This document shows, in pieces, positions 1-37,926 of a stretch of DNA of 37,926 nt. Origin of the DNA: a virus. The notes beneath the pieces were generated by a model. That model was given only the letters and a program-made list of their open reading frames with translations, ran no database searches and had not been told where the DNA came from. Position numbers and translations under genes: made by a program. Within the stretch, counting starts at the first letter, position 1; each line of letters opens with the position of its first letter. The DNA is taken from positions 1-37,926 of IMG/VR virus record IMGVR_UViG_3300036791_001337, one strand, 5' to 3'.

Positions 1-127
1 GGGTCGCCGGCGCCGGCGATCTGCTTTAAGACGATATTGGGGAGCGGCGTGGCTTCGGGCATTTGAGTCGGAAAGATCGCACTGGTGCCGTCGGGGAGCT
101 GGGCGACAATCGCGGTGATGCTACTCG
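1..127. repeat. Left copy of the 127-bp terminal overlap (identical to 37800-37926)
   Basis: Base-by-base comparison of the two window ends shows 127/127 identity. Confidence 0.97.
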
Positions 128-164
128 TCGTCGAGAGCAATGTGTAAAGGCCTTCTCCGAGCAT
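1..164 (-). CDS. 5' part of the DUF3168-like tail terminator / tail completion gene; the full gene is join(37538..37799,1..164), 141 aa
   Basis: In-frame ATG at 164 lies just after the stop of the upstream gene at 166. It gives MLGEGLYTLLSTTSSITAIVAQLPDGTSAIFPTQMPEATPLPNIVLKQ..., the typical DUF3168 N-terminus. The reading frame continues across the circular junction. Confidence 0.7.
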   Translation of the reverse strand, partial: MLGEGLYTLLSTTSSITAIVAQLPDGTSAIFPTQMPEATPLPNIVLKQIAGAGD

Positions 165-165
165 A

Positions 166-405
166 TTAGAGTGCCAGCCGCTGGCCGGCATGTGTTTTGC
201 AGTTATGAATGTTGGGACCGATCTCGACTGCGCAGTTCTCGCACTGCCAGCGGTCGCAGGTGACCAACTTCCAATCACGGCGCATCGGAAAGTCGCATTG
301 GATGCTAGCGTGTGGTGCGCCGCAGGACTCACAGTGAGCCTCGCGCCTATGGCCGCCGCAAAGGATGGCCGTGGTGTTCCCGAATTTGACGACCGAGCAC
401 GCCAT
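166..405 (-). CDS. Small Cys-rich (9 Cys, two CxxC pairs) zinc-ribbon-like protein of unknown function
   Basis: 79-aa ORF packed between the gp10-like gene (stop 408) and the DUF3168 gene (start 164). It contains C25-x2-C28 and C55-x2-C58. Confidence 0.6.
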   Translation of the reverse strand: MACSVVKFGNTTAILCGGHRREAHCESCGAPHASIQCDFPMRRDWKLVTCDRWQCENCAVEIGPNIHNCKTHAGQRLAL

Positions 406-407
406 AC

Positions 408-878
408 CTATTTCACGGCCTCATTAAATCCCACTTTGGCGCCGTCAATGAATTGCTCCAGCGCGTCATCTTTCTTGGCCTCGAAACTCTGCCGGATGAA
501 AGGCTTCGCCGCCATCTTGCGCGTGCCGAATTCGAGAAAGCGCGCCACCATGGCCACAGTCACCGTCGAACCCCTGCCGCCGCGCTTCGGGATGCGGAGC
601 GGGTAGGCGTCTTTCGTCGGACCCACCGCGGCCGTGCCCGACAGTTCGTCGCCTCGAATGCTTACGCGCAGGCCGATGTGCGCGGCGAGATAGCCCTCCG
701 GCGCTCCGTAGAGCGCCTGGGCGATTCGCGGCGCGCGCAGCTCCATCTCGCGTTTCCAGACGTTAGCGGCGGCGCCCAGAGCGCGGCGTAGAATCCGGCG
801 CGCGAGCTTCAAGGGAAGCTCGTCGAGCTTCTGCTGCAGCTCCTTCAGGCCTTCGACTTTCAGGGTGATACCGTCCAT
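408..878 (-). CDS. HK97 gp10-family head-tail / tail completion protein
   Basis: Starting from internal ATG 878 (MDGITLKVEGLKELQQKLDELP...) and ending ...ARFLEFGTRKMAAKPFIRQSF..., which matches the gp10-family signature. The longer 234-aa ORF would overlap the plus-strand gene 963-1157. Confidence 0.75.
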   Translation of the reverse strand: MDGITLKVEGLKELQQKLDELPLKLARRILRRALGAAANVWKREMELRAPRIAQALYGAPEGYLAAHIGLRVSIRGDELSGTAAVGPTKDAYPLRIPKRGGRGSTVTVAMVARFLEFGTRKMAAKPFIRQSFEAKKDDALEQFIDGAKVGFNEAVK

Positions 879-962
879 GCAATCGTCTTTCTTAGCACTC
901 GCTCGCAGGGTCAAAAAGGCCGATAATATAGGTGAGCGGCAACCAGCCGCAGGAGAAACGAA

Positions 963-1157
963 GTGACCAACAACCAACTCTTTTTCGCCCTCGCAGGATT
1001 GATGCTTGCAATCAATGGCCTGACGGCGGGTTTCCTCAAATACTACATCGACGCCAAAATCGACCCGGTCGGCGAGCGCGTCAATGAACTCGTGCAGTAC
1101 ATGATCCTGCACGAAGGCAAAATCGCCACCTTGGAAGAGCGCACCAAGAAGCTCTAG
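963..1157 (+). CDS. Small membrane protein (N-terminal TM helix plus C-terminal coiled coil), opposite-strand moron
   Basis: GTG start preceded by AGGAG with about 7 nt spacing. The segment LFFALAGLMLAINGLTAGFL is hydrophobic. It is the only plus-strand gene inside the minus-strand head-tail block. Confidence 0.55.
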   Translation: MTNNQLFFALAGLMLAINGLTAGFLKYYIDAKIDPVGERVNELVQYMILHEGKIATLEERTKKL

Positions 1158-1172
1158 CTCCGCCGAGCGCTT

Positions 1173-1188
1173 CTCCGCGCAAGCGGAG
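1173..1188 (+). terminator. Hairpin CTCCGC-GCAA-GCGGAG just downstream of the 963-1157 gene
   Basis: Perfect 6-bp stem with a GNRA-type tetraloop 16 nt after the stop codon. There is no U-tract. Confidence 0.3.
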
Positions 1189-1238
1189 CGTCCGGCGTGG
1201 TCGCCGGGGCCGCTACGTAACGCGGCGATCCTCCTACG

Positions 1239-1610
1239 TCACGTTCCTAACTGCGAAGCCACGCGCTCGATGCAGAGCAGCATCAGCATGTGCCGGATTC
1301 CGTCCGGATTCTCCACCGCCTGGATCTGAAAGAACTGATCGTACTCAGCCCCACCGCTCGTCGGCCATTGAATGTTCTGCTGCGGCACGATGCCCGGCAT
1401 CCAGCGCAGCCGGATGCGATGCGTGACTTGCGAAACTTTCGTCTGCGCGCTTAGCAGCTCGCGGCCGGACAGGGTCTCGATCGAGGCGGGCACGTGCGAG
1501 GCGAAGACGGTCGATTGATTGATCTGGTAGCCTCCAAAGCTATCGCGAGCCAGACTCAGCGCCATGATGTTCACGCGGTGGCGCAGCTTGCCGGCTTCAA
1601 GGATGGGCAA
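1239..1610 (-). CDS. Head-tail joining / head closure protein (Phage_H_T_join, SPP1 gp16-like)
   Basis: GKLRHRVNI...ETLSGRELLSAQTKVSQVTHRIRLRW...IQAVENP... matches the family pattern. It sits between the connector and the gp10-like gene. Confidence 0.75.
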   Translation of the reverse strand: MPILEAGKLRHRVNIMALSLARDSFGGYQINQSTVFASHVPASIETLSGRELLSAQTKVSQVTHRIRLRWMPGIVPQQNIQWPTSGGAEYDQFFQIQAVENPDGIRHMLMLLCIERVASQLGT

Positions 1611-1613
1611 CGT

Positions 1614-2498
1614 TTATCCTCGCGTGGGCGCGAGATCGAGCACCCGCAGATTCCAGAGCAGGTCCTGCACATGGCCCGGGATCTCGCGCAGATCCACCGG
1701 TGAGACTGCCTCGCGATGCTCGTACCAGGACCCCACCGTGTGCAGGATTCCCACCTTGGCAAGCATGGGCACCGCGGTGCCGTCGTTTCCATAGCCGGAG
1801 GTGTAGTGGATCTGCACGGCATTCGGCACGTAGAGGACGGAAGGCCAATTCTGGCCGGCGAGCGGAAAAATGCGCGGCGGCTCGCTGTCGCCGTCGTAAA
1901 TGAAATCGCCTGCCGGCGCCGGCCCTTCACAGGTGAGTGTGAGATCACCCCAGGTCGTCTGATCCCCAGGATTCGTCCCCCAACTCAAAGGGAAGGTCGA
2001 ACCCGATAAGCCCGTGCCGGTGCTGACCTCATAGACGAGCTGCAGGTTGCCGTTCGGGTCCTCGAACTCCTCGCCGATTGTGTATTTCCTATTAATCTGC
2101 GCGCCGAAGGGTTCGGGCAGGAGATCGTGCCACTGCGAATCGCCGCTCGAGAGGTAGGAGATCCGGTCGACCTCAACCAGGGGCGAGTAAAAGAGCTTGA
2201 TCATCTGGCTGTAATTCCAGAGCGTGGTCGAGTAGCGCGGCAGCGAGTAATAGGCTGGCGGATAAGCCATCTGGCTCATCATCGTGTCTGTGAAATAGGG
2301 GAACGAATCGAGCGACTGGCGATAGCCCTTATTGACCAGGCTCCGCGCCAGGAAGGCCTCGACGCCTTCGCGCGCGGCCTGCAGGTAGAGCGCGATCAGG
2401 TCATCGTCATCTGTGATGACGACGCGCAAGTGGCTCTTACAGATGTCGAGCGTCACCGGCTCGACGAGCGGCGGTATCTCAACTTGAATGGCAGCCAT
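1614..2498 (-). CDS. gp6-like head-tail connector (DNA-packaging / QLRG-type) protein with an extended middle region
   Basis: The N-terminus VTLDICKSHLRVVITDDDDLIALYLQAAREGVEAFL and the C-terminus ...VQIHYTSGYG...WYEHREAV are typical of gp6-like connectors. At 294 aa it is long for the family. Confidence 0.7.
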   Translation of the reverse strand: MAAIQVEIPPLVEPVTLDICKSHLRVVITDDDDLIALYLQAAREGVEAFLARSLVNKGYRQSLDSFPYFTDTMMSQMAYPPAYYSLPRYSTTLWNYSQMIKLFYSPLVEVDRISYLSSGDSQWHDLLPEPFGAQINRKYTIGEEFEDPNGNLQLVYEVSTGTGLSGSTFPLSWGTNPGDQTTWGDLTLTCEGPAPAGDFIYDGDSEPPRIFPLAGQNWPSVLYVPNAVQIHYTSGYGNDGTAVPMLAKVGILHTVGSWYEHREAVSPVDLREIPGHVQDLLWNLRVLDLAPTRG

Positions 2499-2532
2499 GG
2501 TGGGGGTTTAACCGTAGTGTAAAGATGCTGGA

Positions 2533-3303
2533 CTAGCCTATAGTTGTGAACGAGGGCATATGAACTGCCGGCTCTGCGGCAAAATCGTCGAGGTCGTCGA
2601 GTGGCTCGATCAGCTCGGGCTCTGCGGGAGCTGCTCGCCGGGGTACATCCCGGTCTGCGATTGCTTCGATCGCCTGGTCCCTCTGATACAAGAGCCGGAT
2701 GCTGGCCGCGTCGCACTTATGCAAGGTGAGAAAACCGGGCGGAGCGATTTCGATGTTGCGCGGCGGTCCCGGATAGCCCGGCACATAACGTGCGTCGTGC
2801 ACCGGAATGATGCCCTGAAGTCCTAAAGTCTTTCCCACCGCGCAGTCTTCCGCGAATTCGCCTGTCAGCAGGTGGTCGGCCACGATCGCGATCGCGCGCC
2901 GCGAGAGCCAGTAGCCGGCCCCGCCCTGGGCATAAGCGTAAATCAGGCCCGGTCCAGGGCCGTTACTCCAGCGCCCATCGCAGAAGCCTGAATAATCCGC
3001 AGTCGAGAAGTTGCTCGCCAGGAGCTGACGCGGCCGCACATAGGTGTCGTCGTCGCACTTGAACATCCAGTCGTAATCACGGGCGCGCGCCCACTTCGTG
3101 AGAGCGTGCGTCTTCGCGACCAGGGTGGCGTAAGTGTCCGGACATTCCAGAATCACTACATCCGGCTCCTTCGCAGTCCGAGGGAAGCCGAGAAAGTAGC
3201 GATAGTTCACGGCCGGCGGCAGGTCTCGCAGCCAGGTGTCGCGCTGCGCCTGGCGCAGATGCGCCCGCGCATGGCAGGAAGTGATGGCGATTAGAATCCT
3301 CAA
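2533..3303 (-). CDS. GT31 / Fringe-like glycosyltransferase
   Basis: Contains LRQAQRDTWL, WMFKCDDDTYV (DXD) and GGAGYWLSRRA motifs. The TTG start overlaps the upstream stop (TTGA). Confidence 0.65.
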   Translation of the reverse strand: MRILIAITSCHARAHLRQAQRDTWLRDLPPAVNYRYFLGFPRTAKEPDVVILECPDTYATLVAKTHALTKWARARDYDWMFKCDDDTYVRPRQLLASNFSTADYSGFCDGRWSNGPGPGLIYAYAQGGAGYWLSRRAIAIVADHLLTGEFAEDCAVGKTLGLQGIIPVHDARYVPGYPGPPRNIEIAPPGFLTLHKCDAASIRLLYQRDQAIEAIADRDVPRRAAPAEPELIEPLDDLDDFAAEPAVHMPSFTTIG

Positions 3304-3938
3304 GTTCGGAAGAACTTTTTAAACTCTGCTGGCGGCATCAAATGCGGCCTGTGCGCCGCGATCACCTCGGGACGCCAGATGGCCTCAGCCTCGCCGAGGT
3401 CGTAAAGCGCCAGAGTGTCGCGAGCAAAAAGATAGTCGCCTTCATAGGATCGGCCCCAGCCGCCGAGTTTCCCGAGCATGTTGGGCCAGGCGCCGCAGGC
3501 GGTGTCGAAATCGCCGCAGACCAGGCGCGGCCCGGAAGGCGCGATCTGGCCGTTCAGGAAGCGCACCTTGAAGATCACCGGTCGGCCACAAAACTGCTCA
3601 GCCGCGCCGCGCATGGCCCGGAAGGCGCCCGGTAGCATGACGTTGTCGTCGTCCTGAAAGACGATGTAATCGCCGCGCGCATGCCGGATCCCGAAATTGC
3701 GCTGCGTGTTGCCGAAGCAGTGGTCAAGCGGTCCCTCGAGATAACGGAAGGGCTGACCGAAGCATTCCTGATTGATCGACTTCACGCACTTCGCGGCAGA
3801 CGGCTGCGGACCATCGCCCACCACCAGGACCTCATCGCCCGCGTTGCCGACGATTAGGTCTTGGCGCGCAATCGAGTCGAGCATTCTGGTCAGCGTCGGC
3901 CGGCCCAGCGTCGCGATGATGACGCTCAGGGTAATCAC
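3300..3938 (-). CDS. GT2-family glycosyltransferase
   Basis: LSVIIATLGRPTLTRMLDSIARQ... and YIVFQDDDNV (DXD). I place the start at GTG 3938 (AAGG 6 nt upstream), which overlaps the GT32 stop as GTGA. The 311-aa ORF-track version would overlap GT32 by 300 nt. Confidence 0.7.
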   Translation of the reverse strand: MITLSVIIATLGRPTLTRMLDSIARQDLIVGNAGDEVLVVGDGPQPSAAKCVKSINQECFGQPFRYLEGPLDHCFGNTQRNFGIRHARGDYIVFQDDDNVMLPGAFRAMRGAAEQFCGRPVIFKVRFLNGQIAPSGPRLVCGDFDTACGAWPNMLGKLGGWGRSYEGDYLFARDTLALYDLGEAEAIWRPEVIAAHRPHLMPPAEFKKFFRT

Positions 3939-4642
3939 AAATACCTTCGCTTCAGTTGCTCGTAGAGGGACTCCGGCGGATAGGTCCCGTCGCGGTCCGC
4001 TTTGCCAAGCGCCCACATCGCGCCCCATAATTGCACCGCCGCGGCCTCCGGATGCAGCCTGGGCGCCGCCGGCGCAACCACGTCGCGCCAGCGATGCCAA
4101 TCGATAGGGCAGAAACGAAAGACGGGCTGCAGGTGCCGGCGCAGAGCAAAACGCCCGATCGCGGAGGCGACCAGGTCCGGACCATGCCCCGTATAACTCG
4201 CCTGTTGTTTGCCGGCGCAGAACTCGTGCATCCAAAGCGCGGCGGGAGCTCCGGCCGGCACGCGCGCGACGCCGCTCGTCGGGATCTCGACTCTGCCCTG
4301 GGCCTGGCTGGCGAAAACGTACTCACTCGCAAATTCGAAAGGCTTCAGCGCCATGACGTCGAGGTCGCACCACCACCCGCCGCGATCGAAGAGCAGTTTC
4401 CAGCGGAAGAGATCGCTGAAGCCGGCGTAATAGTCGCGGAACTTGAAGATGCGATCGCAGGGAATGATCGCGGCCGCGTCCTCGAGCACCACATCAGGTG
4501 GTGTGCCGTCCGGCTCGCTGTCATAGCAGTAGAGGTGATACTCGTGCCCCTGGGCTTGAAAAGAGCGGATCGATAGCCGCTCCATCGTGGATAGGCGCGG
4601 CCCGATCCAGAGGCCCTGGATCAAATCTCGGACCAATTTCAC
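3935..4642 (-). CDS. GT32-like glycosyltransferase (Gly_transf_sug DXD type, Och1/A4GALT-like)
   Basis: LWIGPRLSTMERLSIRSFQAQGHEYHLY... and FSDLFRWKLLFDRGGWWCDLDV. The GTG start overlaps the stop of the 74-aa ORF (GTGA). Confidence 0.65.
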   Translation of the reverse strand: MKLVRDLIQGLWIGPRLSTMERLSIRSFQAQGHEYHLYCYDSEPDGTPPDVVLEDAAAIIPCDRIFKFRDYYAGFSDLFRWKLLFDRGGWWCDLDVMALKPFEFASEYVFASQAQGRVEIPTSGVARVPAGAPAALWMHEFCAGKQQASYTGHGPDLVASAIGRFALRRHLQPVFRFCPIDWHRWRDVVAPAAPRLHPEAAAVQLWGAMWALGKADRDGTYPPESLYEQLKRRYL

Positions 4643-4863
4643 CGCTTGCGTTTCGGCGGATGTTGCGCGGCAGTCACGGCGCGCTCGCGCGCCGGTTCGA
4701 GGGCGGTGGTTTCGGCGCCCTGGCGGCCAGGGATGACCGCGCGGCCAAGTTCAGTGTCGAAGAGTTCGGCGGTTCCGAGGCCGAGGCGCGTCCGGGCGGC
4801 GGCGCAGTGCGCGTCAATCATTTGGCCGAAGCCTGGTCCGGCAATGATGCGGGCTACAAGCAT
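4639..4863 (-). CDS. 74-aa ORFan, first gene of the glycosyltransferase operon
   Basis: ATG preceded by GGAGGAGG with 7 nt spacing. Its stop overlaps the GT32 start. Confidence 0.55.
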   Translation of the reverse strand: MLVARIIAGPGFGQMIDAHCAAARTRLGLGTAELFDTELGRAVIPGRQGAETTALEPARERAVTAAQHPPKRKR

Positions 4864-4974
4864 AAGCTAACCTCCTCCGGGGGGACAGGAGTCGAGGACC
4901 GGGAAGCCGAAGGGGGGTTCGTTCCCCGGCCCTCTTTCTCCCGCTCTAAGGAGCTAACGAACAGCACAAGTCTA

Positions 4975-5709
4975 CTACGCATTGAACGAATCTTTCGCCA
5001 CCGTGACCGGGCCGAGACGTTCCCAGTCGTCCGGGTTCTTGAAATGATCGGATATGGCTCGAAGCCAGCCGCCATTTTCAAGAGTGAGTTCGAGGCCGAG
5101 TAATCGCGCCGCGCGCTCCGGCGCGCACTTCAACCACCATTCTGCATAGGTGTAGCGGTTCCCTTTGGACCAGTTGCAGCGTTTGCAGCAAACGACCAGG
5201 TTCTGTTTGAAGTAGCCCTGAGCATTGTCTTTCCGGTCGAGGTTATAGCGGGACCGGATGCCGACGCCGCGAGCGTTGTATTCGGCCCACGTGATGGGCG
5301 CATGACAGTAATGGCACTGATGGATGCACGTGAACTTCAGGAATTCTTCGTACGTCAGAGAAAAGACATGGCCTGCCTGCTGACACCTCAATCGGGTTCC
5401 GTTATAGAGAGCTTCATAGGGACGCAGGCGAAGATCCGGACGTTCCAGGCACTTGCGGCAGGTTCGGACTTTGAACTGGCCGCGAGTGAGTTCATTAGCA
5501 CCAAACCACCGTGTTGCACCGCACGTGTGCCGGGCCAGCCAGATTTTGCCGTGGTGATGGAAGCGCTTCGCCTCTATGGTCCAACCGCTGAAGGTCTTGC
5601 CTATCAGCGAACCGAGCCGGCTGGGTGATTGCCGAGAACTCCGGAGCCGGCCGGGGCGCGAATTTCGGTACCTCGGCCGGCCGGGAAAGTCAAATAAGTC
5701 TAGTTGCAT
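4975..5709 (-). CDS. HNH-family (homing-type) endonuclease
   Basis: CHYCHAPI...YNLDRKDNAQGYFKQNLVVCCKRCNWSKG is the LDRxDN...N...CxxCNxxK HNH motif. Confidence 0.7.
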   Translation of the reverse strand: MQLDLFDFPGRPRYRNSRPGRLRSSRQSPSRLGSLIGKTFSGWTIEAKRFHHHGKIWLARHTCGATRWFGANELTRGQFKVRTCRKCLERPDLRLRPYEALYNGTRLRCQQAGHVFSLTYEEFLKFTCIHQCHYCHAPITWAEYNARGVGIRSRYNLDRKDNAQGYFKQNLVVCCKRCNWSKGNRYTYAEWWLKCAPERAARLLGLELTLENGGWLRAISDHFKNPDDWERLGPVTVAKDSFNA

Positions 5710-5728
5710 TGTCTAATTATGGGAAAGC

Positions 5729-7078
5729 CTACGCCGCGGCTTGCACCAGGTATTTGATGGGATGGGTGCCAGCGTCCAGGAGGTTTCCATCGTATCTCGC
5801 GAATCCGATGAAGGCCACCTGTCCGAAGTCAGCGAATCTCTCTACGAGCCTCAGCACCGCGAGTTCCTTCACGCGCCGGATGAGGTATTTATCCAGCGGT
5901 CCGAACGCGACCGAGTGGGCGTTGAGCGCGATCGCGGCCATGTCATTGTTGATGGAGTACTCGTAGCCGAGGATGGTGTCAGGCGCGTTTGAGGAAACCC
6001 CCGGCACCCACAAGGGACGCCCGTATTTGTCGAGCAGTTCCTTGATTTTCCGCAGCGTCGAATCGTGGCACATGTACTTCGCCCCGCGCCGATAGAGCGG
6101 GTCGATGGAGTGCTCGAGCTCGACCAGGTCGATGTAACCGATGGAAGTGCCGCCGGTTTCAGTGCCGCCCGTATTGCCCGACGAGCCGACGGCGGTCGGG
6201 CCGGCGGCTGCGGCCGTCATAATGCCCGTCGGTTCCGTCGTGCCCACACCCACCGTAAATTTAGTGTTCAGGATGCGGCCCAATCGCACGGCAAATTTCT
6301 GCTTCAGATAGGACTCCATGTCAAAGGCCGAATCCTGAAGCAGTTCCAGGGAGACCTTCACCATTTTGGTGGAAAATTTGAAGGCCCCGAAAACGACGTG
6401 ACCGATGGAGACATCGGCGTTCGTGACCTGAATACCTTCGCCCACCAGCTCGCCGGTGTTGGTCGTATCGTTGTCAGTCGGGTAGGGCAGCGGCTGCCCG
6501 GTGGCGGTGTCCAGAATGGTGGCGACGCCGAGCATGTTGCCGTAGTACTTCAGGGCCTGCTCGATGTCATAGACGAACCCCTGCGGGACGAAGAAGCCGC
6601 CGAGGTTGCCGGTACCGACGCCCATGTCCCTGAACTCCTGGAGGATGGCGCGGTTTTCCGGCTTCATGTCGTTTAGACCGTTGCGGAGGTAGTCGCGAAA
6701 CGCGGTGCGGTGTTTGCGGTCGCGTTCGATGAAAGCCGCCATCTGTGTTCGTTCGGATGCGGCGAGCGAATCCTCGCCCTTTTCAACATATCGCCGCACC
6801 ATTTGCAGATGGCGGTCAGGATCGGTGTCAGCGGCGCGACTGATTGCGGCGCCGGGTTGGGATTCGGGCGGCTTCTCCGTCCGGGTAACTTCGGATTCGG
6901 CGGCGGCGGCGCGTTCGATGCGGTCAATATCCGTCTTCAGTTCGTCGGCCTCGGTCATCATGGCGTCGAACTTCACGCGGGTTTCGCCGCTGAGCTTCTG
7001 GCCGTCCTGTGGAATGAGGGCTTGCGCGTCGGCGACCAGCTTGGCTCGCTTCTCGCGCAGTTCCCGTGCTTTAGACAT
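5729..7078 (-). CDS. Major capsid protein, HK97 family, with an N-terminal coiled-coil delta/scaffold domain
   Basis: The N-terminus MSKARELREKRAKLVADAQAL... is predicted coiled coil. It contains the GNLGGFFVPQGF motif, is 449 aa long and lies directly downstream of the prohead protease. Confidence 0.9.
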   Translation of the reverse strand: MSKARELREKRAKLVADAQALIPQDGQKLSGETRVKFDAMMTEADELKTDIDRIERAAAAESEVTRTEKPPESQPGAAISRAADTDPDRHLQMVRRYVEKGEDSLAASERTQMAAFIERDRKHRTAFRDYLRNGLNDMKPENRAILQEFRDMGVGTGNLGGFFVPQGFVYDIEQALKYYGNMLGVATILDTATGQPLPYPTDNDTTNTGELVGEGIQVTNADVSIGHVVFGAFKFSTKMVKVSLELLQDSAFDMESYLKQKFAVRLGRILNTKFTVGVGTTEPTGIMTAAAAGPTAVGSSGNTGGTETGGTSIGYIDLVELEHSIDPLYRRGAKYMCHDSTLRKIKELLDKYGRPLWVPGVSSNAPDTILGYEYSINNDMAAIALNAHSVAFGPLDKYLIRRVKELAVLRLVERFADFGQVAFIGFARYDGNLLDAGTHPIKYLVQAAA

Positions 7079-7254
7079 CGGCGTTTCTCCTGTTCAGTTT
7101 TGGATTCGAAGCCGCGCCGGGGCCTCGCCGTCGCGCATCGTTTCCCCCACCGGCCGGGGCGAGGGGTCAAGCAAAACCTTTGGGAATCTCGGAAGTGAAG
7201 AAGTCAAGTACCTCTTCACTTTGTGCATGCCAATGCTTAGGCGCTTTTGCATTC

Positions 7255-8052
7255 TCAGGCGACGGCAGCCGCCACGCGGGCGCGCATCCTCAGCACCTCG
7301 AGGGCGCGCGAGTTCTCTTCCGTCTCGCCGTCGTCTTGCATCGGGCAGTCATGGTCCGCGCATTCGCCGTCGTCGCAGGCGACGTTCGAGCACCCCATGC
7401 AGTTGTCGTCCTCACAAGCGGTGCAGTCGCACTCGCAGCCGTTCGCGTTCTCTTCCTCATCGTCCTGGCGCTGCTGGCCGCGGCCGAGCACGGTCGCGAA
7501 GAGGCGGACGGAGCGCGGGCGCCCGTCGGGCCAGAGGGCGCGCTGATCGACGGAGGTCTGAGGATAGGCGGGAAAGGTGACGGGCGAAACGTCGAAGACA
7601 TCGACGGCGTGCAGCTCGCGGGTGTAGAGCGTGACGTTGCCGTCTTCGTCCTTCTCTTCGCCCCATTTTTCCTTGCGGACAATAAACCCGAACGAGCACT
7701 GGCTGATATCACCGCGGCCGATCGAGGTCAGCAGGTCCCGCGCGGCCTGAGTATCGGGCGTGTCGCAATCGAAGTGAAGGCCAGTATTGTCTTCGGCCAG
7801 GGAAAGGGTCCGCGCGGTCGTGCGCCCCAGGACTACGTCCGGGTTGTGATTCATCAGGCAGCGCACGTCAGGTTTCGTCGCGAGGCAAGCGGTGAAAGCC
7901 CCCGGCATCACCATCTCCCGGAAGGAAAACCAGGAGGAGCCGAGATCCTCAGATAGCTCATTGAAGACCGCGGCGTAACCTTCGATGCCGGGTTTCTCGC
8001 CCGCCTTGGCGCGGATATGAGCTTTCGCGATGATGCGGAATTCTCGTATCAT
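7255..8052 (-). CDS. Prohead protease, HK97 family (S78/U35), with a Cys-rich acidic C-terminal extension
   Basis: IEGYAAVFNELSEDLG...FREMVMPGAFTACL...VRCLMNHN matches the family. The C-terminus carries 9 Cys within residues 206-236. Confidence 0.88.
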   Translation of the reverse strand: MIREFRIIAKAHIRAKAGEKPGIEGYAAVFNELSEDLGSSWFSFREMVMPGAFTACLATKPDVRCLMNHNPDVVLGRTTARTLSLAEDNTGLHFDCDTPDTQAARDLLTSIGRGDISQCSFGFIVRKEKWGEEKDEDGNVTLYTRELHAVDVFDVSPVTFPAYPQTSVDQRALWPDGRPRSVRLFATVLGRGQQRQDDEEENANGCECDCTACEDDNCMGCSNVACDDGECADHDCPMQDDGETEENSRALEVLRMRARVAAAVA

Positions 8053-8095
8053 TGGGCTGCCTCCTGGAGTCTTCGAATCTCAAATCAGGTTCGCA

Positions 8096-8542
8096 TTACT
8101 CTCGATTCCGCCGGTGCGACCGCTCCGGTGTCGTCTGACCAGGCTCGGGCGCGAGCGTCACGTCAAGCGGCAGACCGGTTCCGAAGAGATCGCCAGCCCA
8201 TTCGGGGACGCCGTCGGCGGGCGCGACGACCGTAACGGTGTCCTCGATTTCAAGGGCGGCGATTGCGGTTCCGGGTGTGAACAGTTGAACCTTAACGGTT
8301 GTTTCGCCCACGGCGACCGGGCTTACTACACCGCTGGCCACCGAGGCAGTGCCGCTCGCGGGGTCGCGAGGATTCTGGATGCGGACCGGGTTCGGGTCCA
8401 GCGAAACCACGCCGATACCGGCGGGATCGGCGCCCACCTGGAGGCTGGCGCCGCCGGGAAGCGGCGCGCCGAGTCCGGCGGCATTCTTGGCGATGACATA
8501 AAACGGATAGTTGGGACCGTTTTGGCGTAGGGTCAAAGGCAT
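8096..8542 (-). CDS. Ig-like (Big_2-like) domain protein between portal and protease
   Basis: ATG preceded by AAGGAG. ...ASVASGVVSPVAVGETTVKVQLFTP...TVTVV resembles bacterial Ig-like domains. Confidence 0.5.
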   Translation of the reverse strand: MPLTLRQNGPNYPFYVIAKNAAGLGAPLPGGASLQVGADPAGIGVVSLDPNPVRIQNPRDPASGTASVASGVVSPVAVGETTVKVQLFTPGTAIAALEIEDTVTVVAPADGVPEWAGDLFGTGLPLDVTLAPEPGQTTPERSHRRNRE

Positions 8543-8613
8543 GACGGGTTCTCCTTATTTTTCAGTTTTGAGTAACAAGCTCTTTGCTAGGTCGATTAGC
8601 CTGATGTCGCGAG

Positions 8614-10389
8614 TCATTCCAGTTTGGAACGCCTCACAGGTAGCCGGAAGCGCACCTCGAGGCGGATCGCAGCCGCGGCGCGCGCCAGCTCACGGTCGGA
8701 TAGAGCGTCAAGTTCGCCATTAGCAGTGCGCCATTCCTGGACACGGGTTGCCATTTGATTGAGATAGTCGGCGGCGAAGCGCGAGGACTCGAAACCGGGC
8801 GCACCGTCGAAAGCGATTTCCGGACCGCCGCAGGCCTCCGCAATCGAGCACAGAATAGGCCCGAAAGTGAGGCGAATCGTCTCCGAATCGGGGTTGCGGC
8901 GTTTCAAAATGCGCCCAATGGCGTCGCGAAAGATGCGCGAATAGAGGCGAATTACGCGCGCATTCGTCTTGTCGCCGCCGGCGGATGGTTCATCGGCGGC
9001 CGGTTCGTCAGGTGGTTCGTCGGCTGGCGGCACAACCTCCTGAGGCTTCTCCTGACCGCCCATTGCGGTCATGTTGACGGGCATCCAGAGCGCGTCGGCG
9101 GCGGGGTCATCGACCGGGTTCCAGTCTTCCATCTCCCTGATGTCGTTGGTTGAGCCCACGCCCCACTGTTTGACGGTCGCGTAAAAGTTGCGGCGCGATT
9201 CCGCATCGGGCATGGCGAGCTGGCGGGTCTCGAATTTCGGGAAATACTTTCCGGCGGTCCGACCCATCTTCGGGAATACGCGGCGTTTCAGTTCCTGCGT
9301 CCAGGATTCGAGCCATGGTCCCAGGGTGAAGGTGACGAACTCAAGGCCGATCTGCTCGGTGTTGGCCCTGTTTTGCTTCCCCGTATCGCCGATCATGTGC
9401 GGCGGCACCGAGAAGATCGAGCAAATCTCATCCTTCTGGAATTGGCGCGTTTGCAGGAATTGCGCGGCCTCGTTTTCGGACGAGGCGGCTTCGAATTTCA
9501 TCCCCTCTTCCAACACCGCGGTCTTGTGCGCGTTCTCGCCGCCTTGCGCCTCCTGCCAGGAACGCTTCAGGTTCTCGCGCGCTTGCGTCGACAGTTTGCC
9601 GGGATGAGTGACGACGCCGCCGGGCCGGGCGCCGTTGCCAAAATATTTGCTCCCGTACTTTTCAGTGGCGAGAGCGAGGCCGACGGCTTGCCGGGTTAGC
9701 CAGATGACGGATTGCCCGAGGCGGCCGTCGAGGGCCAGGCCTGGGACGTGGATCATATCCTCGGCGGCAATCAGCCGCGGCGAGGAGAGCGGCTGCGCGT
9801 CCGTCTCAAGGTCGGTGAGTTCATCCACCCCTTCGGTCGTCTCATAAATCAGCGTGCCGGCCGGCACGACTTCACCGAATTGCCCGACGCACGTCGGTTG
9901 CATCACGCGGCGCGGTTTCGTCCGCGCGGGATTCCGTGGCCAGAGCGCCAGCACGCTATTGCCCTTGTCGCGCTGAATCTCAGCGTACAGATTGCCCCAC
10001 AGCAGCGCATGCGACTGCAACGTCTTGCGAAACGTCAGCGCGGTCATTTCCGGGTTGGGTTCATAGCGCAGGAGGTCGTAGACGTTGTGCTCGTAAGCGA
10101 TGCGCTTGCCAGGCCGGCGGTCGGCGGTGTCAATCCACTCGAAGACGTGGAGCGGCAGGAAGCCGATGGCGGACGAAATCAGTTGCACGCAGGCGAAGAC
10201 GGTCGAGACTTGCAACGCGGTCATTTCCGAGACGCGAATGCCGGAGTCCGTCCGGCCGCCGTTGAAAATATCGAGCAGCCATTCGGCGGGATACGACAGC
10301 GGCGTCGATGGGTTTTCGAGCGACGTCCGGTATTCGGGCAGCACCCAGCTACGGACGGCGTTGCGGAGCGCGGAACCGATGATACTCAT
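8614..10389 (-). CDS. Portal protein, HK97 family
   Basis: YFGNGARPGGVVTHPGKLSTQARENLKRSWQEAQGGENAHKTAVLEEGMKFE...ICSIFSVPPHMIG matches the Phage_portal pattern. 591 aa. Confidence 0.9.
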   Translation of the reverse strand: MSIIGSALRNAVRSWVLPEYRTSLENPSTPLSYPAEWLLDIFNGGRTDSGIRVSEMTALQVSTVFACVQLISSAIGFLPLHVFEWIDTADRRPGKRIAYEHNVYDLLRYEPNPEMTALTFRKTLQSHALLWGNLYAEIQRDKGNSVLALWPRNPARTKPRRVMQPTCVGQFGEVVPAGTLIYETTEGVDELTDLETDAQPLSSPRLIAAEDMIHVPGLALDGRLGQSVIWLTRQAVGLALATEKYGSKYFGNGARPGGVVTHPGKLSTQARENLKRSWQEAQGGENAHKTAVLEEGMKFEAASSENEAAQFLQTRQFQKDEICSIFSVPPHMIGDTGKQNRANTEQIGLEFVTFTLGPWLESWTQELKRRVFPKMGRTAGKYFPKFETRQLAMPDAESRRNFYATVKQWGVGSTNDIREMEDWNPVDDPAADALWMPVNMTAMGGQEKPQEVVPPADEPPDEPAADEPSAGGDKTNARVIRLYSRIFRDAIGRILKRRNPDSETIRLTFGPILCSIAEACGGPEIAFDGAPGFESSRFAADYLNQMATRVQEWRTANGELDALSDRELARAAAAIRLEVRFRLPVRRSKLE

Positions 10390-10395
10390 GAGGTT

Positions 10396-11685
10396 TTAGG
10401 CCGGGCCTCCGGTTCTTAGTACAAAGACATCGACGCGCTGCTTGGGCCAGTCGCCGCCGAGGGTGCATTCCCAGTCGCTGGTGAATAGGAAAAACTCTCC
10501 GTTCGGGCTCACGTTGCCTCGCGGGGTCGAGTAGAAGTTGCCTGTGCCGTCGCGCGAGGTCACGGCGGTCGAGTAATGGTGGGCGAGCCTCCACCAGCGG
10601 CCACTGCCGTCCGTGGCCAGGGCCAGGATTTCGTTGTCTCCGGCGGCGTCGGACGTCAGCGGAGTTCCGCGCGTGATCGGGTTCTCAAGGGCGTTCTCGG
10701 TGCTTATGAACAGAGGGCTGCGGTCTGCTCCGTCGGCTAACGCCGAGATGTGCGAGTCACTCCACCAGCCAGGGACTGGCTCCGGGATCGGGACCATCAG
10801 GTTTTGCCAAGCAGGGATGTTCCAGAGCGGAGCCTGAATCCATTGGAACGGGACGCTTTTGCTGACGTTGCCGTACCACGTCGAAAACCCCAACGCTTGA
10901 TGCGCGAGAACAGGTGTTTGCTCGGAGTGCGTGAGAAGTTGAAACACGAGCGACCCCGGCTGCCAGAAGGCCATTTTGTTCCCATCCATCACCGGTGCGA
11001 TTCGGACGGCAGTGCCGCTCTTCGCCATGCGAAGGTTATGGATCAGGAATGGTTCCCAGGGCTCGATCCGGCCGGACGCCCAGCCGCCATAAACGCCGGT
11101 TTGAGTATCGAGCCAGCAGAGGCCGCGCACTTCGTCCCAAACACACACGAGCGAATTGCGGTCTTGGGCGGGGCCGAGGCAGACCGCCACTCGATTGTCC
11201 CACCAGTCCGCGCTGAGCGACATAAGATACCAGCGCGGCTCATCAGGAATGCCGAGCTCCGGGTAATCCATCAAATCGACCACAGTTTCGATTTGTTCCG
11301 TCGTGCGGTTGTATTGATTGATGGAGAGTCCATCAATACACCAGATCAGGTCACGATTCTGGCCACTGAACACCGGATTTGAAACACCGCTGGGCAGCCG
11401 CCGCAGCAACTGCGCCTGAAAATCCGTGAATTGAAACAGCCAATTCCAACCGCTCAGATCACCGATCACGAACGCCGAGGTATCACAGGCCCACGGCTGA
11501 GTTTCACTCGAAGAGGGTGTGGTGAAGCTGGCACCGGGCTTTCCCGCGTCCGTGTTCTCATCCGTCACCCGAATCATGGGATTGCCACAGAAGGGGTCAA
11601 TCACCGTAGAACCTGCGGGGCCGAGCTCGGGAGGCGTGCAGGGGTAGGAAATAATGCTTTGGTCGGTAATCGCGTTGAAATTCAT
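10396..11685 (-). CDS. Trp-rich, probably beta-propeller protein (TolB/PD40-like C-terminal repeat) of unknown function
   Basis: 429-aa ORF tightly packed upstream of the portal. ...YSTPRGNVSPNGEFFLFTSDW...RVDVFVL resembles PD40-type blades. I recognise no catalytic motif. Confidence 0.45.
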   Translation of the reverse strand: MNFNAITDQSIISYPCTPPELGPAGSTVIDPFCGNPMIRVTDENTDAGKPGASFTTPSSSETQPWACDTSAFVIGDLSGWNWLFQFTDFQAQLLRRLPSGVSNPVFSGQNRDLIWCIDGLSINQYNRTTEQIETVVDLMDYPELGIPDEPRWYLMSLSADWWDNRVAVCLGPAQDRNSLVCVWDEVRGLCWLDTQTGVYGGWASGRIEPWEPFLIHNLRMAKSGTAVRIAPVMDGNKMAFWQPGSLVFQLLTHSEQTPVLAHQALGFSTWYGNVSKSVPFQWIQAPLWNIPAWQNLMVPIPEPVPGWWSDSHISALADGADRSPLFISTENALENPITRGTPLTSDAAGDNEILALATDGSGRWWRLAHHYSTAVTSRDGTGNFYSTPRGNVSPNGEFFLFTSDWECTLGGDWPKQRVDVFVLRTGGPA

Positions 11686-11692
11686 GGGCGCC

Positions 11693-11965
11693 TCAGTTCA
11701 TCTGCAGGTTGAATTTGATATTTACCCGCGTCAACGTGTAACCAAGGTCGGCGACGGCCGCGATGAGTGCATCCTTGGCGCTGTTCAGGTTGACGGTCTG
11801 CGAGAGCGTGTTGTCGTAAGGAAACGAACTGGCGAAATCCAACTGATTCGTTCCGTCACTGATGACGCCCTGATAGGAAATTTGAATCTGCTGGGGATTC
11901 GGCGGCGTGCCGCCGCTGAGATCGAAGCGGGTCACGGTTAGAAACGCGAAGGCTGGATTAGCCAT
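11693..11965 (-). CDS. 90-aa hypothetical protein
   Basis: ATG 11965 lies 1 nt after the upstream stop (TAAAATG). Coding-like composition and no overlap conflict. Confidence 0.55.
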   Translation of the reverse strand: MANPAFAFLTVTRFDLSGGTPPNPQQIQISYQGVISDGTNQLDFASSFPYDNTLSQTVNLNSAKDALIAAVADLGYTLTRVNIKFNLQMN

Positions 11966-11966
11966 T

Positions 11967-13013
11967 TTAGGCAAACTCCCAAACACGAATCAGACCAGCC
12001 GCCCCAGCCCCTCCTGCGAAGGGGCCGCCGGTCAACGCGAGGGCGCCATTGCCGCCGCCTCCATACTTTTTGCCTGGGCTTCCATTGTTCGAAGATGTCA
12101 GTCCCATCAGCGCGCCGCCGCCGATTGGAGCGCTTCCGCCACTGCCGGAAATCCCAATGGTGCCCGAAATCCTCCAGAGAGGGCCACCGTCACAACCGTC
12201 GAATTTGATATCACCCACGCCGCTGGCAGACGCTCCGCCCGCGCCCCCTGGGCCAATCACAGATGAGGTTCCCGCCGAGACGACGTTCGGTCCGCCGGCG
12301 CCAGCCTTGGCCGTACACACCGACGTAGGACTGTCGAAAGTGGTATCCGTTCCGTTGTTTCCGGGCAAGGCTGCCCCTGGTACGGCACCTCCGGCGCCGA
12401 CCTGTACGGTATAGGTTGTTTTAATCGAGCCTGTCAGCCATGCGGCGGAGTATGCTCCACCGGCACCGCCCGAGCCACAAGAACAATTCGAGGACGCATT
12501 GGCTGCGCCCCCACCCGACCCGCCGCCGCCGATACATTCGACGTAAAGAGCGCGGGCTCCTGGAGTCGGCGAATAGCTTGTGCCGGTGACGAGGTCGACG
12601 ATTTGAATCAGCCGATAGAGTGCAGCGAAAACGCCAGCGCCAAGCTGGGTTTCGATAGCGTTTAGCTCCGCCGCAAGCTGATTGTGACTGAGTGCCGTGA
12701 TGTTATTGAGCACGACCGCGGCGGCGCTGTGGCTGGCCGCCGTGGTGCCTTCCTTGGCCCGCACGCAGCTATTCAGGGTGTCGGCGGACCGCGACCCGAC
12801 GAAGATGATCTCGTCGTCGATCGACACCTCGAAACTGTCGGCGGGAAGCTGCGCTCCGGTTCCGGCGGTGAGAGTGATAGTCGTGACGGCGGCGGTGATG
12901 CCGGCCAAAAGCGTGGGCGGGCTTCCGGCCAGCGAAGGGGTAGTGTTCGCGAGCAACAGCAGGTCGGCAGGACCGGCAATCGCACCCGGGAATTTGGCGG
13001 TCGGTAGTGGCAT
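11967..13013 (-). CDS. Tail-fibre-like protein with a C-terminal glycine-rich domain
   Basis: N-terminal SFEVSIDDEIIFVGSRSADTLNSCVRAKEGTTAASH motif is common in phage fibre proteins. The C-terminal half is Gly-rich (GGGGSGGG, GSGGAGGA, GGGGNG). The start overlaps the TerL stop (TGATG). Confidence 0.6.
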   Translation of the reverse strand: MPLPTAKFPGAIAGPADLLLLANTTPSLAGSPPTLLAGITAAVTTITLTAGTGAQLPADSFEVSIDDEIIFVGSRSADTLNSCVRAKEGTTAASHSAAAVVLNNITALSHNQLAAELNAIETQLGAGVFAALYRLIQIVDLVTGTSYSPTPGARALYVECIGGGGSGGGAANASSNCSCGSGGAGGAYSAAWLTGSIKTTYTVQVGAGGAVPGAALPGNNGTDTTFDSPTSVCTAKAGAGGPNVVSAGTSSVIGPGGAGGASASGVGDIKFDGCDGGPLWRISGTIGISGSGGSAPIGGGALMGLTSSNNGSPGKKYGGGGNGALALTGGPFAGGAGAAGLIRVWEFA

Positions 13014-14635
13014 CAGAGCAGCGTGATCTTAGGCGCGGAAGGCTGTTGGTTGACCATCGCCCGCACCAGGGCATTCACCGCGGCGGCGATCCCGTCGATG
13101 CGCGCCGTCTCGCGCGACCGCTCCGGCTTGGCGAACATGAGGTTATCGTTTGACTCTTTGACGGAGAGCGACGCGGCGTTCCAGCGCAATACAGGGTGCC
13201 CGCCGTGGCGCAGTTTGCCATTGGCCACGAGCTCGAGGAATTTCTTGCTGGGGCTTGAAAGCGTGGCATAGCCCTGGCGCACCTCCACGCAGGCGTGGCC
13301 CTCCTCGACAAGCGGCACGGAAAGCTGCTGCGAGTTCCAGGGATCGAGACAGATCTCCTGGAGATCGAACATTTCGGCGCCCCACTCGAGACGGGCTTTG
13401 ACGTCGCGGTAATCGATCACATTGCCGGGGCTCAGCTCGAGGAACCCCTGCTCGGCCCAGGTGCTGTAGGGCATGCCGTCCTTGAGCTCGCGCGCGCGAA
13501 TCCCCTCTTCCGGCATCCAGAAAAACGGCAGCACGTCAAAGACGTCAGTTTCCTCATCGGGGAAGAGAAAGGCCACGGCCGTCATATCGGTGGTCATGGA
13601 GAGGTCGACGCCGGCCCAGCAGCGGCGCTCGATGAAGCGACCGAGCAGATCGTGCGGCAGCGGCCGGACTTTGTCCTCCGGATGCTTCGGGACCAGGCCC
13701 CGGGCTTTCCAATCGCCGGCGCACCGCGCCCACTGCTCGAGATTGATGACGCGGTTTTCCTTCTGGTCCCATAGATTCAGGTAGTAGCGCTTGAAACTGC
13801 GCTGCGCTTCGGGATCGGAGAGCGAGGCCTGGTACTTAGCGCGCAGCTTCTCGATATCGAGAAAACCGCCGTTTTCCTTTAGGCTCGGATTCGCCTTGAT
13901 CCAGGTGGCTTCCGAGGTCCAATCGTTACCCTTTTCGGCTCCATAAATGCGCCCGTAGAAGGTGGGATCGTCAATCACGCCCTCGCGGATCCGCTGCGTT
14001 TTCTCGTGCAGGCGCCAGGCGAGCGGCGATTCGTTCACCACGCCCGCGGTGGTGATGGCGATGGCGAGCGTCTGCCGGCGCGTGATCCCGCCGAGTGAGA
14101 GCACATCCCAGTTCTCGAGCTGCTTCCGGGTCCTCCAGCGATGCACCTCGTCGGCCACAGTGATGGCGGGATTGACGCCGTCGGAGAGATCTCCGTCGGC
14201 GGCGATCGCTGCATAGAAGCTGTCGGGATCCTTGCGGTTGATGATGCGGTTGGTCGACCGTAGCAGGCGGAAACGCTTGGCCAAGAGAGGGCTTTGCTCC
14301 ACCATTTTGCAGGCGGCACGGTAGACGTTCATCGCCTGGCGGCCGGCGGCGGCGGCGCCGTAGACCTGGAACCCTGGGTTTTGAGCCATAAAGAGCGAGA
14401 GCAGCACCAGGCCCGCGGCGAACTCGGTTTTTCCGGTCTTTTTAGGCACTTCTAAATAAGCGAGGGTGATGCGGCGCCGGCCTTGCTCGTCGAGTTGGCC
14501 GAAGATCTCAGAGAGCGCTTCCTCCTGCCAGGGCGCGAGCTGGAAGGGCTTGTCGTACCACTCGTCGGCGGTGTGCTTGAGAATGATCTCAAAGAAGTTG
14601 CAAGCGAGATCGGCTTGAGCTTGCGCAAATGCCAC
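13013..14635 (-). CDS. terL: Terminase large subunit (Terminase_1 type)
   Basis: FQLAPWQEEALSEIFG...AYLEVPKKTGKTEFAAGLVLLSLF (Walker A-like). 540 aa, downstream of TerS. Confidence 0.9.
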   Translation of the reverse strand: MAFAQAQADLACNFFEIILKHTADEWYDKPFQLAPWQEEALSEIFGQLDEQGRRRITLAYLEVPKKTGKTEFAAGLVLLSLFMAQNPGFQVYGAAAAGRQAMNVYRAACKMVEQSPLLAKRFRLLRSTNRIINRKDPDSFYAAIAADGDLSDGVNPAITVADEVHRWRTRKQLENWDVLSLGGITRRQTLAIAITTAGVVNESPLAWRLHEKTQRIREGVIDDPTFYGRIYGAEKGNDWTSEATWIKANPSLKENGGFLDIEKLRAKYQASLSDPEAQRSFKRYYLNLWDQKENRVINLEQWARCAGDWKARGLVPKHPEDKVRPLPHDLLGRFIERRCWAGVDLSMTTDMTAVAFLFPDEETDVFDVLPFFWMPEEGIRARELKDGMPYSTWAEQGFLELSPGNVIDYRDVKARLEWGAEMFDLQEICLDPWNSQQLSVPLVEEGHACVEVRQGYATLSSPSKKFLELVANGKLRHGGHPVLRWNAASLSVKESNDNLMFAKPERSRETARIDGIAAAVNALVRAMVNQQPSAPKITLL

Positions 14636-14641
14636 ACGCTC

Positions 14642-15196
14642 TTATTGCACCCTCGGCGGTTGCCCGGAAGAAGAGAAAGGACGGCGCTCGCGGGGCCGGG
14701 TCAGCAGGGCCATCAGGTCCTCGGTGCTGGTGTCCGGCTTCTCGATCGCGAGACGAGTCCGGCTAACCGGTGAGAATCCGAACTCGGAGCAGAATCCGCG
14801 CACCTGGCGCCAGGCAGCGTTCGAGATAGCAATGCAGGGATGCGCTTTCATCCGGACCGACACCACTTCACCTTCCTCGTCGAGCACCGGCTCCTCCACC
14901 GTCATGCCCGCGCCCTGCACGGCCAGGTCCGCCTCAACTGCCCGGGCATAATTCACGCAAGCGCCTTGCAGCATCATGGCGTCAGGGCGCGAGGCCAAGT
15001 TCATGTTGCGCAGTTCCGCCGCCCAGAAATTCCATGCAGTTCGCGCGCGTCCGCTGAGGTGTTGAGGGCAGCCAGGCAGGCCCGGGGTCGTCTGCACCTG
15101 GCGGTTCAGCCGCTCCTGCAGCTTGCCCATTCCCCGATCGCGCGGATCGCCCTCTGAAATCTGCCGTGCAACCGGTTTAGGTTTCCGCCCTTTCAT
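14642..15196 (-). CDS. terS: Terminase small subunit, P27 family
   Basis: MKGRKPKPVARQ...LSGRARTAWNFWAAEL...DAMMLQGACVNYARAVEA... matches the P27-family pattern. I use ATG 15196. Confidence 0.8.
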   Translation of the reverse strand: MKGRKPKPVARQISEGDPRDRGMGKLQERLNRQVQTTPGLPGCPQHLSGRARTAWNFWAAELRNMNLASRPDAMMLQGACVNYARAVEADLAVQGAGMTVEEPVLDEEGEVVSVRMKAHPCIAISNAAWRQVRGFCSEFGFSPVSRTRLAIEKPDTSTEDLMALLTRPRERRPFSSSGQPPRVQ

Positions 15197-15315
15197 CTTG
15201 AGGCTACATAACAGGGCTACAAGCAAATAAAATTACAAACCGGCGATTTCAATTTCGCCGATTTTCGCGTGCGGGCGGTCGGCGGTCTCCGGGCGGCCGC
15301 CTTTTGCAGAAAAAA
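15197..15315. promoter_or_regulatory. Candidate cos / packaging-recognition region between HNH and TerS
   Basis: 119-bp gap, rare in this operon. It holds an AT-rich patch, the small inverted repeat GGCGA-N8-TCGCC, CGGCGATTT/GCCGATTTT repeats and a G-rich block GGGCGGTCGGCGGTCTCCGGGCGGCCGCC. Confidence 0.35.
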
Positions 15316-15687
15316 CTACCCTATCCCCCCCGAGCGGGCGAAGGTTGAATCCTCGGTCGCGGTCTTGTGGCTATGGCATTGATGACAAGCGCCTTGCAGG
15401 TTCTCCATCGAGTCGTCGCCGCCCTTGGACTTCGGCGTGATGTGATCGGCTTCGGTGGACCGCGCGGTGCCGTCGCATAAGACGGCAATCCGACAGAGCG
15501 GGTCGCGGGCGATGACCATCAAGCGAAGTTTGCGCCAGCGCGCACCGTAACCGCGAGCGCTGGAGGATCCACGGAAGCGGTCGAATTGATGGCGGGGTGA
15601 TGCGGTCAGGTGTTGCGCGCAGTAAGGGCCCGCACAGAGGGCGCCGCAGTTCGGCACCCGACAGATTCGGTTCGCACGTTGTGGCAT
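15316..15687 (-). CDS. HNH endonuclease associated with the terminase (packaging HNH)
   Basis: MPQRANRICRVPNCG...YCAQH...GYGARWRKLR...EADHITPKSKGGDDSMENLQGACHQCHSHKT. I use internal ATG 15687, because the upstream part of the ORF is a shadow of a degenerate membrane-gene remnant. Confidence 0.85.
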   Translation of the reverse strand: MPQRANRICRVPNCGALCAGPYCAQHLTASPRHQFDRFRGSSSARGYGARWRKLRLMVIARDPLCRIAVLCDGTARSTEADHITPKSKGGDDSMENLQGACHQCHSHKTATEDSTFARSGGIG

Positions 15688-15689
15688 GT

Positions 15690-15905
15690 CAGTACGGTTC
15701 GGCCCCGAATGGAGCGGCCGATGAAGTAAGCGACGACGGCCAGGACCAGCGTCAAGGCGGCGCCCCGCCGTAGCCGCGCCGCGAGGGCGAGCCCCGGTCG
15801 CGGTCATATAGTGTGGGCGTCTGGCGCGCGTACGCGGTACAGTAGGCGCCCTCGCAAGCCGCGCCGCACCCGGGTGCGCGGCACCTGTTTCGCTCGGCGA
15901 GGCAT
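15690..15905 (-). pseudogene. Chimeric remnant: frameshifted 5' fragment of an HNH gene fused to the 3' fragment of a 2-TM membrane gene
   Basis: ATG 15905 gives MPRRAKQ. A +1 frame then reads RCRAPGCGAACEGAYCTAYARQTPTLYDRDRGSPSRRGYG (compare RICRVPNCGALCAGPYCAQH...RGSSSARGYG in the intact HNH). A further frame reads GAALTLVLAVVAYFIGRSIRGR (compare GAALTAALAITAYFVGRSIRNRL of 16251-16433). Confidence 0.6.
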
Positions 15906-15907
15906 AA

Positions 15908-16099
15908 CTAATAAGGCGTTGAGTTTCGCCGGAGCCGCTGGCCGAGAATTATCGCGATCATCCCCACAAGAACGAGCGTACCGACGAGCCACTGGTGCCG
16001 CGCCAGAGCGGCACCGAGGCCGACGACCACCGCGCTCGCGCCGCACAGGATGACGACCTCGCCGATGATCGGCGCGCGCGTCTGACCCTGGCGGTTCAT
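15908..16099 (-). CDS. 63-aa two-TM membrane protein, copy 2 (holin-like topology)
   Basis: MNRQGQTRAPIIGEVVILCGASAVVVGLGAALARHQWLVGTLVLVGMIAIILGQRLRRNSTPY is a paralogue of 16251-16433. The ATG overlaps the upstream stop (ATGA). Confidence 0.6.
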   Translation of the reverse strand: MNRQGQTRAPIIGEVVILCGASAVVVGLGAALARHQWLVGTLVLVGMIAIILGQRLRRNSTPY

Positions 16100-16326
16100 C
16101 GGAGCGCCGTAACTCCGTTGAGAATTTCGTCCAGCATCACGAGCGCCCAGGCACGTCGCAACTCCACAGAGATCATGAGCGACGCGCCGACTCGGCACGA
16201 GAGGTCGTTGAACTTCGTGCCCAGGTTGTGCAGTTTGATGACTCCGCGCTCTACAGCCGGTTTCGAATGGAGCGGCCGACGAAGTAAGCGGTGATTGCGA
16301 GGGCCGCCGTCAAGGCTGCGCCCCAA
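16096..16326 (-). CDS. Truncated paralogue of the 16430-16753 protein; start uncertain, possibly a remnant
   Basis: Only the last ~52 codons (VERGVIKLHNLGTKFNDLSCRVGASLMISVELRRAWALVMLDEILNG) align with the C-terminus of the 107-aa protein. No canonical start follows the upstream stop at 16251. Confidence 0.35.
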   Translation of the reverse strand: MGRSLDGGPRNHRLLRRPLHSKPAVERGVIKLHNLGTKFNDLSCRVGASLMISVELRRAWALVMLDEILNGVTALR

Positions 16327-16433
16327 TGGTGTTTGATTGCGGCGAGGAAAACCAGGTCAACCGCGATGGCGAGCGCAGCGGCGACTTGTATCAGTTCGCC
16401 GACCAGCGGTGCGGTGGGAACCTTGCCGTTCAT
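16251..16433 (-). CDS. 60-aa two-TM membrane protein, copy 1 (holin-like topology)
   Basis: MNGKVPTAPLVGELIQVAAALAIAVDLVFLAAIKHHWGAALTAALAITAYFVGRSIRNRL has two hydrophobic helices and a basic C-terminus. ATGA overlap with the upstream gene. Confidence 0.6.
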   Translation of the reverse strand: MNGKVPTAPLVGELIQVAAALAIAVDLVFLAAIKHHWGAALTAALAITAYFVGRSIRNRL

Positions 16434-16753
16434 TCTGCCATCCTCGATGCGAGCGTCATGTTGATTTCAGCGAGCATCAATCGCGCCCAGGGCAGGCGGC
16501 GGCGGATGCCGTCGGCTAGCGCGGCGCCGACGCGACAGGACAGGCCGCGCGTTGCGACCAGCCGCCGAAGTTTGACAATCCCCTTTTCGGCGCGGGTGAT
16601 TGGACGGCGCACCCATTCGAGCAAACCTTCCTGTTCCAGATCCCACACCTGAGCACGCGATAGGTGCAGGTGGCTTCGGTCGTCGCACGTATGGCTCGTG
16701 CAGTCGTCGGCAGACCAAGCCGCTGGAATCAGGCAATAGCGTTTTAGAGACAC
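16430..16753 (-). CDS. 107-aa hypothetical protein, first gene of the late operon
   Basis: ORF with a GTG start and no clear SD. Its C-terminal half is duplicated, in diverged form, at 16096-16250. Confidence 0.45.
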   Translation of the reverse strand: MSLKRYCLIPAAWSADDCTSHTCDDRSHLHLSRAQVWDLEQEGLLEWVRRPITRAEKGIVKLRRLVATRGLSCRVGAALADGIRRRLPWARLMLAEINMTLASRMAE

Positions 16754-17192
16754 AGGTAGGATGTGATCGAATGGCCCCGACCCGAGGCCGCCGAGGCTTG
16801 GCCGCCGGGAAACAACAGTCCGGCTTTCGCAGCAAGCGTAACACGTTAGTCAATCATCTTGCCTACAAAAGCTAGCTAGGCGGCGTTGCGGCCCGGTCTT
16901 CCGGCCCGTCGCGCGGCGAGTTTGTCGCGCCGGAACGCGGTCGCGCAGCTCGGCGCGCTACAAACGCCGTCATGTCTTCGGGTCGGTTGAATCACAGACC
17001 AGGACGCGGTGTGGAGCAGAGTCGCAAAGCTTCTCGGCGGCCAGGACCATGATGATGAGCATTACGTGAATCCTCGAGGCGAAGCGCTGACCTATGAGCA
17101 AATCACCGGAATCGGCATGCGGGACGTTGGCGACGATAACCATTGAACTCTCTTTTGTGCAAAAATTATTTCGTCTTTGGGCTCAACACTTT

Positions 17193-17233
17193 CCCAGGGT
17201 TTCACACCTGGGCAAAGCTCGAAAAGGGCAAAG
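17193..17233 (+). promoter_or_regulatory. Operator-like palindrome CCCAGG-N8-CCTGGG plus two GGGCAAAG direct repeats upstream of the HTH gene
   Basis: Read directly from the sequence: 17193-17212 is the palindrome, and GGGCAAAG occurs at 17210-17217 and 17226-17233, 33-73 nt before ATG 17266. Confidence 0.3.
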
Positions 17234-17265
17234 ACACGCCCTATAAGTGAGGGGAGTTTTCACGA

Positions 17266-17490
17266 ATGGGAAGGCTCTATCGAGTGGCGGAGGCGGCGGT
17301 TCTGTGGGACGTGTCCCGAGTCTCCGTCCGGAAGGAAATCCGCGCGGGCAAGGTGCGCACCGTGCGAATCCGTGGTGCGATTCGAATCCCCCAGTCTGAG
17401 ATCGAGCGTATTTATCGAGAGGGCACCAGGGCGGCTTTGCCGCAACAGACTACCATTTTCGGAGAATCTCCGAGCCTCCGGCCGTTCTAG
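17266..17490 (+). CDS. Excisionase/MerR-type (HTH_17) DNA-binding protein; candidate regulator
   Basis: LYRVAEAAVLWDVSRVSVRKEIRAGKVRTVRIRGAIRIPQSEIERI fits the HTH_17 pattern. It is a lone plus-strand gene between the late and early operons. Confidence 0.65.
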   Translation: MGRLYRVAEAAVLWDVSRVSVRKEIRAGKVRTVRIRGAIRIPQSEIERIYREGTRAALPQQTTIFGESPSLRPF

Positions 17491-17580
17491 AGTTCCAACG
17501 ATCAACTGAAGCTGAAAAGGCAGCCCAGCCAGGCGCACGGTCCGAGGCAGCGGTAGATGGTTCTCATGGGGAAACCTCCA

Positions 17581-18309
17581 TCAAATGATGACCGGGATTG
17601 CGTTGTTGTCGAGTTTCACGCGGAGAAACGTGCCAATCGTCGTCATCGCGTCGAGCTTCCACTTCCCGCCGTCCGCTTCGAAAAGTGCGAGGCGCGGCGG
17701 GCTTTTTTCGTCGGCGTCGCGGAGCCGCAGAACGAATTCCGACGCGGGCTGATCGACTTCGCGAAACGTGCGGAAGGGCGCGAGCGTCACACGCGATTTG
17801 ACGGCAGTCATGGCATCGGCTTTAAGCACGACGCCCGCACGTAGCGCGGTCGATTGCGAAATGCCGTCGTCCTCGCTCACGCGCACCCGTTCGGACGTAA
17901 GGTTGCTCGCGAGATGCAGCAAATAGTCGCGGTCTTCGGTCGCGGTGAAATTGGACTGTAGCCCGATGATGAACTCCGCATGTTCATACCACTGACCGAA
18001 ACGAAACCCGCCGACCTCCGGCGCTGTCGCGCGGACGAAGACGGTCCGGCGCGCCCATTCATCGCTCTTTTTCTCGATGATGGCGACGCTCGCGTGGTCT
18101 TCGACGTGAACGACAACCTGCGCGCCATCGATGGATTCGAACGCGACGGCGGCAAGATCACAGAGGCCGCCGAGGGTCGTAATTGGCAGCGTGGAAAGCG
18201 TCGGGCCGTTGACGGGTTCCAGTTTGCGGTCCGCGAACGTGCGACCGGCGTCTTTATGAAAGTGCGGTTCCTTCAAACCGACGATGTATTCGAGGGCTTC
18301 TTTAAGCAT
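17581..18309 (-). CDS. 242-aa hypothetical protein, last gene of the early operon
   Basis: ATG preceded by AAGGAGGA. Long ORF with coding-like composition. I recognise no motif. Confidence 0.7.
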   Translation of the reverse strand: MLKEALEYIVGLKEPHFHKDAGRTFADRKLEPVNGPTLSTLPITTLGGLCDLAAVAFESIDGAQVVVHVEDHASVAIIEKKSDEWARRTVFVRATAPEVGGFRFGQWYEHAEFIIGLQSNFTATEDRDYLLHLASNLTSERVRVSEDDGISQSTALRAGVVLKADAMTAVKSRVTLAPFRTFREVDQPASEFVLRLRDADEKSPPRLALFEADGGKWKLDAMTTIGTFLRVKLDNNAIPVII

Positions 18310-18560
18310 GTGCGGATTCCTCCTTTTGTGAGTTTTAGAAAGAGCGGTCCCTTGCGGGTGTGAATCGTGAGGAATGGTGCGCAGCCGCCGCGCATATGAT
18401 GGCAGGTGATTTCCGGCGGCGTGCCGCCGGCGCCTTCAAGGATGGCGTTGATTTCCTTTTGTGCGCGGAGTCCGCGCGCGGTGACTCCTTCGAGTGTGGC
18501 CGCCATCGCGCGCCAGCGGTACGGATGTCGATGCGTTCGGCGGATCGGCTTCAGTTTCAT
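18273..18560 (-). CDS. 95-aa basic hypothetical protein
   Basis: Internal ATG 18560 preceded by AGGAGA. ATGA overlap with the upstream stop. Confidence 0.5.
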   Translation of the reverse strand: MKLKPIRRTHRHPYRWRAMAATLEGVTARGLRAQKEINAILEGAGGTPPEITCHHMRGGCAPFLTIHTRKGPLFLKLTKGGIRTCLKKPSNTSSV

Positions 18561-18823
18561 ACATTCTCCTGTTCCAAGAAGGTGTGGCAAAAGCCGCAGT
18601 ATTTCTCGGCCACATCGCTCGGGTTGTGGCTCGTCATGCCGCATCGGACGCAAATGATCGAAATCCCGTCTTGGGACACCCAATATCGAATACCCTGGCT
18701 CAACAGCAAATCGCGACTGATCTCAGCCATTTCTTTAGCCGGATCAGGGAAATACACTGAAAATGCCTTTTCATAGGCGAGCGCAAGCTTCGCCAGCCGG
18801 ACCGTCGATTCATTTGGTTTCAT
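18557..18823 (-). CDS. 88-aa hypothetical protein with a C-terminal zinc-ribbon (CVRCG...CGFCH)
   Basis: Internal ATG 18823 preceded by GGAGGG. ATGA overlap with the upstream stop. Two CxxC-type pairs. Confidence 0.55.
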   Translation of the reverse strand: MKPNESTVRLAKLALAYEKAFSVYFPDPAKEMAEISRDLLLSQGIRYWVSQDGISIICVRCGMTSHNPSDVAEKYCGFCHTFLEQENV

Positions 18824-19146
18824 GCGCCCTCCGGTTTCCACACCTTCCAGCCTCGATCCGGCAGCAGTGCGCCGTGTTCGTCGCGGCGTTTCGGAAAGAG
18901 TGAAGTACCGTTGCGGTGCTGGCCGAATTCGAAGCGCGCGCCACAGGCGCAGACGAGTTCGAAAAAGTCGAAGGCGTCGACGGTGCGCACGTGAAAGCGA
19001 ATCGCCTCCGATTTGCAGCACCCGCAGTTGGCCTCCGCCTCAAAGACCTCTTGCATGGTCGCGAGCCAGCGAAAGAGGTCCTTTTGACTCTCACCGGTCA
19101 TTTTCAGAAGCAGCCGGCCGTTCCGCGTCCGGTATTGGAGTTCCAT
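18820..19146 (-). CDS. 108-aa hypothetical Cys-containing protein (CGCC...CACG)
   Basis: ORF opening the second half of the early operon, after the repeat-rich gap. Confidence 0.55.
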   Translation of the reverse strand: MELQYRTRNGRLLLKMTGESQKDLFRWLATMQEVFEAEANCGCCKSEAIRFHVRTVDAFDFFELVCACGARFEFGQHRNGTSLFPKRRDEHGALLPDRGWKVWKPEGA

Positions 19147-19328
19147 CGAAAAAGCCCCTGCCTTGCCACGCCCCGCCGAGCCCCGCTACGCCACGGCCAG
19201 CCATGCCGGGCCTAGCACCGCCGAGCACTGCCACGCCAAGCACTGCCGAGAACAACCCGGGGTCTCATTGCTCTTTCAGTAACCGCGCCGGCCATGCCCG
19301 GTCAAGCCCAGACACGCTTGAAAGCCCT
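19147..19328. repeat. Intergenic cluster of short degenerate direct repeats (candidate iterons or regulatory site)
   Basis: Within 182 bp: AGCACTGCC x2, CCACGCC x3, CCGCCGAGC / GCCCCGCCGAGCC, and GCCATGCC(G/C)GG x2. Confidence 0.4.
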
Positions 19329-19658
19329 TTATTGCGACGTCGCCGGTTCGTCACGGAAGAGCGCCTCCTGGCGCGGGTCGCGCGGATAGGCGGTCAGCTC
19401 GCCGCCTTTCTGGCTGACGAATAGAGCGCCCTTCACGCAGGGCAGCGTCGCGAGCTTCTCTTTCACGACCATCGATACGTCGGCCCCGGAGCGGTCGGAG
19501 TGCGGTTTGAAAGTGAATTCCAGCGTCAAGGTGCGTTTCGCGTCGCCGTCCGCGTTCGGGTCGCGGATGTTCGCGAGCACAGCTTTAAGGCTACGTTGGA
19601 AGATTTCCGGGACCGCCCCGGCGCAAATGTTATCGAGAGTCAGTTTTTCGCTGGCCAT
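19329..19658 (-). CDS. 109-aa hypothetical protein
   Basis: ATG preceded by GGAGGTGG with about 7 nt spacing. Confidence 0.65.
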   Translation of the reverse strand: MASEKLTLDNICAGAVPEIFQRSLKAVLANIRDPNADGDAKRTLTLEFTFKPHSDRSGADVSMVVKEKLATLPCVKGALFVSQKGGELTAYPRDPRQEALFRDEPATSQ

Positions 19659-19662
19659 CGTT

Positions 19663-19890
19663 TTACCACCTCCGTCTTTCGATTCCGGGCGCGGATTCGT
19701 CCGATGTCGCGATTGGCGTCAGGCGTTCGACGAGGTCCTCACGTCGGGCGGTTTCGCCGGTCGCGACGTTTTCATAACTGGTGCAGCAATGAGGGTCCAG
19801 AAGCACGACGAGCAAGAAGCGCGCCTCGAGTGGTGACAGGGTGAGTTTTTCAGGTTCTTCGCGGTCGCTTCGCATTTTTTCAAGCCCCAT
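19663..19890 (-). CDS. 75-aa hypothetical protein (start uncertain; alternative ATG at 19875)
   Basis: ORF in the early operon with no strong SD. Confidence 0.45.
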   Translation of the reverse strand: MGLEKMRSDREEPEKLTLSPLEARFLLVVLLDPHCCTSYENVATGETARREDLVERLTPIATSDESAPGIERRRW

Positions 19891-20095
19891 CTAGCGCGCT
19901 TCGGACCGCGTCGCGCAGCTCCCTAGCGCAGTCCCAGAAGTAACCCATCGCCTCATCAAGATCCGTGAACCTCCGCTGACGTGCGTAGCCGGCGCGATCT
20001 TTGACCCGCACCAGCCAGTTACCGTGGTAGAGCGCGATCTCAACCGTCGATCGCGTGATCGCGTCCGTGCCCGGCAGCAGTGATTCCTGCGGCAT
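19880..20095 (-). CDS. 71-aa hypothetical protein
   Basis: ORF directly downstream of the HTH_17 gene (stop 20106). Confidence 0.5.
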   Translation of the reverse strand: MPQESLLPGTDAITRSTVEIALYHGNWLVRVKDRAGYARQRRFTDLDEAMGYFWDCARELRDAVRSALDGA

Positions 20096-20105
20096 TTCGC
20101 TCTTT

Positions 20106-20501
20106 TCAGGCTGCGCCTTTGCGCGGTTTTCCTAGGGTGGGCTGTTTGATGGCGCGCTCCAACGACTCGCGTCGCACCATCACCCGACCACCGATGCGCG
20201 TGGTCTCAAGCTCGCGCTTCTCGATCAGATAGTCAACCTTGCGGATGCAAACGCCCATTTCGCTCGCCGTAAGCTTGCGGCTGAGCAGGGGTTTTTTTGG
20301 CGCCGTCAGGGTGGCGTGGATCTCATGCCGCAGCTCCTCGGTGGAGTGCGTATTTTCCTTAACCAGGTGGGCGAGTTCGCGCACGAAATGGCGCAGGCTG
20401 TGAAACTCGCAGCGGCCGTCGACGGTCGCTTCCTCGGAGCATTCGGCACATCGTCCGTTCTGATTGATGGGTCTACTGGCGCTCGGGCCCCCGTTCGGCA
20501 T
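20106..20501 (-). CDS. Zn-finger plus excisionase-type HTH (HTH_17) DNA-binding protein; candidate Xis or early regulator
   Basis: N-terminal CAECS...C..H, and C-terminal LTASEMGVCIRKVDYLIEKRELETTRIGGRVMVRRESLERAI. Confidence 0.6.
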   Translation of the reverse strand: MPNGGPSASRPINQNGRCAECSEEATVDGRCEFHSLRHFVRELAHLVKENTHSTEELRHEIHATLTAPKKPLLSRKLTASEMGVCIRKVDYLIEKRELETTRIGGRVMVRRESLERAIKQPTLGKPRKGAA

Positions 20502-20649
20502 GGTTTGCTCCCTGCGGAATCGCGCGGGCCGCGTCCTCGAGCGTCACCCGCACCCAGTCCGACAGGTTGCGTCGAGTGGCGCGAGCGGCCTGCCGGAAGA
20601 GGGCCAATAGTTTCGGTTCGACTCGGACGATGAGCTTGCTTGATTCCAT
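20473..20649 (-). CDS. 58-aa ribbon-helix-helix (CopG/Arc-like) protein, first gene of the early operon (Cro-like position)
   Basis: Not in the ORF track because it is under 60 aa. My own translation is MESSKLIVRVEPKLLALFRQAARATRRNLSDWVRVTLEDAARAIPQGANHAERGPERQ, a classic RHH beta-strand plus two helices. It is divergent from the integrase. Confidence 0.6.
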   Translation of the reverse strand: MESSKLIVRVEPKLLALFRQAARATRRNLSDWVRVTLEDAARAIPQGANHAERGPERQ

Positions 20650-20765
20650 GGTCTGTGCCTCACTTGACGGCGATCCCGATCCCCTCGACCGGGTAACGCT
20701 CGTGTGGCTAGAAGGTTCTCATCTGTCTTACAACGTGTCAACAAAATTATGTATCACGCACCAGT

Positions 20766-20792
20766 GTGCAATCTGATGCAACACGGTGCAAC
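20766..20792 (+). promoter_or_regulatory. Three (G/A)TGCAA(T/C) direct repeats at exact 10-bp spacing in the RHH/integrase divergent region
   Basis: GTGCAAT at 20766, ATGCAAC at 20776 and GTGCAAC at 20786. The same hexamer, on the opposite strand, recurs at attP. Confidence 0.45.
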
Positions 20793-20839
20793 AAGTGTGG
20801 ACGGTGGGTGTACACTGTACGCCGGAGGTGACGGCAAAA

Positions 20840-21973
20840 ATGGCGCATCGAGGCGGAAGGGAACGGGGATTGTGGCAACCGAAGCGGTTGCAAGGCACGG
20901 CCACCTGGGGGATCTGTTATGCCGACGCCACCGGCCAGATCCAGCGCAAGGTTATCGGCACGCTGGCCCAGGCCCGGCACGCTTACCAGGAGCGCAAGCG
21001 CGAGGTCCGCCTGCGCCTCAACACGCCCGAGCTCGCCGAGGCGGCGCGCGGGCGCGTGACCTTCCAAGAGGTCATGGACGCGGCGCTCGCATACTGCCGG
21101 CGGCACGCGGGCTACGACGATGACATGTTCCGCGCCAAGCGCATGTGCTCTTGGTGGGGATCGATGCCGGCCACGGCCCTGACGCCGCAGGAAATCGAAC
21201 TGCGCTTCGAATCGATGACGGCGCTCAAAAACCACAGCGCCGAGAAGCGCCCGATGTCGGACGCGACGCGCAATCGCTACCGGTCGCAACTGTCACTCGC
21301 CTACCAGCTCGCGCAGAAATACGGCAAGGTCCCGGGCGGGTTCAATCCGGCGCGCCTGGTGAAATTGCGGAAAGAACCGGCGCGCGTGCGCTGGCTGTCA
21401 GCGGATGAGGAGATGCGCTTGCGCGAGGTCCTGGCGCGGGAATTCCCGGACCGGCCCTGGGCCCGCGTCCTCGACCTGGCGTTGAACTGCGGCCTGCGCT
21501 GGGGCGATCAAAGCGCCCTCACGCCGGCCCAGCGCGACGGCGAAAGGCTGCTCGTCGATATCGGCAAGACGGGCGTGCCGGTGGGCCTGAAGCTAAACGA
21601 GATTGCGGCCGAGGCCTTCGCCGCCCTCGAGGCCGAAGCCGAGGGTTCGCGCATTCATCCCCGCAAACAGTATCGCTGGTGGTGGGACAAAGCCCGGCGC
21701 CTCGCCGGGATCACGAATTTCCACTGGCACGATCTGCGCCATACCTTCGCCACCCGCTTGCTCGAGGCGGACGTACCGATGGAGAAGGTCCAGAAGTATC
21801 TCGGCCACAAGACCATCGCCATGGCTCAGCGCTACGCGCACGTCGTCGAGGGCTGCCACGACGACGGCCTGGAGAAGCTCGCCGAAATCAACCGGCGCTG
21901 TGCCCAGGGCGGTGGCAAGGTGATGTCGATCGGGAGCGGCCGAACGAAGAAGTTGAAACAGGTTGCAGAGTGA
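20840..21973 (+). CDS. int: Tyrosine recombinase / phage integrase
   Basis: C-terminal HWHDLRHTFATRLLEADVPMEKVQKYLGHKTIAMAQRYAHV (R...HxxR...Y catalytic signature). ATG 20840 is preceded by GGAGGTG. The ORF is open from 20786. Confidence 0.9.
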   Translation: MAHRGGRERGLWQPKRLQGTATWGICYADATGQIQRKVIGTLAQARHAYQERKREVRLRLNTPELAEAARGRVTFQEVMDAALAYCRRHAGYDDDMFRAKRMCSWWGSMPATALTPQEIELRFESMTALKNHSAEKRPMSDATRNRYRSQLSLAYQLAQKYGKVPGGFNPARLVKLRKEPARVRWLSADEEMRLREVLAREFPDRPWARVLDLALNCGLRWGDQSALTPAQRDGERLLVDIGKTGVPVGLKLNEIAAEAFAALEAEAEGSRIHPRKQYRWWWDKARRLAGITNFHWHDLRHTFATRLLEADVPMEKVQKYLGHKTIAMAQRYAHVVEGCHDDGLEKLAEINRRCAQGGGKVMSIGSGRTKKLKQVAE

Positions 21974-22001
21974 GGCAGTGTGCTGCACTGTGTGAGCCGT
22001 G

Positions 22002-22028
22002 TGTTGCATAAGGCTTGTTAATGCAACA
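22002..22028. promoter_or_regulatory. Perfect 8-bp inverted repeat TGTTGCAT-N11-ATGCAACA downstream of int
   Basis: Read directly from the sequence. It contains the same TTGCA core as the phased repeats. Confidence 0.4.
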
Positions 22029-22056
22029 TGTTACGGCTTGATCTGAGGATGACTTG

Positions 22057-22380
22057 ATGCTAGCTTCAGAAATTGCGCGTACACCCGGCGTTCATACGCG
22101 CCCGCTTTTCATGGCCGACAAGAGGCAGATCCGGAAGGCGAAAGGGAAACCCGAGAGAACTCAGATCGGGTTCGAAACGGCGACCTGCGAGCGGCTTGAC
22201 GAGCTCAAAGAAAGGCAGCAGCGAGGCTCGCGCCCCGAGTTCGCCAACATGTTCGTGAATGATTATCTCGACGCCGTGAAGCGCTGCGGCTGGAACGTCG
22301 ACAAGGTCCGGGAGGAGATCCGCAAGATTTGCGACGGCCGCGCCGCGGCGGAGGACCCCAGCGAGCGCTGCGGCGAGTGA
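22057..22380 (+). CDS. 107-aa hypothetical protein, possibly ribbon-helix-helix DNA-binding
   Basis: ATG 22057 preceded by GAGGA. RTQIGFETATCERLDELKERQ...EFANMFVNDYLDAVKR fits an RHH layout. Confidence 0.5.
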   Translation: MLASEIARTPGVHTRPLFMADKRQIRKAKGKPERTQIGFETATCERLDELKERQQRGSRPEFANMFVNDYLDAVKRCGWNVDKVREEIRKICDGRAAAEDPSERCGE

Positions 22381-22473
22381 TCGCAAAGCGGGTCATGGCT
22401 AACCAGGGGCGGCGCGGCGATCGTCGACGCTGGGGCATCCTGGCGTGATTCTGTGTGACGGAAGGAGAACGGT

Positions 22474-22743
22474 ATGACTAGCGAAGAAAAACTTGCGGGC
22501 ATTGAGACCAGACTTGCGAACGTCGAAACCATCCTCGGTCGGGTGAGGAGCGTCGACCTCGCGGAAGTAAAGGATAGCCTGTTGGTTCAAGCGCATCTTG
22601 TAACCAACTTCGAGCGCAAGGTTGATGGCTGGATCGAGTCGGCCGAAACGCGCATGGCCCAGCTCGAAGTTCTTAGCGTAGCGGTCCTCGAGCGTATCGA
22701 CCGCTTCATTGCCGGCCAGGAACCCAACGGACATGGCAAGTAA
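22474..22743 (+). CDS. 89-aa coiled-coil protein
   Basis: ATG preceded by AAGGAGA. Heptad-like EEKLAGIETRLANVETILGRV... The antisense 171-aa ORF is rejected. Confidence 0.55.
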   Translation: MTSEEKLAGIETRLANVETILGRVRSVDLAEVKDSLLVQAHLVTNFERKVDGWIESAETRMAQLEVLSVAVLERIDRFIAGQEPNGHGK

Positions 22744-22880
22744 GAAAGCAGCGGAAGGGCGGCCGGGCGGCGAGGAGATCGTCGGTCCTGGGCCATCCTG
22801 GAGGCTTGCAACCGTGGCTGATTTTTTTACCATATGCTCAACATTTTCGAACCCGAGCCATGGGGCGAAAGGCGAAGCGA

Positions 22881-22921
22881 AGTTGCACGGAGTTGCAAGA
22901 AATTGCAAAAACAACTGGCAC
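22881..22921. promoter_or_regulatory. attP left arm: A(G/A)TTGCA x3 at 10-bp spacing followed by AACTGGCAC
   Basis: AGTTGCA at 22881, AGTTGCA at 22891, AATTGCA at 22901, and AACTGGCAC at 22913-22921. Confidence 0.5.
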
Positions 22922-22993
22922 TTCTACTAGCACTTGGCAATGTCGAGGGCCTAAGTCAGGAGGTCAGAAAAGCAGGTAAGTTATTTAGAATGA

Positions 22994-23054
22994 TGGTGCC
23001 GAAGGGGGGAGTTGAACCCCCACGCTGTTAAACAGCGGCAGATTTTGAGTCTGC
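22994..23054 (-). other. attP core: 3' ~61 nt of a tRNA-Leu(CAA) gene (anticodon arm, long variable arm, T-arm, acceptor 3' strand, CCA); not a complete tRNA
   Basis: The reverse complement reads GCAGA-CTCAAAA-TCTGC / CGCTGTTTAACAGCG / GGGGG-TTCAACT-CCCCC / CTTCGGC-A-CCA. The 5' acceptor strand GCCGAAG and a D-arm are absent upstream. Confidence 0.75.
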
Positions 23055-23063
23055 TGCGGCGGG

Positions 23064-23187
23064 GTTGCACCGACCTGCATTAACTAGCAAAGTGACGCAA
23101 AACACAAGACTTACAACTTAGACTTATTGCACCAAGGGTAATCGAGTCGCACCTAGTTGCAACTGGAACTGGCACTAAAACTGGCAC
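23064..23187. promoter_or_regulatory. attP right arm: GTTGCA/ATTGCA motifs plus two AACTGGCAC repeats
   Basis: GTTGCA at 23064-23069, ATTGCA at 23126-23131, GTTGCA at 23155-23160, and AACTGGCAC at 23167-23175 and 23179-23187. Confidence 0.45.
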
Positions 23188-23660
23188 TCGGTTTCGGAGG
23201 GCAAGACGCCTAGTCGTTACCAAGGCTTGAATACCCTTTCGCTTTCCCTTCACTACTGCAAAAATTTGATCGGCGTGGTAATGGGGAAGGGGGGACGCGC
23301 AAGCTCCGAGGATGAGCGAAGCGAATCCGAGGAGCAGGGGGATGGGGACTTGAAAAAAGTGCGAAGCGACCACAAAGAAAAAGCTGGAGACAATCTCTTA
23401 TATATATTCTTAGTAGTAGTAGGCGACCCTTCCCTCTTGCAGCGCCGCGCAGCCCCATGCGCGTCCCGATGTCTGCCTGCGCTTCAGTGCTTGTTGAAAA
23501 GCCAATGGAAAAGCGGTGAATGTCCTGTTCAATCCGCTCGAAATCTGTGGAAACCGGCGGTCATCTCGACTGGCGAAAAGCGCAGCCGGTACTAGGACTT
23601 TCGTACCATCGCGCGGCGGCCGACAAAGGTCGATGGGTTCCTACTTAGGAGGGAAACTTT

Positions 23661-24266
23661 ATGAACAAATCACGTTTGATTCTAGCAGTCGCAGCAGCGG
23701 TGGGACTTATGGGGCTCGAGATTCCGGCGGCCCTGGCCCAGTCTGCCTTTCAGCTTGAGGATGGCACGCCGATCGAGCTCCGTCTGGCGCGGAGGCTGTC
23801 ATCGGCCGATGCCCAGGTCGATGAAAGGGTGAATTTTGAAGTCCTCGAGGACGTCGTAGTCAAAGGCGCCCTGGTGATTCCCAAAGGCAGCGTTGCCCTG
23901 GGAACGATCACGGAGGCACAGTCGAAGCGAAGGATGGGACGAGGGGGTAAACTCGGCGTCGAACTCGATTCGGTTCGCCTGGCAGATGGCGAGAAGTGCG
24001 CCATCAGCGCAACAAAGAACGAAAAAGGGGGAGGACATGTCGGTGCAATGACCACCGGGATGGTAGCCAGTGCCCTGGTAGTTGCGCCGGTGGTGGCACC
24101 GTTGTTTCTGCTGATGCACGGTAAAGACATCACCATGCCGAAGGGTACGCCGATCACAGCCTATGTCGCGGGAACGATGAACCTAGATGCTACGAAGTTT
24201 TCAGCGTCGGCGGCAGCGGAGGCGCAAGCGGTAGAAGTCTTGCCGGCCCCTACCTTCGCGAATTAG
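23661..24266 (+). CDS. Secreted/membrane-anchored moron protein (signal peptide, C-terminal hydrophobic segment)
   Basis: MNKSRLILAVAAAVGLMGLEIPAALAQS signal peptide. AGGAGGG SD. Visibly lower GC than the structural genes. Confidence 0.7.
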   Translation: MNKSRLILAVAAAVGLMGLEIPAALAQSAFQLEDGTPIELRLARRLSSADAQVDERVNFEVLEDVVVKGALVIPKGSVALGTITEAQSKRRMGRGGKLGVELDSVRLADGEKCAISATKNEKGGGHVGAMTTGMVASALVVAPVVAPLFLLMHGKDITMPKGTPITAYVAGTMNLDATKFSASAAAEAQAVEVLPAPTFAN

Positions 24267-24323
24267 TCCAGGAAGGCGGCCGCCGGCGAAGGTCGATGAA
24301 TTTCAAATTAAGGGGTGAACTTT

Positions 24324-24713
24324 ATGAGCAGAGCGAAAAAGTTGGCTGGCTGTTTGGTAGCAGTCCTAGTGCTAGCAAGCGCAGGCGTGCAGGCTAAAAA
24401 GGATCGTCAACAAGATCCGGCCCTCGAGCGCCGGCAGCAATTCGTTGTTGGCTACACTCAGCTCTTGGAGCGGGCCGGTTGGGAGGGCGAGGCAACACCC
24501 ATTCTGGCTGGGAAAAACAAAGATGTGCTTCTCATCTGGATGCCTGGTGAATTGGTTGAGCGGATGTATCGCTTTGAAAATCTCTGCGTGGAGCCGCTCC
24601 TCAAAGAAGAAGCGTCAGAGATGAAAGATCTTAGCTTCATCGGAATAGAGATCAAGACGGATTCCTTCTCGGTCTCGTTCCCGAAGGGAGTCTGGGATCT
24701 TCCCCTGCAGTAA
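24324..24713 (+). CDS. Secreted moron protein (signal peptide)
   Basis: MSRAKKLAGCLVAVLVLASAGVQAKK signal peptide. I prefer ATG 24324 to the GTG 24315 used in the ORF track. Its leader resembles that of the preceding gene. Confidence 0.65.
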   Translation: MSRAKKLAGCLVAVLVLASAGVQAKKDRQQDPALERRQQFVVGYTQLLERAGWEGEATPILAGKNKDVLLIWMPGELVERMYRFENLCVEPLLKEEASEMKDLSFIGIEIKTDSFSVSFPKGVWDLPLQ

Positions 24714-24735
24714 TTCAAGCCCACGGTTTCACGTT

Positions 24736-25002
24736 TTACGCGGCCGGCGGCGGCTTGCGGAGCCCAGCGCCACGGCGGTTCTCCCTGCCGCGGCGAACAC
24801 GTCCGGCCGCCTTATCAACGGCGTAGAGAACAGCTCCGACAGCAACCAGGAATTCGGCGGCCTCGTCGAGGTCCTGGGCCGGAAGCTGTCCGGTGCGAAC
24901 GACGATGGTAGTAAGCCAGAGGACGAGGGCGATCAGGCAGAGGGCAACGCCCCAGCGGGATAGACGGGCAGGCGAATTGGTGAGAGAGCGCCAGAGACCC
25001 AT
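24736..25002 (-). CDS. 88-aa two-TM protein with a highly basic C-terminus; holin-like; last gene of the late operon
   Basis: WGVALCLIALVLWLTTIVV and FLVAVGAVLYAV helices, with tail RVRRGRENRRGAGLRKPP. Confidence 0.5.
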   Translation of the reverse strand: MGLWRSLTNSPARLSRWGVALCLIALVLWLTTIVVRTGQLPAQDLDEAAEFLVAVGAVLYAVDKAAGRVRRGRENRRGAGLRKPPPAA

Positions 25003-25017
25003 GAGGGTTCCTGAGAT

Positions 25018-26004
25018 TCAGGCCACATAGCCGTAGTTACCGCTGCCGCCCGTCGCCGGCGCGGCGATGATGATCTGAAAGAGCTGGCTGCCGTTTTGGC
25101 TGTTGGCATCGGTGACGGTCGTGGTGAAGTTGAACGTGCCGGTCGCGGTCGGCGTACCGGTGATCAGGCCGCCGCTCGACATCGAGAGGCCGGGGGGTAA
25201 GCCGCCACCAGTGAACGAGCTCCGCACGCTGTTCGGCCGGAATTGATTCGGCCGGAATTGATTCGGCCGGGACGATGAAACGATAGATAGGGTTCCGGTC
25301 GAGAATGAATACGGACTCGTGCCGCCTTGCGCAGTGATGGTGTTCGAATAAGCGGTGCCGATGACCCCGCCCGCGAGGTCTTGTGCGACCGGCACCGGGC
25401 CGCCGCCTCCGACGACTGGAGCGGGCGAGCCGTACAACAGCTTCCGGCCGTCACCGGCATGGCTGATGCCATAGGAGGTAGGCACGTTCGAGGAATAGGT
25501 ACCAACGTTGATTTCAGCCGCGCCTTGATAGATTCTGGCGCCGCTCGCCTGACTGAGGATGTTGTACTTGACCCAGCGGTGTGTGACCGCGCCGCCGGAA
25601 AACGGCCCGAAGATTTTCTGCGTGGCATTGTTCGGCAGACCGCTCGCGGTATAAATCGCCGTCCCCCAAGTCGAGCCGTCATCGCTCACGTAGATTTCGA
25701 TCGAACCCGGAAAATCAAGATTCCCGTCCTGTCGGGGCAGCACGGTCACGGTATCAAAGGTTTTGGCCGATCCCATGTCAATCACGAACCAAGCGGGAAA
25801 CGTGCCATTCGTCGACCAGAACGTTGAAGTATTGCCATCGATGGCGTTGGCCGCCGCGCCGAAGGTCACCTCGCTGGCCGAAACCACCCAAGATCCGCGC
25901 GGCAGGGGAATAGCGCCGGGTCCAGAACTGGTCAAGACCGTCCGGGCCAGCGTCTCGCTCGTGAGAATATTCGAACCCAGACAGATCTGAGCGGAGGCAA
26001 TCAT
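25018..26004 (-). CDS. Discoidin (F5/8 type C, CBM32-like) plus He_PIG-type Ig domain protein; probable receptor-binding/adhesin
   Basis: AIDGNTSTFWSTNGTFPAWFVIDMGSAKTFDTVTVLPRQDG...IEIYVSDDGSTWG is the discoidin part. GGTSPYSFS...LPPGLSMSSGGLITGTPTATGTFNFTTTVTD is He_PIG-like. ATG 26004 overlaps the upstream stop. Confidence 0.65.
   Translation of the reverse strand: MIASAQICLGSNILTSETLARTVLTSSGPGAIPLPRGSWVVSASEVTFGAAANAIDGNTSTFWSTNGTFPAWFVIDMGSAKTFDTVTVLPRQDGNLDFPGSIEIYVSDDGSTWGTAIYTASGLPNNATQKIFGPFSGGAVTHRWVKYNILSQASGARIYQGAAEINVGTYSSNVPTSYGISHAGDGRKLLYGSPAPVVGGGGPVPVAQDLAGGVIGTAYSNTITAQGGTSPYSFSTGTLSIVSSSRPNQFRPNQFRPNSVRSSFTGGGLPPGLSMSSGGLITGTPTATGTFNFTTTVTDANSQNGSQLFQIIIAAPATGGSGNYGYVA
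25232..25270. repeat. 15-bp in-frame tandem repeat TTCGGCCGGAATTGA x2.6 (encodes RPNQF-RPNQF-RPN)
   Basis: Units at 25232-25246 and 25247-25261 are identical, and 25262-25270 is a partial third copy. Confidence 0.9.
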
Positions 26005-26858
26005 CAGGCTACCTTGATGAACAGCGTGCCGCGCTGATTGTTGTGCGTGATCGCCATGAAGGTGCCGCTGTCCCATGACACCGTAGTCTCTCCGGTGTAA
26101 GGAGCCGGAATGGCAATGGAATCCCAGATCTGCCCACGCCAGGTAATTGCTTGGGCACTCAAGCCCGTTGCGCCGGAATCGTTCCAGCCCAGGAGCGCGT
26201 CGTTGACTGGAAGCGAGCCGTCAGCCCAAGTTAAGCCGGTGGCCTGGGCCCAACTGGTGGGTGCGCTCGGCACTGTCGGCCCGCCGGCTACGGCCGCCCC
26301 GTTATAGAGCGACCCGTTCCAAAGTGTGCAGAAATAAGTACTATTCTCATTTACGGGGGTCAGGGCACGTAAGGTGAGATTCGCAGTGGTGGTCGTATCC
26401 GTGTTGCCCGTAAACTCAAACCATCCCATCTCCAAGGGACTGAGCACGATAAAGCTGGGCACCGAAAGCGTGCCGCACATCACGATCTCGCGGGCGTTTT
26501 GGTTGTTGGCGCCGCCGGTCGAGAAGAAAAAGAACTGGTATTTATCGGCGATGATCCGGAACTGCTTGGCGCTTGTGGGCAGCATGTAGGCAATCGCCGA
26601 GACCTTGTCGCCTGCCGCCGTGCGCATGGTGACCTGAGCGCAGTTGCCGCTGCCGGGGTCTTTCGCCTCGATGCAGATGGACAGGCCCTGCGGAGTGACG
26701 GCGGACTTCATCACTACGTCGCCAGTGCCCCCACCACTGAGGGTGCTCCAGCCCGCCGAGGTCAGCGCAGTCGCCAGTTGAGTGACCAGCTGGCTGCGGG
26801 TGCCGTCCGAGTTAAAGGTGGTGTTGACGAGGGTGCCGCCGGCGTACTGAATCGACAT
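26004..26858 (-). CDS. 284-aa tail-associated hypothetical protein
   Basis: Internal ATG 26858 (MSIQYAGGTLVNTTF...) preceded by GAGG, just after the fibre stop at 26866. Confidence 0.6.
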   Translation of the reverse strand: MSIQYAGGTLVNTTFNSDGTRSQLVTQLATALTSAGWSTLSGGGTGDVVMKSAVTPQGLSICIEAKDPGSGNCAQVTMRTAAGDKVSAIAYMLPTSAKQFRIIADKYQFFFFSTGGANNQNAREIVMCGTLSVPSFIVLSPLEMGWFEFTGNTDTTTTANLTLRALTPVNENSTYFCTLWNGSLYNGAAVAGGPTVPSAPTSWAQATGLTWADGSLPVNDALLGWNDSGATGLSAQAITWRGQIWDSIAIPAPYTGETTVSWDSGTFMAITHNNQRGTLFIKVA

Positions 26859-26865
26859 AGGAGCC

Positions 26866-28005
26866 TCACGTTTCAAGCTGGGCGGTAAAATTCCAGGCGC
26901 TGGTTCCTGTCGCCACGTCAATGCTGAACACGTCGCCGGCCGCCACGGGCAGCGGCACCGAAGTCAGGGCCGCGGAGGTGCTGACCGTTCCGGACGCGGT
27001 TCCTGCAGCGACGGTGGGGTCGGCCGAGAACACGTCGGTTCCGTTCTGTTTGATCTTGATGGTCAGGCCGGTCGAGCCGTCGCTGGCCTTGGTGACGATC
27101 ACGCACTTCGAGAACGTGCCGGCGCGCGGGGCGGCCAGCATGGGACCGACGTTGGTTCCGGCCGCTCCCGAGTTGATGATGAATCCGACGGTGAGGCCTG
27201 CCGCGCCGGCTCCGGGCGGAACAGCCCAGGTGCCGTCGGCCTTGAGAAACTTGCCGGCCGCCGCCGTTCCGGCGACCGGCGCAGGAACCGTGCCGCGCGT
27301 GCCGCCGCTGCCCGAGTCGCCCGTCATATCGGAGACGGCCAGCGTGCGGTCGGCGGACAGATCTCCGCCGCCCGTGACTGGAGCGGTCGTCAGGATTTGC
27401 CGGGAACGCAGGGCAAGCGCGGTCGGTTCCCACTTGGCCGAGCTCGAGGAATACTGCAGCGCATCGCCGTCGGTGGGTCCGCCATCAATGGGCTTGGACT
27501 GAAGGCCGATGACTTGCTGCGAAGACGAGGTCCCCGATAGGTCTCCCCCTGCAGCAAAAGCCCCCATCGGGAGAGGGGTCGGCTCCCACTTGCCGGACGA
27601 CGCCGAGTACTTCAATACATTGCCGTCGGTGGGTCCGCCGTCGATGGGCTTCGATTGCAGCCCGATCACTTGCTGCGAGCTACTCGAGCCCGAGAGATCT
27701 CCGCCTGGCGAGAACCCTCCACCGGCTGCCGGCGTAATGGCCCAGGTACCGTCCGCCTTCAAAAACTTCCCGGCAGCGGCGTCCCCTGGCCCTGGCGGAG
27801 GCACGGCGCCGATGGCGCCACCGGATCCTGAGTCGCCGGTGAATTCCGCGACAGAGGCCGAGATATCACGCAGCTCGAGGGAAGGATTATTTGGGTCCGG
27901 GTAGGCAGTGCTCGCCTGCCACTTGACGTTGACGGATCCGGTGGGCGCCGCCGGCGTCGTATCGTTCAGGTTTGCTTCGGTTGGAGTTTGGCCGAGGACC
28001 GGCAT
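26866..28005 (-). CDS. Tail fibre protein with internal sequence repeats
   Basis: TGDSGSGG..G.VP.P..G.AAAGKFLKADGTWA occurs twice. GGDLSG(S/T)SSSQQVIGLQSKPIDGGPTDG..L.YS.SS.KWEPT occurs twice with a 52-aa period. Confidence 0.75.
   Translation of the reverse strand: MPVLGQTPTEANLNDTTPAAPTGSVNVKWQASTAYPDPNNPSLELRDISASVAEFTGDSGSGGAIGAVPPPGPGDAAAGKFLKADGTWAITPAAGGGFSPGGDLSGSSSSQQVIGLQSKPIDGGPTDGNVLKYSASSGKWEPTPLPMGAFAAGGDLSGTSSSQQVIGLQSKPIDGGPTDGDALQYSSSSAKWEPTALALRSRQILTTAPVTGGGDLSADRTLAVSDMTGDSGSGGTRGTVPAPVAGTAAAGKFLKADGTWAVPPGAGAAGLTVGFIINSGAAGTNVGPMLAAPRAGTFSKCVIVTKASDGSTGLTIKIKQNGTDVFSADPTVAAGTASGTVSTSAALTSVPLPVAAGDVFSIDVATGTSAWNFTAQLET
27415..27705. repeat. Intragenic tandem duplication (156-bp period) inside the tail fibre gene
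   Basis: Codons 101-145 and 153-197 encode near-identical 45-aa blocks. Confidence 0.8.
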
Positions 28006-31000
28006 CAGTTCACGTAGGTGTCGCCGCTGACGATGGCGACCGGTGAAGCGCCGCTCGCGGGCAGGGTTGCGCTGGCTTCCCAGCCGCGCCCGACCGCGGC
28101 GGAGATCTGGTAGATATTCACGGTGAGTGAGCTCTGCACGGAGCCGAAGTCGACGATCTGCTGCGCGGCGGTATAAACGGCGGTAGCGGCGGTGACGCTG
28201 ATGGTGCGCTTCACCGTGCTGCCGGACATCACGTCGATCTGATAGGCCTCGCTCGCCTCATTGAGCGGCCCGTTGAGCCCATCGATCAGCGCTTCGGCGC
28301 CCGTGCCATAACTGCCGCCATAGCGCGTGCGGCGCGTCCAGGTGATGGTCCAGTTATTCGAGGCGTCCTGGGATCCCCCGATGTTCACCACGCTGTAAGG
28401 CTTGAGGTCGTTGCCGGCGAGCGTCATGTCTGTATCGGGCACGGCCGTGACGGATTGGCCGCTGGTCACGCCGCGGTAGTAGCGAGCCAGCCCGATCCAG
28501 GAATTTGGCTCCGCCTCGCGCAGGACCGTTGCCGCGGCCAGAGCTGTTTCGCCGGTCGCGTGCGAACCGCAAGCATTATCCGTGCCGCGCCGTCCGCGCA
28601 GCAGGCGCGAGATCGTGAAGCTCCCGCCGCCATTGTCCGTGCAGTCCGCAAACTGGATCACTTCGTTTCCGACGACGAGCCTGTTCGACCCGGCGAGCAC
28701 GTTGGCGTCGCTTTCGCCGGCGAGCGTCCCGATCACCATCTGGATGGTGAGTGTGTTGACCGTATCCCAGGCCCAGGGCGAAGAGGGCGCCGCGAGTGCG
28801 GCGGTGGGATAGCCGAAGCTCGCGGGCGTGGTGGTATCGAGGATGTCGCTGAAGCTGGCATCATCAGTCGACATATAGAGCGAACCGCCGCCCCAGGTGG
28901 AGTCTCCGGAGCTCAGCGCCACATAGAAACCGGTTCCGCCGGGATTCGCGTCCAGATCATGCAGCAGCGGAATATCGAGCAGAAAGAGCTGCGTCCAGGC
29001 GAGGCCACGCATGGTGCCCCCGCCGGTCGCGCTCGCGCTTGTACCGCCCCCGCCGCCCGGGCTCCCGCCGCTGCCCGCGCCCCCCGTGCTCCCGCCGCTC
29101 GCGCCGATCGACGTCGACAGGTAATTGCGATAATCCTCGAGCACGCCCTCGAGCGCCACGGCCAGGCCCTGGCCGAGGTGGCTGGAAGTTATCCGCATGG
29201 TGTAGGCGACGTCCTCGTAGACGAAGCTCACCAGGTCCGTAGGGTCGAGCAGGGCCCAGGAAGCCCGCCAGAGATTCATCTGGTAGCCCAGGCGGTTGAA
29301 CCAGGTGGAATAGAGATCAGCTTCGGCAATCTGATGCGCTTCGGTGGGCAAAAAGCTGAAGGGCAGCGAGAGAACGCGCTGATTGCGGGTCCCGATGGTG
29401 AGGATGCGCGGATTCCGCATCTTGATCTGTTTCCCTTGCTCATAATTCAACTGCTGGTCATTGAACAGTACAGTAGTCGAGATGGGCAGGTCCTGCTCCT
29501 GCGACTGCTGCTCGACGATCTCCGTCTGATCCTCGTGGAGGCCGAGATCATCCTCAGCAATCGTCAGAGCGTAGGGCTGAGGCATGCCGCGGGGTACAAA
29601 TCTCACGGCGCCGCCCGATTCGCAGGCATCGATGAAGTAGGCGCGCATGATCTCCTGCAGGGATTGTGCGGCCGTGGTGGGGCGATTGATCACGTAGCCA
29701 CGCATCGCCTGCACGGGCTGGACGTTGGTATCCGTGATCAGCGAGGTGTCGATCTCGGAGCTATCGAGTCCGGCGCGCAGGCAAAGGTCATCGATCGCCC
29801 CCGCCAGGCTGGACGGCACGCAGGGGCCGCCGCCTCCGCCGAAGGTGCCGCAACTGAAATCGTCCACTGTACAGCTCCAGTGGTAAAACCACAGGCCGGC
29901 ATGGATGAAGGCGGAGGGGTCTTCGGTAGGCGAGGTCGGTGGCCAGATCGGATTGTCGGTCGTGTACACCGGTGGGGTCTGATTGTATTGGACCTCAAAA
30001 AACACCGGGCCGGAATACAGAGTCGTGGAGTTCACGATCACCCGGAAAGTGGAGCCTTGGGCCTCGAAGCGGACAACGTCCCCGTTATGCAACATGCCGC
30101 CTGGCATCGCCACAGCAGTGGGGTGCGTCGAATCCACGAAATACGTGCCGAAGGAATCGTAAAGTTGCCAAAAATTGTCGATCCCGTCGAAGGCCAGGTT
30201 CCACGCATAGGGGGCGGGGTTGCCTCCAACTCCTCCGCTATCGGACCGCAGGAGCAAGATCAGGCCCCCGTTGCTGCTGATGTAGGTCACCTGCACCCAT
30301 TGGTCTTGGGCTAAGGCCTGGTTCGCAAGAATCATATCGTCGGTTGCCGGAGTTGCGGTTTCGGTGCCCACCAGTTGGTCGCTGACAATATCTAGGGTTC
30401 CGTGACTCTGGCCTGCTTTGGGCGGGAAGGCCGTCCAGTTGGAACCGACGGGGCCGTCGGCCCGGTTGAAAGCGTCCGAAAACAGAGTCGATGGTTCGCC
30501 ACCCGACGTTGAGGGCGAACTGCAGAAGATAACGTCGGCGCGCAGGTTGGGAACGCGATTGCCGAAGTTGGCGAGCGGGAAATCCTCCCATACACAATAA
30601 GCGATGCCGCGAAAGGCGGGCGTGTTGTTGGCACCTTCGATACCCTGGATGAGCGGATCAGGAAGTTGGGTCTGGTTGCCTGGATAGAAGGTGGGCGCCT
30701 GGTAGTAAGCCGTCACTTGCTGCCAGTGCTGCGGGCTCGAGGGCGGATGATCGTTGAGTGAGGGACGGATGCAGGCATAGACAGTGCCGTACTGAGCGAC
30801 CTCCGATTGCAGGCCGGGATAAACCACTTCGTTGCCGGGGTAATACTGGATGCTGGAGAGCCAGAAGGCGTAGGGCGCCGTCGCCCAATAGAGCTGCTCG
30901 CCCTCCGGGATCACATTCGTGTTAGGCAGGATGCACTGGTAGATTTGCGTCGTGCCGCCGCCAATCGGCGGAAAAAACCGGAAAGTGACGATGTCGTCCT

Positions 31001-31169
31001 GCACATAAGCCGCGCTCGAATTCCAGGGGGCTACCGATCCGAAGTCCTGGCCGCCCTTGTAAATCAGCTTGGAATCGCCCCAGAGGCGGGTGATGGTGAG
31101 CGGGCCCTCGCCGAAGGCGGCCGCAAAGCTCGCGGAGTAAACATACGTTGTAGGGGTCGGGCTGCTCAT
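28005..31169 (-). CDS. Host-specificity / central tail fibre protein (RcGTA g15-like, Phage-tail_3 type), main body
   Basis: N-terminus TYVYSASFAAAFGEGPLTITRLWGDSKLIY is the conserved g15/gpJ-like block. 1054 aa, downstream of the NlpC/P60 gene. Confidence 0.8.
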   Translation of the reverse strand: MSSPTPTTYVYSASFAAAFGEGPLTITRLWGDSKLIYKGGQDFGSVAPWNSSAAYVQDDIVTFRFFPPIGGGTTQIYQCILPNTNVIPEGEQLYWATAPYAFWLSSIQYYPGNEVVYPGLQSEVAQYGTVYACIRPSLNDHPPSSPQHWQQVTAYYQAPTFYPGNQTQLPDPLIQGIEGANNTPAFRGIAYCVWEDFPLANFGNRVPNLRADVIFCSSPSTSGGEPSTLFSDAFNRADGPVGSNWTAFPPKAGQSHGTLDIVSDQLVGTETATPATDDMILANQALAQDQWVQVTYISSNGGLILLLRSDSGGVGGNPAPYAWNLAFDGIDNFWQLYDSFGTYFVDSTHPTAVAMPGGMLHNGDVVRFEAQGSTFRVIVNSTTLYSGPVFFEVQYNQTPPVYTTDNPIWPPTSPTEDPSAFIHAGLWFYHWSCTVDDFSCGTFGGGGGPCVPSSLAGAIDDLCLRAGLDSSEIDTSLITDTNVQPVQAMRGYVINRPTTAAQSLQEIMRAYFIDACESGGAVRFVPRGMPQPYALTIAEDDLGLHEDQTEIVEQQSQEQDLPISTTVLFNDQQLNYEQGKQIKMRNPRILTIGTRNQRVLSLPFSFLPTEAHQIAEADLYSTWFNRLGYQMNLWRASWALLDPTDLVSFVYEDVAYTMRITSSHLGQGLAVALEGVLEDYRNYLSTSIGASGGSTGGAGSGGSPGGGGGTSASATGGGTMRGLAWTQLFLLDIPLLHDLDANPGGTGFYVALSSGDSTWGGGSLYMSTDDASFSDILDTTTPASFGYPTAALAAPSSPWAWDTVNTLTIQMVIGTLAGESDANVLAGSNRLVVGNEVIQFADCTDNGGGSFTISRLLRGRRGTDNACGSHATGETALAAATVLREAEPNSWIGLARYYRGVTSGQSVTAVPDTDMTLAGNDLKPYSVVNIGGSQDASNNWTITWTRRTRYGGSYGTGAEALIDGLNGPLNEASEAYQIDVMSGSTVKRTISVTAATAVYTAAQQIVDFGSVQSSLTVNIYQISAAVGRGWEASATLPASGASPVAIVSGDTYVN

Positions 31170-31441
31170 CCCTGGACGCGCTTATAGGTAATCCCGGACG
31201 ACCAGATCACCTGGCCGGCATAACGCATCATGCCGTACCCGAAGGGGATGGGCGCGCCGTCAGCCGAGCTTGAAACCTGCAGGTCCTGCAGCGGCGCCAT
31301 GCCGGGGATCTTGGGCGGGATCAAGGCCGCGCCCGTCGCCAGAGCGATGCCGGCCGCTTCCAGGAAAGGCGCTGCGGGCCCGGTGAAAGGCGCGGCAATC
31401 ATCAAACCGGTGGCCGCCACAGATAGCGCGATTTTAGCCAT
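31166..31441 (-). CDS. 91-aa hydrophobic N-terminal module of the host-specificity protein, encoded as a separate ORF
   Basis: MAKIALSVAATGLMIAAPFTGPAAPFLEAAGIALATGAAL...GAPIPFGYGMMRYAGQVIWSSG corresponds to the N-terminus of single-chain g15-like proteins. GGAGGA SD. The stop overlaps the next ATG (ATGA). Confidence 0.6.
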   Translation of the reverse strand: MAKIALSVAATGLMIAAPFTGPAAPFLEAAGIALATGAALIPPKIPGMAPLQDLQVSSSADGAPIPFGYGMMRYAGQVIWSSGITYKRVQG

Positions 31442-31886
31442 ACAATTCCTCCAGGTCGGGAAAGGAAAAAACGCCGGCAATGCGATGAAGCCAGCGATCA
31501 TCCAGGCGATGCTCGACGACTTTCTTCGCCGGCGAATACGCGTGCACGATGGCCAGCCCGCCGGCGATCTCGGTCACGATGGCGCTGTGACAGGGAACCG
31601 TCGGCAAGCGCAGCGTCAGCACGTCGCCAGGTTCGAGCCTCCCAGTGGGAGATTCCACCAGGCGCCGGGCACATTCCTCTTGCACAAACCCGTTCACCGG
31701 CTGGGCGCTATAATTTGCATACTGCGCGCGCAGGATCGGCTCGCCGTGAACGTCGAGCAGCGCCAGGTCCTCTGCGACCGCCAGGACCAATCCGACGCAA
31801 TCGAGGGCGCCGGCGCGGCCCTGGTGGCGCAGCGGCTGCCCCAGGTAATGGCGCGCCGCGGCGACAATGTCAGCTCGCGTGGCCAT
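31434..31886 (-). CDS. NlpC/P60-family cell-wall peptidase (RcGTA g14-like, tail-associated)
   Basis: GALDCVGLVLAVAEDL (catalytic Cys) ... PCHSAIV (His). 150 aa, between the DUF2163 gene and the host-specificity gene. Confidence 0.8.
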   Translation of the reverse strand: MATRADIVAAARHYLGQPLRHQGRAGALDCVGLVLAVAEDLALLDVHGEPILRAQYANYSAQPVNGFVQEECARRLVESPTGRLEPGDVLTLRLPTVPCHSAIVTEIAGGLAIVHAYSPAKKVVEHRLDDRWLHRIAGVFSFPDLEELYG

Positions 31887-31892
31887 TGCTCC

Positions 31893-32816
31893 TCATGTAC
31901 TGCTCGGATAGTCGAGGAGTTGATCCATGCCCGGGATGAATGGCTCGCCTTGAAAATTCACGATGTTGGAGAATTTGTTCTGGCAATCGCCTGTCACCGG
32001 ATCCGCTAGGTGATTGCATCCCGCCTCGATCGTAAAGGTGTCGTCCGCCGTCGGCAGTTCGGGAAAATCGAGAAAGAATTCGAGCGTGCTTCCGTCCCAG
32101 CGCTTAATCTCGAAACTCCCGCCCGAGAGCGCGCCGGAAGTGAAGGTGATAAAGCCGTCGTCGAACCAGCCCGCGCTGGCGCTGCCAGTCGAGCCGCCCT
32201 GACCGGTCAGTCCCGCGGCCGGCATGATTGTCCGGAGATCCACGACGCTCGCGATTGAGCCCGTCTGGCGCACGGTGGTGACGTCGAACTTGCAAAGATA
32301 ATGCGAATTCATATCGATGCCGTTGAGGCCGCTGCCGAAGGTGGCGCGGCAGACTGGACCGTAGGTATCCCCTATGCGCGCGGTCAGCTTGGCGGCGAGG
32401 CCCCGCACCTCGGCGGTGAACTGTTGGTTTTTCATCTTCACCACACCGATCGTTCCGCGCCGCAGCAGCACGTCACCCATGGTGAGATCGGCCCAGTTCA
32501 CCAGGCGAATCCAGATATCGCAGTTATCATAGGCGCCGCTTCGGATGTCGGTTTCCAGAATGGATCCCGAATCGAGAAAGCCCAGCGCCTCGGAATTATC
32601 CACGGATAGATCGGACTTGGTCGCCGAGGCCGTGGCCGTGAAGCCGCTCGCGGCGCGATAGATCACTGGGCCCTCGCCGTCGTCGTAGACGATATCCACG
32701 TCGTGCGTGCTGAAGCCCAGAATCGTACCGTCCACGCGCTTGACCTTCCAGAGGTAGGCCAGGGTTGTCGAATCGCCCTGCAGGTGCGTTTGTATGGCGG
32801 CGGAGGCGGTTTTCAG
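31893..32816 (-). CDS. DUF2163 / BR0599-family distal tail protein (RcGTA g13-like)
   Basis: The C-terminus CNHLADPVTGDCQNKFSNIVNFQGEPFIPGMD is the BR0599 signature. The family N-terminus (KTASAAIQTHLQGDSTTLAYLWKVKRVDG) lies upstream of the first canonical start (GTG 32735). The only initiator there is CTG 32816, preceded by GGAGGTG. Confidence 0.7.
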   Translation of the reverse strand: MKTASAAIQTHLQGDSTTLAYLWKVKRVDGTILGFSTHDVDIVYDDGEGPVIYRAASGFTATASATKSDLSVDNSEALGFLDSGSILETDIRSGAYDNCDIWIRLVNWADLTMGDVLLRRGTIGVVKMKNQQFTAEVRGLAAKLTARIGDTYGPVCRATFGSGLNGIDMNSHYLCKFDVTTVRQTGSIASVVDLRTIMPAAGLTGQGGSTGSASAGWFDDGFITFTSGALSGGSFEIKRWDGSTLEFFLDFPELPTADDTFTIEAGCNHLADPVTGDCQNKFSNIVNFQGEPFIPGMDQLLDYPSST

Positions 32817-33481
32817 AGCCGCACCTCCAGGAGCGCGATCGAGTTCCAGCTCACGATCGGACCGGCGCCGATATCCGATTCCTCCACCTGGGCTTGAAAC
32901 TCATCAGTATCGAAGCGCACGGGAAAGTGAAAGTGAAAGTCGGCATCAATCACCACGCTGCCGGCAGGCGCCGCGCTGAAGGTGACGAGACCAGTTGTGC
33001 CGTCCACCGTCCAGCCAGAGCTTTGCAGCACGCCGTTCAGATAGATCTTGACCGTGTTCGCCAGCGCGTTGCCCTGGTAATCGATGGCGGGCGGCGCGAT
33101 CGGTTTTTGGATGGTGCGCACGTAAGAGCGCGCACCAACGGTATAGGTCTTGGTGAGCTGGAAGACGGTGGTGTGGCCGTCGCCGAGGCCGATGGTCTGC
33201 CCGGTAGCTTGGAAATCCTTGTGGTCTTTGAGGCGGAAGGCGTCAGCGCGGCCGCCGACGTTCAGGAAGAAGCTCTGCAGGAGATCGATGAAAGCCTGGC
33301 GATCGCCGGCGAAATTCACCGGCGTCATCAGCGAGACGGTCCACTTGGCGCGCGTATAAGCCCAATTGCGATTACGCTGCTCGTAGCCGGAGAATCCCTC
33401 GTTGATGGTGGTGGAGAAGCCGGGCCCGCCCAGGGCGCGGTAAGAGATCGTGGTGGGGAATTCGGTTTCAAAGAAGGCCAT
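32813..33481 (-). CDS. DUF2460 (TIGR02217-type) distal tail protein (RcGTA g12-like)
   Basis: MAFFETEFPTTISYRALGGPGFSTTINEGFSGYEQRNRNW is the family N-terminus. The ATG shares its A with the tape-measure stop. Confidence 0.8.
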   Translation of the reverse strand: MAFFETEFPTTISYRALGGPGFSTTINEGFSGYEQRNRNWAYTRAKWTVSLMTPVNFAGDRQAFIDLLQSFFLNVGGRADAFRLKDHKDFQATGQTIGLGDGHTTVFQLTKTYTVGARSYVRTIQKPIAPPAIDYQGNALANTVKIYLNGVLQSSGWTVDGTTGLVTFSAAPAGSVVIDADFHFHFPVRFDTDEFQAQVEESDIGAGPIVSWNSIALLEVRL

Positions 33482-35823
33482 CAGCGGTTGCGCCCGTAAG
33501 CTACGGCCATTTGATTTTGCAGCATGCCCATGATCTGGCTGCGGGAACGCTTGAAGCTATCGGCGTCTTGCACGCCATTGACATGGAAATTCAGCACCGT
33601 CTGATGCGTGGGCGTATTCGGGACGTCGAGCCGGGTGTGGACCTCGCCGGGCACCTTGGGCACGAAAAATTCCGGATTGCGCTCGCCCACGATGTAGGCC
33701 TTACCTGGAGTGACCTCGCCGCCGTGCTGCATACCACCGCCAAAAGAGGTGAGCAAACTCATCAGATCACCGCCTGTCCCCGGAAGGGCTGCAGGGCCGC
33801 CGCCGCCATCGCCACCATCGCCACTACCGGCGCTGCCCTTTCCTAAGAGTCCGCCGAATCCGCTGCTACTCGCGTCTTTCGTGTAAAGGGGATTTGCTGG
33901 CGAAGATCCAGCTGGTCCGCCCGCGCCGCCGACGCCGAAAACCTTGCCCAGAACGCCGCGAATCCCGGCCGGAGATCCGCCGCCGAGGATGCTATCGTCC
34001 GGCTTCACTTCCTGGACGTAAAGCGGACTCTGCGACGATTCGCCGCGCTTGCCAACCGCGATGCCGGCCCGCTTGGCCAGATCTCCGATACCGGCTTGGA
34101 AGGCGTTCTTGGTTATCTGCTCGCCCATATTCTTGAAGATCTGCCCGAAACTGGTGCGCTCGCCGAAGGCCATTTTCGCGAGCTGACCCGAGATGTCGTC
34201 GATGGCCCCCCTGATCGACTCGCGCAGCTTCTTCGCGAAACCTGCGCCATCGGCCGCAAGGTCAGCGAAGAGAGTCTTGAATTGCGCCTGTATTTTACTG
34301 AGCCCCGGGGTCAGCTCATCGCTCATCTTTTTGGTCTGCGCGGCGAAGAGGTCCATAGGCAGGGCGGTTGGCGGAATGGCTGCGGTCTCCTCGGGCGGCG
34401 CTCCGACGCCGCTGGTGCCGCCTGGCACTTTGCCGGGAACCGACAACGCCCCGCCCCCGCCCATCGCCATCGCCGAGAAAGTTTTGAATGTGCTCGCCAG
34501 GTCGGCCTTCTGGATTCTCTCGATCTCGTCGGCCAAGGCGCTGAAGTAACTCACTACCTGGGGGAATTCGGTCTTAGCTTGCTCCAGGCCGGCGTTGTAT
34601 TTCTCCCAGAAGTCGTGCGAGGCCTTGGCGGCGCTCTCGAGGGCTGAGATGTGCGTCTTGGTCGCGCCGGTCAGGTCATCCGTTCCCCCGGTGGCGCCTG
34701 CAAGGTCAGTTTTCTCGGTCTTGAGGTCCGCGAGCGTTTTCTTGATCGCGTCCAACCAGCGCTGGTGCGCGTCGGTGGCGGCTCCGGCTGCCTTGCCGCT
34801 CTTGTCCCAGGCTACGCTGGCGTCCGAGAGGTCGCCGGCCGCCCCAACCACGATGGCCTTAGCGCCATCCCATACCGACTTAAAACGCTTTCCCCACGAC
34901 TCCATCTCGGGGCCGAAGTTTTCTATTTCGGCCATCAATTCGGCAGTCGATGGAATCAGCTCGCTGCCGATGGTGGTGGCGACGCCCTCAAGTTTGGCTT
35001 TCAGGTTCTCCCACTCCACCGAGAGGGCGTGCGCCTGGGCGGCGTGCTCGTCGTCAAAAAATGTGCCGAATTCTTTCGCCTTGGCGATGGCGGGGCCGAA
35101 GCCGTCGGCGGCGAGCAGCTTCAGCGTGCTGACGTTTTCCTGCCAGCCCTTGCCGAGCAGCTCCTGCAGAGCGCGGTTGCGCTCGCCGACATCGTTGAGA
35201 TCAAAGATGCGATGGAGGACGACCTGAATCTGCTCATCGAGCGGCTTCAGCCCGAGTTCGGCGGCGCCCTTGGCGCCGCCCATCATCTGATAGAGCAAAA
35301 CGTTGCCCTTCTCGGTTTCGGTGCGGGCTTTCTCGAGGTTGATGGTGGCGCGGCCCAGCGAGACGCCGAGGCTCTCGAAGTTGCCGCCGGTTTCCCTGGC
35401 GATCGCCATCAGCCCGGATAGATCGGCCGAGCTCACGCCGGTGCGCTCGTGAAGCTCAAAGATTTTGTTTCCGACCTCGGCCGCGTGAAGGGCCAGTGCG
35501 CCCATCGCCGCCCCGACGCCGACCACGCCCGCGACTGCGCCCGCGCCTACGGCAGCGAACGTGCTCGCGGAGCTGCCGAGACCGGCGAAGGACGTCATTG
35601 CTTTGCCGGCGGCCTGGCCGACATTCTCCAGGGTGCTAGCGAGCTTCTCCCCGACTTCACCGAACGGCCCGAGCATGCTGCCGACGAGGTCGCCCAGCCG
35701 CGAGAAGGATTCGGTAATATCCTTGCCGGCCTGGCGCGCCGCACGGCCCGCGCGGCCCATGCCGGCTTCGAAGCCGGCCGTACTCGCGACGATATCGACG
35801 ATTAGAGTGCCAAGACTTGCCAT
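33481..35823 (-). CDS. Tail tape measure protein
   Basis: 780 aa, Ala/Gly-rich and predicted alpha-helical, positioned after the G/G-T chaperone genes. Confidence 0.85.
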   Translation of the reverse strand: MASLGTLIVDIVASTAGFEAGMGRAGRAARQAGKDITESFSRLGDLVGSMLGPFGEVGEKLASTLENVGQAAGKAMTSFAGLGSSASTFAAVGAGAVAGVVGVGAAMGALALHAAEVGNKIFELHERTGVSSADLSGLMAIARETGGNFESLGVSLGRATINLEKARTETEKGNVLLYQMMGGAKGAAELGLKPLDEQIQVVLHRIFDLNDVGERNRALQELLGKGWQENVSTLKLLAADGFGPAIAKAKEFGTFFDDEHAAQAHALSVEWENLKAKLEGVATTIGSELIPSTAELMAEIENFGPEMESWGKRFKSVWDGAKAIVVGAAGDLSDASVAWDKSGKAAGAATDAHQRWLDAIKKTLADLKTEKTDLAGATGGTDDLTGATKTHISALESAAKASHDFWEKYNAGLEQAKTEFPQVVSYFSALADEIERIQKADLASTFKTFSAMAMGGGGALSVPGKVPGGTSGVGAPPEETAAIPPTALPMDLFAAQTKKMSDELTPGLSKIQAQFKTLFADLAADGAGFAKKLRESIRGAIDDISGQLAKMAFGERTSFGQIFKNMGEQITKNAFQAGIGDLAKRAGIAVGKRGESSQSPLYVQEVKPDDSILGGGSPAGIRGVLGKVFGVGGAGGPAGSSPANPLYTKDASSSGFGGLLGKGSAGSGDGGDGGGGPAALPGTGGDLMSLLTSFGGGMQHGGEVTPGKAYIVGERNPEFFVPKVPGEVHTRLDVPNTPTHQTVLNFHVNGVQDADSFKRSRSQIMGMLQNQMAVAYGRNR

Positions 35824-35832
35824 TTTTCTCTT

Positions 35833-36024
35833 TTACCTGGGCAGGTGAATCGTGCCGAGCATTCCGAGCACGCCGAAAACGTTTAGCAGCCAGAGAACGA
35901 CCGCAATGATGACCACCACCTTGATGATCAGCTTGAGGTCGGCGTCCATGGGCACGAGGCGAAAGAGCAGATAGAGCAGGAGTCCAACCAGCACCAGAAC
36001 GAGCACGACGCCGATTAGAGACAT
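35833..36024 (-). CDS. 63-aa two-TM membrane protein between the chaperone and the tape measure
   Basis: MSLIGVVLVLVLVGLLLYLLFRLVPMDADLKLIIKVVVIIAVVLWLLNVFGVLG. ATG 36024 is preceded by GAGGTG. The ORF track starts at GTG 36030. Confidence 0.6.
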   Translation of the reverse strand: MSLIGVVLVLVLVGLLLYLLFRLVPMDADLKLIIKVVVIIAVVLWLLNVFGVLGMLGTIHLPR

Positions 36025-36031
36025 AAGCACC

Positions 36032-36416
36032 TCATTTCTGGCCCGGCTTGCCGGGGCCGCAGCCCATGAAGTCGGTCAGGTACTCGATCTGCTCATCCAG
36101 GGTCTGGTCGCGCTCCTGCGCCTTCAGTCTGCGCTTATAGTCCGGAACGAAATCGACGGGGTTGACGGGCTTCGTCCCTTCCTTGAGGAAAGGGGCGTAA
36201 TTAGCGACGGTGGCAGCGATTACGCCGGCGCGCAGCATGGCGCGGCGGTCCGCCTCGAGATGGCGTTCGAGCAACGCATCAAGCTGGGCATGGCTCAGGC
36301 AGCCGAACTCGTCATCGCTGAGCCCGAGGTCGTAGCGGGCGATGCCCCAGAGCTCGAGCCAGCCGGCCCCGTAGCCGCTGTCACCGCCGCCGTCGCTGCT
36401 GGAGGTCCGAAAGGGT
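36032..36416 (-). CDS. T-frame segment of the tail assembly chaperone G-T fusion (reached by -1 frameshift)
   Basis: The -1 frame is open from the slippery site to stop 36032. It reads PFRTSSSDGGGDSGYGAGWLELWGIARYDLGLSDDEFGCLSHAQLDALLERHLEADRRAML... Confidence 0.65.
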
Positions 36417-36876
36417 CTGCCTCCGCGCCTCCGTCACTTCTCTGGGCCTCAGCCTTGGCGCGCAGCTTCTCCATCAGCTCGCGCTTCTCGCGGGGCAAAT
36501 AAATCAGGTAGGCCTTCCAGAGGGCTTCGGTGATGGGCTCGGCATTCGACTCCTGCATATAGGAGCGGATCACCTCCAGACCCTCGTCGCTGGCCTCGCC
36601 CTCGTCGTCTACCGTGCGGTATTCCGGGTGATTTGCGAGCAAGGCGGCATAGAACATCACGCTGAACGCCACCGGCTCGTTAATGTGCTGCCAGATGCCA
36701 GCGTCGAGCAGGCTCAAGCCGGTGCGCTCCTCGATTTCGGCCGCCGCGTTCATGTCGAAGGCCAGGCGAAAGCTGCGCGTGAATTTGCCGCCGGCGTCAT
36801 CCTCGAGCTCGAGCGTCAGCGGCACGGAAGGCGCCACACGGCGGCGCAGCGCCCCGTTCTTACTGGACACGTTCAC
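36295..36876 (-). CDS. Tail assembly chaperone (gpG-like, GTA/Phage_TAC type)
   Basis: 193-aa ORF directly upstream of the tape-measure region. It contains the slippery heptamer 39 codons before its own stop. Confidence 0.7.
   Translation of the reverse strand: MNVSSKNGALRRRVAPSVPLTLELEDDAGGKFTRSFRLAFDMNAAAEIEERTGLSLLDAGIWQHINEPVAFSVMFYAALLANHPEYRTVDDEGEASDEGLEVIRSYMQESNAEPITEALWKAYLIYLPREKRELMEKLRAKAEAQRSDGGAEADPFGPPAATAAVTAATGPAGSSSGASPATTSGSAMTSSAA
36410..36416 (-). promoter_or_regulatory. Candidate -1 programmed frameshift heptamer C CCT TTC (X XXY YYZ)
   Basis: The plus strand reads GAAAGGG at 36410-36416. In the G frame the heptamer sits as GA[C CCT TTC]. Confidence 0.6.
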
Positions 36877-37070
36877 AAATGACCTCCGGAGAACATGGCG
36901 CTGAAGATGGCAGCAAGGCGTTCGTTCGTCTCGGCCAGAGTATACGCGTGAACCAAAAGCGCGCGCGTGATGCCGTCGAGTTCGGTGGGGTGTTCGGCCA
37001 CCTGCGTGTCATGCCGTGCAAGCGCAGCGGTGACGACTTCACGCGCCGACGGATAAGGTGGACCCTTCAT
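36873..37070 (-). CDS. 65-aa hypothetical protein between the major tail protein and the chaperone
   Basis: The ATG abuts the major-tail stop. Its stop overlaps the chaperone ATG (ATGA). Confidence 0.45.
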   Translation of the reverse strand: MKGPPYPSAREVVTAALARHDTQVAEHPTELDGITRALLVHAYTLAETNERLAAIFSAMFSGGHL

Positions 37071-37493
37071 TTACGAAAGGGCGAAGGTCTTCGAGCCGGT
37101 GATGGTCAGCTTCCCGCTGATGCTCGCTTCCTTGTCCACCTGAAAGTCGAAATCGAGGCCGGTCATGTAAGCCTTGAAGGTCCACTTGCCGCGCGAACCC
37201 GGTAGCACGATCTCCCAATTGTGCAGCACCTGGCCATCGAAATCGCTTTGCAGGGTCCCCTGGGTCACATCGCTCGGAACATAATTGCCCTCAAATGCGA
37301 GGTCACCGGCGGTGAGCAGAGTGGGCAAGTACTCGCGGTAATTGCCCGAGTCCATGTTGGTGACGTCCGCCAGATCAGCCTTGGAGCCGCTGATCGGGAA
37401 TTTTTTCATCTCGGCAATGGTCGTGAAAAGTTCGGTGGGAGCTCCATCCCCACGTTTCAGCTCTGTCCCTCGTCCTGCAAATGCGTTGCTCAT
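37071..37493 (-). CDS. Major tail (tube) protein, TP901-1 / Phage_tail_2 type
   Basis: 140 aa. GTELKRGDGAPTELFTTIAEMKKFPISGSKADLADVTNMDSGNYREYLP... fits the family. It sits before the chaperone genes. Confidence 0.8.
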   Translation of the reverse strand: MSNAFAGRGTELKRGDGAPTELFTTIAEMKKFPISGSKADLADVTNMDSGNYREYLPTLLTAGDLAFEGNYVPSDVTQGTLQSDFDGQVLHNWEIVLPGSRGKWTFKAYMTGLDFDFQVDKEASISGKLTITGSKTFALS

Positions 37494-37537
37494 GATGCAA
37501 TTCTCCTTCTCTTCGGGTTACCCGCAATGCCCCCTCT

Positions 37538-37926
37538 TTAAGAGCGGGCTGCGGCGGGCTCGCGAAAATAAAACTCGACGTCGACGGGCGCGTGGTAAAC
37601 GAAGGGCGCCTCTTCGAAGTTGTCGCTGTCCAGCAGGACAACCGCGACGTCCACCTCCGTGCCGTCGGGCAGCGTGGCCTGCATCGAGTCAAACAGGTTG
37701 CGGACGGCCATGGCCAACTGGCGCGTGTTTTCATAGCTGTGCCCACGGCATGAGAACTGTACCCGCGCAGTCTTGAAGCCGCTCACGCCCTCCATGATCG
37801 GGTCGCCGGCGCCGGCGATCTGCTTTAAGACGATATTGGGGAGCGGCGTGGCTTCGGGCATTTGAGTCGGAAAGATCGCACTGGTGCCGTCGGGGAGCTG
37901 GGCGACAATCGCGGTGATGCTACTCG
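37538..37926 (-). CDS. DUF3168-like tail terminator / tail completion protein, 3' part (the 5' end runs off the window and resumes at 1..164)
   Basis: ...PLPNIVLKQIAGAGDPIMEGVSGFKTARVQFSCRGHSYENTRQLAMAVRNLF... fits DUF3168. The frame is open through the terminal overlap. Confidence 0.7.
   Translation of the reverse strand, partial: SSITAIVAQLPDGTSAIFPTQMPEATPLPNIVLKQIAGAGDPIMEGVSGFKTARVQFSCRGHSYENTRQLAMAVRNLFDSMQATLPDGTEVDVAVVLLDSDNFEEAPFVYHAPVDVEFYFREPAAARS
37800..37926. repeat. Right copy of the 127-bp terminal overlap (identical to 1-127)
   Basis: Base-by-base comparison shows 127/127 identity. The overlap lies inside a tail gene. Confidence 0.97.

Follow-up and report, generated by a model that had tools for sequence, protein, structure and literature searches.

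The presence of a chain of glycosyltransferase genes within the head-morphogenesis operon of an uncultured phage raises the question of what these enzymes glycosylate. The stretch of DNA analyzed (37,926 nucleotides; here called the window) represents the entire genome, circularly permuted and about 37.8 kb in size, of a temperate siphophage, and those relatives of its capsid protein that carry names point to Acidobacteriota MAGs with respect to the phage host. Late, cytoplasmic glycosylation of a virion protein was the best reading of the locus, with a probability of roughly 0.5; this reading draws on comparative context and not on features of the capsid.

Organization of the locus

The cassette occupies the capsid-to-adaptor gap in one codirectional operon (Table 1). 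As the original prediction had stated, four minus-strand ORFs are chained by 4-nt start/stop overlaps (GTGA at 4639 to 4642, GTGA at 3935 to 3938, and TTGA at 3300 to 3303), and the strong Shine-Dalgarno sequence that it had described (GGAGGAGG) was found 7 nt upstream of the ATG at 4863. All of the motifs quoted in that prediction were present in the ORF translations, the capsid, HNH-like, and adaptor genes lie where it had placed them, and the cassette is, as it had held, distant from the lysogeny region (integrase about 16 kb away). The three non-ATG starts were backed by the N termini of homologues; automated gene calls were too short for two of these ORFs (P0001, 207 aa; P0121, 216 aa).

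Table 1. Positions of the genes of the window discussed in the text
Feature	Position	Strand	Details
Head-tail adaptor (gp6-like)	1614-2498	minus	PF05135, PHROG 40
GT31 ORF, 256 aa	2533-3303	minus	TTG start
GT2 ORF, 212 aa	3300-3938	minus	GTG start
GT32-like ORF, 235 aa	3935-4642	minus	GTG start
74-aa ORF	4639-4863	minus	ATG start
HNH/endonuclease VII-like ORF	4975-5709	minus	PHROG 1035, 3322, 3118
HK97-type major capsid protein	5729-7078	minus	PF05065, E=3e-54
Integrase	20786-21973		about 16 kb from the cassette
Discoidin-domain (F5/8 type C) protein	25018-26076		

No Shine-Dalgarno sequence of their own was found for the GT32 and GT31 ORFs. On the coding strand, promoter-like and terminator-like sites were not found beyond chance, using an E. 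coli-type promoter consensus that may miss a cassette-specific promoter. The position of the cassette, its overlap coupling, and the lack of a detected promoter or terminator of its own would fit late coexpression with the structural genes. None of the four products contained a transmembrane or hydrophobic segment (maximum 19-residue Kyte-Doolittle hydropathy, ≤1.18), and no sugar-nucleotide synthesis genes are encoded by the phage.

The 74-aa ORF had been taken for an ORFan and a small leader protein, a description that did not survive comparison with relatives. Its homologues are 60 to 77 aa long, and three of them (P0242, P0247, and P0248) are 54 to 56% identical to it. In six relatives (L001, L002, L007, L008, L009, and L248), the adaptor gene is immediately preceded by a small ORF of this family, and the small gene was found in this position in about 22 of the 80 capsid-related loci in the absence of any glycosyltransferase. 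In the relatives it is located downstream of GT31 rather than ahead of the glycosyltransferases. The 74-aa gene, which opens the overlap chain, is a small, conserved gene of the head module with no specific link to glycosyltransferases. The HNH/endonuclease VII-like ORF (GC3, 0.67, versus 0.72 to 0.80 in its neighbors) is missing from L248 and L166 and represents an insertion of its own, flanked by the capsid and 74-aa genes and outside the glycosyltransferase chain.

Predicted activities of the three enzymes

The remaining ORFs were assigned to three distinct DXD glycosyltransferase families (GT32-like, GT2, and GT31) from profiles, structure models, and motifs, in agreement with the original prediction; the DXD motif is intact in all three, and GT-A folds were obtained for the GT32 and GT31 models. 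The DXD motif of the GT32-like ORF is D93-L-D95 (DLD, aa 93 to 95; positions 4358 to 4366), and D93 and D95 are invariant across 30 GT32-like sequences. Its match to PF04488 was marginally over the cutoff (23.6 bits; cutoff, 23), homologues at 42 to 56% identity bear PF04488 and PF04572, and the GT32-like profile matched Och1 (9n3s; E=0.002) in the DXD segment only. An AlphaFold model (pLDDT, 94.2) showed a retaining GT-A fold, with YeGT, SetA, PaToxG, and glycogenin as the best Foldseek matches (E values, 2e-9 to 1e-4). Because the TM scores of these matches were only about 0.5, assignment at the family level relies on sequence. The product is predicted to be a soluble retaining GT-A glycosyltransferase that is GT32-like (Och1/Gb3-synthase-like). 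The nearest solved folds are those of protein-glycosylating retaining GT-A enzymes, including toxins acting on host proteins, and these modeled neighbors would weakly favor a virion protein as the target.

The same fold neighbors bear on another late-phase target, such as the bases of phage DNA, a cytoplasmic host protein (for takeover or antidefense), or a nonvirion phage protein (scaffold or chaperone). Modification of DNA by phage glycosyltransferases has precedent, according to the passage of PMC12619734 that cites Pyle et al., and a TET-associated glycosyltransferase is encoded elsewhere in the genome of one relative (L001). However, hydroxymethylase, TET/JBP, and DNA-base kinase families had no match among the window ORFs scanned (several small early-region ORFs lay outside the scan), and DNA modification would not usually involve three different families of glycosyltransferases. 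Fold matches at this TM score reflect the general retaining GT-A fold, and a target of this kind, which is considered improbable, would leave the head-operon position unexplained.

The GT2 ORF was matched by PF00535 (E=7e-15; 55.8 bits; cutoff, 23.3) and has a DDD motif at aa 96 to 98 (positions 3645 to 3653). Partial NCBIfam matches to EpsD and PglI were obtained, and the DDD motifs were aligned in a match to the PglI structure 9jma (E=5e-4). The product is predicted from these similarities to be a soluble, inverting glycosyltransferase of family GT2.

The GT31 ORF contains the motifs RxxxRxTW, KCDDDTY (DDD at aa 84 to 86; positions 3046 to 3054), GGAGYW (positions 2908 to 2925), and ED (positions 2833 to 2850), and D84, D86, E152, and D153 are invariant across 51 GT31 homologues. 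The single sequence exceeded the cutoffs of PF01762 (Galactosyl_T; 25.2 bits; cutoff, 23) and PF02434 (Fringe; 21.9 bits; cutoff, 21), and the family profile matched B3GALT6 (E=1.6e-23), C1GalT1 (E=9e-19), and Manic Fringe (E=3.5e-6), as well as B3GALT5, B3GNT2, CHSY3, and B3GLCT. The structure model had a pLDDT of 89.8 (near 60 in the tail, where the acidic C-terminal ~40 aa are predicted to be disordered), and its best 37 Foldseek PDB matches were all GT31 enzymes (TM, 0.55 to 0.68). The product is predicted to be a soluble GT31-family glycosyltransferase (beta-1,3-transferase/Fringe-like). Its fold and the RxxxRxTW, DDD, GGAGY, and ED motifs are common to eukaryotic GT31 enzymes (B3GALT6, C1GalT1/T-synthase, B3GNT2, and Fringe), but the phage enzyme lacks both an N-terminal membrane anchor and a stem and consists of a minimal, ~215-aa catalytic domain with a disordered acidic tail; it would act in the cytoplasm. 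The characterized GT31 enzymes among the PDB matches all extend a sugar, and none starts on protein. The earlier description of the family as mostly eukaryotic overstates its rarity, as relatives of this clade number more than 100 in bacterial genomes and its loci in viral contigs number 79.

Distribution among relatives and candidate acceptors

The cassette was absent from 78 of 80 capsid-related viral contigs. The closest relative, L248, has a capsid protein 84% identical to that of the window and no glycosyltransferase genes in the 14.9 kb of contig examined, and DNA colinearity with it picks up again exactly at position 2498. The adaptor gene, which begins 34 nt 3' of the GT31 stop codon, marks the downstream edge of the insertion. 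The glycosyltransferase trio is an accessory insertion that separates the adaptor gene from the conserved 74-aa head-module gene.

The absence of the cassette from the closest relatives and its proximity to another mobile insertion, the HNH-like ORF, would be expected of inactive cargo, that is, a recent neutral or decaying insertion without current function. Against this, all three ORFs are intact and retain the catalytic residues that are invariant in their families, the exact 4-nt overlaps are maintained, the GC3 of the cassette matches that of the phage and is typical of coding sequence, and orthologues at 49 to 63% identity remain intact in other phages; inactive cargo is therefore very improbable.

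Gene order in the window is small gene, GT32, GT2, GT31, and then adaptor. In L002 and L007, GT32 and GT2 genes are located between the protease and capsid genes and GT31 follows the capsid gene (the GT2 proteins of L002 and the window are 60% identical); in L001, L008, and L009, GT31 is the sole glycosyltransferase in the head module and is again located after the capsid gene. The genes are kept in the head operon in all of these relatives, but at other sites and as separate insertions. In unrelated lineages, GT31-like genes were likewise located in structural operons: flanked by the head-tail joining genes on one side and the tail tube gene on the other in L245 and L246, and in L247 preceded by genes for a Mu-gpT-like capsid protein and two cement proteins and by a 229-aa ORF and followed by a gene for an FkbM-type methyltransferase. 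The tail module of L002 contains a rhamnosyl-O-methyltransferase-like gene of the Methyltransf_24 type. In L250, a GT31-like gene lies among small genes of unknown function, outside the structural module, and more distant GT31-like copies were observed in islands of sugar-nucleotide and glycosyltransferase genes.

A Ser/Thr/Gly-rich loop of the capsid protein had been suggested as a substrate. The loop exists (aa 296 to 312; positions 6143 to 6193), but it does not track the presence of glycosyltransferases: the loop and the capsid C terminus are identical in L248, and the Ser/Thr contents of loops with and without nearby glycosyltransferases are alike (0.22 versus 0.24). Since the loop is identical in a relative with no glycosyltransferases in the region examined, it does not point to a substrate. 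The capsid, tail tube, and adaptor proteins revealed no acceptor feature correlated with glycosyltransferases, and the capsid is a candidate acceptor by position only.

Known systems and the probable target

Experimentally supported virion glycosylation by phage enzymes has, in the literature found, been reported only for a few mycobacteriophages. Corndog gp38 and Che8 gp110 are glycosyltransferases that have been shown to be required. In Corndog, an O-methyltransferase and three glycosyltransferases (gp35 to gp38) are encoded between the portal and the protease, and the enzymes of this cassette were not found in Corndog virions (PMC4351075). The passages of PMC12363180 and PMC11256854 that cite Freeman 2023 report glycosylated virions for Che8, Corndog, and Myrna. 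The window cassette has the Corndog architecture with unrelated enzyme families, in an uncultured temperate phage outside the actinobacteriophages; the arrangement, which had been called not a standard module, has a very similar counterpart in cluster O. In both phages, a codirectional, multigene glycan-modification cassette lies inside the head-morphogenesis operon, GTGA start/stop overlaps chain the genes (including, in Corndog, the preceding head gene), and three small soluble glycosyltransferases of different families are encoded; a methyltransferase like Corndog gp35 (Methyltransf_24 type) also occurs in L002. The cassettes differ in their families (GT25-like, GT2-like, and one unassigned in Corndog versus GT31, GT32, and GT2 in the window) and in position (portal to protease versus capsid to adaptor). 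Corndog has an actinobacterial host, no integrase, and no reported stable lysogens, whereas the window phage is temperate; glycosylation has been reported experimentally for Corndog and is a prediction for the window phage. No homology to Corndog gp35 to gp38 was detectable (BLASTP, E>0.4), and no mycobacteriophage matches were obtained for any of the three glycosyltransferases against 50,697 phage genomes (tblastn), so the likeness is one of analogy and not of family membership.

Che8 (cluster F1) likewise encodes glycosyltransferases, which are described as decorating the capsid and tail-tube subunits and forming a glycan shield (as cited in PMC11256854, PMC12363180, and PMC12619734). The glycans are placed at the C termini of these proteins in PMC12619734, and PMC11256854 locates cluster F1 glycosyltransferase genes near the right genome end, a statement made for the F1 phage Maravista. 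In contrast to such F1 genes, which lie outside the head operon, the window cassette lies inside it, and the window shows no glycosyltransferase-linked C-terminal feature.

Classical prophage seroconversion involves GtrABC or an O-acetyltransferase. The Gtr type needs membrane proteins, and its module, which lies next to int/attP, consists of the flippase GtrA, the membrane-anchored GtrB, and the serotype-specific GtrC. The window cassette resembles seroconversion modules in being a set of accessory glycosyltransferase genes of a temperate phage, sporadic among relatives, but it has no membrane proteins, is not beside the integrase, and is part of a late structural operon. A Gtr-type module was rejected on hydropathy (maximum, 1.18) and on the distance to the integrase.

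Seroconversion could also be brought about by cytoplasmic glycosyltransferases, with soluble enzymes that modify, from the cytoplasmic side of the membrane, undecaprenyl-linked intermediates of host O-antigen, core, or EPS/capsule. The addition of one to three sugars would alter the phage receptor, and the benefit would be superinfection exclusion or progeny that are kept from trapping on debris. This explanation, which is possible but on the unlikely side, is consistent with the temperate lifestyle, the sporadic, moron-like occurrence of the cassette, the partial similarity of GT2 to EPS and Pgl lipid-linked-glycan enzymes, and the cellular homologues of GT32 (about 45% identity), which are clustered with GT25, GT4, and GT1 genes of a kind usual in LPS/LOS synthesis. 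The solved GT31 enzymes use sugar acceptors, which would fit the relatives with GT31 alone in the head module, and the discoidin-domain protein suggests that a glycan receptor is recognized by the phage. However, the cassette is overlap-coupled within the late head operon, and neither a promoter nor a terminator was detected for it alone, which makes its position a poor one for expression in lysogens. It is not accompanied by a flippase, polymerase, acetyltransferase, or other membrane partner, its GC3 does not differ from that of the phage, the genes of the relatives are scattered, separate insertions that lie within structural operons and never near lysogeny genes, and the integrase of the window is distant. 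Were the host envelope the target, the cassette would be an example of receptor-modifying genes built into a late structural operon.

Under glycosylation of a virion protein, the cassette would be transcribed late with the structural genes and translated by termination-reinitiation at the GTGA/GTGA/TTGA overlaps. The three soluble enzymes would use host nucleotide sugars in the cytoplasm to assemble, one step at a time, a short hetero-oligosaccharide on a virion protein (putatively a capsid, decoration, fiber, or tail-tube protein). The glycan would be added before or during assembly, giving a glycan-coated particle as in Corndog and Che8. GT31, as the component that occurs by itself in relatives, would most likely perform the first or core step, and GT32 and GT2 would extend its product. 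Points in favor of a virion target are the overlap chain within a single operon, the absence of membrane components, the head-operon location shared by differing insertion sites, the GT31-like genes in structural operons of unrelated lineages, the Corndog precedent, and the distance to the integrase. Several findings count against a virion target. No structural protein shows adaptation that tracks the cassette, and the cassette is dispensable, as its absence from most capsid-related loci indicates. Solved GT31 enzymes extend sugars, yet GT31 is the only head-module glycosyltransferase in three relatives; the cellular homologues of GT32 lie in LPS/LOS-like clusters, and some phage GT31-like genes lie outside structural modules.

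A fuller reading, offered tentatively and with some doubt, is that the minimal, anchorless GT31 clade, so far found only in viral and metagenomic contigs, consists of protein O-glycosyltransferases that start a glycan directly on virion proteins. Such enzymes would have entered structural operons more than once, in several unrelated siphophage lineages of Gram-negative soil bacteria, with GT32, GT2, and methyltransferase add-ons extending the GT31-started glycan, and virion glycosylation would not be peculiar to mycobacteriophages.

The Corndog-like layout, the unrelated families, and the recurrence of GT31-like genes in other structural operons suggest that phages may have evolved glycan-coated particles on multiple occasions. 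Mycobacteriophage virion glycans are described as shielding particles from antibodies. Glycan-coated particles may be common in soil viromes and, if the GT31 reading is true, widespread in the environment. Confirmation would bear on phage-host recognition and particle stability, on the annotation of phage "auxiliary" glycosyltransferases, which are usually assumed to be LPS or DNA directed, and on the engineering of therapeutic phages with glycan shields, and it would provide a compact, soluble bacterial-type GT31 for glycoengineering.

Soluble GT-A enzymes are also encoded by chlorovirus PBCV-1 (e.g., A64R), whose major capsid protein they glycosylate without recourse to host machinery. This giant virus infects eukaryotic algae, its capsid architecture is unrelated, and its glycosyltransferase families are different. 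The A64R structure (2p72) ranked 41st among the Foldseek matches of the GT31 model (E=1.6e-5), a match that reflects the general GT-A fold only.

Identity and organization of the cassette genes

Three of four chained minus-strand ORFs in the head operon were predicted to encode glycosyltransferases, and the cassette is real and correctly typed: the family calls of the original prediction (GT32-like, GT2, and GT31) held, with intact DXD motifs, and AlphaFold models of the GT31 and GT32-like products, together with Foldseek searches, agreed with the expected GT-A folds. The GT2 assignment was unambiguous (PF00535, E = 7e-15), and the DDD of Campylobacter PglI aligned with that of the GT2 product. 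As a single sequence the GT31 product only just passed Pfam cut-offs, and a profile of 51 GT31 homologues matched human B3GALT6 (E = 1.6e-23) as well as C1GalT1, B3GALT5, B3GNT2, CHSY3, B3GLCT, and Manic Fringe. Motifs RxxxRxTW, KCDDDTY, GGAGYW, and ED were invariant or nearly so across the family, and the best 37 PDB matches to the GT31 model (pLDDT 89.8) were all GT31 enzymes. The C-terminal ~40 residues of this product were acidic, unconserved, and predicted to be disordered. The GT32-like product scored marginally (PF04488, 23.6 bits; cut-off, 23); its homologues (42 to 56% identity) carried PF04488 and PF04572, with D93 and D95 invariant, and the closest solved folds to its model (pLDDT 94.2) were the retaining GT-A enzymes YeGT, SetA, PaToxG, LtpM, glycogenin, and GlyE. 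Searches of PHROGs returned no matches for the GT31, GT32-like, or 74-aa product, nor did NCBIfam for the two enzymes.

The 4-nt start/stop overlaps described for the three junctions (GTGA, GTGA, and TTGA) were present, as was the Shine-Dalgarno sequence GGAGGAGG, 7 nt 5' of the ATG at 4863. Neither the GT32-like nor the GT31 gene had its own Shine-Dalgarno sequence, a pattern that fits coupling by reinitiation. Comparison with relatives backed all three non-ATG starts: every GT31 relative began with M(R/K)ILIAI, GT32 relatives aligned from residue 8, and GT2 relatives were 203 to 212 aa long. Automated gene calls had shortened two of the cassette genes (P0001, 207 aa; P0121, 216 aa). All four products lacked a hydrophobic segment (highest 19-residue Kyte-Doolittle value, 1.18). 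Between the protease and adaptor genes, no promoter-like sites were found on the minus strand with an E. coli-type consensus, which a cassette-specific promoter may escape, and terminator-like sites numbered 3, fewer than the 5.6 expected by chance. The spacer 5' of the 74-aa gene contained a 12-bp GC-rich hairpin with no U-tract after it (minimum free energy, -51 kcal/mol over 120 nt; z, -2.4), which might act in RNA processing or stability.

Features of the window and of related viral loci
Feature	Genome	Coordinates	Strand	Remarks
GT31 ORF	window	2533-3303	-	256 aa, start TTG
GT2 ORF	window	3300-3938	-	212 aa, start GTG
GT32-like ORF	window	3935-4642	-	235 aa, start GTG
Small ORF	window	4639-4863	-	74 aa, start ATG
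Spacer	window	4864-4974	-	111 nt
HNH/endonuclease VII-like ORF	window	4975-5709	-	between capsid and small gene
Prohead protease	window	7255-8052	-	C-terminal ~70 aa Cys/Asp/Glu-rich (…CECDCTAC…CDDGEC…)
orf148	window	8096-8542	-	148 aa, Val/Ala/Pro-rich, between portal and protease
429-aa protein	window	10396-11685	-	no family match
Gly-rich fibre-like protein	window	11967-13013	-	PF21722, PHROG tail fibre
TerL	window	13013-14635	-	after TerS
TerS	window	14642-15226	-	first in structural order
Second HNH	window	15316-15807		adjoins TerS
Tyrosine integrase	window	20786-21973	+	~16 kb from cassette
Discoidin-domain protein	window	25018-26076	-	F5/8 type C (carbohydrate-binding) and He_PIG Ig domains
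TET-associated glycosyltransferase	L001	2513-3229	+	PF20691, upstream of terminase genes
O-methyltransferase-like gene	L002	15780-16382	+	Methyltransf_24/rhamnosyl-O-methyltransferase-like, tail module
Collagen-triple-helix-repeat protein	L009	5125-6201	+	between capsid and GT31-like genes
FkbM-type O-methyltransferase	L247	9707-10339	+	directly after GT31-like gene

Genomic setting and accessory status

Bases 1 to 127 of the window were identical to bases 37800 to 37926, and the structural operon spanned the contig ends; the identical ends indicate that the window is the whole genome, ~37.8 kb in length, of a temperate siphophage, with circular permutation (or terminal redundancy). On the minus strand, the terminase genes were followed by two extra ORFs, portal, orf148, S78 protease, HK97-type capsid, the HNH-like ORF, the small gene, GT32, GT2, GT31, adaptor, head closure, and a gp10-like protein and, across the contig junction, by tail tube, tape measure, and GTA-like distal tail genes (DUF2460, Gp84/BR0599, and Rcc01698-like). 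As first described, the cassette was remote from the integration region.

The closest relative, IMG/VR locus L248 (capsid, 84% identical), was colinear with the window in DNA across TerS-TerL, portal, protease-capsid, and adaptor. Its capsid-adaptor interval measured 0.6 kb, holding a small-gene homologue and a 68-aa ORF, compared to 3.2 kb in the window, and glycosyltransferase genes were absent from the 14.9 kb of L248 examined. In L166 (capsid, 80% identical) the order was capsid, small gene, adaptor. Among IMG/VR loci encoding related capsids, only 2 of 80 had any of the three glycosyltransferases nearby. By these comparisons the cassette is an accessory insertion. The HNH-like ORF beside it was absent from relatives and had a GC3 (0.67) below that of its neighbours, while values for the glycosyltransferase genes (0.72 to 0.78) resembled those of the phage; this ORF was probably inserted separately from the glycosyltransferases, as a homing-endonuclease-type element.

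The 74-aa product had been taken for an ORFan leader of the chain, a role ruled out by small homologues that also occurred at loci lacking glycosyltransferases. An exhaustive HMMER search recovered homologues of 69 to 77 aa (54 to 56% identity) sharing the pattern MLVRI..G.G.V.D...A.A....GTA....ETTAL.P..R....Q.PPKRK. Family members lay directly 5' of the head-tail adaptor gene in L248 and in five other related loci (L001, L002, L007, L008, and L009), downstream of GT31 where relatives carried that gene, and in ~22 of the 80 capsid-related loci, these without a glycosyltransferase. The small gene is therefore an ordinary head-module gene, and its coupling to the glycosyltransferase chain is happenstance in the window phage.

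Elsewhere in the head and packaging block, both ORFs between TerL and portal were missing from L248, where TerL abuts portal; they are a second accessory insertion, possibly a head fibre. The Cys/Asp/Glu-rich tail of the prohead protease was conserved in L248 and could be an extension with a metal-binding or scaffold-like role. The orf148 product, 51% identical in L248 and without a Pfam or PHROG family match, is a candidate decoration or Ig-like protein.

Among 50,697 phage genomes, megablast with window positions 1 to 12000 and tblastn with GT31 produced no matches, and tblastn with GT2 and GT32 produced only weak ones, in huge metagenomic, Listeria, and Tenacibaculum phages; no isolated phage in this set carried the cassette or a close relative of its three genes. 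Named capsid relatives (~60% identity) were mostly Acidobacteriota metagenome-assembled genomes (MAGs), on which the assignment of Acidobacteriota as host group tentatively rests. Assignment of a host from GT31 failed, since the best GTDB matches were at most 41% identical and looked cellular rather than prophage derived.

Distribution of related glycosyltransferase genes

GT31 homologues numbered 124 in the protein collection and occurred at 79 IMG/VR loci by an alignment-based scan; a single-sequence peptide-pattern scan found none of these loci. The closest homologues (46 to 63% identity) were all within related head operons. Three loci (L001, L008, and L009) carried a lone GT31 gene 3' of capsid, so that GT31 is the component able to occur alone. 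In L002 and L007, genes for GT32 (49 to 51% identical) and GT2 (60%) separated protease from capsid, and the GT31 gene followed capsid. A search for the same gene block thus bore out its place in the head operon in all three phages where the enzymes co-occurred, the window included, and not a fixed order, as two arrangements were found.

More distant GT31 loci were not reached through their structural genes by iterative HMM searches from the window head proteins, and their structural context was taken from Pfam scans. Some of these genes belonged to structural operons of other lineages. In L245 and L246 a GT31-like gene was flanked by head-tail joining genes on one side and the gene for the tail tube on the other; in L247, a Mu-gpT-type capsid gene was followed by two cement-protein genes, a 229-aa ORF, the GT31-like gene, and an FkbM methyltransferase gene. 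The association with structural operons was not universal, as the GT31-like gene of L250 lay amid small genes of unknown function. Many remoter viral copies, often as two or three paralogues, occurred in islands that also encoded GDP-mannose dehydratase, epimerases, and further glycosyltransferases. Two or three paralogues were seen on the larger contigs L010, L014, L018, L020, L024 to L026, L032, L034, L041, L044, L050, and L056, some apparently fused (ORFs of 470 to 730 aa) and often adjoined by GDP-mannose dehydratase, epimerase, or RmlD; these contigs look like viral glycan-synthesis islands. Cellular GT31-like relatives, at most 41% identical, were from Planctomycetota, Verrucomicrobiota, and Acidobacteriota, and GT32 relatives (~45% identity) lay in LPS/LOS-like clusters.

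Two related loci carried further genes of interest. The collagen-repeat protein of L009 could conceivably be a glycosylation substrate, by analogy with giant-virus collagen glycosylation. The TET-associated glycosyltransferase of L001 suggests DNA hypermodification, separate from the GT31 gene of that locus.

Putative targets of the cassette

The cassette is embedded in and coupled to the head operon, has no membrane partners, and lies far from the integrase. Together with the repeated, independent placement of such genes inside structural operons, these features favour glycosylation of a virion protein in the cytoplasm late in infection, the acceptor being putative; the precedent of mycobacteriophage Corndog points the same way by analogy. 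We assign this reading a probability of roughly one-half. Modification of host surface glycans by the cassette is a possible but more doubtful explanation; it draws on the temperate nature of the phage, the cellular context of glycosyltransferase homologues, the sporadic distribution of the cassette, and the activity of solved GT31 enzymes, which extend sugars rather than start on protein. Bearing on this host-glycan alternative, the discoidin-domain protein encoded downstream of the tail genes is likely a glycan-binding receptor-binding protein. DNA or other targets are less likely; supporting genes for DNA glycosylation were looked for among the window ORFs scanned and none were found, and DNA as a target was dropped for that reason. 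Carriage of the cassette as inactive cargo is also less likely, and indeed highly improbable.

For virion glycosylation, the Ser/Thr/Gly-rich capsid loop (capsid aa 296 to 312) had been proposed as substrate. As a marker it was ruled out, being near-identical in L166, L168 to L170, and L177, all without a nearby glycosyltransferase; the mean Ser/Thr fraction of the loop was 0.22 with glycosyltransferases versus 0.24 without. Between L248 and the window the loop differed by one Thr-to-Ser change and the capsid C terminus was identical. Compared to L248, no window-specific Ser/Thr-rich insertion was found in the tail tube, adaptor, protease, or orf148 product. The loop is a trait of the capsid family; it could be used as an acceptor, yet nothing found marks it as one.

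In Corndog, O-methyltransferase gp35 and glycosyltransferases gp36 to gp38 are encoded between portal and protease (PMC4351075). In the Corndog record, junctions 34/35, 36/37, and 37/38 were GTGA overlaps, and gp35, gp37, and gp38 were TylF/Methyltransf_24-like, GT2-like, and GT25-like, respectively. According to the citing passages in PMC12363180 and PMC11256854, virion glycosylation has been reported for mycobacteriophages Che8, Corndog, and Myrna (Freeman et al. 2023). The window cassette resembles that of Corndog in layout but is not homologous to it and is thus an analogue rather than a member. A literature search for GT31 in phages, or for glycosyltransferases in prophage structural modules, found nothing relevant. 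Glycosylation cassettes in phage structural operons are known; new here are the other enzyme families and the other phage and host group. The sugar-type O-methyltransferase genes in the structural operons of L002 and L247, both GT31 carriers, parallel Corndog gp35.

Follow-up and report, generated by a model that had tools for sequence, protein, structure and literature searches.

Three genes packed between the terminase (TerL) and portal genes of a temperate phage, whose hosts are soil Acidobacteria, are best explained, in a reading that we hold with moderate confidence, as a horizontally exchanged cassette for adsorption and polysaccharide depolymerisation rather than as head decoration. The genes, which encode proteins of 348, 90 and 429 amino acids (here gpA, gpB and gpC), lie tightly packed on the minus strand of the window, that is, the whole 37,926-nt stretch of viral DNA that was analysed (IMG/VR record IMGVR_UViG_3300036791_001337). 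An original prediction from the DNA alone had offered three roles for this triad: head fibres or decoration, an ejected or packaged protein set, or a second receptor-binding or depolymerase system. Of these, the last fits best, except that the word "second" is doubtful, as gpA alone in this genome bears its type of fibre anchor and the site that holds the fibre gene in sister phages is empty here. Nothing was found that points to an ejected or packaged set, and the case for the head is weighed below.

A gene triad inserted between TerL and portal

The three open reading frames were recovered on the minus strand exactly where the original prediction had placed them (Table 1). The TGA stop of TerL and the ATG of gpA have one base in common (TGATG), and the gpA/gpB junction reads TAAAATG in the sequence, both as first described. 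If gpB were instead to start at an upstream GTG, the longest reading frame would be 97 amino acids. gpB and gpC are separated by 7 nt (GGCGCCC), whereas the gap between gpC and portal is 6 nt (AACCTC) rather than the 7 nt first reported. Within the triad, promoter and terminator signals did not rise above chance level, nor did flanking repeats of the kind that would mark a mobile element, and the gpB/gpC junction gave no RNA structure signal (z-score -0.25). No regulatory meaning is apparent in the placement of the triad among the packaging genes: the whole late operon lies on one strand and the triad shows no such signals of its own. The cassette differs from its surroundings in GC3 (0.67-0.72, compared with 0.80 for TerL, 0.77 for portal and 0.81 for the protease).

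Table 1. Positions of the triad, its flanking genes and the empty fibre site in the window.
Feature	Coordinates	Strand	Assignment and evidence
TerL	13013..14635	-	Pfam TerL_ATPase E 1.7e-19, TerL_nuclease E 7e-41, PHROG 9; upstream boundary of insertion
gpA, 348 aa	11967-13013	-	Confirmed open reading frame
gpA residues 1-130	12624..13013	-	Predicted virion-anchor domain, then short helical neck (HNQLAAELNAIETQLG)
gpA residues 131-348	11967..12623	-	Predicted TNF-like beta-sandwich and polyglycine-rich distal (putative receptor-binding) domain
gpB, 90 aa	11693..11965	-	Start at ATG within TAAAATG; probable small soluble partner of Gly-rich fibre domain
gpC, 429 aa	10396..11685	-	Predicted seven-bladed beta-propeller; candidate exopolysaccharide lyase or hydrolase
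Portal	8614..10389	-	Pfam Phage_portal E 3e-97; downstream boundary of insertion
Empty junction, about 195 nt	36877..37070	-	Between tail-tube gene (37071-37493) and tail-chaperone gene (36295-36876)

The original prediction held that TerL and portal genes are normally adjacent, and proposed that synteny in related phages would reveal whether the triad is an indel. In a set of 94 loci whose TerL is related to that of the window (74 viral and 20 from GTDB), the two genes were indeed adjacent in most of those in which both were detected, and gpA, gpB and gpC were present in none (0/74 and 0/20). Furthermore, in the closest relative (L014; TerL 79% and portal 65% identical) the TerL stop is overlapped by the portal ATG (ATGA). 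The absence of the triad from all 94 loci, together with this overlap, identifies it as an insertion. The TerL/portal junction of relatives is a hotspot, in which GIY-YIG endonucleases, small membrane proteins and a 135-aa protein were found. Searches of INPHARED phages, by DNA in distant mode and by tblastn with the region, gpC and gpA, returned no match or matches at chance level only, the low-complexity filter of BLAST probably masking the Gly-rich part of gpA in this comparison.

gpA as a probable fibre of the phage lineage

gpA was described at the outset as having a fibre-type N-terminal motif and a glycine-rich C-terminal domain, and both descriptions stood: the quoted N-terminal motifs are present, the N-terminus resembles that of known tail fibres, and the C-terminal part is 28% glycine. 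The N-terminal anchor domain matched 1846 representative proteins at E<=1e-3. Among the best 150 of these 1846 matches, the anchor was almost always N-terminal (residues ~1-130), in proteins ranging from roughly 110 to over 1000 amino acids with very different C-termini. An anchor combined with variable C-termini in this way is the classic architecture of receptor-binding proteins. In addition, a profile of the anchor (A3) matched a solved podophage tail fibre (8jov_1) with an E value of 1.2e-9, covering fibre residues 5-110, and 20-21 of 23 members of the anchor family matched the PHROG tail-fibre families 11439 and 8469. AlphaFold 2 (AF2) modelled the anchor with low confidence (pLDDT 43-66).

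The C-terminal part contains a Pfam Gly_rich_2 domain (PF21722; residues 144-343, scoring 42.3 bits where the cut-off is 24.3), which at least 150 gpA homologues bear too, and it matches PHROGs 863, 6202 and 454. In a monomer model, residues 131-348 had a pLDDT above 90 nearly throughout, and Foldseek comparison of this model pointed to the fibre of the cyanophage Pam3 (7ypx; E 2.5e-8, 26% identity) and to a tail-tip protein of the mycobacteriophage Bxb1 (9d93_Q; E 7.7e-8), as well as to 7yfw and the glycine-rich domains of ALK/LTK. Model and matches together describe a predicted TNF-like beta-sandwich followed by a stacked lattice of glycine-rich loops. BLASTP found no match between gpA and Bxb1 gp33, annotated as "tail wing brush", whereas a local profile HMM found one (E 3e-6). 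On these domain matches and models, gpA is a predicted virion fibre, most likely a tail or side fibre that presumably forms trimers, and it probably docks on the tail rather than on the head.

Two sister phages (L094 and L115; MCP 88%, tail tube 62%, hub 59% and J about 50% identical to those of the window) each encode a fibre whose anchor is of the gpA type, sharing 72% identity with that of gpA in L094 and 62% in L115. In both, this fibre gene sits between the tail-tube and tail-chaperone genes, in the order tail tube, 184 aa, 281-aa fibre, 374 aa, chaperone in L094, and 184 aa, 324-aa fibre, 351 aa, chaperone in L115. Since the corresponding site is empty in the window, the fibre gene of the lineage occupies a different locus in this phage, and gpA is the only protein of the window that the anchor profile matched. 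gpA thus has the appearance of the side fibre native to the lineage, now encoded elsewhere and with its distal domain swapped.

gpB travels with the glycine-rich fibre domain

The description of gpB as an ORFan was nearly right, except that five homologous protein clusters were found among 5.8 billion, making six clusters in all that are 64-76% identical. gpB had no match in Pfam, PHROG, NCBIfam or PADLOC, only chance matches when its profile was compared with the PDB, and nothing in JGI metagenome contigs or IMG/VR; it has no transmembrane segment and no detectable sequence similarity to known fibre chaperones. Its genomic context was consistent. In every context seen (the window and the loci L009, L088 and L089), gpB directly follows a Gly_rich_2 gene. 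The homologues come from two other phage types, one of which also has the pair between TerL and portal: in L009 gpB comes after a J-like protein, and in the unrelated, podovirus-like L088 and L089 the Gly_rich_2 fibre and gpB lie immediately upstream of the portal gene. gpB therefore occupies the gene position typical of a chaperone, immediately downstream of a fibre gene, and is inherited along with the distal domain of the fibre; it is most likely a candidate assembly chaperone, or a distal accessory, of the Gly-rich tip.

gpC as a predicted beta-propeller

The proposal that gpC is a Trp-rich, probable beta-propeller protein was supported by its composition, with 22 Trp (5.1%), and by an AF2 model of high confidence (pLDDT 94.8, pTM 0.93) in which 28 strands form a propeller that spans about residues 27-424 of 429. 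We are confident from this model that gpC is a seven-bladed beta-propeller of an uncharacterised family. gpC belongs to no Pfam, PHROG, NCBIfam or PADLOC family and had no match in IMG/VR. The top Foldseek match in the PDB was the PL22 oligogalacturonate lyase 3c5m (E 1.2e-12, TM 0.53/0.60), a moderate match with generic WD40 propellers close behind. In profile searches for polysaccharide lyase or hydrolase signatures, as originally proposed, the PL22 Pfam family matched none of 75 gpC family members at E<=1, no CAZy-linked Pfam family was found, and comparison of the gpC profile with PDB sequences returned only chance-level WD40, TolB and NHL matches, without 3c5m.

The family comprises 108 homologues, in which D30, R39, H262, R366, H369, R417 and D419 are invariant and Q174, H216, D310, H312 and E352 nearly so; the invariant His, Arg, Asp and Gln residues are retained in the phage copies, which form one clade. 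Cellular homologues carry Tat or Sec signals, whereas the phage forms have no signal peptide and start 5-10 residues before the fold. All three of the distant cellular homologues that were sampled lie in acidobacterial exopolysaccharide (EPS) loci, among genes for sulfotransferases, polysaccharide deacetylases, UDP-glucose dehydrogenase, a flippase and heparinase II/III. In other phages, homologues were found at the ends of tail or fibre modules, beside Gly_rich_2 or tailspike-like genes, and in one of them (L003) a Gly-rich fibre and gpC come after the capsid gene. gpC shows no N-terminal virion-binding domain. As the propeller fills the protein and leaves no separate anchor domain, its attachment to the virion would need a partner. 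By model and context, gpC is most likely a candidate exopolysaccharide lyase or hydrolase.

Comparison with known systems

The closest parallel to gpA and gpB is found in Pam3 (PDB 7ypx/7yfw), where gp24 has the same TNF-like and glycine-rich fold as the C-terminus of gpA, including GGGGxGG-type motifs, and where a small gene, gp25, directly follows the fibre gene as gpB follows gpA. In Pam3 the Gly-rich domain is the receptor-binding tip and gp25 is the chaperone of the tail fibre gp24 (PMC9608196). The parallel has its limits. Pam3 is a myophage whose fibre docks via an alpha-helical N-terminus, to which the beta-rich anchor of gpA is unrelated; gp25 has 162 amino acids, compared with 90 in gpB, with no detectable similarity between them; and the Pam3 fibre genes lie within the tail module, whereas gpA and gpB lie between TerL and portal. 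A polyglycine-rich domain also occurs on a siphophage tail tip in Bxb1 (PMC13252515), where the gene for gp33 (9d93 chain Q) lies in the tail module, unlike that for gpA, and where TerL and portal are adjacent. Bxb1 does have fibre-type genes away from its tail genes, upstream of the terminase gene (gp4, "tail collar fibers", and gp6, "tail collar spacer"). We considered gpA and gpB as homologues of these displaced collar-fibre genes and rejected the idea, as neither is similar to gp4, gp5, gp6 or gp34.

The fibre in 8jov chain 1, assigned by tblastn to GP4-like Ralstonia podophages, has an N-terminal domain homologous to the gpA anchor and an unrelated C-terminal part. The entry has 18 chains, which fits six trimers. 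Because the 8jov phage is a podovirus, the docking partner of gpA must differ from that of the 8jov fibre.

PL22 enzymes provide the nearest structural precedent for gpC. The oligogalacturonate lyases of this family (3c5m; Yersinia YeOGL) resemble gpC in being propellers of seven blades, and certain His, Arg and Gln residues do not vary across the gpC family. In YeOGL, Mn2+ is bound at a site of three His plus one Gln, and the central cavity contains a His and an Arg that act in catalysis; the gpC family has H216, H262, H312, H369, Q174, R39, R366 and R417 as invariant or near-invariant residues, these being positions in the linear sequence. PL22 enzymes act on uronic-acid sugars, and the cellular gpC members share loci with UDP-glucose dehydrogenase. 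Conversely, no sequence relationship was detectable, TM scores were only 0.53-0.60, and PL22 enzymes are cytoplasmic, whereas the cellular homologues of gpC are secreted. Glycan-degrading beta-propellers linked to receptor-binding modules are familiar from phages, as in the K1F endosialidase and the levanases of Bacillus phages. These are GH-family folds of 5 or 6 blades, most often joined to a virion anchor at their N-terminus, whereas gpC is free-standing, seven-bladed and anchorless.

Discussion

We propose that, in a temperate, HK97-like siphophage that infects Acidobacteriota, the cassette was set exactly where TerL meets portal and would be expressed there within the single late operon. 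The lineage-specific anchor and short helical neck of gpA would dock the fibre to the virion, and its swapped-in TNF-like and polyglycine-rich tip would recognise the host surface. gpB, which would travel with the tip domain, may help the tip to fold and trimerise or may cap it, in the manner of Pam3 gp25 for gp24. gpC would be a phage copy, minus the signal peptide, of a secreted propeller from acidobacterial exopolysaccharide biosynthesis loci, and would cleave or modify an acidic or sulfated exopolysaccharide of the host, so that the phage reaches the cell surface and perhaps escapes too; it may be present in the particle and act there, or act after release at lysis. More tentatively, and with real doubt on our part, the gpC family may consist of unrecognised polysaccharide-cleaving enzymes with a PL22-like mechanism and no sequence relationship to PL22, secreted by Acidobacteria to act on their own sulfated uronic-acid exopolysaccharides, captured and stripped of the signal by phages, and shuttled alongside a fibre tip and the tip's partner in a cassette that inserts at late-operon junctions while keeping translational coupling.

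The function of gpC could be read differently. It might be a soluble late enzyme of lysis or release that, having no signal peptide, builds up in the cytoplasm, gains access to the envelope or exopolysaccharide only once the holin has acted, and then degrades the polysaccharide matrix or the wall to free the progeny, with gpA and gpB still a fibre and its partner; we judge this unlikely, while taking it seriously. In L009 the gpC homologue comes after a 347-aa protein and a 104-aa protein that has hydrophobic segments, and in L012 it comes after a 49-aa membrane protein, the membrane proteins being small and holin-like in appearance. Two elements that otherwise differ share the 347/341-aa partner at 77% identity. 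The window itself has a holin-like 88-aa reading frame (24736-25002) and no recognisable endolysin. With such neighbours and no endolysin recognised, gpC could therefore belong to lysis, and its freedom from any anchor domain suits that role. Against this, gpC is packed against fibre genes rather than membrane-protein genes in the window and in L003, its cellular homologues lie in EPS loci rather than cell-wall loci, and we know of no propeller endolysin; moreover, depolymerase roles at entry and at release can coexist.

The location of the triad among head genes raises another question, namely whether these proteins are head or neck (collar) fibres or decoration, with gpA docking at or near the portal vertex or the capsid. 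We think this improbable. The position between TerL and portal would be explained, the cassette adjoins portal in two unrelated lineages, including L088/L089, which could indicate a head- or neck-proximal site, L003 has its Gly-rich fibre and gpC after the capsid gene, and Bxb1 encodes gp4-gp6, annotated as tail-collar fibre and spacer, upstream of its terminase gene. The L088 arrangement, however, says little about a siphovirus, because a podovirus tail is wholly portal-proximal, and Bxb1 gp4, gp5 and gp6 have no similarity to the fibre genes of the triad. Solved homologues of both gpA domains are borne on tails (the 8jov fibre, the Pam3 fibre and the Bxb1 tail tip), sister phages keep their same-anchor fibre beside the tail-tube gene, and none of gpA, gpB and gpC matched a capsid-bound fibre or decoration protein in Pfam, PHROG, PDB sequences or Foldseek; nothing positive was found for the head. 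The hotspot at this junction in relatives, and a cassette GC3 unlike that of its flanks, would also suit a "moron", a selfish or accessory element that plays no part in the virion and carries, for example, functions in defence, anti-defence or lysogenic conversion, at a permissive site. This we consider very unlikely: the evidence that both gpA domains belong to a fibre is good, PADLOC matched none of the three proteins, the genes are tightly coupled on the late-operon strand with no promoter of their own, and gpA alone in this genome carries the fibre anchor of its lineage.

An adsorption and depolymerase cassette, as we favour, would be a concrete candidate for the receptor-binding proteins of phages of Acidobacteriota, a dominant, slime-rich soil phylum whose phages are almost unstudied. 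gpC in turn draws attention to a protein family that might cleave the exopolysaccharide of Acidobacteria, which would be relevant to soil aggregation and carbon turnover and could provide a tool. The position of the module is unusual and its kind familiar, and the current understanding of phage mosaicism is not overturned. Within one lineage the fibre gene lies at different late-operon junctions, between tail tube and chaperone in the sister phages and between TerL and portal here; annotation of receptor-binding proteins by position is therefore unreliable.

A gene triad is inserted between TerL and portal

The window carries the same 127 bp, as an exact direct repeat, at its two ends (1-127 and 37800-37926), and we therefore consider it to be a circularly assembled and probably complete genome of ~37.8 kb, which encodes an integrase and hence belongs to a temperate phage. 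Its late genes form a single long minus-strand unit that crosses the contig ends, within which the genes for gpA (the fibre), gpB (its small partner) and gpC (the propeller) lie between those for TerL and portal. The positions of these genes in the original prediction stood, as did the TGATG junction of TerL with gpA and the TAAAATG junction of gpA with gpB; the gap between gpC and portal measures 6 nt, not 7, and it is gpB and gpC that are 7 nt apart.

TerL-based scans identified 74 related loci in IMG/VR (30-79% identical) and 20 further loci in GTDB genomes, the nearest being prophages in Bryobacteraceae, Acidobacteriaceae KBS 96 and other Terriglobia, from which the host phylum, Acidobacteria, can be named. 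Relatives of gpA, gpB and gpC were absent from all 94 loci, most of which have TerL and portal side by side, and in the closest relative, L014 (TerL 79% and portal 65% identical to those of the window), the TerL stop is overlapped by the portal ATG (ATGA). The triad is therefore an insertion, as the proposed comparison of synteny in relatives bears out. Third-position GC is also lower in the cassette (0.67-0.72) than in TerL (0.80), portal (0.77), protease (0.81) and capsid (0.78). Since the cassette flanks yielded no repeats, and no promoter or terminator signal above chance, we read it as part of the late operon.

Relatives repeatedly have insertions at this junction, with cargo that differs from one relative to another and includes GIY-YIG endonucleases, small membrane proteins and a 135-aa protein. 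Loci L038, L044 and L058 have a protease-capsid fusion gene between TerL and portal. The 135-aa protein, inserted at this junction in a relative of the window phage (L081, 558-965), is homologous to a 126-aa protein (40% identity over 99 aa, E 8e-16) of L003, a locus with a gpC homologue, where it is encoded after the capsid gene (5345-5725) and just upstream of that locus's Gly-rich fibre and gpC homologue.

Features of the window and cargo sites at the TerL/portal junction of related loci
Feature	Coordinates	Strand	Remarks
HNH	15316-15807	minus	start of late operon order, ahead of TerS
TerS		minus	between HNH and TerL
TerL	13013-14635	minus	ahead of gpA
gpA	11967-13013	minus	348 aa
gpB	11693-11965	minus	90 aa
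gpC	10396-11685	minus	429 aa
Portal	8614-10389	minus	after gpC
148-aa ORF	8096-8542	minus	between portal and protease
Protease	7255-8052	minus	after 148-aa ORF; S78 domain at residues 13-169
Major capsid protein		minus	after protease
HNH-like 244-aa ORF	4975-5709	minus	
Putative glycosyltransferase, GT32/OCH1-like	3935-4642	minus	motif; no PDB match
Putative glycosyltransferase, GT2-like	3300-~4004	minus	PglI 9jma, E 5.5e-4
Putative glycosyltransferase, GT31-like	2533-3303	minus	DDDTYV; C1GalT1, E 2.6e-3
Tail tube, chaperones, tape measure, DUF2460		minus	in this order, across contig ends
phiJL001-gp84-like hub, J-like Phage-tail_3/Rcc01698_C protein, three more tail genes		minus	in this order, after DUF2460
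88-aa ORF, holin-like	24736-25002	minus	two hydrophobic segments; after last tail gene
Two signal-peptide ORFs (201, 132 aa)	23661-24713	plus	beside 88-aa ORF
Integrase	20786-21973		
Junction cargo, L047	2400-3188		
Junction cargo, L079	6781-7530		
Junction cargo, L081	558-1105		
Junction cargo, L045	4232-4444		

gpA is a two-module fibre whose gene changes junction

Phage receptor-binding proteins are typically built from an N-terminal anchor that is conserved and C-termini that can be exchanged, and gpA has two such modules. Residues 1-130 make up a separate, widespread domain found in 1846 representative proteins at E<=1e-3, and among the best 150 of these the domain is almost always N-terminal, in proteins of ~110 to >1000 residues. 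The anchor profile matched chain 1 of 8jov (E 1.2e-9), a solved 'putative tail fiber protein' of GP4-like Ralstonia podophages, together with PHROG tail-fibre families. Residues 144-343 match Pfam Gly_rich_2 above threshold, and tail-fibre PHROGs as well, and an AlphaFold2 model of residues 131-348 (71-sequence alignment) had a pLDDT >90 almost throughout. A Foldseek search of the PDB with the C-terminal module gave just two strong matches: the fibre of Pam3, at E 2.5e-8, and, at E 7.7e-8, Bxb1 tail-tip chain Q, which a local profile HMM identified as gp33, annotated 'tail wing brush'; the glycine-rich domains of ALK/LTK ranked next. Both the fibre-type N-terminus and the glycine-rich C-terminus originally proposed for gpA are thus borne out. 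The Pam3 fibre is a trimer that binds its receptor through a tip made of this TNF-like and glycine-rich unit, which folds only with the help of gp25, encoded directly after the fibre (PMC9608196).

Two sister phages carry fibres with the same anchor elsewhere. L094, which is 88% identical to the window phage in capsid, 64% in connector, 62% in tail tube, 41-61% in tape measure and 66% in DUF2460, has a 281-aa protein that shares 72% identity with gpA over its first 123 residues and ends in a different C-terminus; its gene lies between those for tail tube and tail chaperone, flanked by 184-aa and 374-aa ORFs. In L115, from the same sample as L014, the chaperone gene is likewise preceded by ORFs of 184 aa, 324 aa (the fibre, with an anchor 62% identical to that of gpA) and 351 aa, in this order, and the tail genes downstream are 50-68% identical to the window's. 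Tail tube and chaperone are only ~195 nt apart in the window, where gpA is the sole carrier of the anchor. The lineage has therefore kept its fibre component, with the gene at different junctions and the distal half exchanged, which argues against the 'second' receptor-binding system that had been suggested and against a functional tie to packaging.

gpB accompanies the fibre tip

The gpB family comprises only six protein clusters, 64-76% identical, and wherever context is visible the gpB gene lies directly behind a Gly_rich_2 gene. In L009, a J-like protein is followed by a 275-aa Gly_rich_2 protein and a gpB homologue (73% identical). In L088 and L089, TerL is followed by small ORFs, one or two Gly_rich_2 fibres, gpB, a P22-type portal and capsid, so that a second, unrelated and podovirus-like lineage natively holds the Gly_rich_2 and gpB pair between TerL and portal. 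This lineage has genes for RepA (RepA_C), ParA and Prim-Pol, which make the element represented by L088/L011 (contig SRR33118834_1117, 34 kb) and L089 phage-plasmid-like; its gpC homologue is located elsewhere. Every lineage has its own N-terminus on the Gly_rich_2 partner, whereas the C-terminus of the partner and gpB are shared, and we therefore associate gpB with the tip domain. The gpB protein lacks a membrane segment and had no match in any library searched or in the PDB; its position and co-inheritance point to a putative chaperone or tip partner.

gpC belongs to a propeller family of hosts and phages

The AlphaFold2 model of gpC (75-sequence alignment; pLDDT 94.8, pTM 0.93) is all-beta with 28 strands and thus seven four-stranded blades, as expected of the beta-propeller predicted earlier. 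Its top PDB match was the PL22 oligogalacturonate lyase 3c5m (E 1.2e-12, TM 0.53/0.60), followed by generic WD40 propellers from E 3e-9; the best viral match was a 1172-aa protein (TM 0.69 on query). The search for polysaccharide lyase or hydrolase signatures came back empty: neither Pfam nor PHROG, NCBIfam or PADLOC has a matching family, and some members show no more than weak PD40 repeats. Sequence does not place gpC in PL22. Across the 108 family members detected, D30, R39, H262, R366, H369, R417 and D419 are invariant and Q174, H216, D310, H312 and E352 nearly so, a pattern that would suit a metal-dependent active site.

Cellular members begin 31-104 residues earlier than phage members and have Tat (P0002) or Sec signal peptides. 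All three distant cellular members examined (P0029, P0028 and P0076) lie in polysaccharide loci, with sulfotransferases, polysaccharide deacetylases, FemAB-type acetyltransferases, UDP-glucose/GDP-mannose dehydrogenase and a Polysacc_synt_3 flippase, and in one of them heparinase II/III. The closest relative of gpC, P0002 (58% identity), is chromosomal (L001 8001-9413) and adjoins a GH36 enzyme and an M28 peptidase. Signal-less forms make up one clade, and P0002 nests within this otherwise phage-borne group, pointing either to transfer back from phage to host or to a capture that took place very recently.

Signal-less members with an interpretable neighbourhood occur in phage or phage-plasmid settings: in L003 a 660-aa Gly_rich_2 fibre precedes the gpC homologue and a tailspike-like protein follows it, and in L009 and L012 the homologue closes the tail module (the neighbourhood in L118 was uninformative). 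L009 and L011 are otherwise different elements, yet directly upstream of the gpC homologue they share a protein of 347 and 341 aa, respectively (8912-9955 and 8966-9991; 77% identical), which had no family match and could be a second enzyme partnering the propeller. On the simplest reading, phages captured an enzyme with which the host processes exopolysaccharide, and gpC is a putative depolymerase derived from it; a uronic-acid polymer is a plausible putative substrate and lyase a plausible putative chemistry.

An adsorption cassette is the favoured reading

Taken together, structural homology to tail-borne fibres, the behaviour of the anchor, sister-phage synteny and the context of gpC lead us to regard the triad as probably an adsorption cassette. 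The main uncertainty concerns gpC, which lacks an anchor domain and might, at a clearly lower probability, be a soluble enzyme tied to lysis: its homologues in L009 and L012 lie behind small holin-like membrane proteins, and the window has a holin-like ORF of its own and no endolysin recognised anywhere in the genome. A head or neck fibre, for which gene position, including the arrangement in L088/L089, is the one argument, appears improbable, and defence or moron cargo, in favour of which we found nothing, very improbable indeed.

There are precedents for Gly-rich fibre tips, for fibre chaperones, for the swapping of receptor-binding modules and for displaced fibre genes; Bxb1 genes 4-6, displaced upstream of the terminase gene, exemplify the last. 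New in this phage are the exact site of the triad, inside an otherwise invariant TerL-portal pair, the presence of a same-anchor fibre at different junctions among sister phages, and a propeller family, so far uncharacterised, that connects the exopolysaccharide loci of Acidobacteria with the phages of these bacteria.

Further insertions and module exchange

Between the capsid and head-tail connector genes (2533-5709, minus strand), the window holds the HNH-like ORF and three putative glycosyltransferases, which might glycosylate the virion or modify surface glycans; in the sister phage L094 this interval contains just two small ORFs. The 148-aa ORF, Ig-like by eye and with no PHROG match, would be a further small insertion in the head module, as portal apparently leads straight to protease in L014. 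The C-terminal ~90 aa of the protease (7255-7530) form a long acidic tail rich in Cys, Asp and Glu (CECDCTACEDDNCMGCSNVACDDGECADHDCPMQDD). The two signal-peptide ORFs on the opposite strand look like lysogeny-expressed morons. Finally, the 379-aa tail protein of the window (26866-28005) and the J-like protein of the otherwise unrelated L009 have a 64-residue stretch in common (5938-6129 in L009; 75% identity), again a sign that these phages exchange modules.
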